From Gammaproteobacteria bacterium (GTDB lineage Bacteria; Pseudomonadota; Gammaproteobacteria; GCA-001735895), in contig JBNKUM010000094.1 of NCBI GenBank assembly GCA_050298595.1, forward strand, positions 189,539-253,538: a DNA stretch of 64,000 nt, in the 5' to 3' direction. Under the pieces are notes generated by a model that saw only the letters and a list, made by a program, of their open reading frames with translations, made no database searches and was not told where the DNA came from. The number at the start of each line of letters is the position of its first letter. Within the stretch, counting starts at the first letter, position 1. Position numbers and translations under genes: made by a program. Positions 1-64,000 of this stretch are shown piece after piece.

Positions 1-46
1 AGTCATCACCTATGTTACTCGAGGGCAGAATATTGAACTCACAATT

Positions 47-331
47 TTGGTAGAACATGGTGAGTTGTTTTTAATATCTACTGCAATAGCCGCTACTGGC
101 TTGGGCGAGTTGGTAACAGAAGGACCAAAGCCAACTACCGGTGTAATACTTACAGCATTTTCATCTTTTGCTCTAACGGCAGTTTCAGCTTATTGGTTTT
201 CTGATTTAAATAATGCAGCACAGGTGGATCTAAATAATATCGTTAATGCATCAGTCACAATTTTCCTTGTGTCTTTGATAAGTACATTTATATGTTTTAA
301 ACAGACGGAGGTCCCAGCATGGAGAATCTAA
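47..331 (+). CDS. small membrane protein, possibly 5'-truncated by the window edge
   Basis: ORF with about 3 hydrophobic segments; overlaps the next ORF. Confidence 0.5.
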   Translation: MVEHGELFLISTAIAATGLGELVTEGPKPTTGVILTAFSSFALTAVSAYWFSDLNNAAQVDLNNIVNASVTIFLVSLISTFICFKQTEVPAWRI

Positions 332-765
332 CAATTTTGTATCCTGTTATCTTCGGATTAATCTCAATTTTTGGTTTATTTCTTACTAAAAATAAAAATT
401 CAAAAATTGAGTCGCACCTTAAGAGTATAAAGAATAACTTTATTGGTTTTCAGTCCACAGAAAGCAATGATAGTGATATTTCTGAGAAAGCGAAAGATAT
501 TGTATGGGAATTAGAAGAATCGTTGGCTGATATTAAGGAAGCTGTTGTTCAAATTGGAAACAATCTATTTATCAAGAAATTAGGGCAAAGGGGTCCCGAA
601 ATAATTTATTTTAATCTTGAGCCAAAAATTTCAGGATTCATAAAGGATAATCCGAATCTTTTGAGGCATCCTGATAAAATCTATGAAGTTGTTATCTCAA
701 TGAGGATGGAGAAGCAATCATTAGAACGTGACCCAAAAGATAGTATAAAGATAATGAATAACTAG
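319..765 (+). CDS. hypothetical protein with N-terminal TM anchor
   Basis: 148-aa ORF, GGAGG RBS at 307-311, AT-rich. Confidence 0.65.
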   Translation: MENLTILYPVIFGLISIFGLFLTKNKNSKIESHLKSIKNNFIGFQSTESNDSDISEKAKDIVWELEESLADIKEAVVQIGNNLFIKKLGQRGPEIIYFNLEPKISGFIKDNPNLLRHPDKIYEVVISMRMEKQSLERDPKDSIKIMNN

Positions 766-889
766 CCAATTTGATCTTCTGAACTCAAACTTTGAATGTC
801 GGTTCATGGTCAAGACTGTGTGAAAAGTCAAAGATTGGTATAATAGTTCATTACAACCACCGGGTCATTGTGAACGACCGCTTATTTGA

Positions 890-1058
890 CAGGCTGTGTG
901 AAAACTATTTTCAATTTTTTAAAGTGGTTTTGAACAGTCTAAAACTGGCAAATGCTCATGCCATTGTGGGTTTTATACGCTGATAATTCATCATTAAACT
1001 GGCTGGTGTAGGAAATATTTTTTGAATTTCATTTTTCTTTGAGTTTTTACACAGCCTG
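890..1058. mobile_element. MITE/IS scar with IS1182-like terminal inverted repeats
   Basis: CAGGCTGTGTGAAAACT (890-906) inverted against AGTTTTTACACAGCCTG (1042-1058); a third end AGACTGTGTGAAAA at 813-826; family from recalled IR similarity. Confidence 0.55.
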
Positions 1059-1133
1059 TTGACTTACCTGTCATTCCCTACGCCCTAGGGGTCAGGTCTA
1101 GCTTTTAGCCTATCAATCTGATAGTGTTTATCC

Positions 1134-1343
1134 ATGTCCAGACCTTTACGATTAGAATTCCCCGAAGCACTCTACCATCTCACCTCCAGAGGGGGTCGTC
1201 GTGAAAATATTTATGAAGACGATGAAGATAGCCTGGCTTTTCTAGAAGTGTTTTCATCTGTCATCGAGCAGTTCAACTGGGTGTGTTATGCCTATTGCCT
1301 GATGAGCAATCATTACCATCTTCTGGTTCAGGCCCCCGATGCT
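1134..1343 (+). pseudogene. truncated REP-associated tyrosine transposase (RAYT, Y1/HUH)
   Basis: MSRPLRLEFPEALYHLTSRG...YCLMSNHYHLL HUH motif; similarity ends at ~1343, where the duplicated block begins. Confidence 0.85.
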
Positions 1344-1344
1344 C

Positions 1345-2103
1345 AAATAACGAGGGTCAGATACAAATTAAAAATATCGCGCAGAATTTTGGGGTCACGT
1401 AAGGCTGTCAATTATGATTAGACCCAAGCTAAACTTTATAGCAATGTATTTAATGCATGCAGGGAATTCGAGAGACGGTTTACTAAATTCAACACCACTC
1501 GGGATGCGTTAGAGGAAATGTCCAGTGGACGTTTTCCTCCATGCATCCCCATGCCGTCAGATCTAAAAATGATTTCTGTAGTGCTTTTGTGTTATCCGGT
1601 CTTGCTCATGATATCCAGTTCGTTTGAAATGGCCTGATTTTTTCTTATTAGGGTTCCCACTCTCATGTAGTCTTTTACTCCGGTTGCGATCATTATGCGT
1701 CAAATCATAGATGCGATGGCTGGCCAGGTTTAGCTTCCGTTTCAGTGTCTTTCGCTCAAATCGACTTAAGTGTCCATCCTTGTTGAATTGTCTGCTCAGA
1801 GTTTTTATGTGCCGGTGTTGTTTGCGTAGCTTATGGGCTTCTTTTTTGGTTAACTCACCCATGCGAACCCCTTTATTGATGCGCTTATGCTGTCGTTCTA
1901 TTCGGTCATCGAATTGTGAATAGCCACTATGATCAACGTGAGCCATTACCGGGTTTGAGAGCACTGCTACCAGGGGTAAAACAAAAATAGTGTTAAAAAA
2001 TTTCATAATTATCTCCAGTTGTTCATTCGGAAATTACTTTATGATTGATATACTGAATGGATGCTGAACTGATAATCTTGTTCGGGGAAAAGCTCTGATT
2101 TAG
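1345..2103. repeat. direct repeat copy 1 (~750 bp); copy 2 at ~5959-6702
   Basis: Shared AATAACGAGG(G/A)TCAGATACAAATTAAAAATAT start, shared gene and shared CTCTGATTTAG end. Confidence 0.9.
1563..2006 (-). CDS. secreted basic His/Arg-rich helical protein (copy 1)
   Basis: Signal peptide; RIxxGVxxGELT and DGHLS motifs; GGAG RBS; paralog at 6176-6619. Confidence 0.8.
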   Translation of the reverse strand: MKFFNTIFVLPLVAVLSNPVMAHVDHSGYSQFDDRIERQHKRINKGVRMGELTKKEAHKLRKQHRHIKTLSRQFNKDGHLSRFERKTLKRKLNLASHRIYDLTHNDRNRSKRLHESGNPNKKKSGHFKRTGYHEQDRITQKHYRNHF

Positions 2104-2448
2104 TTCTTAAGTGCCCCTTTTTTCCGGAAACATCTTGCTTTCAAGGTAGAGGCTTTGCCTAAAATCCATGGGAATTACTATTTACTTTTTTATTGGGTTT
2201 CGATTTCATGTTACTTGCCTGGAACTAAACCGGGTCGGACATAGGTAACTCCAGAAAGTGCTACAGCATATGGGTGATGAGGTATAAAATGTGCGGATAC
2301 CTAAAATACAGAAGTGATTAATCGCTAAAACTCTGACAGAGTATGAGAGAGTGACACCAGGACGAGACGAGGAAATTGTGCAGGCGTATGCAAGCGGTAT
2401 TCACTCTTATATGGCTGACCCTGAGACTCCTGACCTTGCGAGTATGTA

Positions 2449-3264
2449 ATGAACAAAAGTCCCGATCATTTAAATAATGCTTTGTTGAACGAAATCACTC
2501 TGGCTTTCAAAACGGCGGGTGTCAGAGTAGAGGACTTAAAACTTGAGGACCTGGGACGCATCGATGAATTTCATATTGGTGGTCGGCACGTCACCCACCT
2601 GATCACACAACAATTGAATCTCAGGGCTGATCAGCAGTTGCTTGATATAGGTTGCGGCATTGGCGGAACTGCACGTTATCTTGTCGATACCTATAACTGT
2701 GAGGTGACAGGTATAGATTCAAATTCCGAATATATTGCCACTGGGCAGACGCTAAATCACTGGGTAAAACTAGCAGATAAAATCGATTTAAACTGTTGTA
2801 ACGCATTAGATCTGCCTTATGATTCAAATAACTTTGATTGCGCCTGTATGCTACATGTAGGGATGAATATTGATGACAAGTCAACATTATTCTCAGAAAT
2901 TTATCGTGTAATAAATGCGCAGGGAAAGTTGCTTATCTATGATGTGATGTTGACTGACTGTGCGCAACCAGAATATCCATTGCCCTGGGCTGATGATGCT
3001 TCAGAATCATATTTAGAAACACTTAACGACTATCTGAAACGATTAACTGCAGCAGGTTTTAAAATCGACAGGACGCAGGGCCATCGCGATACAGCTTTAA
3101 AAAGTATCAATGCATTGCGTGATTTCCGGCGCAGCAGTAATAAACCAGACATGCCGGGACTGGAGATACTCATGGGGCAAACCTTTTCTCAAAAGATTAG
3201 TAACTTGACGGCTGGTTTGACTGCCGGGTTAATTGCTCCGTTTGAAATAATTGCCAGTAAATAA
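2449..3264 (+). CDS. class I SAM-dependent methyltransferase
   Basis: LLDIGCGIGG motif; DEFHIGGR N-terminal motif. Confidence 0.9.
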   Translation: MNKSPDHLNNALLNEITLAFKTAGVRVEDLKLEDLGRIDEFHIGGRHVTHLITQQLNLRADQQLLDIGCGIGGTARYLVDTYNCEVTGIDSNSEYIATGQTLNHWVKLADKIDLNCCNALDLPYDSNNFDCACMLHVGMNIDDKSTLFSEIYRVINAQGKLLIYDVMLTDCAQPEYPLPWADDASESYLETLNDYLKRLTAAGFKIDRTQGHRDTALKSINALRDFRRSSNKPDMPGLEILMGQTFSQKISNLTAGLTAGLIAPFEIIASK

Positions 3265-3825
3265 TCAGCAGCGCTAAAAAAAAATTTAATTGTCCATTGT
3301 TTAGAGGATATTATTGACTAATTTTTATTCCCTGTGAACAAGAATAAGGGGGCAGGTTTTTTGATTTAGGATCAACCTTTTTAAATATAATTAGACTCGT
3401 ATACTTTAATAATATTTATTTTCCGGTCATTTTTTATTAGGTAGCTTGAAGCATTTAGACAAAATTTATGAAACTGTAATAAGAAATAGTTTGACATTAA
3501 AAAAATCGAAGCGTATTTTCAAAAATTAGAAAGCAGTCTTCATGGATCAAACAGGAAGTTAGTTTGGAAGTGCTCTGCAGTCTCTATGCAAAATAAATAA
3601 TAATCGCATAAAGGCAGGGGGGTATTTATACAACAAGCCATATTGGGTATAGAAGATCAAAAGCTAGTTTTTCATCAGAGAAAATTGGCGCCCGAAATAT
3701 TTCTAGTAAAGTCGTTGCCTCTCTTTTACATTAATTTGAGCAACCAAGGTTACCGTGTTTTTCAGTAGTGGCTCAGTATTTTTGCATTAGGCTAAAAGCT
3801 AGACCTGAGCCTGTTGTCTTCAATT

Positions 3826-4454
3826 CAGGGTGGATTGCCTGATGATTTTGTTAAAAAAATTAGGAATTGATACATCAAAAACATATGTGGATTTGTCCTC
3901 TGCAAAAGATGTTTTAAATAGACATACCCATATAGAAGAGAGAACTTTCTCATTATCAAAAAAAGAAATATACCTTCTCTCAGAGTAATGCCTTCAGGCC
4001 TTTGAAACATACATTACAATAATTGATGAATGTAAAGAGAGGATTAGTAATAACATAATTGATGAAGTAGATAGACACCTTAATTAATAAAGTTGTTTCC
4101 GGTGGAGTTGATGAAATTGGAGAAATAGCTACCCATAGCTGGTTTGATGAAATCTTAATTGATTAGGTTGTCGTTGATAAAATATTGGCAAAAACAGTAC
4201 TGCTAACAGTATTCGGAAATATCGGAGTAGGACTACAGTATGGATCTAATTCGGATGTAAGAGATGATATTGGTTACGTTACTTCAGACTCTTTCCCGTA
4301 TAGAGCAAATGTTACTGTTGTAATGAAACGCCCATTAGGTTCGCATACTAAAGTAATATCTCTAAATGTAGATACAGATAGTTTTATGAATGAAAAATGT
4401 ACTAACAATCTGCTGCATAGGATACGCTCGCTCTTCTGTGAGTCGGGGCGTTAG
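3826..4454 (+). pseudogene. decayed gene with frameshifts and stops, resembling pPIWI-associating nuclease-like proteins
   Basis: Segments GGLPDDF, LNRHTHIEERTF, EIATHS and LQYGSNSD...DSFPY lie in different frames; family recalled, not searched. Confidence 0.4.
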
Positions 4455-4456
4455 AA
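4400..4456 (+). other. degenerate integron attC-like site
   Basis: TACTAAC...GTTAGAA ends with imperfect internal symmetry, lying between two co-oriented AT-rich ORFs. Confidence 0.4.
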
Positions 4457-4488
4457 TTTAGGAACTACACATACTGGAAAAAATAAAA

Positions 4489-5457
4489 ATGAAAACGGTA
4501 CAATACTTCTATTTCTTCACAATTGCCCTTAGTTCGTTAATGATGATATCAGGTTGTCAATCAGCTAGTATAGAAGAACCTGTGCCAGCTTCAGAATCCG
4601 AAGATCCCAGCGCAGCAACGAAAATCGCTATCTACAATTCTAAATTAAAGTTTGCTCGCCTGGGAAGTCAGGGGAATGACTATCCTGAAATAATTAACTT
4701 AATAAGAGCAGCGGAAGAAACTGCAGCAACTGGTGAGGAAGATCAGGCAATTATGCTGGCTAATCTCGCAAGTACCAAGATCGATTTATTACTGATATCA
4801 GCTTCAAAAACAGGTTTAAAAACTGCACCAAAAATTGTGGAAACCCTATTACCGAGATTCCCTTGGCCTCCTCCTAAACCATCTTCGATGGTCGTACTCC
4901 CAACGGCTTTTTTTACACACGAATCTGGGAATGAACTTCTACTTTCTGATATTGATGAAAAAATCCTGCGTGCTCTTGACTCTTCAGGATATGTAGAACG
5001 CAGTTATCACGGTATCTCTGATGGGTTCGTGTTGGTAACACGTTTAGAAGCATTTAATTCTGATGGAACTCCAAAACTGGGGGATGATCGATGGTCTAAA
5101 GATGTTAAACCACTCAGCAATTTCACGTTAGCAGGATATCTCAAGGCTTTATTTACTAGCAATCCTGGTTTCTTTAGGGTAATTGTTTTTGCTGTAACTC
5201 CTCACTCATTCAGTCCTGATACAAAAAAGGGAAAAGTAAGTCGACCCGAGGCTATAGATTGGATTTCTAAAGGTGCAAATGTCTTACCAATACCTATAGC
5301 CAGCCAAAAGTATTCGAGTCACTATTCTTGTACCGCACTAGTTTATGAGTTCAAGAAAGAAGCGGTCGATAAAACTGCTAAGACAGAAGTTCCTGGTAGC
5401 TTACCCGCTAAAGTCCACCTTCAGAGATCAGGCATATGGCAAGGACTAAACCAATGA
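4489..5457 (+). CDS. hypothetical lipoprotein
   Basis: Lipobox ISGC; PRFPWPPP motif. Confidence 0.8.
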   Translation: MKTVQYFYFFTIALSSLMMISGCQSASIEEPVPASESEDPSAATKIAIYNSKLKFARLGSQGNDYPEIINLIRAAEETAATGEEDQAIMLANLASTKIDLLLISASKTGLKTAPKIVETLLPRFPWPPPKPSSMVVLPTAFFTHESGNELLLSDIDEKILRALDSSGYVERSYHGISDGFVLVTRLEAFNSDGTPKLGDDRWSKDVKPLSNFTLAGYLKALFTSNPGFFRVIVFAVTPHSFSPDTKKGKVSRPEAIDWISKGANVLPIPIASQKYSSHYSCTALVYEFKKEAVDKTAKTEVPGSLPAKVHLQRSGIWQGLNQ

Positions 5458-5909
5458 CTAAAAAAATATCGATTTCTATTTGCAAAAAAAGGCTTGCTAC
5501 TACATGGTTTGTAGGCGCAGGCATTCTCTTTCTTCTATTCTTTATCCAATCAGTTCTCGGTCGATTCTCTGATCGCATTATGGATGCATGGGGCTGGTTT
5601 TTGCCTAACCTAGTCCCAACTCTATCATTAATAATTGGTGTTCTGGTGTCAGAAACTATTAAAGATAATCAAAATAACAAAGAGATAGATCCCTTTATTT
5701 TTAAGCTAGCATTAGCTTTATCATATGCCTACTTCATTATTCTATCATCTACAATATTACTTAAGCCATTTAATAATTCACCACTAATAGAGTATCTAAA
5801 CACTTCAAATTTATGGCTTGCCCCATTACAAGGTTTGGCTACTGCAGCACTAGGAGTTTTTTTTGTTAACGCTGAGAAAAATGAAGAATTAGACAAGTTA
5901 AGCAATTGA
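5454..5909 (+). CDS. 4-TM membrane protein
   Basis: Hydrophobic helices; ATGA overlap with the upstream stop. Confidence 0.75.
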   Translation: MTKKISISICKKRLATTWFVGAGILFLLFFIQSVLGRFSDRIMDAWGWFLPNLVPTLSLIIGVLVSETIKDNQNNKEIDPFIFKLALALSYAYFIILSSTILLKPFNNSPLIEYLNTSNLWLAPLQGLATAALGVFFVNAEKNEELDKLSN

Positions 5910-5958
5910 TGACCCATAAAAATATCAGAGCGTTAAATGCCCGAATAACGAGGGTCAG

Positions 5959-6702
5959 AATAACGAGGATCAGATACAAATTAAAAATATTACGCAGAGA
6001 TTTGGGGTCACGTAAGGCTGTTAATTATGTTTAGACCAAAGCTAAACTCTCTAGCAATGTATTTAATGCATACAGGGAATTCCGGGGACGGTTTACTTAA
6101 TTTAACACTACTCGGGATGCGTTAGAGGAAATGTCCAGTGGAAGTGTTCCTCCATGCATCCAAATTTCGTCACATCTAACAATGATTTCTGTAATACTTT
6201 CGTGTTACTCGGTCTTGATCATGAAGTCGAGTTCGTTTGAAATGGCCAGAATGTTTCTTATTAGGGTTACCACTATCATGTAGTCTTTTATTCCGGTTGC
6301 GATCATTATGCGTCAAATCATAGATGCGATGGCTGGCCAGGTTTAGTTCCCGTTTTAGTGTCTTCCGTTCAAACCGACTTAAGTGTCCATCCTTGTTGAA
6401 TTGCCTGCTCAGCTTTTTTATGTGCCGGTGTTGTTTGCGCAGCTTATGGGCTTCTTTTTTTGTCAACTCACCCATGCGAACCCCTTTATTGATGCGCTTA
6501 TGTTGTCGTTCTATTCGGTTATCGAATTTTGAATAGCCACTATGATCATAGTGAGCCATTACGGGGTTTGAGAGTACCGCCATCAGGGGTAAAACGAAAA
6601 CAGTGTTAAAAAATTTCATAATTATCTCCAGTTGTTCGTTCGGAAATTACTTTATGATTGATATGCTGAATGGATGCTGTTCCGGGAAAAACTCTGATTT
6701 AG
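5959..6702. repeat. direct repeat copy 2 of 1345-2103
   Basis: Aligns by eye with copy 1. Confidence 0.9.
6176..6619 (-). CDS. secreted basic His/Arg-rich helical protein (copy 2)
   Basis: Same length as, and highly similar to, 1563-2006. Confidence 0.8.
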   Translation of the reverse strand: MKFFNTVFVLPLMAVLSNPVMAHYDHSGYSKFDNRIERQHKRINKGVRMGELTKKEAHKLRKQHRHIKKLSRQFNKDGHLSRFERKTLKRELNLASHRIYDLTHNDRNRNKRLHDSGNPNKKHSGHFKRTRLHDQDRVTRKYYRNHC

Positions 6703-6755
6703 GAGGCGGGGGGGCAGGTCTATCCTTTATCCTATCAATCCGATAGTCTTTATCC

Positions 6756-6850
6756 ATGTCAAGGCCCTTACGATCAGAATTCCCCGAAGCACTCTACCAT
6801 CTCGCTTCCAGAGGGGATCCTCGTGAAGATATCTATGACGACGATATAAA
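6756..6850 (+). pseudogene. short 5' remnant of RAYT
   Basis: Near-copy of 1134-1225, including its upstream GGGGCAGGTCTA...CCTATCAATC leader. Confidence 0.8.
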
Positions 6851-6930
6851 TGGTAGATTGCTGGATGAAATTTAGCGAATTGATATACGTGGATTGGGCT
6901 TCTATACTTCCTATCATTTAGGCGGAGGCC

Positions 6931-9780
6931 ATGGTGAAAAGAGTTCTCGTTTGTCTGGTTGTGGTTTTAATAGTACTGCTGTCCGCTTGCGGCGGTGGCT
7001 CCACCTCTTCAAACAACACTACGGGCGATAACACCAACCCGGGAACTACCCCCACTCAAATCCCGAATACGATTCCCGACCTCTCATGCACTTCGGGAAC
7101 CGTGCAGACGGGCGTTTGCACAACCTACGGACTCAGCGGAACACATAGCCGTAGCTGTAACACTTCCGGCGAGTGGGACGCCTGGAGCAACTGCACATCC
7201 GACCCACAGCTCCCTTCGGCCTCGGGCAATACCTATTACGTCTCCGCCAGCGGTCCCGACATCGCCGACGATACCCTGCACGGCAGCGACGCGGCCCCCT
7301 GGAGAACTATTCAGTATGCGGTAACCCAACTGCAACCCAATGATACGCTAATCATCCGGCGCGGATACTATTTTGGAACAGTGACCATCAATAGCAGCGG
7401 CGACGTAGCCAACCGAATCACCATCCGTTCCGAAATCTCGCATGCCGCCAAACTGAGCGGCGGTATCACCATAAACGGCAGCTATGTCACCGTTTATGGA
7501 CTGGATATCGAGCAGCCCACCTCCGGCACAGGCATCACCATCAACAACTCGCAAGGGGTGGAAATTCTCAGCAATCGAATCCACGACTGTCCGATGTACG
7601 GCATCAATGTCGCATCGACAGCGGCCGGTAATTATACCATCGGCGGCAATACGCTCAGCTATAACGGACAGGCCGGGATCATTCTTCGCGGCGATAGCGG
7701 CACGGTGGAAAACAACAATATTCTGGAAGTGGTGGCTTTTCATCCCAAGCTATCCTCCGTCAACGTCAGTAACGGCGACGATGCCGACGGCATCATCGTC
7801 GCGGGAAGCAATCACACCATCCGACGCAACCTCATCGCCAACTACAGCGATCCCCTGGATACCCACAACTACTATCTGCCCGACCCGATCCACAACGCCC
7901 ATGCGGACTGTTTCGACATGCGGGAGATTAGCGGAGTAACCGTTGAAGGCAACTACTGCTGGAGCAACTTTCACGTCAGCAAGGGACTTATCTTCAACGG
8001 TACCGGCGCCACCCGGGACAACGTAACCATTCGCAACAACATTTTCGAATACCGCGACGTCGGCATCAGCATTCATGCGGGCAGTTTTGCGGTACAGAAC
8101 ACCCACGTGTACAACAATCTGCTCAAAGCAAAGATCGACGATGTCATAGATTCATACCTGAACCCCGGCACCGTTGCGAGCATACCGGGGGACTGCATCT
8201 CAATCTCTGGTGTTACCAACTACACCGTGTTCAATAATATTACCGTCGACTGCGACAACCATAACATGGCAAACGTCACCGGCAACCCGGTAAAAATCAC
8301 CGGTGGCACCGGCAGTGCCGACTATAACTTCTCATGGAATTCGGACGGTGCCGTATTCAGTGGCGCCAATCCCGGCGCGCACGGCAGCCTGAGCCTCGAC
8401 CCTACATTTGTTGCCTACGACAGCAACGTGCACGGTAAAAACAATTACCGCCTGCAGGCAACCTCCCCTCTCATTGGCAAGGGCACCGCAGGCATCAACG
8501 ACACGAGCGCCACACTCATCACAGTGACCGACGACATCGATGGTCTGGCCCGCCCGCAGGACACCACCTACGAGCCCGGTCCCTATGAGTATTCAACCAA
8601 CACCGCCGCCACACCCGATTTCATCTCCACTCATGTAAATTCGACTGCGCTGGAACTGACCCCGACCAGTTGCGCCGCGCCAGCCAGCACAGTCGACGTG
8701 CAGATAGCCCGCTGGTCCGGCAATAAACAGGGAGCGGTGATTATCCGCTTTGACGACAGCACACCGGGACATGCCCTGTGCGGACTCAAGGCATTCGGTG
8801 ACCGCGATCTCACAGGAACCTGGTACATCAATCCGGGCGGTACTGCATTTAACGCCTCGATGCAGCACCCCACAACCGGCGAAACGATTGTCCTGGCGGA
8901 CAGATGGAACAATGCACCGAACCTCGGCCAGGAGCTGGCCAACCACACGCAAAATCACAGCTACGAAACCAGCCCCAGCGTGTGGCGCTCGGAAGTCGAA
9001 CAGGCGGCAGACAAAATATGGGAGATCCGCCACGGCTTGCCGCTGAAAAAGAACGGCTCGTTAATGGCGTTCAACAATAGCAGCAGCGTCGCCTGGCCCT
9101 GGTCGCCCAGCGAGGAAGCGGTTATATTGAGCGACTTAAGTAACATTGAACGGCAAACCTACATGGGACCAACCTATCAGGCACAGGCCAACCCCACCTT
9201 CTCGGTGCCGGCCGGTTCCACCGCAGATGCAATGTATTGCAGTCACCCCAGCCTGAGCCTCAACAGTGCCGGAGAGTGCGTTGACAGCGGCGGCACCGTC
9301 TACTCCAGTGGCGTCAATCAAGCAATAAACAGTGGCGTCATCTATCAGGCGGCGTTCCACGGCATTCTCAGCACCGCCACCGACAACTGCCCCGACTACA
9401 CCAACACGGGCACAACAGATAGTGGCAATGCTGGTGTGCAGTTCGCCGAACTGGAAACCTTTCTCGACAGGGTTGCCGCGCAAAAAAGCAAAGTCTGGGT
9501 GGCGGGAGCCATTCAACTCTACAAATATACCCAGGAAGCACAACGCGCCAACATCCGCATGCATCAGAGCTGCGCCGACAGAGTCTACTTCGATCTCACC
9601 ACCGCCCTCGATCCGCTCTACGATGAACCGTTAACGCTCATCGTGACGGTTCCAACTGACTGGACGGCCTGTAGCGCGATGCAGGGTGGGCAGCAACTGG
9701 GATGTACAATCGACAGCAATGGCAAGGTATTAATCAACGTCGTCCCGAACAACGGTCGGATAGCACTGTTGAAGCAGTAA
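6931..9780 (+). CDS. large lipoprotein: right-handed beta-helix plus C-terminal polysaccharide deacetylase-like domain
   Basis: Lipobox LSAC; TYYVS...GSDAAPWRTIQ; parallel beta-helix Asn ladders; RFDD and ELANHTQNH motifs. Confidence 0.85.
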   Translation: MVKRVLVCLVVVLIVLLSACGGGSTSSNNTTGDNTNPGTTPTQIPNTIPDLSCTSGTVQTGVCTTYGLSGTHSRSCNTSGEWDAWSNCTSDPQLPSASGNTYYVSASGPDIADDTLHGSDAAPWRTIQYAVTQLQPNDTLIIRRGYYFGTVTINSSGDVANRITIRSEISHAAKLSGGITINGSYVTVYGLDIEQPTSGTGITINNSQGVEILSNRIHDCPMYGINVASTAAGNYTIGGNTLSYNGQAGIILRGDSGTVENNNILEVVAFHPKLSSVNVSNGDDADGIIVAGSNHTIRRNLIANYSDPLDTHNYYLPDPIHNAHADCFDMREISGVTVEGNYCWSNFHVSKGLIFNGTGATRDNVTIRNNIFEYRDVGISIHAGSFAVQNTHVYNNLLKAKIDDVIDSYLNPGTVASIPGDCISISGVTNYTVFNNITVDCDNHNMANVTGNPVKITGGTGSADYNFSWNSDGAVFSGANPGAHGSLSLDPTFVAYDSNVHGKNNYRLQATSPLIGKGTAGINDTSATLITVTDDIDGLARPQDTTYEPGPYEYSTNTAATPDFISTHVNSTALELTPTSCAAPASTVDVQIARWSGNKQGAVIIRFDDSTPGHALCGLKAFGDRDLTGTWYINPGGTAFNASMQHPTTGETIVLADRWNNAPNLGQELANHTQNHSYETSPSVWRSEVEQAADKIWEIRHGLPLKKNGSLMAFNNSSSVAWPWSPSEEAVILSDLSNIERQTYMGPTYQAQANPTFSVPAGSTADAMYCSHPSLSLNSAGECVDSGGTVYSSGVNQAINSGVIYQAAFHGILSTATDNCPDYTNTGTTDSGNAGVQFAELETFLDRVAAQKSKVWVAGAIQLYKYTQEAQRANIRMHQSCADRVYFDLTTALDPLYDEPLTLIVTVPTDWTACSAMQGGQQLGCTIDSNGKVLINVVPNNGRIALLKQ

Positions 9781-10245
9781 CAACCGGATATACAACAGCA
9801 AGGTCATATTGAATCTCTAACGGATGGTGTTGTATAGCCAACGCGCCGGACGGACAGCGCGCTCTGGGGTCACCCATTAGGCAAATGGTCAAGCGAAGGT
9901 ATAAAAATATTCTCCCGATGTCCCGGGCTGATTCAATCACCGGTACATTTAAATTAGCGTGCCCGTCTTTTTATGGTAATGGTGCCACAGTAAGTGCTCA
10001 CCAAGAGTTCACGGTCAGGTCTTTGATTTATGATCAAGTATTGTTCGAGTATTACAGCTCACTTTCAAATTTTCTAAACGGCAACTTAGGGCCGATTGGA
10101 GTCAACTCAGTCACAATCTCGAACGACCACTTATTTGTCACTCCTGTTATTTGCTACAGCTCTTACTCAGGAATGACGGCAGTTTGCACTCGAGAAGAGC
10201 CATTGACTCTGTAGTATGGAATGTCCACTTTTTTATAACAGCCAA

Positions 10246-10872
10246 TTAACAGGTGTAATTTTTTTGATATACAACATCCCCCATGCATTTAATATGGTGG
10301 CCAATCATTTTATTAAATATTTCTAACAGGGGCTGATATTTATCAGGACCTTCCTCCAGACAGGAAAGCAAACCTACAATTGATTCCAGAGTTGAAACCA
10401 GTCCTGGTCCTGGTTGTTTTCTGATTTTATAATTTGATTGTTTCAGTTTATCTAGCTCAATAGCTGTCAACTGGTGCAAATTAGTTGATAAGTGCCATAT
10501 CTTTTTAGCTTTACGCCAACTCGCATCAATAAATACAAAGGTATACTGACTAAGAGCATTTTCTTCAACAGCATGCTTTTGCTTAAATAAACTTAGTGAC
10601 AATGCATTAGCAGTAGGAAATACAAGAAATACTTTATTAAGATTCTCATGAAGTATTTGATTTAGTTCCTGGTTGGAAGAAAAATCCTCACCAACATATC
10701 GAATGCATCGTTGCAAATATAAATCGGCAATAATCGCACTCCCTTTAGGATGACGAACTTCATCCTTATGCTGCAATATAATAATGCCTGGTTTGTTATG
10801 AACTCGCTTTATCTTGCCACATAAACAGGCCGTTTTTGGGCGATAACACTGATAACAATATGCTCGACTCAT
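10246..10872 (-). CDS. DTW-domain tRNA-uridine aminocarboxypropyltransferase (TapT-like)
   Basis: CxxC...CxC, LQHxxE, DASW and STLE motifs. Confidence 0.85.
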   Translation of the reverse strand: MSRAYCYQCYRPKTACLCGKIKRVHNKPGIIILQHKDEVRHPKGSAIIADLYLQRCIRYVGEDFSSNQELNQILHENLNKVFLVFPTANALSLSLFKQKHAVEENALSQYTFVFIDASWRKAKKIWHLSTNLHQLTAIELDKLKQSNYKIRKQPGPGLVSTLESIVGLLSCLEEGPDKYQPLLEIFNKMIGHHIKCMGDVVYQKNYTC

Positions 10873-11031
10873 ATCGATGATATTAACATTTAATAAAACA
10901 CATTAAAGTTTATGTATTCTTGCTCATTATGCATACTAAGGATTAAACCCCGAGTATTTGGAAATTTATTTACAGTGGCTATCCCAAAAAATTAAAAGAT
11001 TTTCTCCAAAACAATTTCGTCTAAAAAGAAT

Positions 11032-11847
11032 ATGAATGTAGCACAACAACCCGTAACTCTCAGCCGACTACGTCAGCAAATCCATGCCAGCTCAGCACTG
11101 GATATGGCGACCATGCTGCAGCACTACTTTGACTACCTGCGTCAACGTCTACATGCCGATATGGTAGGGCTGCTCATCGCCTACCGGGGCAAGTATGTGG
11201 ATGAGGTCTGGAAGGCAGACTTGCTTGATGACTGGAAGGTGATGGATTACATCACCCCGGCTGGCAATATCAGCAGCAACTGGGCTATGTGTGAAGCCTA
11301 TTATCAACAGGCAAGGGCCAAGGGCATCGGCCCAGTGACCCGATACGCCCTCAAGCATACCGGGAAAACCCGCACCCACCGCTATTCTGATGTTATTCAG
11401 GATAATGATGAGGAGTGGCAGCAACACTGGAAGCGCGAAGCGTTGCAAGAGCAGAATGTGGGCGATCGTATGATAGGGGTTTACCACCTCGATGCCGAAG
11501 CGGAAAGCTACCTCATCGTCGACAGGGCTATGGCTGCCACCCCTTTCAGCAAGGAGGATGAAGCACGACTGATGGATTGTCTGCTCGAATTCCCTCGGCT
11601 GCACTACTGGTTATTTCTTGAGCGTGGTCTGCTTGCCCGGCACGAGCGACCCTGCTCACCCAAACAGCGTGAAATCATCCCATTGCTCTTCTCGAGTATG
11701 ACCGAAAAGGATATCGCAGAAACCATTGGCGTATCGCGGGGGACAGCCCACGGATATATCGTGGACATCTACCGCAACTTCGGCGTCAACTCGCGGGCCG
11801 AACTGGCTAGCCTGTGGTTTGAAGCACTACCAGTCACAGAGTCGTAG
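11032..11847 (+). CDS. LuxR-type C-terminal HTH regulator
   Basis: SPKQREII...EKDIAETIGVSRGTAHGYIVDIYRNFGVNSRAEL. Confidence 0.85.
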   Translation: MNVAQQPVTLSRLRQQIHASSALDMATMLQHYFDYLRQRLHADMVGLLIAYRGKYVDEVWKADLLDDWKVMDYITPAGNISSNWAMCEAYYQQARAKGIGPVTRYALKHTGKTRTHRYSDVIQDNDEEWQQHWKREALQEQNVGDRMIGVYHLDAEAESYLIVDRAMAATPFSKEDEARLMDCLLEFPRLHYWLFLERGLLARHERPCSPKQREIIPLLFSSMTEKDIAETIGVSRGTAHGYIVDIYRNFGVNSRAELASLWFEALPVTES

Positions 11848-11982
11848 TCTGCATCTCGCTATCCTTGCTGATCGATCTGCCGGGTTATCTCCACAGTCAA
11901 CTTTCAACTAAATAGTAGGGTCACAACCTCCCTCTGGCTGGGTATATTTCCATGTTTGCCCAGCATTATAGAGAATAGCTAA

Positions 11983-13713
11983 ATGAAAGACAGACCGATC
12001 AAGCACTACCTGAAGTTCACCATTTATCTCCCATTTTTAGTGGTCAGTATGATTATTAGTGGGTGTGGCGGGAGTGGAACTAAAGAGGCTACTGCAGAAA
12101 CTATTTCTGGCCAGTTTATTGATGCACCTGTTAGCGGATTAACTTACAGCTGTTCATCAGGTAGTAGTGGTGTGACGAACAATAATGGAGACTACAGCTG
12201 TAACGTTGGGGATACTGTAACCTTCAGCATCAACGGCTTTGTTATTGGTAGTGCTGCTGCGGCAGATGTTGTTACCCCATACGATATCTCTGGTGATGAC
12301 GCACAGGCAATAAATATTGCACAACTATTACAAACGCTTGATAGTGACGGTGACCCAACAAACGGAATCTCCATAGCACAAAGCGGTATTCTGTATGATG
12401 TCATGGGTACGCTTAAGGAAGGCGGCATAACGCTTGCACAAGTCGATTTTGATACAAACGTCCAGGCATATATCGACGCAGCATATAGCGCAGCGGGCCT
12501 GACACCGGCCACACTGGTTGATGCAGATACCGCGGAGACCGACCTGATTAAATCCATCGCAGGTTTATCTGGCTATGTGTCGAGCGAGGTGAATGCGGCA
12601 ATCACGCAGCAGCTTGTTCCCACTACCATCACCGATCCGATCCACGTGGAGCTAGTCACCGTGGCCGACTACCCGACTCTCCTCAAGAACCCGATGGTCA
12701 GCGTCCCGGCGGGATTCAACGGCGTCACGGTGAGCGAGAACGTTGACGGGCGTTATTGCCCCAACGGCAGCAGCGGCTGCAAGCAACGTTGGGACCTATA
12801 TTTCACGGCTGATGGCGCGTGTGAACTCGACGGCAACTATGACTTTTCTTTTACTGTGGGATGTGCGGCGGGTGGTGACTGCGGCACCATCGACCCTGAG
12901 TTTACGGATTTCGCGGTTACTGCAACGCTAGATTCTGAGAACTACTGCGCGGGGACGCAGGTTGGCTATGACCCGTTTACAGCGACAGCGGCTGTCACAC
13001 AGCAGATTGTTCCCACCGACGTCAAAAATCCCCTCTATGTAGAGCTCGTGACCATCAGCGACGCGCCTTACCGTTTGACGGCGAATAACGTCACCATCCC
13101 GAGCGGTCTCACCCTCCAGAGTTTCTCTGAGGATGAGGCGAATGCCGATTGTCCGAACAGCAGTGGTAACTGTAAGCAGCGCTGGGATCTCTACCTTCTC
13201 GACAACAGTGCCTGCGCCCTCGACGGCGATTACGTGTTCAACTTTGATACCACTTGCGATGTCGATGGGAACTGCGATCCGGCAGCAACCTACCAGGTGA
13301 AGGCGACGCTGGATTCTGAGAACTACTGCGCGAGCACGGGGTTCGACCCATTTAGAGCGGTAGCGGCAATCACGCAGCAGATCGTTCCTGTCGACGTCAG
13401 CAATCCTATCTATGTCGAGCTCGTTACTATTGCCGACGCGCCCTACCGATTGGTGGCGAACAACGTCAAGCTCCCGAGCGGCCTCACCCTCCAGAGTTTC
13501 TCTGAGGACACAGCGAACGCAAAATGTCCGAACAGCAGTGGCAACTGTAAGCAGCGCTGGGATCTCTACCTTATTGATAACGGCGCCTGCGCTCTAGACG
13601 GTAATTATGTCTACACTTTTGACACCACCTGCGATAATGGTGGGAACTGCGATCCGGCGGTGAGCAGCTACCAGGTGAAATCCACGTTGAACTCTGAGAG
13701 GTACTGCCACTGA
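11983..13713 (+). CDS. lipoprotein/adhesin with three ~120-aa Cys-rich repeats
   Basis: Lipobox ISGC; GQFIDAPVSGL N-terminal domain; 3x AAITQQ...CKQRWDLY...SENYC. Confidence 0.85.
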   Translation: MKDRPIKHYLKFTIYLPFLVVSMIISGCGGSGTKEATAETISGQFIDAPVSGLTYSCSSGSSGVTNNNGDYSCNVGDTVTFSINGFVIGSAAAADVVTPYDISGDDAQAINIAQLLQTLDSDGDPTNGISIAQSGILYDVMGTLKEGGITLAQVDFDTNVQAYIDAAYSAAGLTPATLVDADTAETDLIKSIAGLSGYVSSEVNAAITQQLVPTTITDPIHVELVTVADYPTLLKNPMVSVPAGFNGVTVSENVDGRYCPNGSSGCKQRWDLYFTADGACELDGNYDFSFTVGCAAGGDCGTIDPEFTDFAVTATLDSENYCAGTQVGYDPFTATAAVTQQIVPTDVKNPLYVELVTISDAPYRLTANNVTIPSGLTLQSFSEDEANADCPNSSGNCKQRWDLYLLDNSACALDGDYVFNFDTTCDVDGNCDPAATYQVKATLDSENYCASTGFDPFRAVAAITQQIVPVDVSNPIYVELVTIADAPYRLVANNVKLPSGLTLQSFSEDTANAKCPNSSGNCKQRWDLYLIDNGACALDGNYVYTFDTTCDNGGNCDPAVSSYQVKSTLNSERYCH

Positions 13714-13821
13714 ATGTCGTAGGCCGCAATCACCCCGGTTAGCACGAAATTTTACTTATTCCATTAAGGTGAAATTAAGTTGTCCCTGGTTGACAGTAAC
13801 CATCTAAGGCCGTTAATTTAA

Positions 13822-13855
13822 CCAGAGCCTGTTAGCACGTGTTAACAGGCTCTGG
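13822..13855. repeat. 34-bp near-perfect palindrome, possibly collapsed IS5-family ends
   Basis: CCAGAGCCTGTTAGCAC|GTGTTAACAGGCTCTGG. Confidence 0.6.
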
Positions 13856-13905
13856 CCCAGCGCATCTGGCGAGGGTTGAAATTACTACGGAACTTACGGA
13901 CATCC

Positions 13906-14808
13906 ATGATTACACGAAAATATCGCTACCTGATAGCATTGGCCAGCGAAAAACACTTTGGACGAGCAGCCGCGATCTGCCATGTTTCACCCTCTACCCT
14001 GTCTGCAGCAATTCGAGATATCGAAGAGACTCTGGGCGTTACCGTGGTAGAGCGCGGACAGCAGTTCGCCGGATTAACCTCTGAAGGCGAGGTCGTAGTG
14101 AAGTATGCCCAGCGTATGGCGGCAAGCGTGACCGACCTTAAACATGAGCTGGAGAATCTACGTGATGAGTTGACAGGATGCTTGCGCATTGGTGTGATTC
14201 CGACGGCAACTACGGCCGTTGCTACGTTGACTACCGCTTTCTGTCACCGACATAAAAATGCAACTGTCCAGGTATTGTCCCAGACCAATGATCAAATCTT
14301 GCAGCGCCTGCAACGTTTCGAACTCGACGCTGGGGTGATTTACTTCGACACGGCGGTTGATCCGGCATTCAAGGTGGTACCGATGTGGAACGAACAACAT
14401 GTTTTGCTCACTGCAGTGGATGGACCTTTTGCCGATTACTGCAGCGTTAGCTGGAAGGATGCAGCGAAAACTCCGTTATGCCTGCTGACGCCTGACATGA
14501 CCAATCGCAAGACCATCGATTCGGTGTTCGCACAGGTTGGTACAACCGTTTCCCCCACACTTGAAACCAATTCGCTGATTAGCCTGCTTGCGCATGTTGA
14601 CACGGGTAACTGGTCCTCCATTATCCCACGTAGCGTGCTGGAACAAATTGGCACACCACCAGGAGTCGTCGCTGTCGAACTGGTAGACCCCGGTGTAAAG
14701 TGGTCAACCGCGCTGGTGACCCTGGCGCGCGAACCTGCACCGCCTATCGTCAAGGAAATTGTACGTCAAGCTGAGTTGATGGTGCAGTCATTCGGCCCAG
14801 ACGAATAG
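13906..14808 (+). CDS. LysR-family regulator, probably of the fds operon
   Basis: HFGRAAAICHVSPSTLS HTH; immediately upstream of fdsG. Confidence 0.9.
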   Translation: MITRKYRYLIALASEKHFGRAAAICHVSPSTLSAAIRDIEETLGVTVVERGQQFAGLTSEGEVVVKYAQRMAASVTDLKHELENLRDELTGCLRIGVIPTATTAVATLTTAFCHRHKNATVQVLSQTNDQILQRLQRFELDAGVIYFDTAVDPAFKVVPMWNEQHVLLTAVDGPFADYCSVSWKDAAKTPLCLLTPDMTNRKTIDSVFAQVGTTVSPTLETNSLISLLAHVDTGNWSSIIPRSVLEQIGTPPGVVAVELVDPGVKWSTALVTLAREPAPPIVKEIVRQAELMVQSFGPDE

Positions 14809-14863
14809 TTGTTCGAAAAATCTCGCTTTTCATTACTCAGGAACGAGATTAAAAAACGGGGTT

Positions 14864-15313
14864 ATGAATAATGCACACAATAAAATCGTCGATCGACTGA
14901 TCGCTAACCATCGGGATCGTCCCGGCCCCTTATTACCCCTGCTACATGATGTGCAGGATGCTCTGGGGTATATCCCTGCTGACACGGTACCGATGATTGC
15001 CGCAGGGCTCAATCTGTCGCGTGCCGAAGTGCACGGCGTCATCAGCTATTACCATCATTTTCGCAGCAAGCCACCCGCAGCCAGGGTCATCAAGATTTGT
15101 CGTGCCGAAGCCTGTCAGGCCAGAGGCAGTGAGGCCCTGGCACAGCATGCAGAGGCAAGTGTTAACGGCCAGGACGTTGAGCTGGAAACCGTATATTGCC
15201 TGGGGCTATGCGCCAGCGGCCCCGCGATACAGATCAACGAGACCCAGCTCCACGCCAATCTTACGACGGATAAATTTGACGCTATCGTCGCAGACCTGGA
15301 GACACAATCATGA
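14864..15313 (+). CDS. fdsG: NAD-dependent formate dehydrogenase gamma subunit (NuoE-like)
   Basis: CRAEAC and CLGLC 2Fe-2S motifs; LSRAEVHGV. Confidence 0.92.
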   Translation: MNNAHNKIVDRLIANHRDRPGPLLPLLHDVQDALGYIPADTVPMIAAGLNLSRAEVHGVISYYHHFRSKPPAARVIKICRAEACQARGSEALAQHAEASVNGQDVELETVYCLGLCASGPAIQINETQLHANLTTDKFDAIVADLETQS

Positions 15314-16803
15314 GAGTGACGATGTATGTACCCGGTGATGCTGCAGCCTGTGCATTAGGGGCCGACGCGGTTGCTGAAGCAATTGTGAGAGAAGCATCAA
15401 GCCGTGATCTGCAGATTTCGCTGGTACGTAATGGCTCACGCGGCCTGTTCTGGCTGGAGCCCATGGTAGAGGTAAACACGCCTGGCGGGCGTGTCGCCTA
15501 CGGAGCGGTACAGGCCAGTGACGTCCCTGCGTTATTTGATGCGGGATTGTTTAATGGTGGTGAGCATGCCCTGCGCCTGGGTCTGGTTGAGCAGATTCCT
15601 TACCTGGCGAAACAGCAACGGGTCAGCATGAAGCGGCTTGGCGTGGTTGACCCACGTTCTCTGGACGACTATCTGGCTCATGGCGGTGGCGCAGGGCTGG
15701 CGCGCGCGCGTCAGATGAAGCCTGAAGAAATCGTTCAGGAAGTTATAGATTCAGGATTGCGCGGTCGCGGTGGTGCCGCTTTTCCTACCGGTATTAAATG
15801 GCAAACCGTACACAATACCCCCGCACCACAGAAGTATATTGTGTGCAATGCAGATGAGGGTGACTCTGGCACTTTTGCAGATCGCTTACTGATGGAAGGT
15901 GACCCTTTCTGTCTTTTTGAAGGCATGGCTATCGCTGGACTCGCCGTTGGTGCAAGCCGTGGCTACATCTATTTACGTTCGGAATATCCGCATGCCTATG
16001 CAGTGATGCAGGATGCACTGGATCAGGCCGGGTCCTGGCTCAATGGCTTCAGCATTGAGATTCGTAAGGCTGCGGGAGCCTATGTTTGCGGTGAAGAAAC
16101 CGCATTAATGGAAAGTATCGAAGGCCGCCGAGGTATTGTGCGTAACAAGCCACCCTTGCCAGCCATTGAAGGGCTGTTCGGTGCGCCAACCGTGATTAAT
16201 AATGTGATCAGTCTTGCCAGCGTGCCGGATATTCTAGCCGAGGGCGCTGCTTTTTATCATGGCTATGGCGTTGATCGATCGCGCGGTACGCTGCCATTCC
16301 AGCTTGCGGGTAACCTGAGGTACGGTGGACTGGTAGAAGTCCCGTTCGGACTTACCCTGCGCGAACTACTATATGACTTTGGCGGCGGTTCCGTCTCTGG
16401 ACGTCCTCTGCGCGCAGTCCAGGTCGGCGGACCTCTCGGTGCCTACCTGCCTGAGTCACAGTTCGACACGGTGCTGGACTATGAAGCCTTTAGTGCCATT
16501 GGTGCAGTACTCGGTCACGGTGGCATCGTGGCCTTCGACGATAGTGTCGATATGGTCAGCCAGGCCCATTATGCAATGAAGTTCTGTGCTGAAGAATCCT
16601 GTGGTAAGTGTACCCCCTGTCGCATCGGTTCCACTCGTGGTATGGAAGTGATTGATCGCATCCGCGCCGGCCAGGCGGGGCAAACCGAATTACTGCGCAG
16701 CCTTTGTGACACCATGCTTAACGGTTCTATGTGCGCCATGGGCGGCATGACCCCTTATCCAGTGCTTTCTGCACTCAATCATTTTCCAGAGGACTTCCAG
16801 TGA
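15310..16803 (+). CDS. fdsB: formate dehydrogenase beta subunit (NuoF-like)
   Basis: GLRGRGGAAFP, NADEGD and ESCGKCTPC motifs. Confidence 0.95.
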   Translation: MRVTMYVPGDAAACALGADAVAEAIVREASSRDLQISLVRNGSRGLFWLEPMVEVNTPGGRVAYGAVQASDVPALFDAGLFNGGEHALRLGLVEQIPYLAKQQRVSMKRLGVVDPRSLDDYLAHGGGAGLARARQMKPEEIVQEVIDSGLRGRGGAAFPTGIKWQTVHNTPAPQKYIVCNADEGDSGTFADRLLMEGDPFCLFEGMAIAGLAVGASRGYIYLRSEYPHAYAVMQDALDQAGSWLNGFSIEIRKAAGAYVCGEETALMESIEGRRGIVRNKPPLPAIEGLFGAPTVINNVISLASVPDILAEGAAFYHGYGVDRSRGTLPFQLAGNLRYGGLVEVPFGLTLRELLYDFGGGSVSGRPLRAVQVGGPLGAYLPESQFDTVLDYEAFSAIGAVLGHGGIVAFDDSVDMVSQAHYAMKFCAEESCGKCTPCRIGSTRGMEVIDRIRAGQAGQTELLRSLCDTMLNGSMCAMGGMTPYPVLSALNHFPEDFQ

Positions 16804-19634
16804 AAGCGACTGACTACGGTACCCCGGCGATCACTGCCGATGATGAGGTAAATCTTGAGATAGACGGCGTTGCTGTCAAGGTGCCAGCGGGCACCTCGGT
16901 AATGCGCGCAGCGGTCATGGCCGGTGCAATGATCCCCAAGCTATGCGCGACCGATAGCTTGAAACCCTTTGGTTCCTGTCGTTTATGTCTGGTGGAAATT
17001 GAAGGGCGGCGTGGTACACCAGCCTCCTGTACCACGCCAGTAGAGCAGGGCATGCAGGTGCGTACCCAGTCAGCGCAACTGGCTGAACTGCGACGCAACG
17101 TGATGGAGCTTTACATCTCCGACCATCCGCTTGATTGCTTAACCTGTTCCGCCAACGGTAACTGCGAGTTACAGACGATGGCTGGCGTGGTTGGACTACG
17201 CGAAGTACGTTACGGCTTTTCTGGCGCCAACCATTTCGAGGATGCGCAAAAAGACGAATCCAACCCGTATTTTAGTTATGACCCGGCAAAGTGCATTGTA
17301 TGTAACCGCTGCGTGCGAGCCTGCGAAGAGCAACAGGGCAGCTTCGCCATTACCATTTCAGGACGAGGTTTCGAGTCTCGAGTGACTGCAGGCCAGGAGG
17401 AATCCTTTATGGATTCTGAATGTGTTTCCTGTGGTGCCTGCGTTAATGCCTGTCCCACCGCCACGCTGATGGACAAAAGTGTCATAGAGCACGGTCAAGC
17501 TGAGCATAGCATCTCCACCACCTGCGCCTACTGCGGTGTCGGTTGTGGCTTCGATGCCGAGATGCAGGGCAACAAAGTGATCCGCATGACCCCTACCAAA
17601 TCCAGCCGCGCCAACGAAGGTCATGCCTGCGTTAAGGGGCGTTTTGCCTGGGGCTATGCGACACACCCAGATCGCATTACCAAACCGATGATTCGAGCCA
17701 AAACCAGCGACCCCTGGCGCGAGGTCTCATGGCAGGAAGCGCTGGATCATGCTGCCTCTGAATTTCGCCGTATTCAACAAAAGCATGGACAAAACGCCAT
17801 TGGCGCACTGGTGTCCAGCCGTTGCACCAACGAAGAAGACTATCTGGTACAGAAGTTAGTACGTACCGCGTTTGGCAATAACAATGTCGACACCTGCGCT
17901 CGAGTATGCCATTCACCTACGGGTTATGGACTTGGCCAGACTTATGGTACCTCCGCTGGAACCCAGACCTTCAAATCGGTAGAAAAGGCCGATGTCATCA
18001 TGGTCATAGGCGCCAACCCGGTTGCTGCTCATCCGGTGTTTGGTTCACGCCTGCGCAAACGGGTACGCGAGGGTGCCAAACTGATTGTCATCGATCCGCG
18101 TACCACTGAGATGGTCGATTCACCGCATGCGGGTGCAATACATCACCTTAAGTTACGTCCAGGCACCAATGTCGCTTTACTCACCTCGCTGGCGCATGTC
18201 ATTGTCGATGAGGGTCTACTCGACGAAGCTTTTATCAGTGAACGCTGTGAAAGCCAGGCCTTTGCCGACTGGCGTAACTTTGTGGCGCGACAGGAGAATT
18301 CCCCCGAAGCCATGGCCAAAGAAACCGGCGTTGAGGCGCAGCAGGTACGTGAAGCGGCACGCCTGTATGCTAGTGGCGGTAACGCAGCCATCTACTACGG
18401 TCTGGGTGTCACCGAACATTCTCAGGGCTCTACATCTGTCATCGCTATTGCAAACCTTGCCATGGCAACCGGAAATGTGGGCCGTGAAGGCGTAGGCGTG
18501 AATCCATTGCGAGGACAAAACAATGTGCAGGGTTCCTGTGATATGGGGAGTTTTCCTCATGAGCTGCCCGGCTACCGCCATGTCTCTGACAGTGCGACTC
18601 GGTCGTTGTTTGAGCAGGCCTGGGGCGTCAGCCTGCAGGCTGAACCTGGCCTGCGTATTCCGAATATGCTGGAAGCAGCCTTGGATGGCTCATTTCAGGG
18701 GCTCTACTGTCAGGGCGAGGACCCAGCCCAGTCCGACCCCAATACCCAGCACGTTCAGGCAGCGCTAAAAGCAATGGAATGCGTGGTCGTTCAGGATCTG
18801 TTCCTCAACGAAACCGCCAAATATGCCCATGTCTTTCTACCCGGCGCATCGTTCCTGGAAAAGGATGGTACCTTTACCAATGCCGAGCGCCGCATCTCGC
18901 GGGTGCGTCGAGTCATGCCACCCTTAGCCGGTAAAGCTGACTGGGAAGTAACCATGGGGCTGGCTAATGCACTCGGTTACAGCATGCACTACGAGCATCC
19001 TGCGCAAATCATGGATGAAATCGCAACGCTGACGCCTTCTTTCAACGGTGTCAGCTACGATAAGCTGGAACAACATGGCAGCTTACAATGGCCCTGCAAT
19101 GACAGCGCCCCTCTGGGCACAGCAACCATGCACGCAGAAGGTTTTGTGCGCGGTCAGGGACGTTTCATGATCACCCAGTATGTCCCTACCGATGAAAAGG
19201 TGAACAAGCGCTTTCCGCTGATACTCACTACCGGTCGCGTACTGTCGCAATACAATGTCGGCGCACAGACACGACGTACCGAGAATAATCGCTTCTTTGC
19301 CGAAGACCGACTGGAAATCCACCCGCAGGATGCCGAGGATCGCGGTATCGCTGAAGGCGACTGGGTAGGCATTCGTTCGCGTACTGGCGAGACGGTACTA
19401 CGCGCAACACTGACACAACGTGTACAGGCAGGTGTATGCTATACCACCTTCCACTTTCCGGAAAGTGGCGCCAACGTGATCACCACCGATAACTCAGACT
19501 GGGCCACCAATTGCCCAGAATATAAGGTCACTGCTGTTGAGCTGGTGCGGGTTGAACAGCCTTCCACCTGGCAGCAACGCAATGCGCGCCATGATGCTGA
19601 ACAGCGCCGCCTGCTGACTGGGGCAGAAAGCTAA
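16800..19634 (+). CDS. fdsA: formate dehydrogenase alpha subunit (Mo-bisPGD, Cys ligand)
   Basis: Fe-S motifs, CAYCGVGC, DTCARVCH, RGQNNVQG; GTG start overlaps the fdsB stop. Confidence 0.95.
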   Translation: MKATDYGTPAITADDEVNLEIDGVAVKVPAGTSVMRAAVMAGAMIPKLCATDSLKPFGSCRLCLVEIEGRRGTPASCTTPVEQGMQVRTQSAQLAELRRNVMELYISDHPLDCLTCSANGNCELQTMAGVVGLREVRYGFSGANHFEDAQKDESNPYFSYDPAKCIVCNRCVRACEEQQGSFAITISGRGFESRVTAGQEESFMDSECVSCGACVNACPTATLMDKSVIEHGQAEHSISTTCAYCGVGCGFDAEMQGNKVIRMTPTKSSRANEGHACVKGRFAWGYATHPDRITKPMIRAKTSDPWREVSWQEALDHAASEFRRIQQKHGQNAIGALVSSRCTNEEDYLVQKLVRTAFGNNNVDTCARVCHSPTGYGLGQTYGTSAGTQTFKSVEKADVIMVIGANPVAAHPVFGSRLRKRVREGAKLIVIDPRTTEMVDSPHAGAIHHLKLRPGTNVALLTSLAHVIVDEGLLDEAFISERCESQAFADWRNFVARQENSPEAMAKETGVEAQQVREAARLYASGGNAAIYYGLGVTEHSQGSTSVIAIANLAMATGNVGREGVGVNPLRGQNNVQGSCDMGSFPHELPGYRHVSDSATRSLFEQAWGVSLQAEPGLRIPNMLEAALDGSFQGLYCQGEDPAQSDPNTQHVQAALKAMECVVVQDLFLNETAKYAHVFLPGASFLEKDGTFTNAERRISRVRRVMPPLAGKADWEVTMGLANALGYSMHYEHPAQIMDEIATLTPSFNGVSYDKLEQHGSLQWPCNDSAPLGTATMHAEGFVRGQGRFMITQYVPTDEKVNKRFPLILTTGRVLSQYNVGAQTRRTENNRFFAEDRLEIHPQDAEDRGIAEGDWVGIRSRTGETVLRATLTQRVQAGVCYTTFHFPESGANVITTDNSDWATNCPEYKVTAVELVRVEQPSTWQQRNARHDAEQRRLLTGAES

Positions 19635-20470
19635 TGCAACGCCATTCCGCGTTTCGCGTACGCCGCCCCGGACAACCTAGCGCTATTGATCGAGTGGTTG
19701 AAGAGGTAGCGGTGGCTTTCGAATACAATGGCATCGCGCATACCGTGATGCTGGCGACGCCTGATGATCTGGAAGATTTTGCCGTTGGTTTTAGTCTAAC
19801 TGAGGGTATTGTTAACGATGTCACGCAGATCCATGACCTCGAAATAGAGTCATCAGATATGGGGGTCGTGTTGCACATCGATATCGCGGGCGGGCCTTTT
19901 TTCCAGCTCAAGCAACGGCGTCGTAGCCTGGCCGGACGTACCGGCTGCGGTCTGTGTGGTGCAGAAAGCCTTTCTCAGGTTACGCGCGACCTGGCAGCGG
20001 TCAGCGCCAGTGCAACACCGACACTGGAAGCACTGCGCAGCGCAATACATAAGCTGCCGCAGCATCAGCAGTTACAGCAGGAAACCGGAGCAGTCCATGC
20101 CACCTGCCATGTAGCAGTTGATGGAGAACTGAGTCATATACGCGAAGATGTTGGGCGTCATAATGCACTGGACAAAACCCTGGGCAGCCTAGCACGTACG
20201 AGGCACCCGGTAGAGGGCGGCCTGCTCGTTACCAGTCGCGCAAGTTTTGAGATGGTACAAAAAACCGCTGCGCTTGGTTATGGGCTACTGGCCGCCGTCT
20301 CAGCGCCCACCGCCGCCGCAATCAGGCTGGCACAAAGCCTTGACCTGACACTGGTCGGTTTTTTACGGGGTGATAAATGCGTGATCTACACCCACGAACA
20401 CCGCCTGCTCAACGAGCCTGTCTGCAGTGAAGATTACCCGTTTTACTTTTCGATGGAAAACCGAGCATGA
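19634..20470 (+). CDS. fdhD: formate dehydrogenase accessory sulfurtransferase (FdsC/FdhD)
   Basis: CGLCG and EDVGRHNALDK motifs. Confidence 0.95.
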   Translation: MQRHSAFRVRRPGQPSAIDRVVEEVAVAFEYNGIAHTVMLATPDDLEDFAVGFSLTEGIVNDVTQIHDLEIESSDMGVVLHIDIAGGPFFQLKQRRRSLAGRTGCGLCGAESLSQVTRDLAAVSASATPTLEALRSAIHKLPQHQQLQQETGAVHATCHVAVDGELSHIREDVGRHNALDKTLGSLARTRHPVEGGLLVTSRASFEMVQKTAALGYGLLAAVSAPTAAAIRLAQSLDLTLVGFLRGDKCVIYTHEHRLLNEPVCSEDYPFYFSMENRA

Positions 20471-20685
20471 ATCCAAACAACCTGATCAAAATGGCCAACC
20501 AGATTGGTGACTTCTTTTCTGCTATGCCCGATGCTGAACAAGCTAAACATGATATTGCTGACCATATGCAACGCTTCTGGGAACCACGCATGCGACAAAA
20601 CCTGATGAGTCATCTTGACCAGCACGGCGATGCACAATTGAAACCCATGGTGCGCGCTGCGCTTGTGTTGATGAAAGAAAGTTAA
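20467..20685 (+). CDS. fdsD: formate dehydrogenase delta subunit
   Basis: LIKMANQIG...FWEPRMR. Confidence 0.92.
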   Translation: MNPNNLIKMANQIGDFFSAMPDAEQAKHDIADHMQRFWEPRMRQNLMSHLDQHGDAQLKPMVRAALVLMKES

Positions 20686-20925
20686 GTCAGCGCCTGCTCA
20701 ACAAATAGGAGCAATGGCATGACAGGTAAAGGAACTACAACGGGAAGCACTGGGGCCGTTTAAGCCTGAATAATCGCCAGTTTTCGGATAAAATATTTGT
20801 TTAAACAATAGCTTACTTTGGTCCATCCCTCTATGTGACTCAAAGATCTCAGTTAAAGCGATGCGGGGTTTCTGTTATGGTTTCCCTGTTAGAAAATTCA
20901 TGTCCCCAGGTGTTTAGAAAATAAT

Positions 20926-21915
20926 ATGAAAACAAGAATATTGGGTAAGTCTGGTTATGTGGTATCTGAAATAGGCTTGGGTTGCTGGCAGCTCGGTAAT
21001 GACTTTGGCCCCGTGGAAGAGCAACAGGCTGCCGCAATACTGGACACGGCTGAGGACCAGCAGATTTGCTTCTGGGATACTGCCGATGTTTATGGTGCAG
21101 GTTTGAGTGAACGCCGTATTGGTCAATGGCTGGCCAGCTTGGGACCGAATGATAAGCGGCCACTGGTGGCTACCAAAGTCGGGCGGGATGCCGCTCTTTA
21201 TCCCGATGGATACACTAAAGCCAGGGTACGGACTAATTTACTTGGCTCGATTGATCGTTTGGGTGTGGAAGCGTTAGATCTGGTTCAGCTACATTGTGTA
21301 CCTACCGAGATATTGATGGCAGGCGATATGCTGGACTGGATGGAAGACTTTCAACAGGAAGGGTTGATCAAGGCTTTTGGAGCCAGTGTAGAGAAAATAG
21401 ATGAGGCTTTGTTCTGTGTTGAGCACCCTAAGCTGACCAGTTTGCAGATTCTATTTAATCTCTTTAGACAGGATGCTACCGAAGTTCTGTTGCCCAAAGC
21501 AGCAGAAAAAGAGGTAGGTGTTATTGTACGTTTGCCATTAGCCAGTGGCTTACTCAGTGGCAAGATGACCAAAGATCAGCAATTTGCAGCGGGAGATCAT
21601 CGCAACTATAACCGTGATGGTGCCGCTTTCCATGTGGGAGAGACCTTTAATGGTATTCCCTTTGAAAAGGGCGTGGAGTTGGTGCAAGAACTGAATAGCT
21701 TTGTTCCTCAGGACATGACGTTATTGCAAATGGCCTTGCGCTGGATATTGGATCAACCGCAGGTGAGCACGGTTATTGCCGGTGCTAGTAAAGCTTATCA
21801 GGTGGAAAGCAACGCCGCTGCTTCAGCACTTCCACCTTTATCTGACGTTCTGCATCAACAATTGCGGGCATTCTATTACGACAAAGTAAGAGACCAGATT
21901 CGGGGAGGGCTCTAA
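20926..21915 (+). CDS. aldo/keto reductase (copy 1)
   Basis: GLGCW, DTADVYG and ATK motifs; paralog at 36449. Confidence 0.93.
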   Translation: MKTRILGKSGYVVSEIGLGCWQLGNDFGPVEEQQAAAILDTAEDQQICFWDTADVYGAGLSERRIGQWLASLGPNDKRPLVATKVGRDAALYPDGYTKARVRTNLLGSIDRLGVEALDLVQLHCVPTEILMAGDMLDWMEDFQQEGLIKAFGASVEKIDEALFCVEHPKLTSLQILFNLFRQDATEVLLPKAAEKEVGVIVRLPLASGLLSGKMTKDQQFAAGDHRNYNRDGAAFHVGETFNGIPFEKGVELVQELNSFVPQDMTLLQMALRWILDQPQVSTVIAGASKAYQVESNAAASALPPLSDVLHQQLRAFYYDKVRDQIRGGL

Positions 21916-21968
21916 GAGCTAAAAGGACAGGTCTATCCTTTAAGACTTTCAAAATGATACGCTTTACT

Positions 21969-22130
21969 CATGTACAGACCTTACGACTAGAATTTCTGTT
22001 TGCCCTCTAACGTCTCGCTTCCAGTGTGGGTATCGTGAAGATATCGAGGAAGATCGCCTGGCTTTTCTAGAAGTGTTTTGATCTGTTATCGAGCAGTTCA
22101 ACTGGTGTGTTTTGCCTATTGCCAGATGTG
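21969..22130 (+). pseudogene. decayed 5' RAYT remnant
   Basis: Matches 1134-1303 (GCCTGGCTTTTCTAGAAGTGTTTT...GAGCAGTTCAACTGG) with indels. Confidence 0.8.
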
Positions 22131-22730
22131 CACTCGTTACACCTTCGAAGTTGCATCGAGAGTGAGTGAAGAGGCTCTGCAAATTCTAAAGGCGGGTGCA
22201 TTGATGGTCGTTCTCGAATATGTTTCCCCATACGCTTGCGCACCACATCGCCTGCTCGCTCAGCATTCCAATCATCGGTATCGGCGCTGGTAACTTCTGT
22301 TCAGAAAAGGAATCGATGGAGTTTCCCCGCAATATTAACCAGCTCATCAGTAGTGATTCGGGTTGATATTGGCACCGCCTCCTGGTCTATGCAGAAAGTG
22401 TTAAATCTCGAGTAGCGTTCTGCAGTTGCACATGAATTTGTGTGTATCTTTACCCTATGTCCGTTTCTTGCGGTCAATAGAGAAATCTGATTTTGTCTGA
22501 ACCTGTCCATTCATCGTTTTGCTTAATTCTGACCCGGATCTATGAAATATATAAAATAAATTGAGATTTAGTTCAAAATTGCATGTAGTATTGATATAAA
22601 TTTATTTTACATTTAAATAAGAGCTTATTAGTAGCTATTTAAGTAAATAAATAAATTATCTATAACATATATAAATCAGATACTTATAAAAATAACAATA
22701 TTTTAATTAACCAATTAGAGGAATTACGCT

Positions 22731-23429
22731 ATGAAAACTACTGTTTCTATATTAGCAGGTCTAATGTTCACCATTTTTTGTAGCATATCATTTGCGGAAG
22801 AAGTGTCATCCATAGCCAGGGGAGGAAGACTTTACGACAAGTGGTTTAAGGTGATCGGTGCACAAAAACCCAAAGATACTCATCCGGCCTGGCCTGCATC
22901 CAACACTAAGAAGAAAGGCGACGCCACACATCGTTGTAAAGCGTGCCATGGCTGGGATCTCATGGGTAAAGATGGCGCCTATGCATCGGGATCCTATAAA
23001 ACTGGAATTAAAGGCTTAACTGATATGAAAGGAGCAGCCAACGACAGGGTCATTGCTGCTATGAAAGATGCGACACATGGATTTGCCGGGAAGATGCAGG
23101 CACAGGATTTCACCGATCTGGCTAATTTTGTAACCAAAGGGCAAATCGATATAGATGCGGCTATTGACCGAAAATCGAAAATGGCACGCGGTGATAATGC
23201 GCAGGGCGAGAAATATTTTAATACAATATGCGCCAACTGCCATGGAAAATCCGGCCTGCGGCCTAAAGAGATGAAACCTCTTGGTATGTTATCTAATGAT
23301 AATCCCTGGGAAATCCTGCAAAAGATTCAAAACGGTCAACCTGATGAAAATATGCCCGCAATGAGAGCATTTGAGTTACAGGTTTCTGTAGACATACTTG
23401 CCTACCTGCAAACGCTGCCTAAACGGTAA
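22731..23429 (+). CDS. periplasmic diheme cytochrome c
   Basis: Signal peptide; CKACH and CANCH. Confidence 0.9.
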   Translation: MKTTVSILAGLMFTIFCSISFAEEVSSIARGGRLYDKWFKVIGAQKPKDTHPAWPASNTKKKGDATHRCKACHGWDLMGKDGAYASGSYKTGIKGLTDMKGAANDRVIAAMKDATHGFAGKMQAQDFTDLANFVTKGQIDIDAAIDRKSKMARGDNAQGEKYFNTICANCHGKSGLRPKEMKPLGMLSNDNPWEILQKIQNGQPDENMPAMRAFELQVSVDILAYLQTLPKR

Positions 23430-23532
23430 TCCGAATTAAGAGTTTGATAGGCAGCTGCGCCAGCCTTCGTTAATTCAGCAGCCTACAAATAAGATACTGA
23501 CCGTCCCTGTTTATACAGGGGCCGGTTTCAGG

Positions 23533-24099
23533 ATGGCTAAATATATGTTTTCAAAAAATAAAAAACGTGCCTTTTATACCTTCATTGCTGGAACTGTGTT
23601 CGGCATTCTTTTCTGGGGTGGATATCACACGGTAATCGAACAGACCAATACACTGGGGTTTTGTATTTCATGCCATGAGATGGAGCAAACGGTGTATCAG
23701 GAATACAAAAAAAGCATCCACTACACAAACGCCTCGGGAGTCAGAGCAATCTGTTCAGATTGTCATGTACCCAAACAATGGCTGCCAAAAATGGTTCGCA
23801 AAATACAGGCAAGTAACGAGCTTTATCACAAGTTACTGGGATCTATAGATACGGTCGAAAAATTCGAAGCTAAACGTCTTCAACTTGCCGAACATGTTTG
23901 GGCGAGTATGGAGAAAAACGATTCACGCGAATGTCGAAACTGCCACTCTTTTGAGTCGATGAATTTCCATGAACAACGTCGACGATCAGCGGAAAAAATG
24001 CAGCCGGTGGTTGAGCAGAACACGGGAGAAACCTGTATAGATTGCCATAAAGGTATTGCGCATGAATTACCCGAGGGATATGGGGATGACGATGATTGA
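23533..24099 (+). CDS. NapC/NirT-family tetraheme cytochrome c
   Basis: N-terminal TM; four CxxCH; CISCHEM. Confidence 0.92.
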   Translation: MAKYMFSKNKKRAFYTFIAGTVFGILFWGGYHTVIEQTNTLGFCISCHEMEQTVYQEYKKSIHYTNASGVRAICSDCHVPKQWLPKMVRKIQASNELYHKLLGSIDTVEKFEAKRLQLAEHVWASMEKNDSRECRNCHSFESMNFHEQRRRSAEKMQPVVEQNTGETCIDCHKGIAHELPEGYGDDDD

Positions 24100-24526
24100 G
24101 GGATATCTAAAAACTGCCCCTTCCAATCAGGTCTGGGTGGCTGTGCTCGCTTAACTCGTTTTTCTGGCATGGGTAGTAAAGTCATCGAGGAAAGCGCTCT
24201 GGGGTCAGGTCTTTGAATTAGGATCAATCTTTTTGAGGGTCTTTGTCGGGGTTAGGTCTTTGAATTTAAATCAAGGTTTTTTCAGTATTTCTACTCTATC
24301 AGGATTCGATCCAGTCCGAAAGGTTTTGGGCTTGGCCTATCATTAAGCTTAATCATCGTAAACTCTAATTAATTGTGCCAATTAATTGATAGCAAATAAT
24401 CAGTTCGTTTATTTTTAGGCGAGTTAAGGGTGGATTGTCATCTAGAGGTTTACTGGTTTACCAAAAATGGATATTGAATATAAGGGGACGCTACTTTTTT
24501 AATAGTCATTCAACTACACTATCTGA

Positions 24527-25207
24527 ATGCCAAGACAAGCCAGAACCGTATTTGCAGGTGTTCCTCACCACATCACCCAAAGAGGTAATCGTCGAGAGGA
24601 CATATTCTATGCTGACGAAGATAGAGAAGTTTATCTGGGCTGGTTGCAGGATTATTGTCAGATACACAAAGTCGAGATTCTGGCTTATTGCCTGATGACT
24701 AACCACATTTACTTATTCGTCCTGCCTAAGAAAGAGGCTGGATTATAATTAGTACTCAAACCGCTGCATATGCGATATGCACAGCGATTTAATCGTCAAC
24801 GTGGATGGAAAGGACATGTTTGGCAGGGGCGTTATTTTTCATCAGCACTGGACGAGCATTATCTGAGGGCCGCGATTCGCTATGTCGAAAGAAATCATGT
24901 CAGGACAAAAATGGTGATAAAAGCAGAAAACTATACCTGGTCAAGTGCAGCCGCGCATTGTAAAGGGTATACAGACACGGTATTGACTATAAAGGTTTAC
25001 TGGAAGAAACAATTCGAATCTATTGGCAATTGGTCCGCCTGGTTAGCGGAAGGTGATCCTGTTGATGATCTATTGATCATTCGACATAATATTGAAAAGG
25101 GATTGCCCTGTGGTTCTAATCGATTTATTCAGAAACTGGAAAAACAAATTAGAAGGGTATTACAGTATCGACCACTTGGTAAACCAAGAAAGCTGGACGA
25201 AGATTGA
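24527..25207 (+). pseudogene. full-length RAYT transposase with one in-frame stop (TAA 24746-24748)
   Basis: PHHITQRGNRRE, YCLMTNH, GHVWQGRY and IRYVERN in one frame; flanked by inverted GGGGACGCTAC (24484) / GTAGCGACCCC (25214). Confidence 0.88.
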
Positions 25208-25329
25208 AAAAGGGTAGCGACCCCGTTAAATTTAAAACTTCTATCTGATATGATATTGAGTTACTGCTATTTGGTCAGCGGAGCCTTAAGGAGGCAGAGT
25301 GCTTAGTCAGGCAAAGCGAAATTGTCATT

Positions 25330-25701
25330 TCAAGCAACAAATTTAACAAAGTCCAGCGAAGACAAAATTCCTACCAGTTCCTCGGCCTCTGTTACCACCA
25401 GGTGATGCACCTGATGTTCGAGCATCTTTTGAGCGGCTTCTTCAATTGTGGTTTCAGGTGAAATGATGATCACTATTGGGCTTGCAATTTCAAACACCCT
25501 TGTATAATTTGGGTCCTCGCCTGTGGAGTCAAAACGTGTAACATCTGACTTTGATACGAATCCAATCAGACTCCCTGAGTTATCGATAACAGGGCCTCCA
25601 CTGATTTTGTGGGTAACAAAGATTTCCTCTAGATCGCAAACCGAGATGTCACGATGAATTGTTCTGACTGAGGTCGACATAATGTCACTGACAGTTTTCA
25701 T
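25330..25701 (-). CDS. CBS-domain pair protein
   Basis: VSDIMS...PVID...GFVS / HHLVV...VGILSSLD. Confidence 0.85.
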   Translation of the reverse strand: MKTVSDIMSTSVRTIHRDISVCDLEEIFVTHKISGGPVIDNSGSLIGFVSKSDVTRFDSTGEDPNYTRVFEIASPIVIIISPETTIEEAAQKMLEHQVHHLVVTEAEELVGILSSLDFVKFVA

Positions 25702-26050
25702 TTGAATGTCATTTTGACTTCGATTGGCTGATGCGAATGTAGCAGTGGAAATCATAGAAAAATAGTGTTTTTGTCTGCAGTAGATTGTAGCTTATAAATA
25801 AAAATTTCGGTAAAGATAAACAGTAAAACAATATAAAATCAAAAGCTCATGACCGTAAAAAACTTCATGAGTTTATACCTGGAATTAACGTAAGGTATTC
25901 AATTGACATGCTAATTATGATATCGAGCTGTTTCTCAAATATTTCACCTGCAAATTAAATTGTTACAAAATATTTCAAAACCCTGGAGCCAGGTAAGCTC
26001 ATGCCAGATAAAATGCAATCAGGAAAAATTCTAATCGTCCAACGTATAAT

Positions 26051-26111
26051 GGTGAGGCAGGGCCCCACCCTACGGCCTATGATTTCGTGTAGGGTTAGGC
26101 TCTGCCCCTCC
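26051..26111. repeat. inverted doublet of GTAG-type REP palindromes (REPIN-like)
   Basis: GGTGAGGCAGGGCCCCACCCTAC ... GTAGGGTTAGGCTCTGCCCCTCC. Confidence 0.7.
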
Positions 26112-26333
26112 GATTTTCGCTGAATGGACCATTAACATTTCCTTTACAACGATTAAGTAAGTGCTATTCCTCTCTGGCCTGGTTTTTCAGCTGAGGTACT
26201 GCCCTTAAAAATGCACATCGATGGTTAGCCCCGCATAAGGCGGTGGCCTCTGCACAAAAACTGCACCAAATTTCCGCTGAATTTCCTGCTTTGCACCACG
26301 GGATTTGCACGGTCGCTGTTCATACTGTGTCAC

Positions 26334-27854
26334 ATGAATAGACCACTACACATCCCTTCAGTCTCTTTCTTAATGTTGGCGCTCGGCGTCAGCATCTTAG
26401 CCATTGATCCCATTCACTGGTTGGTTAATTCCTGGTTTGAACCCAGTTATGATTCCGATGGGCTTTGGGTCTTTATGTTGTTCTCCCTGCTGCTGTTGTG
26501 GAGCCTGACCTCGCCTCGGAAAGAGGTGCCAGGCCGACATCAGCGCCTGGCTTTGCTGCTGTTGGCGGCAACCGCCATGCTCCGCCTGGCGGGGCAGGTG
26601 TTGGCGGTCAATATTCTCGGCGCCTTAGCCCTGGTGGTGGATGTCTATGCTCTGGGGTTGATACTGGGCTTGCAACAACGACAGCGTCCGCTGTCACCTC
26701 TGTGGATGGCGCTGTTGTTCGCTTGTGCCCTACCACTGGAGCGGGTATTGCAGCGTACTCTGGGGTATGGCCTGCAACAATTATCTACCTGGTCTTCCTG
26801 CTCATTGCTGACAGGCCTGGATGCCGGCATTACTTGCCAGGGCACGCGAATACAACTACCAACTGAGACCTTGTTGATCGATTTGCCCTGCTCGGGGGCT
26901 TCGGCTCTGGTATTACTGACCGTGCTGCTGAGCGCTTTGATGGCTGTGGCGCGTCCTGGTCGTTGGCAAGGCGTGGCAGCGACCTGGGTTATGTTGTTGG
27001 CTGCCTGGATGAGCAATAGCCTGCGTATCCTGATCTTGACGCTGGGTGTGCTGCATCCTGTGTCAAATGTGGATGTGATGCAGCAGCCCTGGCATGAGTT
27101 GATCGGATTGTTTTCCCTGCTGCCTGCCTTCGCTTTACTGGTCTACTATTTTCTGTTGGTGACTCGGCCAGGCCGGTGCCAGGTGTGCGACAAGGCCTGG
27201 AGACCAGCAGCTCAAAGCCAACCGGTAAAGACCGCTTTGACTTCTGTTTCACCTGCCCTGGGTGCTGTGGCCTTCTTCTTGTTGGTCCTGGTGATTGTTA
27301 CCCGCACTCCGCATCCGGTGGACAGCAGCACAGTACTGGATACACCCTATGCCCCGCGTTTTCTGGCGGGAGAGTATGGCCAGGTCGTGCCCTTACTCGA
27401 TAAAGAGCGTCACTATTTTGAACGCTTCGGCGGCGCCGCCATCAAGGTGCAATATGCTGAGCATGGCTTGCTGATTACCCAGACCCAATCCCCGTTGCGC
27501 CATCTGCATGCTCCAGATGAATGCTTGCGCGGACTGGGGTTTTCTGTGGACTACGTCGGCAGCCATGCCGCCGTGTTGCCTACTGCCGTCTACCGGGCGC
27601 AATCCCCTGATGGTCGCCTCTGGCGTGTTTCCGTCAGCTTTGTATCCAGTAGCGGCAAGACCGCGACACATGTGGCAGAGGCTGTTTGGTATTGGTTGCG
27701 CACACCAGAGACCTGGATGGCGATGCAGCGCATTGTCCCCTGGGATAGCCCAACTCCCGAGGATCAGGATTGGGACCAATACTTATTCGCCGCGCTAGAT
27801 ATCCCTTCTGTTGCGATTAATCCGCAGCTTAACCCTCAACCCTTAAGGAATTGA
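26334..27854 (+). CDS. exosortase-family transpeptidase with C-terminal EpsI-like domain
   Basis: Multi-TM; DLPCSG (Cys), NSLRI (Arg), PWHE (His); HAPDECL. Confidence 0.85.
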   Translation: MNRPLHIPSVSFLMLALGVSILAIDPIHWLVNSWFEPSYDSDGLWVFMLFSLLLLWSLTSPRKEVPGRHQRLALLLLAATAMLRLAGQVLAVNILGALALVVDVYALGLILGLQQRQRPLSPLWMALLFACALPLERVLQRTLGYGLQQLSTWSSCSLLTGLDAGITCQGTRIQLPTETLLIDLPCSGASALVLLTVLLSALMAVARPGRWQGVAATWVMLLAAWMSNSLRILILTLGVLHPVSNVDVMQQPWHELIGLFSLLPAFALLVYYFLLVTRPGRCQVCDKAWRPAAQSQPVKTALTSVSPALGAVAFFLLVLVIVTRTPHPVDSSTVLDTPYAPRFLAGEYGQVVPLLDKERHYFERFGGAAIKVQYAEHGLLITQTQSPLRHLHAPDECLRGLGFSVDYVGSHAAVLPTAVYRAQSPDGRLWRVSVSFVSSSGKTATHVAEAVWYWLRTPETWMAMQRIVPWDSPTPEDQDWDQYLFAALDIPSVAINPQLNPQPLRN

Positions 27855-27858
27855 TGAC

Positions 27859-29901
27859 ATGAAAAAAATGCTAATTTTACTGATGATTCTGTGGTGCTTG
27901 CCCGTCTGGGCTGAAGATCAGGTTCCCGGCGGTTTTATTGAAGCTGAACATCAGGGAAAGAAGATCCTGTTTCCATTATTGAAATCCCATTACCAGGTCG
28001 ATATCCAGGGCGACCTGGCCCAGGTGACCCTGGAGCAGGACTTCCAGAATCCGACCGGTATTCCACTCAATGCCAGCTACCTTTTTCCCTTGAATAAGGA
28101 CGCCGCCGTGCATGCCATGCACATGCAGGTAGCGGACGAACTGGTCGAAGCCAGGATTCGCCGCCGCGAAGAGGCCAGGAAAGCATTTGCCGAAGCTAAG
28201 GTGCAGGGTAAATCTGCCAGTTTACTTGAACAGCATCGCCCCAACATGTTTACCCAACAACTGGCCAATCTCATGCCGGATATTCCCATCCATATTACTT
28301 TGCAATATGTACAGCATATTAACCGGGTGGACAGCCACTATGAGCTAGTCTTGCCACTCATTGTGGGGCCCCGCTACCAACCGGAACAAACACAACAAAA
28401 GACCATCAAGCGAGTCGGCATGTGGCAGTTGGAGGCATTACCAGCCTATCCCTCAGTGGCTGGGCTGAACCTGCCCAAAGAAATTGAACAAGAGCGGGTG
28501 AGCATCGAGATTACTTTAGACGGTGGAATGCCTATCTCGGCTGTTTCCAGCCCGACTCACGGCATAGAGATCAAATCAGTGGATGAACAGCAAAGGCGCA
28601 TCAGTCTTAGCAACGGTCGCACCATCGATAACCGGGATTTTGAATTGCACTACCGTTTAGCTGGAGAACGGGTACAGGCTGGTTTGCTGACCCATGAAAA
28701 TGAGCGTGGCCGCTTCTTTAGCCTGTTACTGGAACCGCCAGCTATACCCCAGAGCGAGGCCATCACCCCGCGTGAGATGGTGTTTGTGCTAGACACCTCT
28801 GGCTCCATGTCCGGTGACCCGCTTAAGGCCAGCAAAGCTTTCATGCAGCAGGTGTTGCACCACTTGCGGCCCAGTGACCATTTTCGCATCATCGACTTCA
28901 GCAACAGTCCCAGGGAATTCCATGCCAACCCGTTGCCAGCAACCGCTGAGAATCTGCGTCTCGGTCAGGCTCATATCCAGGGCTTTAAAGCCGGTGGCGG
29001 CACCGAGATCGATAGTGCTATCAAGCAGGCCCTATCAGTACCAGCGATGCAAAACCATCTACGCATCGTAGTATTTCTGACCGACGGTTACATCGGTAAT
29101 GAGCACAGCGTACTACAACGCATCCAGTATTTGCGCGGTAATGCCCGTATCTATGCCCTGGGTGTCGGTACCGCTGTTAACCGCTACCTGTTGGATGAAA
29201 TGGTGCGGGCAGGTCAAGGCTTTGTGCGCTATATCGACCCTACCGAGGAAGTGGAAGGTGCCGCCCAGCGCTTTGCAGAGCGCTTGCGTACGCCGGTGCT
29301 GACCGATGTTAGTATCGACTGGGGCGATACCAGGGTCGAGCAGGTCACACCTGCGCAGCTGCCTGACCTCTTTACCGGCGATTCTCTGCGTCTGCTGGGC
29401 AAGATCAAGCAGGTGGGTCAGAAGCCCATCAAAATTCTCGGACGCATCAATGGGCAGCAGGCTACTTTGCCGCTCAAACTTCAGTTCGATGAGCAAGCAG
29501 CAAATCAGGGCCAGGCGATTCCCCTGATCTGGGCCAGAAGCCGGATTGCCGATCATATGCGAGAAATGACGTTGCCGAATGATCGCCGCTCTTCGGAACT
29601 GCCTGATAAGGCATTGAAAGAAAAGGTGACCCAATTGGGGTTGGATTATTCCCTGATGACGCGTTGGACCGCTTTCATCGCCGTGTCGCAGAAGATCTAC
29701 AATGAACAGCCCGCTGCGTCTAAGGATGTTTCGGTTCCCCTGCCCATGGTCAAGGGTGTCAGTCAAAAGGCCTATCCTAAACAAACTCAGCAGTTTCATG
29801 GCAGCTCAGCGCCGGAGGCTGAAGAGGGCCTGCTGTTGCTGATGTTGGTCTTGGCTGGGTTGTACTGGTGGCAGCGTCACCAGTATGGAGAAATGCTTTG
29901 A
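27859..29901 (+). CDS. VIT + vWA domain protein with PEP-CTERM-like sorting tail
   Basis: VIT N-terminus; DTSGSM and LTDG MIDAS; C-terminal SAPE-TM-basic tail. Confidence 0.9.
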   Translation: MKKMLILLMILWCLPVWAEDQVPGGFIEAEHQGKKILFPLLKSHYQVDIQGDLAQVTLEQDFQNPTGIPLNASYLFPLNKDAAVHAMHMQVADELVEARIRRREEARKAFAEAKVQGKSASLLEQHRPNMFTQQLANLMPDIPIHITLQYVQHINRVDSHYELVLPLIVGPRYQPEQTQQKTIKRVGMWQLEALPAYPSVAGLNLPKEIEQERVSIEITLDGGMPISAVSSPTHGIEIKSVDEQQRRISLSNGRTIDNRDFELHYRLAGERVQAGLLTHENERGRFFSLLLEPPAIPQSEAITPREMVFVLDTSGSMSGDPLKASKAFMQQVLHHLRPSDHFRIIDFSNSPREFHANPLPATAENLRLGQAHIQGFKAGGGTEIDSAIKQALSVPAMQNHLRIVVFLTDGYIGNEHSVLQRIQYLRGNARIYALGVGTAVNRYLLDEMVRAGQGFVRYIDPTEEVEGAAQRFAERLRTPVLTDVSIDWGDTRVEQVTPAQLPDLFTGDSLRLLGKIKQVGQKPIKILGRINGQQATLPLKLQFDEQAANQGQAIPLIWARSRIADHMREMTLPNDRRSSELPDKALKEKVTQLGLDYSLMTRWTAFIAVSQKIYNEQPAASKDVSVPLPMVKGVSQKAYPKQTQQFHGSSAPEAEEGLLLLMLVLAGLYWWQRHQYGEML

Positions 29902-30029
29902 GGGTTTACTAAACCGGGTCGAGAATAATGTAGGTCAGATACAAATATATAAATATTGCGTGTACAAGACTCCAGTTATGTAGGTGAAAAATGCATGTTG
30001 ATGAGGGGCACCCATTAAGGGGCAGGGGG

Positions 30030-30635
30030 TCAGGTTGAACCAGCGGCTATGACCCTGGATATCTGCATCATTTTATCCTTTTCTTTTTGATCCAGATTTG
30101 AGTAGATCATCAAAATCTCCTGAAGATCATCTGGAAAGTAGGCGCATAGGCCATCTAGCTCCACATGCTGTTCATCCATCCAGTTGCGGGATTTTTTTAG
30201 CTGCTTTTCGATTTTACGACATAATTTATCCTGAAGTTTCAGGAAGGGATTATCCAGGTGTTGCTTGAATTCTGAAGGTTTCAGCCCGGTAGTTTTTCTA
30301 AGTGCCGTGACTTCTGTTTTATTTAAAGATTTTACCAGTTGGCTCAGGTTCTGATGACGAATAGCCTGAAGATCGCGCTCACCAGACCCTATGCTACCTA
30401 AACCAAACTGAATCCAGCAGGGATTAATTTTAGTGACTTCGGCTATCTTCAATATGTCCTGAGAGGCGGGCATAGAGATGCCCTGCTCATAGTTACCCAA
30501 TCGGCTGACACTCCATTCAGGAGTCGCCTGTATAAATGCTGCGCGCGTCTTAAACCCCGCCATTTGCCGGGCCTGTTTAATTCGTGCACCGACCTGTTTT
30601 CTAAAATCATCAGTAGTAGTATTTTTTTTGGTCAT
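30030..30635 (-). CDS. XRE-family repressor with two HTH-like domains and no peptidase domain
   Basis: GARIKQAR...RLGNYEQG...WIQFG; second phage-repressor-like unit IRHQNL...RKIEKQL..NWMD. Confidence 0.8.
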   Translation of the reverse strand: MTKKNTTTDDFRKQVGARIKQARQMAGFKTRAAFIQATPEWSVSRLGNYEQGISMPASQDILKIAEVTKINPCWIQFGLGSIGSGERDLQAIRHQNLSQLVKSLNKTEVTALRKTTGLKPSEFKQHLDNPFLKLQDKLCRKIEKQLKKSRNWMDEQHVELDGLCAYFPDDLQEILMIYSNLDQKEKDKMMQISRVIAAGST

Positions 30636-30643
30636 AATAAATA

Positions 30644-30693
30644 ACAAGAATCTTGTAATTAGTGGTTGACAGCTTGTAATGCTTCATTATACT
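30644..30693 (+). promoter_or_regulatory. sigma70 promoter with adjacent and overlapping operator-like sites
   Basis: TTGACA(30666)-16 nt-TATACT(30688); palindrome ACAAG-AAT-CTTGT at 30644-30656; CTTGTAAT at 30652 and 30673. Confidence 0.7.
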
Positions 30694-30729
30694 ACGCAGC
30701 AATTCTTAATTCTGATTAATTTTAAAGGT

Positions 30730-30846
30730 ATGCATCATTTATTCATTTCAACGCAGAAGCAACTCAGTATCAGCCCCCAGGCTGTGCCTATGTGTGAGTG
30801 GATATGTATATCTTTTGATAATGAGTATAAGACAGTAGATTTTTGA
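30730..30846 (+). CDS. putative leader peptide 1 (38 aa, MHHLFISTQK...EYKTVDF)
   Basis: Short ORF just after the promoter, ending 11 nt before an attenuator hairpin. Confidence 0.5.
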   Translation: MHHLFISTQKQLSISPQAVPMCEWICISFDNEYKTVDF

Positions 30847-30857
30847 CTTTCTATTTT

Positions 30858-30927
30858 GGAAGGTCAATGGCACCTTCCGAGCAAAAATTAAAAACCCGGT
30901 TTGTGCTAAACAAGTCCGGGTTTTTTT
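30858..30927 (+). terminator. attenuator 1: protector hairpin plus intrinsic terminator with alternative antiterminator
   Basis: GGAAGGT/ACCTTCC hairpin; CCCGG...CCGGG-T7; GCACCTTCCG can pair with CGGTTTGTGC. Confidence 0.75.
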
Positions 30928-31297
30928 ATGCCGGGAGAAAGGGAAACCAGAGATACTACATAATTGACAAGGGGTGCTCTAGTTATTCACAACTAGAGGA
31001 ATATGAAATGTCTGTAAAAAACAAGACTATAGATAGAGAGCTCTATGGTTGTGTTAAAAGAAAATATATAGGGCCATGGTCAACATATTGGTTAGTGTTA
31101 ACAGACCCTGGGTCAAGCTAGATATGACACGGCCAGGAAGAAGGGAAAATAAATGTTGCTGTATTGCAGTAACGAAGGGGAAGGATCCAGATGGTCTGGT
31201 ATTCCCTTTGGGTAATCACCGACCCCATGAATATTACTGGTGAGTGACTGGCGTAATAAGCTATTGAATAAATTTAGGAGCAAAGTTTTTAGTGAAC

Positions 31298-31468
31298 ATG
31301 TTATCGATAAATAGAGCTGTCTGGCCGGTGATTTATGTATCGCCAACAGCCCAGTTGCGCCCTGAGTTTATGGGCAAGCAGCTCTGTATATCCGCTCTGT
31401 ATATAAGCAATGCGCCCAGGAACCTGGAACAGAATCATTTTGATTCAAAGGGTATTGGTAAAACGTAA
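31298..31468 (+). CDS. putative leader peptide 2 (56 aa, MLSINRAVWP...KGIGKT)
   Basis: AGGAG at 31276, in-frame GTG at 31292 and ATG at 31298; ends 17 nt before attenuator 2. Confidence 0.5.
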   Translation: MLSINRAVWPVIYVSPTAQLRPEFMGKQLCISALYISNAPRNLEQNHFDSKGIGKT

Positions 31469-31485
31469 TTCTCCATGAAAGTCCT

Positions 31486-31567
31486 TCGGAGGGTTGCAGT
31501 AATAACAAGCACCTCCGAGAGTTTAAAAAACCCCGGTTGTGCTTGAGAAGGCACCCGGGGTTTTTTT
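31486..31567 (+). terminator. attenuator 2 (same architecture as attenuator 1)
   Basis: TCGGAGG/CCTCCGA hairpin; CCCCGG...CCGGGG-T7; AAGCACCTCCG can pair with CGGTTGTGCTT. Confidence 0.78.
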
Positions 31568-31575
31568 ATGCCCCC

Positions 31576-31610
31576 ACACCGGCGTTCCCGGTGTTAATGA
31601 TCTTTGACAA
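31576..31610 (+). promoter_or_regulatory. rrn-type boxB-boxA antitermination signal
   Basis: Hairpin ACACCGG-CGTTC-CCGGTGT, then TGATCTTTGACAA (E. coli boxA is TGCTCTTTAACAA). Confidence 0.7.
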
Positions 31611-31731
31611 TTTGGAATCACGCAATGCCACCGGGAAACCGGTGGCCGGGCGAAACACTGAAGTAATCAGTCAGTTGTTTTGTCGCGGACATTTGTCTGC
31701 GATATGTCGAACCCATCGACCGCCCACAACT

Positions 31732-31806
31732 GCAGATATAGCTCAATGGGTAGAGCGACGGCTTTCCTGGCCGAGGACCCCAGTTCGATTCCGGGTATCT
31801 GCTCCA
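31732..31806 (+). tRNA. tRNA-Gly(TCC), atypical (U37, stem mismatches)
   Basis: Cloverleaf GCAGATA/TATCTGC, TTCGATT loop, U73, CCA. Confidence 0.8.
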
Positions 31807-32742
31807 GATTCGCCTGCTTGCAGGCAAATGCCTGGCATTCTTGTCCCGAGATGCCGGTGCAGCGACACATCGGGTTCCCATGATGGATAAGCCGGACATC
31901 CAGTGTAGTCGGCAGTGTCATCAGACCGCGTGAGGTCTTTACGATAATTGATGGCGACATCGAAAAAGGGGGAATGCCTGCATACCCTCGCCGGGGCAAC
32001 TCGGTCGATTTACGCAAGCCCAGTCCTCTACGTCTTCGGGTCGCTCGGAGATACTGATAAAGGGATGCATGGTAATTAAGGATGCCGGGCGGCTAAAACC
32101 GTGGTATTCGAATGTTTTCGTGACTGTTAACGCCATGGGTCAACATCTCGTTTCAGGAGGGATGAAGGGTGCACTTTTAGTCCGAGCCGTCAGGTTAGGG
32201 CGTTAGTGAAGTTTGAAGGGTGAGGGCAGTGGCCCAGATCCTGAAAAACGGTCAAGTAGCGGGATACGTGAAAGACATGGGGTGTGTGGCATTTTTGTCC
32301 TCAAAAGGGACTGGAACCACCGGAGTACGCACATCCTGGCAGGTTGTTGAAATAGCTCAACTGGTAGAGCAATTACCTCTTAAGTAATGGGTTTCAGGTT
32401 CAATTCCTGATTTCAAGGCAAACAGAAAATGGAAAGACGTACTCCAGCGTTAAGTGAAAGTGACCTAAGTCTCGGCAGCTTGCTGAACCGAGAAGGGTTT
32501 GAGGCCCCAAGCCAATAACCCGGGTACCGAATCGCATCAATGGGCCGGACAGCTCAGAGAGTAGATGAAGTGCCGAGTAGCTTAGCGGTATGTAGGTATT
32601 GCCACCTACTCAAACAAGGCGGTTACGAAGGTTTACCATGATGCCAAGAAAGGGGGCATGGTGGATAAGCTGGGAAACAGCGGGTGGAACCGACTGATAA
32701 TCCAGTGAAAGGATCTTCATAGAGGCTGTAATCTCAGGCCTT
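31807..32742 (+). ncRNA. large structured RNA, GOLLD-like, with embedded tRNA; boundaries approximate
   Basis: ~930 nt without a credible ORF; dense helices and GNRA loops (GGGCAACTC, GCTGGGAAACAGC); 3' end GGCTGTAATCTCAGGCC; tRNA-array context. Confidence 0.7.
32346..32418 (+). tRNA. tRNA-Lys(CTT), embedded, G1:G72 mismatch, no CCA
   Basis: Full D, anticodon and T arms; loop CTCTTAA. Confidence 0.8.
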
Positions 32743-32747
32743 ATTCT

Positions 32748-32823
32748 TCCCTGATGGCGTAAATGGTGAACGTAGCTGACTGTTAATCAGAAGTTTCGGG
32801 TTCGAATCCTGATCGGGGAGCCA
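32748..32823 (+). tRNA. tRNA-Asn(GTT)
   Basis: Cloverleaf, G73, CCA. Confidence 0.88.
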
Positions 32824-32829
32824 GATATT

Positions 32830-32913
32830 GGTTGTACTGAGCATTGGTGGGCTCACCTGGCTGTAACCCAGACTCCTCTGGACGTGATGGTTCGACTCCA
32901 TCTGCAACCACCA
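32830..32913 (+). tRNA. tRNA-Tyr(GTA)
   Basis: Cloverleaf with long variable region, C8, CCA. Confidence 0.85.
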
Positions 32914-33027
32914 GACAAAAAAATCATGAGAGCAAACTGCAGACACTCTCGATATCGATTGATAAAAGCGGCGTTGGCCGTGAATTATCCCCTGGCTAAT
33001 TCCTGAAACGGCGAGGGTTAGATTTAT

Positions 33028-33104
33028 GCGTCCGTAGTATAACTGGATATTACACCGGACTTTTAATCCGGCTAATGCGAGTTCAACTCTTGCCGGACGT
33101 ACCA
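33028..33104 (+). tRNA. tRNA-Lys(TTT)
   Basis: Cloverleaf, CCA. Confidence 0.88.
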
Positions 33105-33110
33105 TTTTAT

Positions 33111-33185
33111 TGCTCTGTAGCTCAATGGTAGAGCCCCCGGCTGATAACCGGAAGGTAGTGGGGTCAGTACCCACCAGAGCAACCA
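33111..33185 (+). tRNA. tRNA-Ile(GAT), non-canonical T-loop GTCAGTA
   Basis: Cloverleaf, CCA. Confidence 0.82.
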
Positions 33186-33260
33186 GTTTGTTATGTTCCC
33201 AGGCTCTGGACAAACGATATTCCTGCGAGCCAGGCTGCCCGACAATCGGGCTCAAATTAC

Positions 33261-33335
33261 ACTCCCGTGGATTAATGGTGAGATCGACAGACTTTCAATC
33301 TGTAGGTGAGGGTTCAATTCCCTTCGGGAGTACCA
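33261..33335 (+). tRNA. tRNA-Glu(TTC)
   Basis: Cloverleaf, CCA. Confidence 0.88.
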
Positions 33336-33340
33336 GATAT

Positions 33341-33414
33341 GGGGTCATAGTTAAGTTTGGGCGAGTGCCTGTTTTACAAGTTGATTATTGCCAGTTCGAT
33401 TCTGGCTGGCTCTA
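33341..33414 (+). pseudogene. degenerate tRNA, Ala-like acceptor (G3:U70) with TAC in the loop
   Basis: T arm and acceptor intact; D and anticodon stems broken; no CCA. Confidence 0.65.
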
Positions 33415-33553
33415 CTGAATGTGCCTACCTTGTTAGCTACAGGAAGGTCATCACACCACAGTCAGCACAGAGGGGGGCTGAATAGCAGCGAGGCTGCAAA
33501 ACGGTGCGGTAAAAGTCCGAAGTTTCGTAACACAACAGTAACGGAGGTATCCA

Positions 33554-33724
33554 ATGAATCACTATCGTAAATTTGAACGTGCAGTTCAGGATATGAATAT
33601 CCCGAAAAACCGCAAGACTGCCAACCCAGCTAATGCGAGTTGGTTCTTAAGGTCAGGAGTAGCCTACAACCGTGATCACGACAAGATCATGACGGCGATA
33701 TTCCATGCGCGCAATATTTCTTAA
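33554..33724 (+). CDS. small basic protein (56 aa, MNHYRKFERAVQDMNIP...WFLRSG...HARNIS)
   Basis: GGAGG RBS at 33543; fills the gap between two tRNAs; absent from the ORF track (<60 aa). Confidence 0.65.
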   Translation: MNHYRKFERAVQDMNIPKNRKTANPANASWFLRSGVAYNRDHDKIMTAIFHARNIS

Positions 33725-33728
33725 CAAT

Positions 33729-33806
33729 GGTGGGTATAGCTCAGTGGGTAAGAGCGCCGGGTTGTGACCTCGGAGGTCATCGGTTCAAGTCCGATTATTC
33801 ACCCCA
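33729..33806 (+). tRNA. tRNA-His(GTG)
   Basis: Cloverleaf, G-1:C73, CCA. Confidence 0.92.
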
Positions 33807-33872
33807 AACAAGGACTGCTTTAACTTCCCCCAGGGATTGGTGGATACAGACCCGGAGTTAAAGCACCAATTT

Positions 33873-33949
33873 ATCCTGATGGCCAAATTGAATAAGGCAG
33901 CGGTTTATGAAACTGGAGAATGCAGGTTTGACTCCTGCTCGGGATACCA
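33873..33949 (+). pseudogene. degenerate tRNA with ATG anticodon, probably ex-Arg(ACG)
   Basis: Acceptor, T stem and CCA retained; TTTGACT T-loop; mismatched anticodon stem. Confidence 0.6.
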
Positions 33950-33958
33950 AATCATTCT

Positions 33959-34035
33959 GCCGGGGTGATGGAATTGGCATACATGCTTGTCTTAGAAACA
34001 AGATTTTGCGGGTTCAAATCCCGCCCCCGGTACCA
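33959..34035 (+). tRNA. tRNA-Leu(TAG), short variable loop
   Basis: Cloverleaf, Leu-type D arm, A73, CCA. Confidence 0.88.
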
Positions 34036-34041
34036 GTTCAA

Positions 34042-34118
34042 TAGCGATTAACTCAGCTGGTTAGAGTGCCAACCTTACCAGTTGGATGTCGTGTGTTCGA
34101 ATCACACATCGCTAACCA
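34042..34118 (+). tRNA. tRNA-Val(TAC), C37
   Basis: Cloverleaf, CCA. Confidence 0.88.
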
Positions 34119-34119
34119 C

Positions 34120-34196
34120 GGCAAAGTGGCTGAAATGAAAATGGCGCAAACCTCATAAGATTGAAAATGCCGATTTAATCCCGGCCTTTGCCTCCA
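34120..34196 (+). pseudogene. degenerate tRNA-Met-like (CAT)
   Basis: Perfect acceptor and CCA; D-loop GG and T-loop degraded. Confidence 0.6.
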
Positions 34197-34202
34197 ATAT
34201 TT

Positions 34203-34277
34203 AGCGAGATAGACCTAATGTTAGAGCACCGGGTTCATTTCCCCGAAGACCCGGTTTAGATTCAAAATTTCGCTCCC
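34203..34277 (+). pseudogene. degenerate initiator-like tRNA (CAT)
   Basis: AGCGAGA/TTTCGCT acceptor; GGG/CCC anticodon stem; T stem destroyed. Confidence 0.55.
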
Positions 34278-34283
34278 GATTAT

Positions 34284-34361
34284 CTGGGTGTAGCTCAGTC
34301 TGGTCAGAGTTCTTGCCTTGGAAGCAAGATGCCGTTGGTTCGAATCCAACCACCCAGACCA
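34284..34361 (+). tRNA. tRNA-Pro(TGG)
   Basis: Cloverleaf, C1:G72, CCA. Confidence 0.92.
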
Positions 34362-34366
34362 AATAT

Positions 34367-34441
34367 GCGGATGTAGCTCAACGGTAGAGCATTGCCCTGT
34401 CAAGGCAGAGGTCGTGGGGTCAGTACCCATCATTCGCGCCA
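34367..34441 (+). tRNA. tRNA-Asp(GTC), non-canonical T-loop GTCAGTA
   Basis: Cloverleaf, G73, CCA. Confidence 0.85.
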
Positions 34442-34464
34442 GATTCTACGAAAGGAAAAGTCCA

Positions 34465-34590
34465 GTGAAACAAAGAAACCCTGTGCCCGTTAACAGGCCC
34501 TGGAAGGAAAGTGTTTATGAAAATAGTAGCAAGGCCAAACGTCAACAATCAAAGATGGCGTTTCAAAAAAGATTATGTGGACGTGGCTGA
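34465..34590 (+). CDS. small Lys/Arg-rich ORF (41 aa, MKQRNPV...) whose stop lies inside tRNA-Cys
   Basis: AAAGGA RBS at 34451, GTG start. Confidence 0.4.
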   Translation: MKQRNPVPVNRPWKESVYENSSKAKRQQSKMAFQKRLCGRG

Positions 34591-34652
34591 ATGATTATAG
34601 CGCCTGGTTGCAACCCAGGATTTTGCAGGTTTGATTCCTGTCGTCCACTCCA
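34577..34652 (+). tRNA. tRNA-Cys(GCA)
   Basis: Cloverleaf, U73, CCA; T-loop TTTGATT. Confidence 0.82.
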
Positions 34653-34701
34653 AATGTTAGGGCCTGCTAAGTCGTACAACCTTTTACGTTAATTTTTAAA
34701 T

Positions 34702-34775
34702 AGTCCTGTGGTGTAGCGGTAACACTCTTGTCTTTGACACAAGCATCGGTAGTTCGAATCTACCCGGGGCTGCCA
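34702..34775 (+). tRNA. tRNA-Gln(TTG)
   Basis: Cloverleaf, G73, CCA. Confidence 0.9.
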
Positions 34776-34797
34776 GATATTATCAGTTTGTCATACT

Positions 34798-34872
34798 GGG
34801 CCGTTAGCATATTGGTAGATGCAAACCCCTCATAAGGGTTTGAAGAAAGTTCGATTCTTTCACGGCCTACCA
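34798..34872 (+). tRNA. tRNA with CAT anticodon (Ile2-like or Met)
   Basis: Cloverleaf, GGGCC acceptor start, CCA. Confidence 0.85.
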
Positions 34873-34961
34873 CATAGCTTGTATCTCCCTGCGTATCAAT
34901 AGGGTCAGAGTGAATGAAGCTTACTTAAAACTTGATGCACTGTCATTGCATTTCAATTTCT

Positions 34962-35038
34962 ACCCCTGTAGCTTAATCGAATAGAGCACCTGGCTTCGAA
35001 CCAGGCGGTTGGGAGTTTGAGTCTCTCCAGGGGTGCCA
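34962..35038 (+). tRNA. tRNA-Arg(TCG)
   Basis: Cloverleaf, CCA; T-loop TTTGAGT. Confidence 0.82.
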
Positions 35039-35044
35039 ATAATT

Positions 35045-35120
35045 GTAGCGATAATTCAATTGGCAGAATGCCGGTCTCCAAAACCGGACGTTGGGGGTTC
35101 GAGGCCCTCTCGCTACGCCA
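35045..35120 (+). tRNA. tRNA-Trp(CCA)
   Basis: Cloverleaf, G73, CCA. Confidence 0.88.
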
Positions 35121-35179
35121 TGCATGTGATTCCAAATGGTCTTCTATTTTTTAACATGGACAAGATCTGGAGGTTAACT

Positions 35180-35752
35180 ATGGTCACATCCATTCTACAA
35201 CTGGATATTGCAGGAAACCCTGCAGGCTGGATCAATCATCGGCAAGCCATCTTGTTGGTGGCCTCAGATCGTGTGGTAGCCGGTCTGGGTGACCATGATT
35301 TTATATTTCAGGGTGGGGTAAACCGGGTTACCCGGTCACGATCATGCGTGATTGTCAGCTCCATTTTGCTGACTCGTGAGAGAGTAGTTGGGAATCGGTG
35401 GCAACATAACTTTGAAGCCCCGTTGACCAATAAAGGGCTGTTTGCTCGGGACCGGTATATGTGCCTGTACTGTGGACAAAGCCACGTTCCATCACAACTG
35501 ACAATGGATCATGTGATGCCGAAATCTCGAGGAGGTGCAGATACCTGGGTAAATGCAGCGACAGCCTGTCGCAAGTGTAATCATGCCAAAGGTAATCGAA
35601 CCCCGGAAGAATGGGGGCACCATCTGTTGGCGGTGCCATTTGCACCGAACTGGGCTGAATACCTGTACCTGAAAAACACGCGACGCATCATTGCGGATCA
35701 AATGGCTTTTTTAAAAAGTCGATTTCGTAAGGACAGTCCGCTGCTGGTCTGA
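35180..35752 (+). CDS. HNH endonuclease (McrA-like)
   Basis: RDRYMCLYCG...TMDHVMPKSRGG..W.N...C..CN..K; GGAGG RBS at 35169. Confidence 0.92.
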   Translation: MVTSILQLDIAGNPAGWINHRQAILLVASDRVVAGLGDHDFIFQGGVNRVTRSRSCVIVSSILLTRERVVGNRWQHNFEAPLTNKGLFARDRYMCLYCGQSHVPSQLTMDHVMPKSRGGADTWVNAATACRKCNHAKGNRTPEEWGHHLLAVPFAPNWAEYLYLKNTRRIIADQMAFLKSRFRKDSPLLV

Positions 35753-35904
35753 AGAGACAGGTCGGTAATTTTGGTAAAACCGACTCGGTCCAAAACCGGG
35801 TCGGGCGCAGGTAAGCATTTGATTTTATGGCTTTATTAGCTATTTAAATATACAAAGCTGACCTTAAAGGGGCAATTTAACGAACTTTGTAGGGCCAGCA
35901 GGTT

Positions 35905-36132
35905 CTAGTAAATACCACGCATCCGTATAAGCTTCAGGATCAGCACCACAAAGGGTGAACCGTGCATCAGCAGGTCAAAGATATCGAGCGGCTTCACCAG
36001 TGTTCCTGCTGAAAGCATCTTCAGCTTTTCCCATATGTGAGGCTCAGGAACAAAGGGTGCTAGCCCCAATAAGAGACAGGCAATCACTATCATCTGTAAC
36101 GAAATATTATCTAACCAGGACCTAACTTTCAT
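35905..36132 (-). CDS. small conserved membrane protein (GLAPFxPEPH family)
   Basis: LGLAPFVPEPHIWEKL...DIFDLLMHG. Confidence 0.75.
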   Translation of the reverse strand: MKVRSWLDNISLQMIVIACLLLGLAPFVPEPHIWEKLKMLSAGTLVKPLDIFDLLMHGSPFVVLILKLIRMRGIY

Positions 36133-36448
36133 AAAGTTCTCTAATTGTATATCCAAACATCTGTGATCATACTGCTACGCTGAAAGCATCTTAGGGTATA
36201 GTAATTTGCCTTGCAGTTACACAGGCTAAAAATTAGAACTGATCGAGGTACCCTTGACTAAGTGCTATTCTATTGTATCTCTGGAATTCCGTAATTTCCT
36301 TCTCAATAGATGGATGTCCTCGTTTACTTGCGTTTACTTTTTTTGGTAGCTTATAGCATAGTGAGAATATCTCAGTTAAAGTGATTCGGGTAATCTGCTA
36401 TGGTTTCCTGCTTGGAAAATTAATGCCTCAAAGTATTTAGAGAAAAAT

Positions 36449-37438
36449 ATGAAAACAAGAATATTAGGTAAGTCTGGTTATGTGGTATCTGAAATAGGTC
36501 TGGGTTGCTGGCAGCTCGGTAATGATTTTGGCCCAGTAGAAGAACAACAGGCTGTCGCAGTACTGGACACGGCTAAGACCCAGGAGATTAGTTTCTGGGA
36601 TACCGCCGATGTTTATGGTGCGGGTCTGAGCGAACGCCGTATTGGTCAATGGCTGGCCAGGTTAGGACCGAATGATAAACGCCCACTGGTGGCTACCAAA
36701 GTCGGGCGGGATGCCGCTCTTTATCCTGATGGATACACTAAAGACAAGGTGCGGACTAATTTGCTTGGCTCGATTGATCGTTTGGGTGTGGAAGCGTTAG
36801 ATCTGGTACAGCTACATTGTGTACCGACCGAGATATTGATGGCAGGCGATATGCTGGCCTGGATGGAGGACTTTCAACAGGAAGGGTTAATCAAGGCTTT
36901 TGGAGCCAGTGTGGAGAAAATAGAAGAGGCTTTGTTCTGTATTGAGCACCCTAAGATGACCAGCTTGCAGATTCTATTTAATCTCTTTAGGCAAGATGCT
37001 ACCGAAGTACTACTGCCCAAAGCAGCAGAAAAAGAGGTAGGTATTATTGTACGCTTGCCATTAGCCAGTGGCTTACTCAGTGGCAAGATGACCAAAGATC
37101 AGCAATTTGCGGAGGGAGATCACCGCAACTATAACCGTGATGGTGCCGCTTTCCATGTGGGTGAGACCTTCAATGGTATTCCCTTTGAAAAGGGCGTGGA
37201 GTTGGTGCAAGAACTGAATAGCTTTGTTCCTCAGGAAATGACGTTACTACAAATGGCCTTGCGCTGGATATTGGATCAACCGCAGGTGAGCACGATTATT
37301 GCTGGTTCTAGTAAAGCTCATCAGGTGGAAAGTAATGCCGCTGCTTCAGCGCTACCACCCTTACCTGACGCTCTGCATCAACAATTACGGGCCTTCTATT
37401 ACGACAAAGTAAGAGACCAGATTCGAGGAGGGATCTAA
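36449..37438 (+). CDS. aldo/keto reductase (copy 2)
   Basis: Near-identical 329-aa paralog of 20926-21915. Confidence 0.93.
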   Translation: MKTRILGKSGYVVSEIGLGCWQLGNDFGPVEEQQAVAVLDTAKTQEISFWDTADVYGAGLSERRIGQWLARLGPNDKRPLVATKVGRDAALYPDGYTKDKVRTNLLGSIDRLGVEALDLVQLHCVPTEILMAGDMLAWMEDFQQEGLIKAFGASVEKIEEALFCIEHPKMTSLQILFNLFRQDATEVLLPKAAEKEVGIIVRLPLASGLLSGKMTKDQQFAEGDHRNYNRDGAAFHVGETFNGIPFEKGVELVQELNSFVPQEMTLLQMALRWILDQPQVSTIIAGSSKAHQVESNAAASALPPLPDALHQQLRAFYYDKVRDQIRGGI

Positions 37439-37492
37439 GAGCTAATGGGGTTAGATTAAATTATATTTAACGTGTTCTTTGACACCAGTTAT

Positions 37493-37558
37493 TCAACGAT
37501 CAGCTATCGCATAGCCGTCGGCAAGCAACAGGAGCACAATGTCTTTATCCTGCAAGCA
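37493..37558 (+). pseudogene. tiny IS91/ISCR-like transposase remnant
   Basis: Translates STISYRIAVGKQQEHNVFILQ, resembling the recalled SITYRIAVGPQQGRKVFTLQ segment. Confidence 0.5.
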
Positions 37559-37581
37559 TAGCCAGCCATGCAAGTTCGGGA

Positions 37582-39411
37582 TCAATTGGGTTTGATTGGG
37601 AAGCCGCTATTTTCATGAACCAACGTCCAGCTCATTCCCTCATCGAACGACTCGTAGAACTCTCCAGTCGTGCCGTTGCAGCCAACTAAAAGCCGGTCGG
37701 TCACTTCAGAGATCAGATCTTTACAGTATTCTTTGGGTAAGGAAGCATCTGTTACATACCAGGACATTCCTCCATCCTTTGTAAACAATAAACGTGACTC
37801 TTTCAGTGGGGCTCCATAGGTGCCTAGCTCTCTAAAATCCACAGAAGCAATGGCCTCTTTTTCATTTTTAAACAGAGGCAGAGAATTGAATCCAAAGGGG
37901 GAAGACAGCTGTTTGATATTAGTCACGGTTTGATCGATGAGGTTTTGAGAGGCTTCTTCGCCTGGGCCTTCACAACCATCCTCATCTGGCCATTTACCAT
38001 CAACACAGGGTGTGACTCGACTCTTAAGAATCTTCCATAAGTCACTGTCAGAGTCATAACGATATAGATTAGCACCATAATTGAAGATGATTGCATGCTT
38101 ACCTTTTCTTCCTAACTTGACGCCGTCGTGAATAAAAACTGAGGTAATATCAGGTAGCTCCTGATCTGGTAAGGTAACCCAATCCTGATCGGTTAACTCA
38201 AATGCTTCCGTATTTGTCGGTGCAAAGAACCTGGTATCACCATGTGATACGAAGTCAATACTGATATATCGATTATCACCAACTTTCGAAACATTAACTT
38301 TCTTAATCGAATCTTTCCATCTATTTGAACCTGCAGGTGATGCTGATGCTGTCGAAGCATCCTGCCTCGCGCCGCTTCTGCTGTGCGACCAGCCATGGTC
38401 TGATGTATATCTATTCAATTCATCCCATTCAATAGAACCATTAACTTTATTTCCTCTAAGAATTCTTATTGTGTCACTGCTATTAGCAATTACATCCAGC
38501 GAATTTTCACCAGTAAAGTTGATGTAGTCTATTTGAAACTCCGAGGGCATACTTAAATCCACCCAACTACCTTTTGCCATTTTGTAAAAAAAACGGCCAT
38601 CCAGTCCACCAACCGCTATGTCACCTTTATTATTCTGAGAAATTGCTGTTAAACCTGAATTTGTATTCACAGTGTCCTGAGACCATCTTCCACTGGAATC
38701 TCGTTTTAAAATGACGCCTAACTTAGCCAGAAAATATATACTTCCATCTGGCGACTTATACCTGCCGTCAAAGATAGTCGGATGTTGAGAGGCTGTTAGG
38801 TACAACTTTTCTCGTTCACCATCGAATTCATCTTTATTCCACCTATAGATATGGGTATCCGGTGTTTTATAGGATGGGAAATAGGTGCTTAATACATTCG
38901 ACGGCTCATCGGGTACTCGTATGAGCATTCCAATATTTTCATCTCCCAGATGCTTCTGGTAAAAAACCAGACTACCGAGGTCAGTTACTTCTCCAGGTTT
39001 CACCTCAAAGGTACCAGACGCTTTACCAACAGGAATAGTCTGGTAGTAAATCAAATCATCCTGCACATGTCTGAAGCCAATCGCACCAAGGGTGTAAGCC
39101 CCACCAGGAGTCGCTGAAGCAAAGACCGTACTGCCGTCCGATAGTGGTCTAATGGAATTAAGCAGCTGAAACTTGGCGTCTTTGGACTCATTGATATTTT
39201 CGGGAGTAATGATTAACTCGTTGAAGGGTTTGGAAAGTGATGCGTTAATTATTTTTGCAACAACAATGCCATGATTTTGATCGAGTGGAGCGGAATTTTT
39301 CTCAGGTAATGGGGATAAATAATTAATATTGCCAGCACATCCAGAAACAAGAACCAGAAGTAAAGCTACAGCAAGCATATTAAAATCATGCAGAAAAGAA
39401 AATTTCTCCAT
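37582..39411 (-). CDS. lipoprotein with Asp-box/BNR beta-propeller features
   Basis: Lipobox VSGC; TKDGGMSW and SFDEGMSW. Confidence 0.75.
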   Translation of the reverse strand: MEKFSFLHDFNMLAVALLLVLVSGCAGNINYLSPLPEKNSAPLDQNHGIVVAKIINASLSKPFNELIITPENINESKDAKFQLLNSIRPLSDGSTVFASATPGGAYTLGAIGFRHVQDDLIYYQTIPVGKASGTFEVKPGEVTDLGSLVFYQKHLGDENIGMLIRVPDEPSNVLSTYFPSYKTPDTHIYRWNKDEFDGEREKLYLTASQHPTIFDGRYKSPDGSIYFLAKLGVILKRDSSGRWSQDTVNTNSGLTAISQNNKGDIAVGGLDGRFFYKMAKGSWVDLSMPSEFQIDYINFTGENSLDVIANSSDTIRILRGNKVNGSIEWDELNRYTSDHGWSHSRSGARQDASTASASPAGSNRWKDSIKKVNVSKVGDNRYISIDFVSHGDTRFFAPTNTEAFELTDQDWVTLPDQELPDITSVFIHDGVKLGRKGKHAIIFNYGANLYRYDSDSDLWKILKSRVTPCVDGKWPDEDGCEGPGEEASQNLIDQTVTNIKQLSSPFGFNSLPLFKNEKEAIASVDFRELGTYGAPLKESRLLFTKDGGMSWYVTDASLPKEYCKDLISEVTDRLLVGCNGTTGEFYESFDEGMSWTLVHENSGFPIKPN

Positions 39412-39799
39412 TTTATTACAACTCCTCTATCACAAATTACGACCGATATGGCCGATAAAACTATCCATAGGACTGTGGACTAATTCGAACGAGAATGGTG
39501 AGAACCAATAAGTTATTATTGGCAATCCCATCACAGAATACTTAAGATGCAGAAAGTTATCAGAATCTCAACCGTTGAAAAAGGATTTTTTGTTTGTTTT
39601 CTTTAAATTGAGTCATTGGTTTTCTGGTATACAGTATGTCAACATAAAAAAATTAAGCGGCGTATAAAAGAGCTTGAAACATAACAGGGTAAATGCACTT
39701 TGGAAAATATTAAGTCACTACACTTTATGTGACGAGGAATAGCTGATACTTTGTGTTAGCTGTCATATTCATAATTTCATCTAATATCGTTTATTGTTC

Positions 39800-39995
39800 T
39801 GGTCCTCATGTTCGGCTCTGGCATCCACGGCTCTGGCTTCCTGCTTCGCCCTACCTCCTCCCTCCCTGGAGTCGTACTTCGCTCTATCACCTAAATCCCT
39901 TTAGGTGTCCTGCATTGTTCTACCTTCGACCATCCATAGTCTCGTACCTTCACTCATCTCTGAGCTTGTGCCACCTACGTCCATGTAAGCGTCCA
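39800..39995 (-). other. cluster of GGA-loop hairpins (Csr/Rsm-sRNA-like or repeat element)
   Basis: About 11 TCC motifs on the + strand, several in hairpin loops (CACCTAAATCCCTTTAGGTG, GACCATCCATAGTC). Confidence 0.45.
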
Positions 39996-40310
39996 GAGTG
40001 TGAGCGATAGATGTAAATTGTAAGCACTGACCCTATCAGCCTATCCCTTTTTCAGATGAGTGTCGTACGCTAAATAGCTTATGTGGTTTTCTGATCTACG
40101 CTGTTTAGCTAATTGTAAGACGGCTATCTATCATCTAAATTATCTCTGTAGATATATTCTTCGTAGGATTTTTTTATTTAGAAAGCATCTTGCTGGAATA
40201 GTTATTTTTGATAAAAACGGGAATATTCGAGCTTAAATTTCACGTTTGGTTTTCAATAATATAAAAAAGTCTACGTTAAATCCATTACACACTTTCAGAA
40301 GGATTATATT

Positions 40311-40745
40311 ATGAAAACATCTCAAAGCGGTTTCACTCTTATCGAGCTGGTCGTGGTTATTGTTTTGCTGGGTATTCTTGGGGTTACTGCACTGGGGAAG
40401 TATCAGGATTTATCTGGAAGCGCAAGAAAAGCCGCCTTATCAGGAATTGCTTCAGAAATATCAGGTGCTTCAAAAATAAATTTTGCCAAAGGCTATGCGA
40501 GCGGTAATTACACTGTAGATCTTAAAGCTAGTGATGTTTGCACGGTAAGTATTTTAAAAAAATTACTCCAAACTGGAGAATTTCCTACCGCTTCCCCAGC
40601 CTATGCTGTGAATGGATTAGGTGATTGCTCAGGTGGGGCAGGGACAACAACAAGTTGTATCATATATCAGGATACTGACACAACGACTGGAGGATATAAC
40701 GCAGATGATGCCCAAGCAGTTGCCACTCTGATATGTGGTGGGTAA
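40311..40745 (+). CDS. type IV pilin, MSHA-like (1)
   Basis: QSG|FTLIEL prepilin motif; C-terminal Cys residues. Confidence 0.9.
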   Translation: MKTSQSGFTLIELVVVIVLLGILGVTALGKYQDLSGSARKAALSGIASEISGASKINFAKGYASGNYTVDLKASDVCTVSILKKLLQTGEFPTASPAYAVNGLGDCSGGAGTTTSCIIYQDTDTTTGGYNADDAQAVATLICGG

Positions 40746-40858
40746 TACATTAATTAACCTTAAAAATGAAGTCAGGAACAGTTCATACCTGGCTTCTATG
40801 CCAATAATAAATAAATGTCTGCGTTAAATCCATTACACACTTTCAGAAGGATTATATT

Positions 40859-41353
40859 ATGAAAAAATCTCAAAGCGGTTTCACTCTTATCGAGTTGGTC
40901 GTAGTTATTGTTTTGCTAGGTATTCTTGGGGTTACTGCAATGGGGAGATTTCAGGACTTGTCTGGTAATGCAGAGCAGGGGGCCCTTAATGGTATCGCGA
41001 CTGAAATAACCGGTGCCGCAACCCTCAATTATACATCCAGCCTTTTATCTTCAAATCCTGGTGACTTTGCTTTAGATATAGGTGATACAACAAATGGTAA
41101 TGGTGTCGCCACAATGAGCACATCTGCTACAGCAACTGCTTGTACTGCAGCAGGGCTTGCTAGTTTACTTAACGGGGGGGCTTTACCTAAAGTTGGAGCA
41201 GGCACAGCGGTTACTGCAACAGCTTTTATAGCAGGTACTACCACTGAAATTACAGATGCCAATTTATGTGCCGCACCAGGTGATACCTTTAGTTGCCAAA
41301 TTACAGGTGGTGCTTCAGCAAAGGCATTAGTCACTTTAATCTGTACTGAATAA
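40859..41353 (+). CDS. type IV pilin, MSHA-like (2)
   Basis: QSG|FTLIEL prepilin motif. Confidence 0.9.
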   Translation: MKKSQSGFTLIELVVVIVLLGILGVTAMGRFQDLSGNAEQGALNGIATEITGAATLNYTSSLLSSNPGDFALDIGDTTNGNGVATMSTSATATACTAAGLASLLNGGALPKVGAGTAVTATAFIAGTTTEITDANLCAAPGDTFSCQITGGASAKALVTLICTE

Positions 41354-42304
41354 AGACGCTATCCTGCTCAAAAGACAGGGACGTATCCGATTCTTTAGAA
41401 AAAGAATATCAAGCGTATCAAGGGGTAGGAACGTTGAGCATTAAGGTTGACCAGGAATGACGAAACAGGGAAGTGTGGGTGTTAATGTTTGGTCGCTTAT
41501 ATTAACGGTGAACTTCTGAGGCTTAAATACCTGTATCTACTGATCAATGGGAGCCTTGTACTTTTGTACTTCATTTGGGATGCATGGAGTTGAGAGGTCG
41601 GTAATTATGCGGCATGTCAATATATGGGGGCACCGGTTCGCCGTGTTATTAATCCTCTCGAAAAAAACTGGTTTGACTGCTCCCGTAGATTGAAAACTTC
41701 GCAATGAAGATTTTTAATTTTAGGGGCTGTCTTATTCCTAAATAATTATGGATATCCAGGTATTGGAAAGAAAATTTAACTTCAACTATTCAGCTACAGC
41801 TTCAGTTAAAAGATAGGGCTATTAAATCCAAATTCGGATTTTGTTAAACCGTTTCGGGTATTTTTTCTGGCTGGCTTCAAGCACAAAATAATCCTGCAAG
41901 CTGTATTACTTTATTGAAGGAAGAAAGAATTATCAGGGGATTGAGGGTTATGTGTTGGAAAAACTTCAGCGTAGCACTTCTGACTGGTCGATCTGCAGTA
42001 ATATCGATAGCAAAGATGTTGGGTAATGAAAGTGGGTGTTCCGGTTTATCAGTTTATGCCAGTTGATGTACTAAACTATCTGGCATTGATTGCCAGATGA
42101 ATGTCTCAGTGCCGTATGCTAATGGGATTATATTGTTTTCTTATCTACGTTGTTATGCTAGTTTTACGGCGTCTGTCTATTATCTAATTTTCATCCCTGA
42201 TTATTACACTTCGAAGTGGTAGGACAGAAAGTGGTCTCAATCTTGTTTTGAGCCGGTAGACCCAGATTTACCTTATAACCTGTTTAATACAAAAGGAATT
42301 TTCG

Positions 42305-45300
42305 ATGTTTTTTTCATCCGTTCATAATGCTCTGTTCCATCAACGTCTGTCACTGCTATTACCCCTGATACTCCTGTTTGCTGGACCCGGTGCACAGGCC
42401 GCCAGCTTCGATTGTACGAAGGCTTCAAGTTCCACAGAAAAAACAATCTGCAGCGACAACAGTCTTTCTGAACTCGACACTCAGTTGGGACAGCATTACC
42501 GCAATGTACTTGATGTGGCAGAAGATAGTGTCAGCGCAAAGGTGAAGGAAGAGCAACGTCTATGGATCAAGCAGCGCAATAATTGTACAAATACGCAATG
42601 TATGGCTGATAGCTATAGCCAACGAATTTCCGAACTGGTCAACCTCTACCAGCAGGCAATCTATGCCGGTAAGGATATCGAGGTAAGCTCCGTGCTGGAA
42701 CAGAACTATGACAATGCTGCGTCAATTGTCGTGCGCTTCAACGTACCGGTTGATCGCAATGCAGATTTCCGTAGTCGTCTGGAGATCAGTCAGGATGGTA
42801 AGCAACTTGATGCATCCAACTGGCTGATTAACGAAGATGGATTACTGGCGGTCTATCCCTTTATTGAACCCTCAACAGAATACAGCATACAGGTGAAGCC
42901 TGGCCTTCGCGCTATTAACGGCCGTAGCCACTCAGGCAACCGCTCTTTCAGCGTCTCTAGCCGTCGCAGTGTGCCAAGTGCCTCATTCGCCAGCTCAGGA
43001 CAGGTCATGAGCAATCACTTAAAACCTGCATTACCGGTAGTTACGCTGGATGTGGATGAAGTTGATGTGGATTTTTTTCATATAGCCGTTGCTGACATTG
43101 CCAAATGGAGTCACCTCAATAATGGTCAAAGACGCAGTTACTACCAGTTAGAAAGTTTTACTCAGAAGAATCCGCTGGTTTACAGTGCGCGCTTCCCGAT
43201 ACCCAACAAGCGTCATCAACGCACTACCACCAATCTGGATCTGAGTGGGATACCGCCACTGCAACAGAATGGCGCTTATCTTGCCGTATTGCGTGTACCC
43301 GGTAAATACAGCCATTCCTATGAAACCAATTTTTTCACCGTTAGCGATATCGGTGTTCAGGTTCGTCGTACCGAGAAAGGTATGCATATACTCGCGAACT
43401 CCATCGCTACCGGCGAAGCACTTGAAGGTATTGAAATCTCGCTGTACAAGGGCAATGAACTGAATGCAAGCCAGACCACCGCAAACAATGGAATCGCCAG
43501 CTTTAGTAACTGGTTCAAGGGCACCAATACCTTGATTGCACACAAGGGCAATCAATACTCTATCCTTCGTCTGGATAAACCGTTGGATCTTTCCGGCATT
43601 AGTAACGCTACTGCGCGACACCAGCAGATGCAGGTATTTGCCTGGGGGCCGCGTGACCTGTACCGCCCCGGAGAAAAGCTCGAAACCTATGCCATTGTGC
43701 GTGATCACGATGGACGCCAGCTACGTGATACACCACTACGCGCCAGTCTGGTGAATGCAACCGGTGCCCAGCTAATCAATGCTACATTGAACCGCGAAGT
43801 TGATGGCAGCTATCACTTTACCCATCAACTGACCGATACCGCCAAGCCCGGAAAATGGAAGCTGGTTTACCGCAATCCCGGCACCGATGAGATACTCACC
43901 GAGTATGCTTTCTCGGTAGAAGAATTCATGCCGGAACGTATGGAACTCACCCTGTTCGATGGAGACCCACTACGCCGTCGGCTAGTCTACGATATCAATC
44001 AGATTAAAATCCCTGTATCCGGTGACTATCTGTATGGCGCACCTGCCTCGGGTAACGCTGTGGATGGCTACCTGCTGGCAGAACTCGACCGTCACCCATT
44101 CGAGCAATGGAAAAGCTACAGCTTTGGGGTCGACAAGGAAAACATTCCCAATGCGCGACTGACCCTGCCGAAAATCACCCTGGATGAGGCGGGCAAGGCA
44201 GAGTGGGCAATAGATCTGGGCAACTGGAAAAATGTTAACTCCCCGCTCGCCCTGACCACAACAGCCAGTCTTTACGAAAGCGGTGGCAGGCCGGTTACCC
44301 GAACCCTGAGTGCTACCCGCATCAAGCAGCAGGAGATGGTCGGTATCGAACCCCAGTTTAAGGACCAGGCCAGTAACGATAGTCGAGTGGGCTTCAAGCT
44401 GATTTTGACCGATAACCAGGGTGCACAACGTGCAGGAAATTACCAGTACGTACTCATCCGTGAAGATCGAAACTATTACTGGACCTACGATGATAACGGC
44501 GGCTGGAACTGGCACTACGATCCAATGGAGTATGAGAGTTACTCCGGTAAACTGAAATTTGCGGACGATGAGGCACTGAGCATTCAGGTCCCTGTTGAAT
44601 GGGGCAATTATCGTCTTGAGGTACGCAATAAAAGCAATACTACTGTCAGCAGCTACCGCTTTCGCACTAGCTGGTACTGGTGGGGCAATAGTGAAAGCGG
44701 TGCGGCAGTGCGACCCGATCAGGTCAGCATGGGCTTTCGCGATAAGATCTACCAGGCCGGCGATACTGCCCATCTGCTGCTGACTCCAGCAACAGCTGGC
44801 CTCGCTACTATCACAGTTGAAGATAACGACAAGATCCTGTGGGTATCGCAGGTAGATGTCGAAGCGAAAAAGACCGAGATCGAGATCCCCATCATGTCCG
44901 ACTGGTCACGTCATGATATCTATGTCACCGCAACCATCCTGAGTCCGGGTGATATGAAACATAGCGTGGCACCGAAACGCGCATTCGGTTTTATCAACCT
45001 GCCGCTCAGACGTAAGGATGCTGCCTTCGATGTGACCATTGAGGTACCGGAAAAAATCGAACCATTGCAGCATGTGTCCGCCAGGGTCAGGCTCAGCGGT
45101 AACCCGGTTGCAGATAATACCTATGTCACGCTGGCGGCAGTCGATGTGGGCGTGTTGAATATCACCCGCTTTAAGACACCCGATCCGGTTGCACAACTTT
45201 ATGGTGCTCGGCGCTACGAAGCCAGTTACTACGACCTGTATGGGCAGATAATAGATAACGCCGGTTTTGACTACAGTCAGCAGAGATTCGGTGGTGGTTT

Positions 45301-47437
45301 TGCGCAATCCGCAGCCGAGCTATCACGTGGTGGCGATAAACCTAAGAATGATGTGCAAATCGTAGCTCTGCAATCTGCTCCGGTGCTGGTCAATTCAGAT
45401 GGCGTAGCCACTGTTGAGATCGATATCCCTGAGTTCAATGGAAAGCTGCGCTGGATGGCTATCGTCTACTCTGAGCAAACCTTTGGCAGTGCAGAAACCA
45501 ATAGCACCGTGGCCGAGAAGCTGGTCACCCAGCTCTCCAAACCACGATTCCTGGCGCTGGATGATCAATCCGAACTGACGCTGGATCTGAGCAACATGAG
45601 CGGGTTATCCCAGCATTTGAAGGTCAGCCTGAAAACATCAGGTGCGCTGCAGGCGCAACAATGGGATAAGGCCCTGGTGCTGGCTGACGCCCACAAGGAT
45701 ACCTTGCGTTTCCCGATTACGGCACAACAGATCGGCGAGGGTAATATTGAGCTTAAGGTAGAGAATGATCTTACAGGCAAAGATGCCCTGTCGCTGAAGC
45801 GTAGCTGGAAGCTGGGGGTACGCTATGCCTATCCGGCTGTGGCACGCAAAGCTATGGAGATCATCAACCCAGGCAAGATCTGGCAGCCGCAAATCGCTTT
45901 AAACGATCTGGTCAGCGACAGTGTGCAGGCGCAGCTGATTCTATCCAGCCAGCCGCCGATTGATGTTAATTCACAGTTTGAGCACCTGCTGAAATACCCC
46001 TATGGCTGTACCGAGCAAAGTACCAGCTCTGGATACCCCTGGGTATTGGTCGATCTTGATGCGGCCGAGCGCATGAAACTGTTGCCGATCATCCAGCGCG
46101 AATTTAAAAAGGAGTACAGCGCTGATTTCCGCAAGCAACAGATCGAAAAAGCGGTCAAACGGATCACACCGCGCCAGAATAGCTCCGGAGGCTTTGGTTT
46201 GTGGTCGGGTAGCGATAGTGAATCCTACTGGTTGACTGCTTATGTGACCGATTTCCTCACGGATGCAGAACTGGCCGGTGCCAACGTCGATAGAGAGGTG
46301 CTGAACAAAGCGATCAAGCGACTGCAGGAATACCTGCAGGAACGAGTACGTTTTGCCAGTCGCTGGGGCAGTGATGATCAGTACTATTCGTTCGCGACTC
46401 GTGCCTATGCCGCTTACGTATTAGCCAAGATTAATCGCGTACGTCTGTCTGATCTGCGTCGACTCTACACTGCGACAGAAAAAAGCTATGAAGATACGCC
46501 GCTACCCTGGGCGCATCTGGGCTATGCACTCGATAAGGCAGGTGATGTTAATCGGGCCACAGCAGCATTTGACAAAGCCAGAGGACTGAAACATTCCGGG
46601 CAACACCATGGATACTACGATAGCGAACTGCGAGACCTGTCGCTCAGCTATGCAATTCTGGCATCGCGCGGTAAGGCTTCGGCAGAAATCCTGTTGACGA
46701 TTTTTGAACTCACCAAAAAACGCCAGTGGCTGAGTACCCAGGAACGTAATGCCCTGTTCAAGGCCGCGCTGGCGGCGAATACGCAAACTGGTGAAGCATT
46801 GCTTGCGCTGATCCAGACGCGCGATTTCAAACAGGATGTCGATCAGAAAGAAGCGTTCAAATCGATCCTCAACTACCAGCAACTGGAATCGCTGCAATCT
46901 ATCAGCAGTAAAGACAGCACGGTGTATGCCAGCCTGGAGGTGATAGGAAACCAGTCTGGCCTACCAGAGCCGGAGAGTAACGGCTTCAGCATCAAGCGCG
47001 ACTATTTTGACATCAACGGTAAGGCTATCCAGCTAAGCGAGTTAAAAGGTGGCGAGATGGTGGTGGTGCGTATCAATGTCAGCGCCACCGAGCATACGTC
47101 GAATGCACTTGTCGTAGACCTGCTACCCGCAGGCCTCGAACTGGAGAACCAGAACCTGGCTAACGCCAGCGTTGATCTGAGTCGCATAGCGATTGATGGG
47201 GCCGAACTGAAAGACTGGCAGAGTAAGGCACAAGTCGAGCATGTGGAATATCGTGATGACCGCTTTGTCGCTGCCCTTGCGGTCAATGAATACGGTTCAC
47301 GCGATATCTTTTATCTGGCGCGAGCGGTCACCCCTGGCATCTACCGTGTACCGCCGCCTCTCATCGAAGATATGTATCGGCCATACCTCCGTGCCGTAGG
47401 CTCGACGGTTGAAACGGTGCGTATCACCAGTCCATAG
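42305..47437 (+). CDS. bacterial alpha-2-macroglobulin with N-terminal LprI/DUF1311-like domain
   Basis: RDLYRPGE, YPYGCTEQ thioester, DLLPAGLE; N-terminal ASFDCxKA...ICSD. Confidence 0.93.
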   Translation: MFFSSVHNALFHQRLSLLLPLILLFAGPGAQAASFDCTKASSSTEKTICSDNSLSELDTQLGQHYRNVLDVAEDSVSAKVKEEQRLWIKQRNNCTNTQCMADSYSQRISELVNLYQQAIYAGKDIEVSSVLEQNYDNAASIVVRFNVPVDRNADFRSRLEISQDGKQLDASNWLINEDGLLAVYPFIEPSTEYSIQVKPGLRAINGRSHSGNRSFSVSSRRSVPSASFASSGQVMSNHLKPALPVVTLDVDEVDVDFFHIAVADIAKWSHLNNGQRRSYYQLESFTQKNPLVYSARFPIPNKRHQRTTTNLDLSGIPPLQQNGAYLAVLRVPGKYSHSYETNFFTVSDIGVQVRRTEKGMHILANSIATGEALEGIEISLYKGNELNASQTTANNGIASFSNWFKGTNTLIAHKGNQYSILRLDKPLDLSGISNATARHQQMQVFAWGPRDLYRPGEKLETYAIVRDHDGRQLRDTPLRASLVNATGAQLINATLNREVDGSYHFTHQLTDTAKPGKWKLVYRNPGTDEILTEYAFSVEEFMPERMELTLFDGDPLRRRLVYDINQIKIPVSGDYLYGAPASGNAVDGYLLAELDRHPFEQWKSYSFGVDKENIPNARLTLPKITLDEAGKAEWAIDLGNWKNVNSPLALTTTASLYESGGRPVTRTLSATRIKQQEMVGIEPQFKDQASNDSRVGFKLILTDNQGAQRAGNYQYVLIREDRNYYWTYDDNGGWNWHYDPMEYESYSGKLKFADDEALSIQVPVEWGNYRLEVRNKSNTTVSSYRFRTSWYWWGNSESGAAVRPDQVSMGFRDKIYQAGDTAHLLLTPATAGLATITVEDNDKILWVSQVDVEAKKTEIEIPIMSDWSRHDIYVTATILSPGDMKHSVAPKRAFGFINLPLRRKDAAFDVTIEVPEKIEPLQHVSARVRLSGNPVADNTYVTLAAVDVGVLNITRFKTPDPVAQLYGARRYEASYYDLYGQIIDNAGFDYSQQRFGGGFAQSAAELSRGGDKPKNDVQIVALQSAPVLVNSDGVATVEIDIPEFNGKLRWMAIVYSEQTFGSAETNSTVAEKLVTQLSKPRFLALDDQSELTLDLSNMSGLSQHLKVSLKTSGALQAQQWDKALVLADAHKDTLRFPITAQQIGEGNIELKVENDLTGKDALSLKRSWKLGVRYAYPAVARKAMEIINPGKIWQPQIALNDLVSDSVQAQLILSSQPPIDVNSQFEHLLKYPYGCTEQSTSSGYPWVLVDLDAAERMKLLPIIQREFKKEYSADFRKQQIEKAVKRITPRQNSSGGFGLWSGSDSESYWLTAYVTDFLTDAELAGANVDREVLNKAIKRLQEYLQERVRFASRWGSDDQYYSFATRAYAAYVLAKINRVRLSDLRRLYTATEKSYEDTPLPWAHLGYALDKAGDVNRATAAFDKARGLKHSGQHHGYYDSELRDLSLSYAILASRGKASAEILLTIFELTKKRQWLSTQERNALFKAALAANTQTGEALLALIQTRDFKQDVDQKEAFKSILNYQQLESLQSISSKDSTVYASLEVIGNQSGLPEPESNGFSIKRDYFDINGKAIQLSELKGGEMVVVRINVSATEHTSNALVVDLLPAGLELENQNLANASVDLSRIAIDGAELKDWQSKAQVEHVEYRDDRFVAALAVNEYGSRDIFYLARAVTPGIYRVPPPLIEDMYRPYLRAVGSTVETVRITSP

Positions 47438-49764
47438 TGGGGCATTTGCGATTACAACGGAGCTGGCGTTTAGTCAGCTCCGTTGTGCTGGTGGCTGGGC
47501 TGTTGTTTGCTGGCTTCCTGCTATTTGATCAAATCTATCCCGTCGATCTGCAGCCACGAAGCGCCGCACAGGTAGTCATCGATAGCCGTGGTGAACCGTT
47601 ACGTGCCTTTGCCGATGAACAGGGTGAGTGGCGTTATATGGTTCGCCTGGATCAGGTTTCACCACTTTATATTAAGACCCTGATCGCCTACGAAGACCGC
47701 TGGTTTTATCGTCACTTTGGGGTCAATCCACTGTCCCTGCTACGCGCTGCGCTGCAGTGGATACGTAATGGCTATATCGTGTCCGGTGGCTCCACTCTGA
47801 CTATGCAGGTGGCACGTATACGCTATGATCAAGCCCCTGGCATCGCGGGAAAAATTTTGCAGATGCTGCAGGCGCTACAACTGGAATGGCATTACAGCAA
47901 GGATGAAATCCTCGAGTACTATGTCAATCACGCACCTTTTGGTGGCACTCTGCAGGGGGTTGAGGCCGCCAGCCGGAGTTACTTCGGATATCCATCCGCG
48001 CAACTGACTCAGGCACAGGCCGCATTGCTGGCCGTGTTACCTCAGTCTCCGAGTCGCTACCGTCCAGATCGCTATCCTGAACAGGCACAAAAGCAACGCA
48101 ACAAGGTGCTGGACCGCCTGGTACAATATCAGATACTGACTGCAGAGCAGGCCAGTGATGCCAAACTCGAAAACGTAGACGCAAATCCGCCCCGTTTTGA
48201 GATACTGGCACCCCTGTTGAGTCGACGCCTGATGCGTCAATATCCCGCAGCACAGATCATCCCCAGCTTTATCGAGCGCGACCTGCAACGTCGTATTGAA
48301 GCGCTCGCATTCGACCAGAAGCAGATCCTGCCGCCGCATACCTCGCTGGCGATTCTGGTTATGGAGCATGGCAGCGGCAAGGTGGTCGCCTATGCGGGTT
48401 CTATCGACATGACAGATAGCGAACGTTTCGGCTATATCGATATGGTGACCGCCGAGCGCTCACCCGGTTCGACCCTGAAACCCTTTATCTACGGGCTGGC
48501 GCTGGATGAAGGTTTGATTCATAGCCAGAGCCTGTTGATGGATGTTCCACTGACCTTTGGCGATTATCGACCCCAGAATTTTACGCGCGGGTTTTCCGGA
48601 GCGGTTAGTGTCAGCCGGGCATTGCAAAAGTCGCTGAATATCCCGGCCGTTCAGGTGCTGGAGCAACTTGGCCCCGGCAACTTTTTTGCCCGCATGCAAA
48701 CCGCTGGAGCCGGGCTTTTGCTGCCGCCTGATGCCACCCCGAACCTGACGCTGGCGCTTGGTGGGGAAGCAACAAACCTGCAACATCTGGTCGCCCTGTA
48801 TAGCGCACTGGCTAATGAAGGCTACGCGATTACACCCAGGTTCACTGCGCTTGACAGCATACAAAGACGCAAGCTACTCAGCCCCGGTGCCGCCTGGATT
48901 ATTCGAGATATTCTGGCGCAGGCAAAGGTTGGAGAAAGCTGGCGCCAGAATGTCGCCATCAAGACTGGAACCAGTTATGGTAACCGCGATGCCTGGGCCA
49001 TAGGTGCTAGCGAACACCATACCATTGGCGTCTGGGTGGGTAGCCCGGATAATGCTGCCATGACAGGGCATTATGGCAGCTTTACAGCCGTCCCGATCCT
49101 GCGCTCAGTCTCTGCCATCCTGCCCGACACGGCCTACTCAGCGCATGCGCAGCCGGATAGCGTAACACGCGAGCAGATTTGCTGGCCCGGTGGGCAAAAC
49201 ACACCCGGTCTATGTGATCAGAAGATGGATGCCTGGATACTGGACGGTGTGATACCACCCACGTTGATGGGTAGCCTTGCTCAATCTCCACTCATCTCGA
49301 CACCTTATCAGACCTTCAGCATTGCAGCAGACAGCGGTCTGCGTGCAGCGCTGGGCTGTCACGTTCAGAGCAGGCAACAAACGCTGCCGATCTGGCCTGC
49401 AGCATTACAAAGCTGGATACCAGCAAAATGGCGAAATGTTAATCGAATTCCACCACTCGATCCTCGTTGCAGGCAAAGTGATGGTCTGTTAAGTGAAACC
49501 CCAGTTCAGATCACAGGCCTGGACAGGAATACAAGACTCAAGCGTCATCCAACGACCACCTCACAACCGCAACTTAGTTTCAAGGCTGTTGGCGGACAGC
49601 CTCAATGGTACTGGTTTCTGAATGGAGAACTACTGGACGAGCATGGAGACACCCTTCATCTGAGTATGCCTTTACCCGGCAGTTACCAGTTAGCGGTATC
49701 CGACCAGGCTGGCATGAGCGACGCGCTCGATTTTATTGTCGAGCCGCAGGAAATTTTTCGTTGA
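47437..49764 (+). CDS. pbpC: penicillin-binding protein 1C
   Basis: EDRWF, GGSTLTMQ, STLK, SLN and KTGT motifs; adjacent to alpha-2-macroglobulin. Confidence 0.93.
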   Translation: MGHLRLQRSWRLVSSVVLVAGLLFAGFLLFDQIYPVDLQPRSAAQVVIDSRGEPLRAFADEQGEWRYMVRLDQVSPLYIKTLIAYEDRWFYRHFGVNPLSLLRAALQWIRNGYIVSGGSTLTMQVARIRYDQAPGIAGKILQMLQALQLEWHYSKDEILEYYVNHAPFGGTLQGVEAASRSYFGYPSAQLTQAQAALLAVLPQSPSRYRPDRYPEQAQKQRNKVLDRLVQYQILTAEQASDAKLENVDANPPRFEILAPLLSRRLMRQYPAAQIIPSFIERDLQRRIEALAFDQKQILPPHTSLAILVMEHGSGKVVAYAGSIDMTDSERFGYIDMVTAERSPGSTLKPFIYGLALDEGLIHSQSLLMDVPLTFGDYRPQNFTRGFSGAVSVSRALQKSLNIPAVQVLEQLGPGNFFARMQTAGAGLLLPPDATPNLTLALGGEATNLQHLVALYSALANEGYAITPRFTALDSIQRRKLLSPGAAWIIRDILAQAKVGESWRQNVAIKTGTSYGNRDAWAIGASEHHTIGVWVGSPDNAAMTGHYGSFTAVPILRSVSAILPDTAYSAHAQPDSVTREQICWPGGQNTPGLCDQKMDAWILDGVIPPTLMGSLAQSPLISTPYQTFSIAADSGLRAALGCHVQSRQQTLPIWPAALQSWIPAKWRNVNRIPPLDPRCRQSDGLLSETPVQITGLDRNTRLKRHPTTTSQPQLSFKAVGGQPQWYWFLNGELLDEHGDTLHLSMPLPGSYQLAVSDQAGMSDALDFIVEPQEIFR

Positions 49765-49900
49765 GTTATTTGTTGGGGGGCATGACGACCATGTTTGGTG
49801 TTTTTAATATGAGTTATTTTTGTTTTCTGATTAAAGCATATTATTTTCCAGGGCACTGTACTAGACTCGTTTAATTTCATTTATAAATCAGGGTTTAGAT

Positions 49901-50542
49901 ATGCGTAAACTTATGTTTATTGCTGCAATAGGCTTCGCTGTCTGGTACTGGAATACAGGCCGCTTGCCTTTTATGTCGACTGCAGGAGCTTATGACGAAG
50001 CAGGCAATCCAGTGGTGTGGATATTTACCGTAAAGGGTTGTGGGAAAGCCTGTGAAATAGGGCGGCAAGACCTGAAAAGCAGACGGATTGACTTCGAAGA
50101 AAAATTGATCGATCCAGATAACGCCAGTGATCCAGATGTACAGCTGTGGAAAGATATTGGCAAAGGAGGTTTCCCATTAACTGTTGCTGGCGATATCAAG
50201 ATCAGGGGCAGCGGCAACCTGCCCAGGCTGCAGGAGATGCTCGGTAAGAATTTTGGGGAGCGTTATCTGACCAGCGCTGAAAAAAGGCTCTTCAAAAAAC
50301 ATTTTTATCCTGATGGCACACCCAGGATTGTTTTATATGGTGCCGACTGGTGCCCGTATTGCAAGAAACTCAAAGAAGAATTCGCGGCCAATAATATTGA
50401 TTACCTGGATATAGATGTAGAAAAAAGCAGCAATAGAAAACAGATAGTCAATACCCTGGATATACCTGGTTACCCAGCTATATGGGTCGGTTATACTCGG
50501 GTTAATGGCAGTGACCTTAAAGCGGTTAAAAAACTACTCTAG
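49901..50542 (+). CDS. membrane-anchored double glutaredoxin-like protein
   Basis: CGKAC and WCPYC motifs. Confidence 0.85.
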   Translation: MRKLMFIAAIGFAVWYWNTGRLPFMSTAGAYDEAGNPVVWIFTVKGCGKACEIGRQDLKSRRIDFEEKLIDPDNASDPDVQLWKDIGKGGFPLTVAGDIKIRGSGNLPRLQEMLGKNFGERYLTSAEKRLFKKHFYPDGTPRIVLYGADWCPYCKKLKEEFAANNIDYLDIDVEKSSNRKQIVNTLDIPGYPAIWVGYTRVNGSDLKAVKKLL

Positions 50543-51058
50543 GGGATTGGATATTACAGGGTAACCTTTAGGTACTTCGGGAAAAGTCCATTAAGCCAGT
50601 ACGACTTGTTCAGGCTTCCGTTATATGCAGCTATAACAGCCATGTTAGTGGTAAAAGATGAAACCTTAGCCTGAATATTCCATATAAACCCGAGGCTTAG
50701 ATGTGAAACGTAAGGCCTGACCCCAAAGCCAATACAAGAAAAAGGAAAGCAAGTGCTGAATGGATGATCGTCGGGTAGGCGCAGAGAAATGAGGTAGATT
50801 TCTAGTGTCGAATAGCCACTTGATATATAGGGATATTGAGTTTATCCTACCTGTACTTCTGCTGCGACAGCGTGGTGGTGGTTACCTTACTGCCATAGTT
50901 TTTGGTGGCATCACAGGCAAGTCTTCCCCATCCCGTATACTTCACTCCAGAACAGACCGAACAATTTATTACTCAGCAGCCGATTCGGCGCTTTAATGGT
51001 GTGGGGCGTGTTATCGAAAAGAAACCTGAACAATCATTATTTTGAGAGGATGAGGAAA

Positions 51059-51673
51059 ATGAGAAAGCTTTTAAATGCAATTTTAACTGCAAGTCTGTTT
51101 TTCTGTGCTACTCCGGTCATGGCTATTCCTTTTTACTATGAGGCTAGTGATGTTGCTGGTGTCGGTACAGTGGCTTATGGGGTCGGAGCACCCGTATTTG
51201 ACTTTTTGGCTAGTTCGGGATCAGTAGACACCAATATGGCTGGTTTCGTTGCAGGGAACTACAGTATCGATGTGACTCTGGCTAACTTATGGGTAGATGT
51301 TAACGAGGATGGCACCAATGACTTTACTTTGTCGGATCAAAGCTTATCGTTAGGTGCCTATTATATTCCTGCGATCCCTCTTTCTGGGTCGTATGGTGCT
51401 CTGGATTGGGCTTTCGATCCTTATAGCAGTGTACATCTTTCTTATGATTTTGGTGACACGGGTCTTACAAATGAGCAAGTTAATGGAAGTCTTGCTTTAT
51501 TTGATATTCTCTATGGTGATGGCGCAAATGGCTTTATGAATGCAAATATTGGTTGGGAAACTCTTCGGATAGACCTGACGGATACTGCTCCCGTTCCTGA
51601 GCCGGGCACATTCATCCTGCTGGGTGCAGGTATTACCGGGCTCGCATTTTATAGACGCAGGAAAAACGCATAA
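51059..51673 (+). CDS. PEP-CTERM sorting-domain protein
   Basis: Signal peptide; VPEP-TM-RRRK C-terminus. Confidence 0.92.
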   Translation: MRKLLNAILTASLFFCATPVMAIPFYYEASDVAGVGTVAYGVGAPVFDFLASSGSVDTNMAGFVAGNYSIDVTLANLWVDVNEDGTNDFTLSDQSLSLGAYYIPAIPLSGSYGALDWAFDPYSSVHLSYDFGDTGLTNEQVNGSLALFDILYGDGANGFMNANIGWETLRIDLTDTAPVPEPGTFILLGAGITGLAFYRRRKNA

Positions 51674-51943
51674 ATTTCAGTAAGCTGTCCTATCCATTGG
51701 ACTTGACCCCGTGTTGGTATTATCAAACATGTGCGGGCGAATCTATCATATGAATGACAGTTCGATTGCTGGTAAAAAAAGCGCACTGCTTTTTTTCGCT
51801 GAAAAAGGGGAGCAAGTGTGCTGAATGGGTGATCATTGAATAAATGCAGGTTAATAGATGAGTTTCTGGTGTCAATTACACCCTTGAAAAACAGAGGTAT
51901 GGCGTTTATTCTGCCTATTCTTAATCCATTGGAAGGGTTCGAT

Positions 51944-52459
51944 TTGTTTAACAATATTCTTACAGTTTGTACAGCCAATATCTGCCGCAGTCCGATGGCC
52001 GAATACCTCCTGCGTTATCGGCTTGAGCAGACGGGTAATTGGCAGGGCCGGGTGTGTTCAGCAGGTGTTTCAGCGCTGGACGGCCAGCCCGCAGAAGCGG
52101 ATACAGTGGCGATGATGTTGAGTCGTAGCATTGATCTTTCTCCCCACCGAGCCACGCAGCTGACACGGCAGCAACTTCGCCAGGCTGACCTGGTGCTGGT
52201 GATGGAGAAATATCACCGACAGAGGGTGCTGGAGCTGGATTCCACTGCAAGGGGGAAGACCTTTCTGCTGGGCCACTGGAGTAATAGTGAAATAGCCGAT
52301 CCATACCAGCGTGGTGGCGAAGTGCACGCCCAGGCTCTGCAGTCAATTAAAAATGGGCTGGAGCAGTGGCTGGAAAAAATGGGGGTTACTGATTATACGA
52401 TTGACCGGACCAGTATATCGACTTCAAGGCATGGTATTCCTGGTCGACTACGCACATAA
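51944..52459 (+). CDS. wzb: low-molecular-weight protein tyrosine phosphatase
   Basis: CTANICRS and DPY motifs. Confidence 0.9.
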   Translation: MFNNILTVCTANICRSPMAEYLLRYRLEQTGNWQGRVCSAGVSALDGQPAEADTVAMMLSRSIDLSPHRATQLTRQQLRQADLVLVMEKYHRQRVLELDSTARGKTFLLGHWSNSEIADPYQRGGEVHAQALQSIKNGLEQWLEKMGVTDYTIDRTSISTSRHGIPGRLRT

Positions 52460-52478
52460 AAAAATAAAGGAATCTTAT

Positions 52479-53660
52479 ATGGGAGTTTCTTTTTTGCTTC
52501 CCAGGTGGTTATGGGTGACTATCGTTTGTCTTGTCACTACTGCACTGTCGGCTTGCGCCTTAGCCCCCGGCAGCTATCTCGGCAAACGGCAGGAATCCGT
52601 GATCAAGCTTCCGCAACAGCAAGGAGATGAACTAGCGCCAGCCAACATTAAGATCAAGGAGATCACTGCGGAGTTGATCATCGATATGTTCAACGCGGCG
52701 CGTCTGTCGCGGGCAGATGGCAGTGATGCCGCCATCAACAGACCCGCTCAACCCTCCGCAGTCGACCCTGCGGTAGATACGATCAACTACAAACTCGGTC
52801 CTGGCGATATTATTTCGATCATCGTCTGGGATCACCCGGAACTTACAACACCGGCGGGCACCTTCCGTGCGGCTGAACAAGCCGGTACTGTCGTTGCAGA
52901 AGACGGCACGATCTTCTTCCCCTACGCCGGAGTCATCCGAGTTGCCGGGCTGACTACTCGCCAGGTCCGTGATGTCCTGGCTAGCAAACTCGCCAAATAC
53001 ATCGAAAAAATCCAGCTCGACGTGCGCATGGCCCAGTTCCGCAGCAAGCGGGTGTATGTCGTTGGCGAGGTCGCCCGACCCGGTACGCAGGAAATCACCG
53101 ACATTCCGATGACCATCCTGGAAGCTGTCAACCGTGCAGGTGGATTCACCCCTGAAGCCGACTATAGTCGTGTGTTACTCACCCGTCGAGGCACCACATA
53201 CCGGGTCGATATCCAACTGATGTACGAACAGGGTGCCACCGAGCAGAATGCCCTGCTTGAACCAGGAGATATCGTGAATGTCTCGGACCGCAGCTACAAC
53301 AAGATATTTGTCCTCGGCGAAGTCAACAACCCCGGTTCACTGATTATGAACAAGAAACGCTCGACCCTGGCAGAAGCCCTGGGAGATGCTGGCTACATTA
53401 ATCAGGATAAGGCCAACCCGAGCTGGATCTACGTCATGCGTGGCGACAGCAATACACCCGAGCTTTTTCATCTTGACGGCAGCTCTCCTGATGCCATGTT
53501 GCTCGCAGATCGCTTTCCACTGCACCCACGTGACATCGTTTATGTTGATGCTGATGACCTTGTGCGCTGGAACCGTGTGATCAACAATATCCTGCCCACC
53601 TCGAATATGCTCAACATTACCAGCGGGATACGCTACCCACTTTTCGGAGGCCGGCAGTAA
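52479..53660 (+). CDS. wza: polysaccharide export outer-membrane lipoprotein
   Basis: Lipobox LSAC; YKLGPGD, VWDHPEL, SLBB repeats. Confidence 0.92.
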   Translation: MGVSFLLPRWLWVTIVCLVTTALSACALAPGSYLGKRQESVIKLPQQQGDELAPANIKIKEITAELIIDMFNAARLSRADGSDAAINRPAQPSAVDPAVDTINYKLGPGDIISIIVWDHPELTTPAGTFRAAEQAGTVVAEDGTIFFPYAGVIRVAGLTTRQVRDVLASKLAKYIEKIQLDVRMAQFRSKRVYVVGEVARPGTQEITDIPMTILEAVNRAGGFTPEADYSRVLLTRRGTTYRVDIQLMYEQGATEQNALLEPGDIVNVSDRSYNKIFVLGEVNNPGSLIMNKKRSTLAEALGDAGYINQDKANPSWIYVMRGDSNTPELFHLDGSSPDAMLLADRFPLHPRDIVYVDADDLVRWNRVINNILPTSNMLNITSGIRYPLFGGRQ

Positions 53661-53755
53661 GCTCGGCTAAAACAGCAATTGGGTGCACTGCCAGTGACGC
53701 CCAGAATAGATCACCATCCGGCTTCATGCCGGGTAGCGGTTAGAACGGAGAAAGC

Positions 53756-56023
53756 ATGGAATTAGACCAGCTTAAGCAAACCATCCCACAGAGCGTAGTT
53801 CAGCCTGGTCTGCAACAGCTAGCTCAGGAAGATGACACCATAGAGCTTGGTGAAATCATCGGCGCTATCACGGAGCGTAAATGGCTGGTTGCAATTATAA
53901 TCCTGTTGTCGTTGATGATCGGTGCTGCCTTGGTATTCGTTTCTACGCCGATATACCGTGCTGATGGACTGCTGCAGATAGAGGAAAAGAGTACCGGTAT
54001 GGAGAAGTTAGAAGCCCTGCAGTCCCTTATCGGCGATGATACCTCTGTATCAGCCGAGATCGAGATTCTCTCCTCGCGTATGATTCTGGGGCGCGTGGTA
54101 GCAAGGCAGAAGCTGGATATCGTCGCAGTACCCAAAACATTCCCACTGATCGGCGGTGTGATTGCCCGCCGCTACGTGGGTGATGGCCCCAATCTACCCT
54201 GGTTCGGTCTTTCCAGCTATGCCTGGGGCGGGGAGGTCATCCAGGTCGACTCGTTTTCCGTCCCGCAGGAATACCTCGACCACCCCATGCTGTTGCTCGC
54301 TGGCGAGGCAGATGCATTCAGCGTTATCGATGAGAGTGGCAAGCAAGTGCTCAGTGGAATCGCCGGCACTCGCACAGGAAACGAGGGGTTCTCCATCTTC
54401 GTCACGCAGATCAAGGCGAGGCCGGGGACCAGGTTCCGACTGATTAAACTTTCTGAAGAATCGGCCATCAACAATTTGCGCGCGCACTTCGGAGTCAGGG
54501 AGCGCGGTAAGCAGTCCGGCATTCTGGAACTGAGTTTTACAGGCTATGACGCCAATAAAATTGGTGTTGTGCTGGATGAAATCCAGAAAACCTACTTACG
54601 TCTGAATGTCGAACGCCGTTCGACCCAGGCCCAAAATACCCTCAAATTCCTGGAGACTCAGCTTCCCGTTCTTAAAGAGCAAGTCGACACCGCAGAAGCC
54701 GCCTACAACAGCTATCGCCAGAGCCGGGGTTCGCTAGATCTCAGTCTCGAAACACAGGGGGTGCTGAAATCGGTAATCGACATCGAGGATGCTACACTAA
54801 AACTCAAGCAGGAAAGGGAGCAACTGCGCCAACGCTTTACCGCTGAACACCCGATCATCCAGGCGGTCGATGCACAGCTTGCAAGGCTCAATGATCGCCG
54901 CAAACAGTTTGATCGGGAAGTAGCCCGATTGCCGGACACCCAGCAGACCGTGTTACGCCTGGCGCGAGATATGGAAGTGTCCACCAAGCTCTATATCGAG
55001 CTACTTAATACCGCTCAGCAATTGAAGGTATCAAAGGCTGGAACGGTAGGCAACGTACGGATCATTGACAGAGCCCTTGTTAAACGCAGCTCTGTGGGTA
55101 CTAAGCCCATTATTATTCTCGGCATCGCCTTTCTGCTCGGGCTAATGGCGAGTATGCTCACCATCCTGTTGCTGCGTGTCCTGCGAGTGGTCGTTGAAGA
55201 CCCGGAAACCATTGAAACCAGACTTGGATTGCCGGTATACGCCGTTGTGCCCCACAGCGAAGAGGAAGCGGCACTTGAGCGTAACTGGCAGAGAGGTCAA
55301 AAGAAAGGTCAAAAGAGAGGTCAAAATAGACGTAAAAAGAGAGGTGAATTGTTGGCCCTGATGATGCCGGATGATGATGCGGTGGAAAGCCTGCGCAGTC
55401 TGCGCACCACGCTACACTTCGCCCTGGTGGACGCGCCGCGTAGCTCCCTGCTTATTACCAGTCCCTGCCCCAGTGTAGGGAAGAGCTTTGTTTCGAAAAA
55501 TCTCGGTACAGTATTGGCTCAACTTGGCAAACGTATCGTGATCGTAGACGCCGACCTGCGACGTGGTCATATTAATAAGGAATTGGGGTTGGAGCGCGAA
55601 ATCGGTATTTCGGAGTACATTAGCGGCCAGTCCTCTTTCTCGGAAATTGTTAAATCCACATTGGTCCCCAACCTGTTTGTGGTCACTACTGGACAGATCC
55701 CCCCCAATCCGTCCGAGCTGCTGATGCATCCGCGTTTTGAAGCCTTACTAAGCGAGTTGAGTGGGGAATTTGAAGCTATGATTATTGATGCGCCGCCTGT
55801 GCTTGCTGTTTCCGATGCGGCCATCATCGGCCGCCATGCGGGGGCGACCCTGATTATCGCGCGTGCGGGCAAGCACCACATTTTCGAACTCGAGCAAACA
55901 GTCAAGCGGCTCAATCAGGCGGGTGTAAAGGTCAAGGGGTTTATCTTCAACGACCTCAATACCGATCGCCAGCGCAAGCGTTACGGGTACAAGGGCTACG
56001 TCTTTCAATATTCATACAAGTAA
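53756..56023 (+). CDS. wzc: polysaccharide co-polymerase tyrosine autokinase
   Basis: Two TMs; GKS Walker A; DADLRRG; IIDAPP; Tyr-rich tail. Confidence 0.93.
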   Translation: MELDQLKQTIPQSVVQPGLQQLAQEDDTIELGEIIGAITERKWLVAIIILLSLMIGAALVFVSTPIYRADGLLQIEEKSTGMEKLEALQSLIGDDTSVSAEIEILSSRMILGRVVARQKLDIVAVPKTFPLIGGVIARRYVGDGPNLPWFGLSSYAWGGEVIQVDSFSVPQEYLDHPMLLLAGEADAFSVIDESGKQVLSGIAGTRTGNEGFSIFVTQIKARPGTRFRLIKLSEESAINNLRAHFGVRERGKQSGILELSFTGYDANKIGVVLDEIQKTYLRLNVERRSTQAQNTLKFLETQLPVLKEQVDTAEAAYNSYRQSRGSLDLSLETQGVLKSVIDIEDATLKLKQEREQLRQRFTAEHPIIQAVDAQLARLNDRRKQFDREVARLPDTQQTVLRLARDMEVSTKLYIELLNTAQQLKVSKAGTVGNVRIIDRALVKRSSVGTKPIIILGIAFLLGLMASMLTILLLRVLRVVVEDPETIETRLGLPVYAVVPHSEEEAALERNWQRGQKKGQKRGQNRRKKRGELLALMMPDDDAVESLRSLRTTLHFALVDAPRSSLLITSPCPSVGKSFVSKNLGTVLAQLGKRIVIVDADLRRGHINKELGLEREIGISEYISGQSSFSEIVKSTLVPNLFVVTTGQIPPNPSELLMHPRFEALLSELSGEFEAMIIDAPPVLAVSDAAIIGRHAGATLIIARAGKHHIFELEQTVKRLNQAGVKVKGFIFNDLNTDRQRKRYGYKGYVFQYSYK

Positions 56024-56278
56024 TCAGGTACTACAGGGTATTGCATAACCAGGCGAACTCAAATCAATACCTCGTCAGCTTGCGGCGGGGATTCCAGGAT
56101 AATCGGCAGCTGATACTGGTTCGCCAGGGCAGCCCACAGCTAAATAGTGGAAGCTTAGGGTGCCTTAGATGAGGGTTTTCCCTTAATCGATTTTAAATGT
56201 CTGCACTAGACAGAGTGCACAACTTTGCGTTAAATGGGCACAAGTGCAGCATTGAGATAACCTGAACAGGATACGGCA

Positions 56279-56752
56279 ATGAAATGGAAAAACTGGCTCG
56301 AGAACTGGGATTTAACCGCACTTAAGATCAAGGCTCCTTTCCTTGAGATGGAATGGAACCCGCACGAGCCGGATCGGGATGCCGCCTGGGAACTGTACGT
56401 GGAGCTGTTAACCCGGATCACCACGCAACCGCTGGCAGCTGATGAGGGCGATGAAAAAACCGCGCTCGACAGTGTTTATTCATTGACCCCGATAACTCGC
56501 ACCATCATCAAGCAACATGGCCGCGACAGTATCGCGTTCACCCGGCTGGCCGTGGTGGTGCTGAATCAGATCATCCGGCCCTTTACTGCGCGCTGGCACA
56601 CAGTTTACCTGCAGGGGGAGTTTAACAATCCACAGACCTGTCAGCAGTTCCGGGAAGAGTTGTCCGAGTTGCAGAAGTTTCTGCGCAAATATACCCAGAT
56701 GCTGGCGGATATGGCCGGGGTGGAAGACCTGACGGCGCTAGAGGATGAGTAA
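56279..56752 (+). CDS. conserved hypothetical helical protein (WELYVELLTRI)
   Basis: 157-aa ORF overlapping the start of the next gene. Confidence 0.75.
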   Translation: MKWKNWLENWDLTALKIKAPFLEMEWNPHEPDRDAAWELYVELLTRITTQPLAADEGDEKTALDSVYSLTPITRTIIKQHGRDSIAFTRLAVVVLNQIIRPFTARWHTVYLQGEFNNPQTCQQFREELSELQKFLRKYTQMLADMAGVEDLTALEDE

Positions 56753-57578
56753 GGCTCCGGCAACCATGGAGGATCAGACATCCACGAAAACTATCCTTGT
56801 CCCCGACATCGACTGGGTCACCATTCCCGCTGGGGAATTCATTTATGGAGAGGGTGAAACACAGACGACGCTGTATCTGGATGCTTTCGAGATAGCCCGT
56901 TACCCGGTGACCAATGCCCAGTATCAGTGTTTTATCGATGATGACGGTTATGAGGACAACCAGTGGTGGCAGGGCCTTGAAAAACAGACGGTCGAACGCT
57001 CAGACTGGCCACAGGGCAACAGGCCGAAGGTCAAGGTGAGTTGGTACGAAGCGACGGCCTTCACACGCTGGTTGTCGGCACGACTGAACAAGGACATCCG
57101 CTTGCCGTTCGAACATGAATGGGAGAAGGCGGCACGAGGTGAAAAGGGGCTAGTGTATCCCTGGGGTAATGAATATGAAACAGGATTTGCCAACGTCAAC
57201 GAGTCAGATCGTAAGGGGGGAGTCTACCTGAAACAGACAACGGCGGTTGGTCTGTATCCACGTGATGACTCGTCAAACCAGATCAGAGACATGTGCGGAA
57301 ATGTCTTGGAATGGTGTAATGAATTTGGAACTGAATCTGTAGAATCAGATGATGATGAATCTCGTATGCAGGTGCTGCGCGGTGGTTCCTGGATTTTAGG
57401 CCCTGAGTTTGCGCGCGCCGCCTTCCGCTACGGAGGCAGTACCTACCACCATGACATCAATCTCGGGTTTCGGTTGTTGCGTTCGCCTGGTGTGCCTGAT
57501 GCTAGTCAGTCATCGAATTCCAATGGATCGTGGAATTCTAACGGGACGTGGAATTCCGTGTCAGGGCGGAAGAATTAA
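56745..57578 (+). CDS. standalone FGE-sulfatase (CLec-fold) domain protein
   Basis: YPVTNAQY, EWEKAARG, GNVLEW, RGGSW and GFR motifs. Confidence 0.9.
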   Translation: MSKAPATMEDQTSTKTILVPDIDWVTIPAGEFIYGEGETQTTLYLDAFEIARYPVTNAQYQCFIDDDGYEDNQWWQGLEKQTVERSDWPQGNRPKVKVSWYEATAFTRWLSARLNKDIRLPFEHEWEKAARGEKGLVYPWGNEYETGFANVNESDRKGGVYLKQTTAVGLYPRDDSSNQIRDMCGNVLEWCNEFGTESVESDDDESRMQVLRGGSWILGPEFARAAFRYGGSTYHHDINLGFRLLRSPGVPDASQSSNSNGSWNSNGTWNSVSGRKN

Positions 57579-57602
57579 TTTCGCTGGTAAATTTTTTTTT
57601 TG

Positions 57603-57622
57603 GCCTGCCCTGTCGGGCGGGC
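57603..57622 (-). other. GC-rich hairpin with GACA loop, 17 nt downstream of the FGE effector stop (DGR-type cruciform or terminator)
   Basis: Minus strand GCCCGCCC-GACA-GGGCAGGC, 7/8 bp. Confidence 0.5.
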
Positions 57623-57639
57623 AGCCAGAGAACAGCAGA

Positions 57640-60432
57640 TCATGATGGGGGCGAACGCAACAACCGAAACCCGAAATTATAGCTACGGCTGTCGGGAAGG
57701 TTCAAGCTGCGGAGGGCGGCGCGCGCAAAGTCTGGATTAAAGTACCAGCCACCGCCGCGCATCACCGGCAAGCTGGGCACCTCGACTTCTTCATCAGGTT
57801 TGTCGAAGTCGTTACGGCACCATTCCCAGACATTACCTGATGTGTCCAGAACGCCTTCCTGTGTTGAGGCATGGCGGTAAACCCCGATAGCGGTGGTTTG
57901 TTCCAGAAAATACGCACCATCTTTGTTTCTCTTTTCATTAACATTGGCGTAACCGCTCAGGTATTCAGCACCCCAGGGATAAACACGGCCTTGCTGACCA
58001 CGCGCGGCACGCTCCCATTGAGTTTCGTGGGGCAGGGTGACAGAGTAACCGAGCCGGTAGGAAAGCCAGCGTGTAAAGGCGGTTGCCTCGTACCAGTCAA
58101 CATTGGTTTTGGGTCGGTTACCCTGTGGCCATTCTGAGGGTTCCTTCTGTGGTTTTTCGAGGCCTGTCCACCAGCGTTCATCATCATAGCCTTTGTCATC
58201 GACAAAGGCCTGGTACTGTGCATTGGTGACCGGGTAGCGTGCGATCTCGAAGGCATCGAGATAGCGTTTTTCTTCGTCGCTGTCTTTACCGTAAATGAAT
58301 TCTCCTGCGGGTATGTTTACCCAGTCGATCTCGGGCCAGCTATCTGCATTCAGGCCAACGCCGAAACGCGGGTCACCGCCGGGCATGTCATTCAGCTCAT
58401 CGCCGATTTTCAGGCGTCGTTCAGGTTGGGTTTCGGGGTTGTCGAGTTCAGCCAGCAATTCATCAACAGGGGATGTTCGCGTTTGTGCCTGGGGATCTGG
58501 GCCGGGTACCTCAATTTCGATGGTGCCTACACCGGGGCGCGGATCGCCGATCTCATCCAGACGGTCGCCGATTTCGAGACGGCGTTCGGGTTTAGTATCG
58601 GGGTTTTCGATTTCGGCAAGTAGACTGTGAATATCTACCCAATAATAGATGTAGTCGGCAGTAATCCGCTCGATATCATCGATTGGCCAGATGGTTTCAG
58701 CGCTCTGGTAGAGTGCGTTTTTCTCCAATTCGGTGTGCGAAGCGAGGTGAAATACAGGGATATTAAACCGTCTTGCCAGGTTTGCTTCGTCAATGCGCGG
58801 ATCGCCTTTCATCAGGGGCATGGTTTCAAGTGAATGGATAACGAGTAACGCCGTTGCAGTTGGCAGGATACCTTCAATTGGTAATGGCTGCTCGGTATTT
58901 TGATTAACCACAGTCTCCCGATCGATACATTTCAGACCCTGGTCATGCAATTGCTGGCGGATTGAGTATGCCCATTCCTCGCTGCCGAAACCCCATGAGA
59001 TCCAGACGGTGGGCAGGGTGTTGTCAAGCGCTTCGGTTTCGCTTTCAGCGGTCTCGTCAGAGGGTTTTTGAGATTGGTTTAAGGTATAGAATTCGGCCTG
59101 GTTCAGCAATTCCTGTGGATGCTCCATCCAGCTTCGCAGGGCCTGTTGCAGTTGCAGTTGCTGTTCCACGGAATCGAAATGTTCCAGCCCCGGCCAGTCG
59201 ATGAGCGACGCGCGGCCGGATTCGCTCATGGGTGGTTCGACATCGTCGAGGCGCAGGAACAGCCCTTCTGGCAGATATTCAGTTTCTTCAGTGGATTGTG
59301 CCTGCCAGTATTTTTCGGCGTTGCGGCTCCAGATTCGAACAATGGGCCTGATGTCGTCTGGATCCTGTTGATAAACGTTACGCGGTGATTCCTCGTGCAG
59401 TTCGCAGGGAATACCCTGATCATGCAGCCACTTGCTGATCTTCTCGACGTCCGCGTAATCCGCCTTGAAGTAACTCAGTATGAGTGGCTGAACTTTATCC
59501 TGCTTCGTTGCTTTGTTCGATTCTTCAACTGGCTCGTAGCGTTCGGCACTCAGCTCCCACTGGCGACCTTCGAGTGTGGCCAGAACAAAAGATGCGGCGG
59601 GCTGATCGATTTTGATGCGTGTGTTGTTGCCTACGCTGTGCCAGTGTCCGGGTTGGCCAGCCGGTTCGATATACAGGCGGGCGGGTAGTGGGGTGGCAAA
59701 CTCGATAGCCTCCGAGTCTGCCGACGCCTCGGTGAACGCGATAACCTGGCCATGCTCTGCATCTTGGTGAATTTCGGCCAGCAGCCTTGAGATGTCCAGC
59801 GCTGCTGGCAGTTTATCCTTCAGTGACTGAGGTAACGCCTGTCGTTTATCCGGATTTATCCAGCTGTTCGAATCGCCCAAAGCCTGGGCGGCGTAGTTTG
59901 CGAGCACACGGGTTTCTTCCGATTTCTGGCCATTGTGCGTGATCACCGGCAGTATGCGCTTGGCGAGTCGAGACAGTTCAATACGCTCTTCGTCGTTGAT
60001 ATCCGCATGCAGGCGCCTGAGAATGCTTCCAACACCGGTTTCGATACCTTCAAGGTCGTCTCTGAGTGCGTAATAGCGCAGATCCCGCTCCAGCCGATCC
60101 TCGGCTGTCCAGTGGCGGGTGTGCCGGAAGGTGAATTGCCACAGCTCGTCAAGATCCTCTGCGGCTTGATTCGCTGCCAGCGCGGAAGCAACACCCTGAT
60201 GCAGGATGATTTCACTGTTTGAACGTGCTGCGATTAAAGGGCTGAACCAGAGCAATGACTCAACTTCGGCCTGTAGCTGAGGGGTAAATTCAAGACGTGC
60301 GTTGCGCAGCAGCAGGGGTTCAATACGTGGTGCCAGGATAAGGCATTGGGCAAGATCTAGCACTGCTGGATTTTCCTCCCGCACCTGGTTTATCAGCTCC
60401 AGCTCGTGGTTTTTGGCGGCTCTCCAGCTCAT
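57640..60432 (-). CDS. multidomain effector: helical N-domain, TIR-like segments, duplicated helical motif, C-terminal FGE-sulfatase
   Basis: RIEPLLLR...LWFSPL N-terminus; LILSY and VWISW TIR-like starts; 2x LLAE..NP.T.PERRL.IGD; FGE motifs. Confidence 0.82.
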   Translation of the reverse strand: MSWRAAKNHELELINQVREENPAVLDLAQCLILAPRIEPLLLRNARLEFTPQLQAEVESLLWFSPLIAARSNSEIILHQGVASALAANQAAEDLDELWQFTFRHTRHWTAEDRLERDLRYYALRDDLEGIETGVGSILRRLHADINDEERIELSRLAKRILPVITHNGQKSEETRVLANYAAQALGDSNSWINPDKRQALPQSLKDKLPAALDISRLLAEIHQDAEHGQVIAFTEASADSEAIEFATPLPARLYIEPAGQPGHWHSVGNNTRIKIDQPAASFVLATLEGRQWELSAERYEPVEESNKATKQDKVQPLILSYFKADYADVEKISKWLHDQGIPCELHEESPRNVYQQDPDDIRPIVRIWSRNAEKYWQAQSTEETEYLPEGLFLRLDDVEPPMSESGRASLIDWPGLEHFDSVEQQLQLQQALRSWMEHPQELLNQAEFYTLNQSQKPSDETAESETEALDNTLPTVWISWGFGSEEWAYSIRQQLHDQGLKCIDRETVVNQNTEQPLPIEGILPTATALLVIHSLETMPLMKGDPRIDEANLARRFNIPVFHLASHTELEKNALYQSAETIWPIDDIERITADYIYYWVDIHSLLAEIENPDTKPERRLEIGDRLDEIGDPRPGVGTIEIEVPGPDPQAQTRTSPVDELLAELDNPETQPERRLKIGDELNDMPGGDPRFGVGLNADSWPEIDWVNIPAGEFIYGKDSDEEKRYLDAFEIARYPVTNAQYQAFVDDKGYDDERWWTGLEKPQKEPSEWPQGNRPKTNVDWYEATAFTRWLSYRLGYSVTLPHETQWERAARGQQGRVYPWGAEYLSGYANVNEKRNKDGAYFLEQTTAIGVYRHASTQEGVLDTSGNVWEWCRNDFDKPDEEVEVPSLPVMRGGGWYFNPDFARAALRSLNLPDSRSYNFGFRLLRSPPS

Positions 60433-61415
60433 CGAGTATTATCCGCCAGGTGGCGCTTGATCATGGCGACAGTGGTGCGGGGGCTCCAGTGTAATACGCG
60501 AGCGTAGCCACTGGGGTCGCGCGGTGAAAAGTCTCTGGGCCAGGGTGTCAGGAATGTCAGGGGCGAAGATGCCCGCTGGCATTGTGCGATAATCCCCTGC
60601 CATTGCTGATCGAGTCTGGGGTTCCTGGTCATCCCACGCACAGCGAAGTCGGTGGCGACCAGCACAGGGCGACCATCAGCACGCCACTGGTCTCGCTCGC
60701 CTTTTAGGGTCCAGCGCATGGCTGTTTCAGGTACTGAATCGAAGTTGTAGGTATGCACCCGGCCAGGGCCGACCACATTCATCACCTGACTTTCGAGTGC
60801 AAACAGGTCTTCGCGGAAAGGCATCATGCTATGGCTGAAATCGCGCAGCAGGTGGCATCCGGCATCGAGCGTAAACTCAGCTTTATAGGGCAGATCGAAA
60901 ATCAACGGTTGATGACAAATACGCTCGATCAAACGCGGTAAATCGATTTTTCTTCCTGTTCTTTGCGTGTTCAGTGTTGCGGTGAAGATGTGGCGGCTGA
61001 CCCGGTCTGGAAAGAGGTTGCTACGGGTGAGTTTGGGCAGTGTAGAATCTGCAAGTAGATCTTTGGATGCCTGAGTCCATTTTATATCGAGACTGGCCTC
61101 CTGTGCGCGTTCAGATCGCTCGTGTAATCGCTGATTACCGGATTTGATAGTCGGCAGAGCCGGGGGGAGTTTCGGCTGGGGTGGTGTGACCGGTTTGCGT
61201 GTGGGTTGTTTTGCAGGTTGTATCTTTTGCGCCCCTTCATCAAGTCGAGGATTGCTGATTTCATCTGAGGGTTTTATATCAGGAAGCTGGCTGACATTGA
61301 ATCCAAGGCTGGCCGCAATGTCTGCTGCGTGCCCATCTTGCCAGTCCAGATTCGATAGTGCCCGAATCAGGTCACCCAGCTGGATATTGCCTTTTCTGGA
61401 GTCCTCGCTGGTCAT
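60429..61415 (-). CDS. vWA-like partner of MoxR
   Basis: DFSHSM and VATD MIDAS-like motifs; Pro-rich linker; overlaps both neighbours. Confidence 0.72.
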   Translation of the reverse strand: MTSEDSRKGNIQLGDLIRALSNLDWQDGHAADIAASLGFNVSQLPDIKPSDEISNPRLDEGAQKIQPAKQPTRKPVTPPQPKLPPALPTIKSGNQRLHERSERAQEASLDIKWTQASKDLLADSTLPKLTRSNLFPDRVSRHIFTATLNTQRTGRKIDLPRLIERICHQPLIFDLPYKAEFTLDAGCHLLRDFSHSMMPFREDLFALESQVMNVVGPGRVHTYNFDSVPETAMRWTLKGERDQWRADGRPVLVATDFAVRGMTRNPRLDQQWQGIIAQCQRASSPLTFLTPWPRDFSPRDPSGYARVLHWSPRTTVAMIKRHLADNTR

Positions 61416-62422
61416 AGAGATGGATTTTTATTTAGCACCGCGCTTTCCAGAATTTTCCAGAAAGACTGTTCATCTTCCTCGATCTTGATATCCAGTTTGT
61501 CGGCAGCCTCTAGCGCGTCGAGAAATTCACTGGTTCCAGAAGGTCTCAGTTGCATGGATTTAGCATGATCCCTGATTTTGACAAACAATTTGGCAATGTC
61601 TGTGATTAAGCCTCGGTCAATTTCTGGATGATGTCGCTCGCCGATCTCCTGAAGATGCTCCTGAAGGGGATCAGGTATCTTGAGCAGAATGCAGCGTCGT
61701 ATGAAGGCTTCTGGCAGCTCGCGCTCACCATTGGTGGTAATGATGGTTAACAGGTGAGGATTTTGCTCCGGCTTATTGTCTTTTATAGAGCGACTGACTT
61801 CATTTTGATTGTCGACCTTGTAACCCTCAGGCAGGTAAAAACGCCCAATGTCCAAGGGCTCCAGCAGATCATTGGGCAGATCCGGTTCAGCCTTGTCTAT
61901 TTCATCAATCAGCAGCACCGTATTGGCTAGTCCACCCTCATGTCTACGCTGACCGGGATAAGGCAGTTGCACATTAAGCTCCTCGGCCTGTTGCTCACTA
62001 AGCCCACGACGCGAGGCACTGTCAGGCGCGAAAGCCCACCAGAAGATTCCCGGATTAAGATAAAAATTATCCGCTTTTAGTCCCGGCCCAGCTGTTCGTA
62101 CCTGAGCATCATTCAGGCGTCGGAGCTGGTCGACCTCCGCAGTCAATGATGCGCCACTCGTTCTTGAGGTTAGCGTGGTGCGTAGCAGGTTCCACTGCTG
62201 TACCTCGGAAATAGCATCGGCAAGTCGGCTTTTACCGGTGCCCGGATTGCCCGAAACCAACAATGGACGGCCTGTCGCCAGGGCTACATCGACTGCAATC
62301 GTAATCGTGGGATTGAATATATAGGGGGCTGAGTTTGTCGTTTTTTCAAGCACCCAGCTGCCTGATTCCTCATCGAAAAGCGGTGGTATTTTGTCGAAAA
62401 AAGTCGGGTTGTATTTTTTCAT
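61412..62422 (-). CDS. MoxR-family AAA+ ATPase
   Basis: GNPGTGKS, LLIDEIDKA, TNGERELPEAFIRRC. Confidence 0.92.
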   Translation of the reverse strand: MKKYNPTFFDKIPPLFDEESGSWVLEKTTNSAPYIFNPTITIAVDVALATGRPLLVSGNPGTGKSRLADAISEVQQWNLLRTTLTSRTSGASLTAEVDQLRRLNDAQVRTAGPGLKADNFYLNPGIFWWAFAPDSASRRGLSEQQAEELNVQLPYPGQRRHEGGLANTVLLIDEIDKAEPDLPNDLLEPLDIGRFYLPEGYKVDNQNEVSRSIKDNKPEQNPHLLTIITTNGERELPEAFIRRCILLKIPDPLQEHLQEIGERHHPEIDRGLITDIAKLFVKIRDHAKSMQLRPSGTSEFLDALEAADKLDIKIEEDEQSFWKILESAVLNKNPSL

Positions 62423-62425
62423 GGT

Positions 62426-63766
62426 TTATCCGGGTATATTGTATTTTCGATAAATGAACTGTCTGGACAGGCGTTCCTCGGTATAGGCATTGGCTTCCAG
62501 CTCTGGATTGATGGCAGGATCTACACTTTCCAGGTCTTCAGGTATAGCCTGTGGGGTCTCGGCGCTGGATATGACCAGCACAATTTTATGGTAGATCTTG
62601 TTCAGCCCCCTGATTTTCTTACGTAGCCGATAATCGGGTAAACCACTATCATCAGTTGAGGTAACAACCAGGAAAATTATGGTTCCAGAGTTATTTATCT
62701 GGGCCAGGCGTTGTGCCTCAGGGATTTGCGTGGGGAAACCCTCTCCAAGCACTTTATCCTGTATGCTTTGTTTTATCTCATCAAGTGGCTGAGTGTGGGT
62801 AACCGTAACAATGCAGGGATCACTTGATCCAGGGAAAGCGCGTTCAATGCATCGGTTGAGACTGTAGCACTGAGTGCCGAGCAGTGTATCCTCAAGAGTT
62901 GCGAGGAACCCGGTCATCAACAATACGTCATCGTGTCTAAGTGCTTTGGGGAATTTCCCTGCCGCAGCCGGGTCAACCCAGAGTGATCGTATCAAGCGGA
63001 AAAGGTACTCCGCACTGTCTTTATCTGGTTGCGGTGTTAGCTTGTTCAGGCTGGTTTCAAATACCTTGAAACAACGTGCTTCGGTTTGCGTGTTGACTGA
63101 AAACATTTCTCTGGAAAGCATATCTGCAAAGCGGCTGATGCTCTGGTTTCCGTCATCGGGAATCGTACAATTGAGTGATTCGAGGGCCGCAATAATCGAT
63201 TGCTGTGTAGTCTGATCTGACAGCAGTTTGGTGATACCTCCCTGCAGAACTTCGAGTGGTGTTTGTGGGTACTTGTCGGCAAGTTCATCGGGTTCACCCA
63301 GTGCCTGCACCAGACCATCCACTATATCCTGCGCGCTTTCGATATCCCTTATGCACTGGTTGACTGCTATCTTGATTGTACCCAGGTAGCCGGTGGAGAG
63401 TTTGTCGCAGGAGAGTTCGTTGTTGATGGTTACCGGGATCAGCTTGAAAGTGTCATCCAGATCGGCTCGCCAACTGAGAATAGTGGCTTCCTTTGCCACC
63501 CAGTCGGATTTTTCAACAGCACGTTTTGAAAAGATGATCAGGGCGACATGGCATTCAGCTAACCAGAGATTGAGATGATGATTCCAGTCTCCGCCCGGTA
63601 TCAGTCCATCCTTGTCCACTAGCACCTGAATCCGGTCACCGTATTTATTCTTGATGGCCGCGCAAGTCTCTTCCAGCAATTTCCAGTTGTGGTCCTCTGA
63701 TGTCCATTTGTTGGGGACATCATCGAGCCTTGAACTGTGGCTGATGAATAGTTTTAGTTTTGCCAT
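62426..63766 (-). CDS. TIR-domain protein with uncharacterised C-terminal domains (VMAP-like position)
   Basis: LFISHS...VDKDGLIPGGDW...SDWVAKE; directly upstream of MoxR. Confidence 0.8.
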   Translation of the reverse strand: MAKLKLFISHSSRLDDVPNKWTSEDHNWKLLEETCAAIKNKYGDRIQVLVDKDGLIPGGDWNHHLNLWLAECHVALIIFSKRAVEKSDWVAKEATILSWRADLDDTFKLIPVTINNELSCDKLSTGYLGTIKIAVNQCIRDIESAQDIVDGLVQALGEPDELADKYPQTPLEVLQGGITKLLSDQTTQQSIIAALESLNCTIPDDGNQSISRFADMLSREMFSVNTQTEARCFKVFETSLNKLTPQPDKDSAEYLFRLIRSLWVDPAAAGKFPKALRHDDVLLMTGFLATLEDTLLGTQCYSLNRCIERAFPGSSDPCIVTVTHTQPLDEIKQSIQDKVLGEGFPTQIPEAQRLAQINNSGTIIFLVVTSTDDSGLPDYRLRKKIRGLNKIYHKIVLVISSAETPQAIPEDLESVDPAINPELEANAYTEERLSRQFIYRKYNIPG

Positions 63767-64000
63767 CCGGTGGAATTTTGTTATTGGTCTGGCTGTATCA
63801 TATAGCAAAGAGCCAATAGTGAGAAGCACATGGATTATCGTCCAACTGCGGATTCCAGGATGATGACTATCGGCGTTTGAAGGCGGAGCTGCAACACAGG
63901 CTCTCATCGGAATTATCCACCGTATTAGTTCCATTGTTTAGTTTTGTTATGTCATAGGGGGTATAGAGCGCAGTTTTTTTTGTAACATGTTTCTCTTTAT

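Follow-up and report, generated by a model that had tools for sequence, protein, structure and literature searches.

In a diversity-generating retroelement (DGR), the RNA of a template repeat (TR) is reverse-transcribed with random misincorporation opposite the template's adenines, and the resulting cDNA takes the place of a target gene's 3' end. AAY codons of the template can in this way become any NNY codon, and the non-adenine bases of the scaffold are copied exactly. Clade 5A DGR loci, as PMC10907252 presents them, bring together a MoxR gene, a short CLec-only target, a long target and TIR or peptidase neighbours, and the same source has incomplete DGR loci that are diversified in trans. 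In PMC5758913, ten DGRs account for 29 targets that lie more than 100 kb away. Incomplete and remote loci are already published (PMC10907252, PMC7159879, PMC5758913).

Here we ask what wrote the ends of two convergent target genes in the window, by which we mean the whole 64-kb stretch of gammaproteobacterial DNA that was analysed, when neither a template nor an RT is to be found beside them. A sequence-only reading had seen in this pair the variable regions (VRs) of a DGR, carried on CLec/FGE targets within a MoxR-type conflict locus. That proposal now has strong support, because the substitution pattern, the TR/VR pairs found throughout the family, the synteny with a complete locus (L001) and the published descriptions all agree with it, and we think it very probable that both C-termini were written by a DGR.

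The genes of the locus run, on the minus strand, TIR, MoxR, p328 and long target, the last of these facing the short target on the plus strand (Table 1). The closest syntenic locus, L001, comes from the metagenome-assembled genome of a gammaproteobacterium (CAWBPR010000022.1, 10782-31480) and has a like layout: short FGE gene, TR, bAvd, RT, long FGE gene, p344, MoxR and TIR. Its proteins are 35-57% identical to those of the window, in matching order and orientation, with 49% for MoxR, 38% for the TIR protein and 36% for p328 against the 344-aa protein in the equivalent position; the long target corresponds to the 812-aa target of L001, their identity being 53% in the C-terminal 336 residues and 35% in the N-terminal 442. 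The two loci also share their variable frame and VR 3' end. Unlike the window, L001 has between its convergent genes a TR (10939-11069), a bAvd gene (11483-11821, minus strand) and an RT gene (11796-12878), and a third target follows on the far side of its TIR gene. All, or all but one, of the mismatches that each of its three VRs shows against the TR are at adenines (19 of 19, 21 of 22 and 16 of 16).

Table 1. Positions of the genes, variable regions and repeats of the locus, numbered within the window.
Feature	Position	Strand	Remarks
p157, conserved hypothetical protein, 157 aa	56279..56752	+	its stop overlaps the short target's start
Short CLec-only target, 277 aa	56745..57578	+	PF03781 FGE-sulfatase, E 7e-47
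Short target variable region (RGGSW...GFRLLRSP)	57378..57487	+	TR profile match 57365-57493, E 1.8e-13
18-nt tandem repeat, 2.4 copies	57515..57557	+	inside the 30-residue C-terminal tail of the short target, after the variable region
Gap between the two stop codons, 61 bp	57579..57639		slot of TR, bAvd and RT in relatives
GC-rich inverted repeat	57601..57627	-	some 17 nt beyond the long target's variable region
Long target, 930 aa	57640..60432	-	PF03781 at residues 703-926, E 2.6e-43
Long target variable region	57644..57759	-	3' end family-typical (GCCCCCATC); TR profile match 57644-57772, E 3.1e-16
p328, possibly vWA-like	60429..61415	-	flanked by the genes for MoxR and the long target
MoxR-like AAA+ ATPase, 336 aa	61412..62422	-	PF07728 AAA_5 at 7e-12, weak bpMoxR match
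TIR-domain protein, 502 aa, presumed effector	62426..63934	-	PF13676 at 1.5e-6, PF01582

In both targets the variable region forms the C-terminal end of a C-type-lectin-fold domain of the FGE type. In the long target this domain follows an N-terminal extension without known domain and two PERRL-IGD repeats. For the short target, an AlphaFold model built from 87 sequences (pLDDT 76.8) matches FGE, EgtB and ToxD folds at a Foldseek probability of 1.0 (a version built from 17 sequences, pLDDT 54.4, was set aside), and its sequence matches in the PDB include TvpA (2y3c, E 4.5e-6). The database form of this protein starts at 56766 and has 270 aa. We considered whether either target might be a catalytic formylglycine-generating enzyme, EgtB or PvdO, and rejected the idea, as all NCBIfam scores fall far under the cut-offs (EgtB 84 bits against 360; PvdO 56 against 500). 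Catalytic enzymes of the FGE, EgtB and PvdO types have active-site cysteines in the C-terminal segment, and between RGGSW and GFR both targets are free of cysteine. The two CLec proteins are the ligand-binding parts, presumably the sensors, of a conflict-type operon made up of TIR, MoxR-AAA+ and p328. For p328 itself Pfam gives no match even at E 10, and the language-model tool Atlas gives a lead to VWA_CoxE (0.93). The protein ahead of the short target, p157, belongs to no Pfam, NCBIfam or PADLOC family, and Atlas places it in unnamed clusters only, a weak lead pointing to DUF6650 (0.84); homologues at 58-61% identity adjoin the FGE-type DGR loci L003, L009 and L066. The notion that p157 is an Avd-like accessory protein was dropped: it has no bAvd or Avd match, and the true bAvd of L001 is another gene. 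An Rfam scan of 50000-64000 at E up to 1 returned no match.

The case for a DGR begins with the way in which the two genes differ. Their paralogous FGE domains can be aligned over 227 codons at 58% residue identity, and the last 26 of these codons behave unlike the rest. Of the codons for the same residue, 0 of 14 differ synonymously there, compared with 59 of 107 upstream (Fisher p 5.6e-5), and the third position is altered in 2 of the 12 changed codons there, against 64 of 83 upstream (p 8.3e-5); differences in the 12 changed codons lie at positions 1 and 2, the third being kept in 10. This agrees with what the sequence-only reading had pointed out for the 10 codons that CGC and AAT enclose: no residue is shared, and the third position is the same in 8 of 10, always C or T. 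The shared scaffold that it described was also recovered. The 25-mer has exactly two copies (57463-57487 on the plus strand, 57650-57674 on the minus strand; 0.00 expected from 100 shuffles), and the 15-mer two copies as well (57408-57422 and 57715-57729, respectively), at least two matches with up to 2 mismatches having turned up in 3 of 100 shuffles. Tallied by codon position, the differences in the 3' 26 codons are 11, 8 and 2. In pairs with a resident DGR they are 7, 6 and 0 (L001) and 8, 7 and 1 (L043), and in the L007 pair, which has no RT and has drifted fully, they are 17, 14 and 19.

Could ordinary paralogues have reached this state with no DGR at all, gene conversion or strong selection at the DNA level keeping the scaffold while diversifying selection worked on the loop? 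The genes are indeed paralogues, and no template is seen in the 64-kb window, but gene conversion would have homogenised the 12 intervening codons too. Selection on the protein, for its part, leaves synonymous differences, of which the scaffold has none, and would not hold third positions at C or T while positions 1 and 2 vary. Nor would such an account foresee that variation follows the columns at which homologues' proven templates have adenine, or that L001, the syntenic locus, carries a complete DGR. We regard it as very improbable indeed.

The adenine comparison was made over 110 aligned columns, with homologues' templates standing in for the window's own. Adenine is the majority base in 11 homologous templates at 19 of the 33 columns that differ between the two genes and at 10 of the 77 that are identical (p 3.2e-6). 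In 12 of the 76 related loci there are TR/VR pairs whose mismatches lie at adenines of the template, and most of the best 120 homologues share the frame RGGSW-x3-P-x2-ARA-x2-R-x4-P-x2-R-x4-GFR. These pairs prove the family to be DGR-diversified. (The N-terminal extension of the "RT" reading frame at L016 proved to be an antisense reading of that locus' avd gene and not an RT domain.)

Homology also redraws the limits of the variable regions. The homogenised stretch is the 3' part (57408-57487 in the short target), but the variable region begins about 30 nt further 5', at RGGSW (57378 on the plus strand, 57759 on the minus strand), and over that added 5' part the two genes have not been homogenised. 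Six third positions differ in its 5' 10 codons, and non-adenine columns differ at 8 of 22 in the 5' third, against 6 of 59 in the 3' part. These last include two third positions (GGA/TTG, ATC/TAT) and codons that stand for P and R in relatives (ACC/CCC, CAT/CGT), and four of the differences between the two genes fall at positions that are adenine in no homologous template. Such non-adenine differences suggest some drift after the last rewriting, or else two different templates. Our reading of the whole is that both regions would last have been rewritten from one shared template, long after the gene duplication.

Where, then, is the writer? The absence of an RT from the window, claimed from the start, is borne out by Pfam, which found none in 45 of the 86 open reading frames (at least 100 aa), and a tblastn search of the window with 10 DGR RTs of relatives gave a best E of 0.21. 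The search of the 64 kb for bAvd was likewise negative (best E 0.26), and so was that for a template, in which motifs and a TR profile built from the relatives' template repeats matched only the two variable regions (next E 0.26). The slot in which relatives keep the cassette is down to 61 bp and contains no deletion scar or remnant that we could find; blastn-short and tblastx searches of 57480-57645 (166 bases) against the 76 loci and the window, made for TR or RT remnants, gave only chance-level matches apart from a 14-nt motif shared with L013. In the sequence-only reading the two ends are remote targets of a DGR elsewhere in the genome, and we count this as one of two readings in play. The donor DGR may lie elsewhere, either as another locus acting in trans or just past the right edge of the window, only 6.2 kb of which lies to the right of the convergent pair. 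Whether such a donor still exists in this genome is a matter on which we find ourselves evenly balanced.

The two genes could instead be relics: a TR-bAvd-RT cassette once between them would have been deleted, no other DGR would serve them, and their surfaces would be frozen and slowly drifting. The shrunken slot speaks for this, and so do the syntenic relatives. Among seven syntenic loci, six are informative (L008 stops at a contig edge). RT and TR are both missing from two of the six, L005 and L007; L003 keeps only two C-terminal RT fragments, and L018 has its RT in pieces. In L009 a 25-residue RT remnant adjoins a p157 homologue. Taken with the window, these five loci indicate that loci of this kind often lose their own template-RT cassette, and degradation of redundant DGR parts is described in PMC10907252. 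The substitution tallies fit relics as well, since the window pair is intermediate between DGR-holding L001 and RT-less, drifted L007, and there are the four differences at template positions that are never adenine.

The 3' ends bear on the same question. At the minus-strand region the VR-type end CCCCCATC is preserved, where templates have CCCACATC, and a 14-nt exact match containing GCTGTTCTCTGGC, common to L013, lies just ahead of the inverted repeat. In the plus-strand region there is neither a CCCCCATC end nor a GC hairpin, the identity between the two genes stopping at 57487, ahead of the place of that family-typical end, and a plus gene lacking its 3' recognition end and hairpin is again what one might expect of a relic. 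The sequence-only reading had leaned on a GC hairpin with a GACA loop after the minus-strand gene. The inverted repeat is real, but the GACA tetraloop needs a C.A mismatch; the best fold is a bulged stem of 9 bp with an 8-nt loop (-8.3 kcal/mol), equalled or bettered by 29 of 200 shuffles (z -1.06). The hairpin argument is therefore weaker than stated. Relatives have GC hairpins with loops of 3-4 nt at similar offsets, and repeats of this kind are present, by the figure in PMC5758913, in only 34% of DGRs. A run of 10 T (57592-57601, plus strand) precedes the repeat. An intrinsic terminator was considered here and rejected: on the plus strand the T run precedes the repeat, on the minus strand an A run follows it, and a terminator scan lists no site.

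Against relics stands the age of the arrangement. The short target's C-terminal tail might have been taken for the mark of a deletion breakpoint, an idea weakened by P0004, a protein 72% identical to the short target that carries a homologous tail. The odd 3' structure of the short gene is thus old, and since its scaffold is nonetheless base-identical to that of the long gene, homogenisation would have continued in the present arrangement. The 14 scaffold codons hold no synonymous difference, though the tail predates a 28% divergence from P0004; nor does the gap hold the scar or remnant that a deletion might leave. How much weight can this bear? Given four drift changes, we estimate a chance of about 0.27 that all would miss the 14 scaffold synonymous sites (as against 36 free core sites), so that drift is neither excluded nor shown. 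Relics are a reading that we take seriously and hold to be somewhat short of an even chance; as between the two, rewriting by a DGR elsewhere is slightly favoured.

If rewriting from elsewhere does continue, retrohoming in trans would, to judge by the short target, need neither the canonical VR 3' end nor the hairpin. If instead the cassette is a transient writer, one that diversifies the paired sensors of TIR-MoxR systems and is repeatedly excised, then it would have been excised in the window, L005 and L007, leaving remnants in L003, L009 and L018, and "frozen" receptor specificities would be retained under selection. That one or the other of these more general lessons holds strikes us as unlikely. 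As it stands, the locus leaves existing knowledge of DGRs unchanged and adds one more case, apparently from a Nitrosomonadales-like lineage, of a MoxR/TIR conflict operon containing lectin-fold sensors written by a DGR.

Set beside the described systems, the locus is like the clade 5A loci of Dore et al. 2024 (PMC10907252), among them DGR 8 of Thiohalocapsa PB-PSB1 and its relatives, in which MoxR precedes a target whose N-terminal extension lacks known domains, and it shares with clade 5A a short CLec-only and a long target with a TIR gene adjacent. The likeness is one of gene layout, the window having no RT by which to be placed in a clade, and the window differs in its extra gene, p328, between MoxR and the long target, and in the short target's 30-residue tail with its 18-nt tandem repeat. 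The host seems to differ as well: one housekeeping protein suggests an uncultured Nitrosomonadales/Gallionellaceae-like organism and not a purple sulfur bacterium. Within Thiohalocapsa PB-PSB1, according to the same source, loci 1, 3, 4, 5 and 7 are incomplete or remote, some without RT and/or TR, and those lacking them are diversified in trans or degraded. The TvpA DGR of Treponema denticola (Wu et al. 2018, PMC5758913; 2y3c) likewise has an FGE-type CLec fold with a C-terminal variable region, and there one DGR serves non-adjacent or remote targets; unlike in the window, its TR and RT are known. The vWA-MoxR (VMAP) ternary systems of Kaur et al. 2020 (PMC7159879) differ in that Pfam finds no vWA or VMAP domain in the window and in that the FGS domain here is not fused to a vWA domain, but they too link MoxR to an FGS/CLec protein and a TIR effector, and in those whose FGS protein is DGR-diversified, the TR may sit elsewhere in the genome.

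The finding lies where two genes converge, in their 3′ ends; we refer to these genes as the short and the long target, and their stop codons are 61 bp apart (table). The long target has an extended N-terminal part without a known domain, then two PERRL-IGD repeats and, at its C terminus, the FGE-sulfatase domain that makes up most of the short one. The sequence-only reading had reported two scaffolds shared by these ends, a 25-mer and a 15-mer, and each indeed occurs exactly twice in the window, where that reading had placed it; its count of ten variable codons is also exact, with residues differing in 10 of 10 and third positions the same in 8 of 10, all C or T. For the 25-mer the expected count in the window is 0.00, and for the 15-mer 3 of 100 shuffles give two matches at two or fewer mismatches. 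In a protein-guided codon alignment of both FGE domains (227 codons), these are the longest exact runs, the next longest being 12 bases. The domains are old paralogues, since residue identity over that alignment is 58%. Among codons with the same residue in both genes (W and M excluded), a synonymous difference is seen in 59 of 107 upstream of the region, against 0 of 14 in the 26 codons from TTT GCG to TCG (Fisher p 5.6e-5), and where the residue has changed, the third position differs in 2 of 12 codons in the region and in 64 of 83 upstream (p 8.3e-5).

This is the pattern that a diversity-generating retroelement (DGR) leaves in its variable regions (VRs), and the protein family of the targets is one that DGRs diversify. 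With the short protein as query, 6621 of 7094 candidates matched at E ≤0.001, and most of the best 120 share the frame RGGSW-x3-P-x2-ARA-x2-R-x4-P-x2-R-x4-GFR, whose x positions are hypervariable; 21 of those 120 are fused to a TIR domain. From genome contigs we collected 76 loci encoding relatives and compared each with itself for second copies of the gene 3′ end, and 12 of the 76 have one with mismatches at the adenines of one copy (19/19, 21/22 and 16/16 in L001; a weak 6/8 in L004). The peptides encoded by these templates are of one shared type. In 22 of these 76 loci tblastn detects DGR-type reverse transcriptase (RT) sequence, which in several is present only as fragments. One clean template/VR pair (L033, 10885-11013; 23/23 mismatches at adenines) is without RT within 10 kb, a strong template-like repeat is retained beside RT fragments in L003 (9595-9719), and a copy in L014 (11278-11404) has a template-type end (CCCACATC) and has lost its A-richness.

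The sequence-only reading had proposed to check that mismatches fall at template adenines, and judged by the templates of relatives the window's differences do sit on adenines. The two window regions were aligned with 11 homologous templates, and 110 columns were counted, beginning at RGG and ending with the last base that both share. Adenine is the majority base of the templates in 19 of the 33 columns that differ versus 10 of the 77 that are identical (odds ratio 9.1, p 3.2e-6). It is the 3′ part that carries the effect (15 of 21 adenine columns differ versus 6 of 59 others). Of the 22 non-adenine columns among the 30 at the 5′ side, 8 differ, and this is ordinary divergence. The 5′ boundary of DGR retrohoming is known to be less exact (PMC5758913). 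Four window differences, two third positions and the codons for which relatives have P and R, fall where no homologous template has adenine, and these fit some drift, a second template or non-canonical changes, the last reported for some DGRs (PMC5758913). An origin unrelated to DGRs seems to us very improbable.

Where, then, is the DGR? The absence of an RT from the window, as first claimed, holds both by Pfam on 45 of 86 ORFs of at least 100 aa (those un-nested in longer ones) and by tblastn with 10 RTs of relatives (best E 0.21). The 64-kb window likewise holds no Avd, the DGR accessory protein (best E 0.26), and no template, a profile of the 11 templates matching only the two VRs, at 3.1e-16 and 1.8e-13, with the next match at 0.26; nor is any remnant recognisable in the stretch of gap and tail (57480-57645). 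In the gammaproteobacterial MAG locus L001 the layout is the same: a short FGE gene (+) faces a long one, followed by a 344-aa protein in the position of p328 (the 328-aa protein beside the long target), a MoxR ATPase and a TIR protein, with identities to the window of 57%, 53% (35% in the N-terminal part), 36%, 49% and 38%. Unlike the window, L001 holds between the convergent genes a template repeat (10939-11069), a bAvd gene (PF22296, 3.3e-18) and an RT (PF00078, 6e-15), and it has a third target beyond the TIR gene. The row TIR, MoxR, p328 and, last, long target is common to seven loci (L001, L003, L005, L006, L007, L008 and L018). Beside the long target of L005 and L007 there is no RT, Avd or template, so that 2 of the 6 relatives that are informative share with the window a convergent target pair whose cassette slot is empty.

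Coordinates of the targets, their surroundings and related loci
Feature	Locus	Coordinates	Strand	Remarks
Short target	window	56745-57578	+	277 aa; FGE-sulfatase domain PF03781, E 7e-47, little besides
Long target	window	57640-60432	-	930 aa; PF03781 at residues 703-926, E 2.6e-43
Inverted repeat	window	57601-57627		17 nt past minus-strand VR end
p328 gene	window	60429-61415	as long target	328 aa
MoxR-like AAA+ ATPase gene	window	61412-62422	as long target	
TIR protein gene	window	62426-63934	as long target	
157-aa protein gene	window	56279-56752		
157-aa protein homologue	L003	14880-15350		
157-aa protein homologue	L009	6047-6517		
157-aa protein homologue	L066	14563-15030		
Beside long target	L001			whole RT
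Beside long target	L006			RT runs to contig end
Beside long target	L018			RT in pieces, with avd
Beside long target	L003			two C-terminal RT fragments, strong template-like repeat
Beside long target	L008			contig edge reached

The templates of relatives have CCCACATC-like ends, while their VRs end in CCCCCATC, with GC hairpins (3-4 nt loops) about 20-50 nt past the VR end. The minus-strand VR of the window ends in GCCCCCATC, and the GC hairpin claimed after it stands in part: the inverted repeat is present, and in front of it stand 14 nt that match L013 exactly and contain GCTGTTCTCTGGC, but the best fold of the repeat (9-bp bulged stem, 8-nt loop, -8.3 kcal/mol) is unremarkable alone (z -1.06). 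Runs of short CTGA/CTG-based repeats follow the VRs of many relatives (e.g. ...CACTGATCACTGAAACACTG...), as seen in the 70 nt past each VR in L013, L016, L024, L026, L033, L039 and L061; they set stop codons in several frames ahead of the GC hairpin, and the minus-strand gene has a short version (ATCTGCTGTTCTCTGG). The plus-strand VR parts from its partner straight after TCGCC (57487), has no GC hairpin after it and continues into a 30-residue tail with an 18-nt tandem repeat. This tail is old, being homologous to that of P0004, a homologue of the short target (72% identical).

Is the pair still being written? A donor DGR elsewhere in the genome would write, or would have written until recently, both VRs. 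Differences at first, second and third codon positions number 7, 6, 0 and 8, 7, 1 in pairs with a resident DGR (L001, L043) and 17, 14, 19 in the fully drifted RT-less pair of L007; the window pair has 11, 8, 2 in the 3′ 26 codons and 17, 14, 12 over all 40. Were the VRs a frozen relic, no longer rewritten, which we hold to be a serious possibility at somewhat under an even chance, a long-dead one would sit poorly with a short-gene scaffold that is base-identical to the long gene's although the tail predates 28% protein divergence. That identity despite the old tail slightly favours a donor DGR, still existing or existing until recently, to which we give about an even chance.

Around the pair, a 157-aa hypothetical gene precedes the short target, its stop overlapping the target's start. 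Its homologues (58-61% identity) adjoin FGE-type DGR loci of three relatives, and the one in L009 is the immediate neighbour of a 25-residue RT remnant; the 157-aa protein belongs to no family to which we could assign it, is not Avd and may be a conserved partner of short CLec-only targets. Just upstream of the conflict locus lie an exosortase (EpsH) with a VIT-vWA protein, a PEP-CTERM protein and a Wzb/Wza/Wzc polysaccharide export set (26334-29901 and 50996-56023).

As to the host, one conserved protein, the formate dehydrogenase beta subunit, shares 77-78% identity with its counterparts in Sideroxydans, Sideroxyarcus, Gallionella and Nitrosomonadales MAGs and 84% with metagenome proteins; window G+C is 48.4%. 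A tRNA array (31732-35120, +) packs 18 genes into 3.4 kb, among them two tRNA-His (one read with anticodon ATG) and two tRNA-Lys, and is followed and overlapped by an HNH endonuclease ORF (35033-35752); arrays of this kind often are mobile or come from phages. Two direct copies of an aldo/keto reductase gene (20843-21922 and 36366-37445; 1081 bp, 92% identical) bracket about 14.4 kb with cytochrome c genes, an IS200-like transposase fragment, the exosortase, the VIT-vWA protein, an HTH protein, the array and the HNH gene, a stretch that resembles an insertion island with duplicated flanks on either side. A further duplication (1337-2066 and 5949-6679, 731 bp, 91% identity; 1088-1223 and 6710-6845, 136 bp, 87.5%) holds two 147-aa coiled-coil-like ORFs (1563-2006 and 6176-6619). 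At 42305-49764 the gene for a bacterial alpha-2-macroglobulin (1710 aa) stands directly before one for a PBP1C-type penicillin-binding protein, a known pairing.

What might the targets do? A structure model from 87 sequences (pLDDT 76.8) matches FGE, EgtB, ToxD and PvdO structures at probability 1.0, and the DGR protein TvpA (2y3c) is also matched by sequence. The short target is not an FGE/EgtB/PvdO-type enzyme, because all NCBIfam equivalog matches score far under their cut-offs and the variable segment, where FGEs have their active-site cysteines, has no cysteine. By analogy it likely binds a ligand and serves the MoxR/TIR module as its sensor, a role proposed for such loci (PMC10907252). 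Targets remote from their DGR are already published, Wu et al. listing 29 that lie more than 100 kb away (PMC5758913), and the window pair would add one more case.
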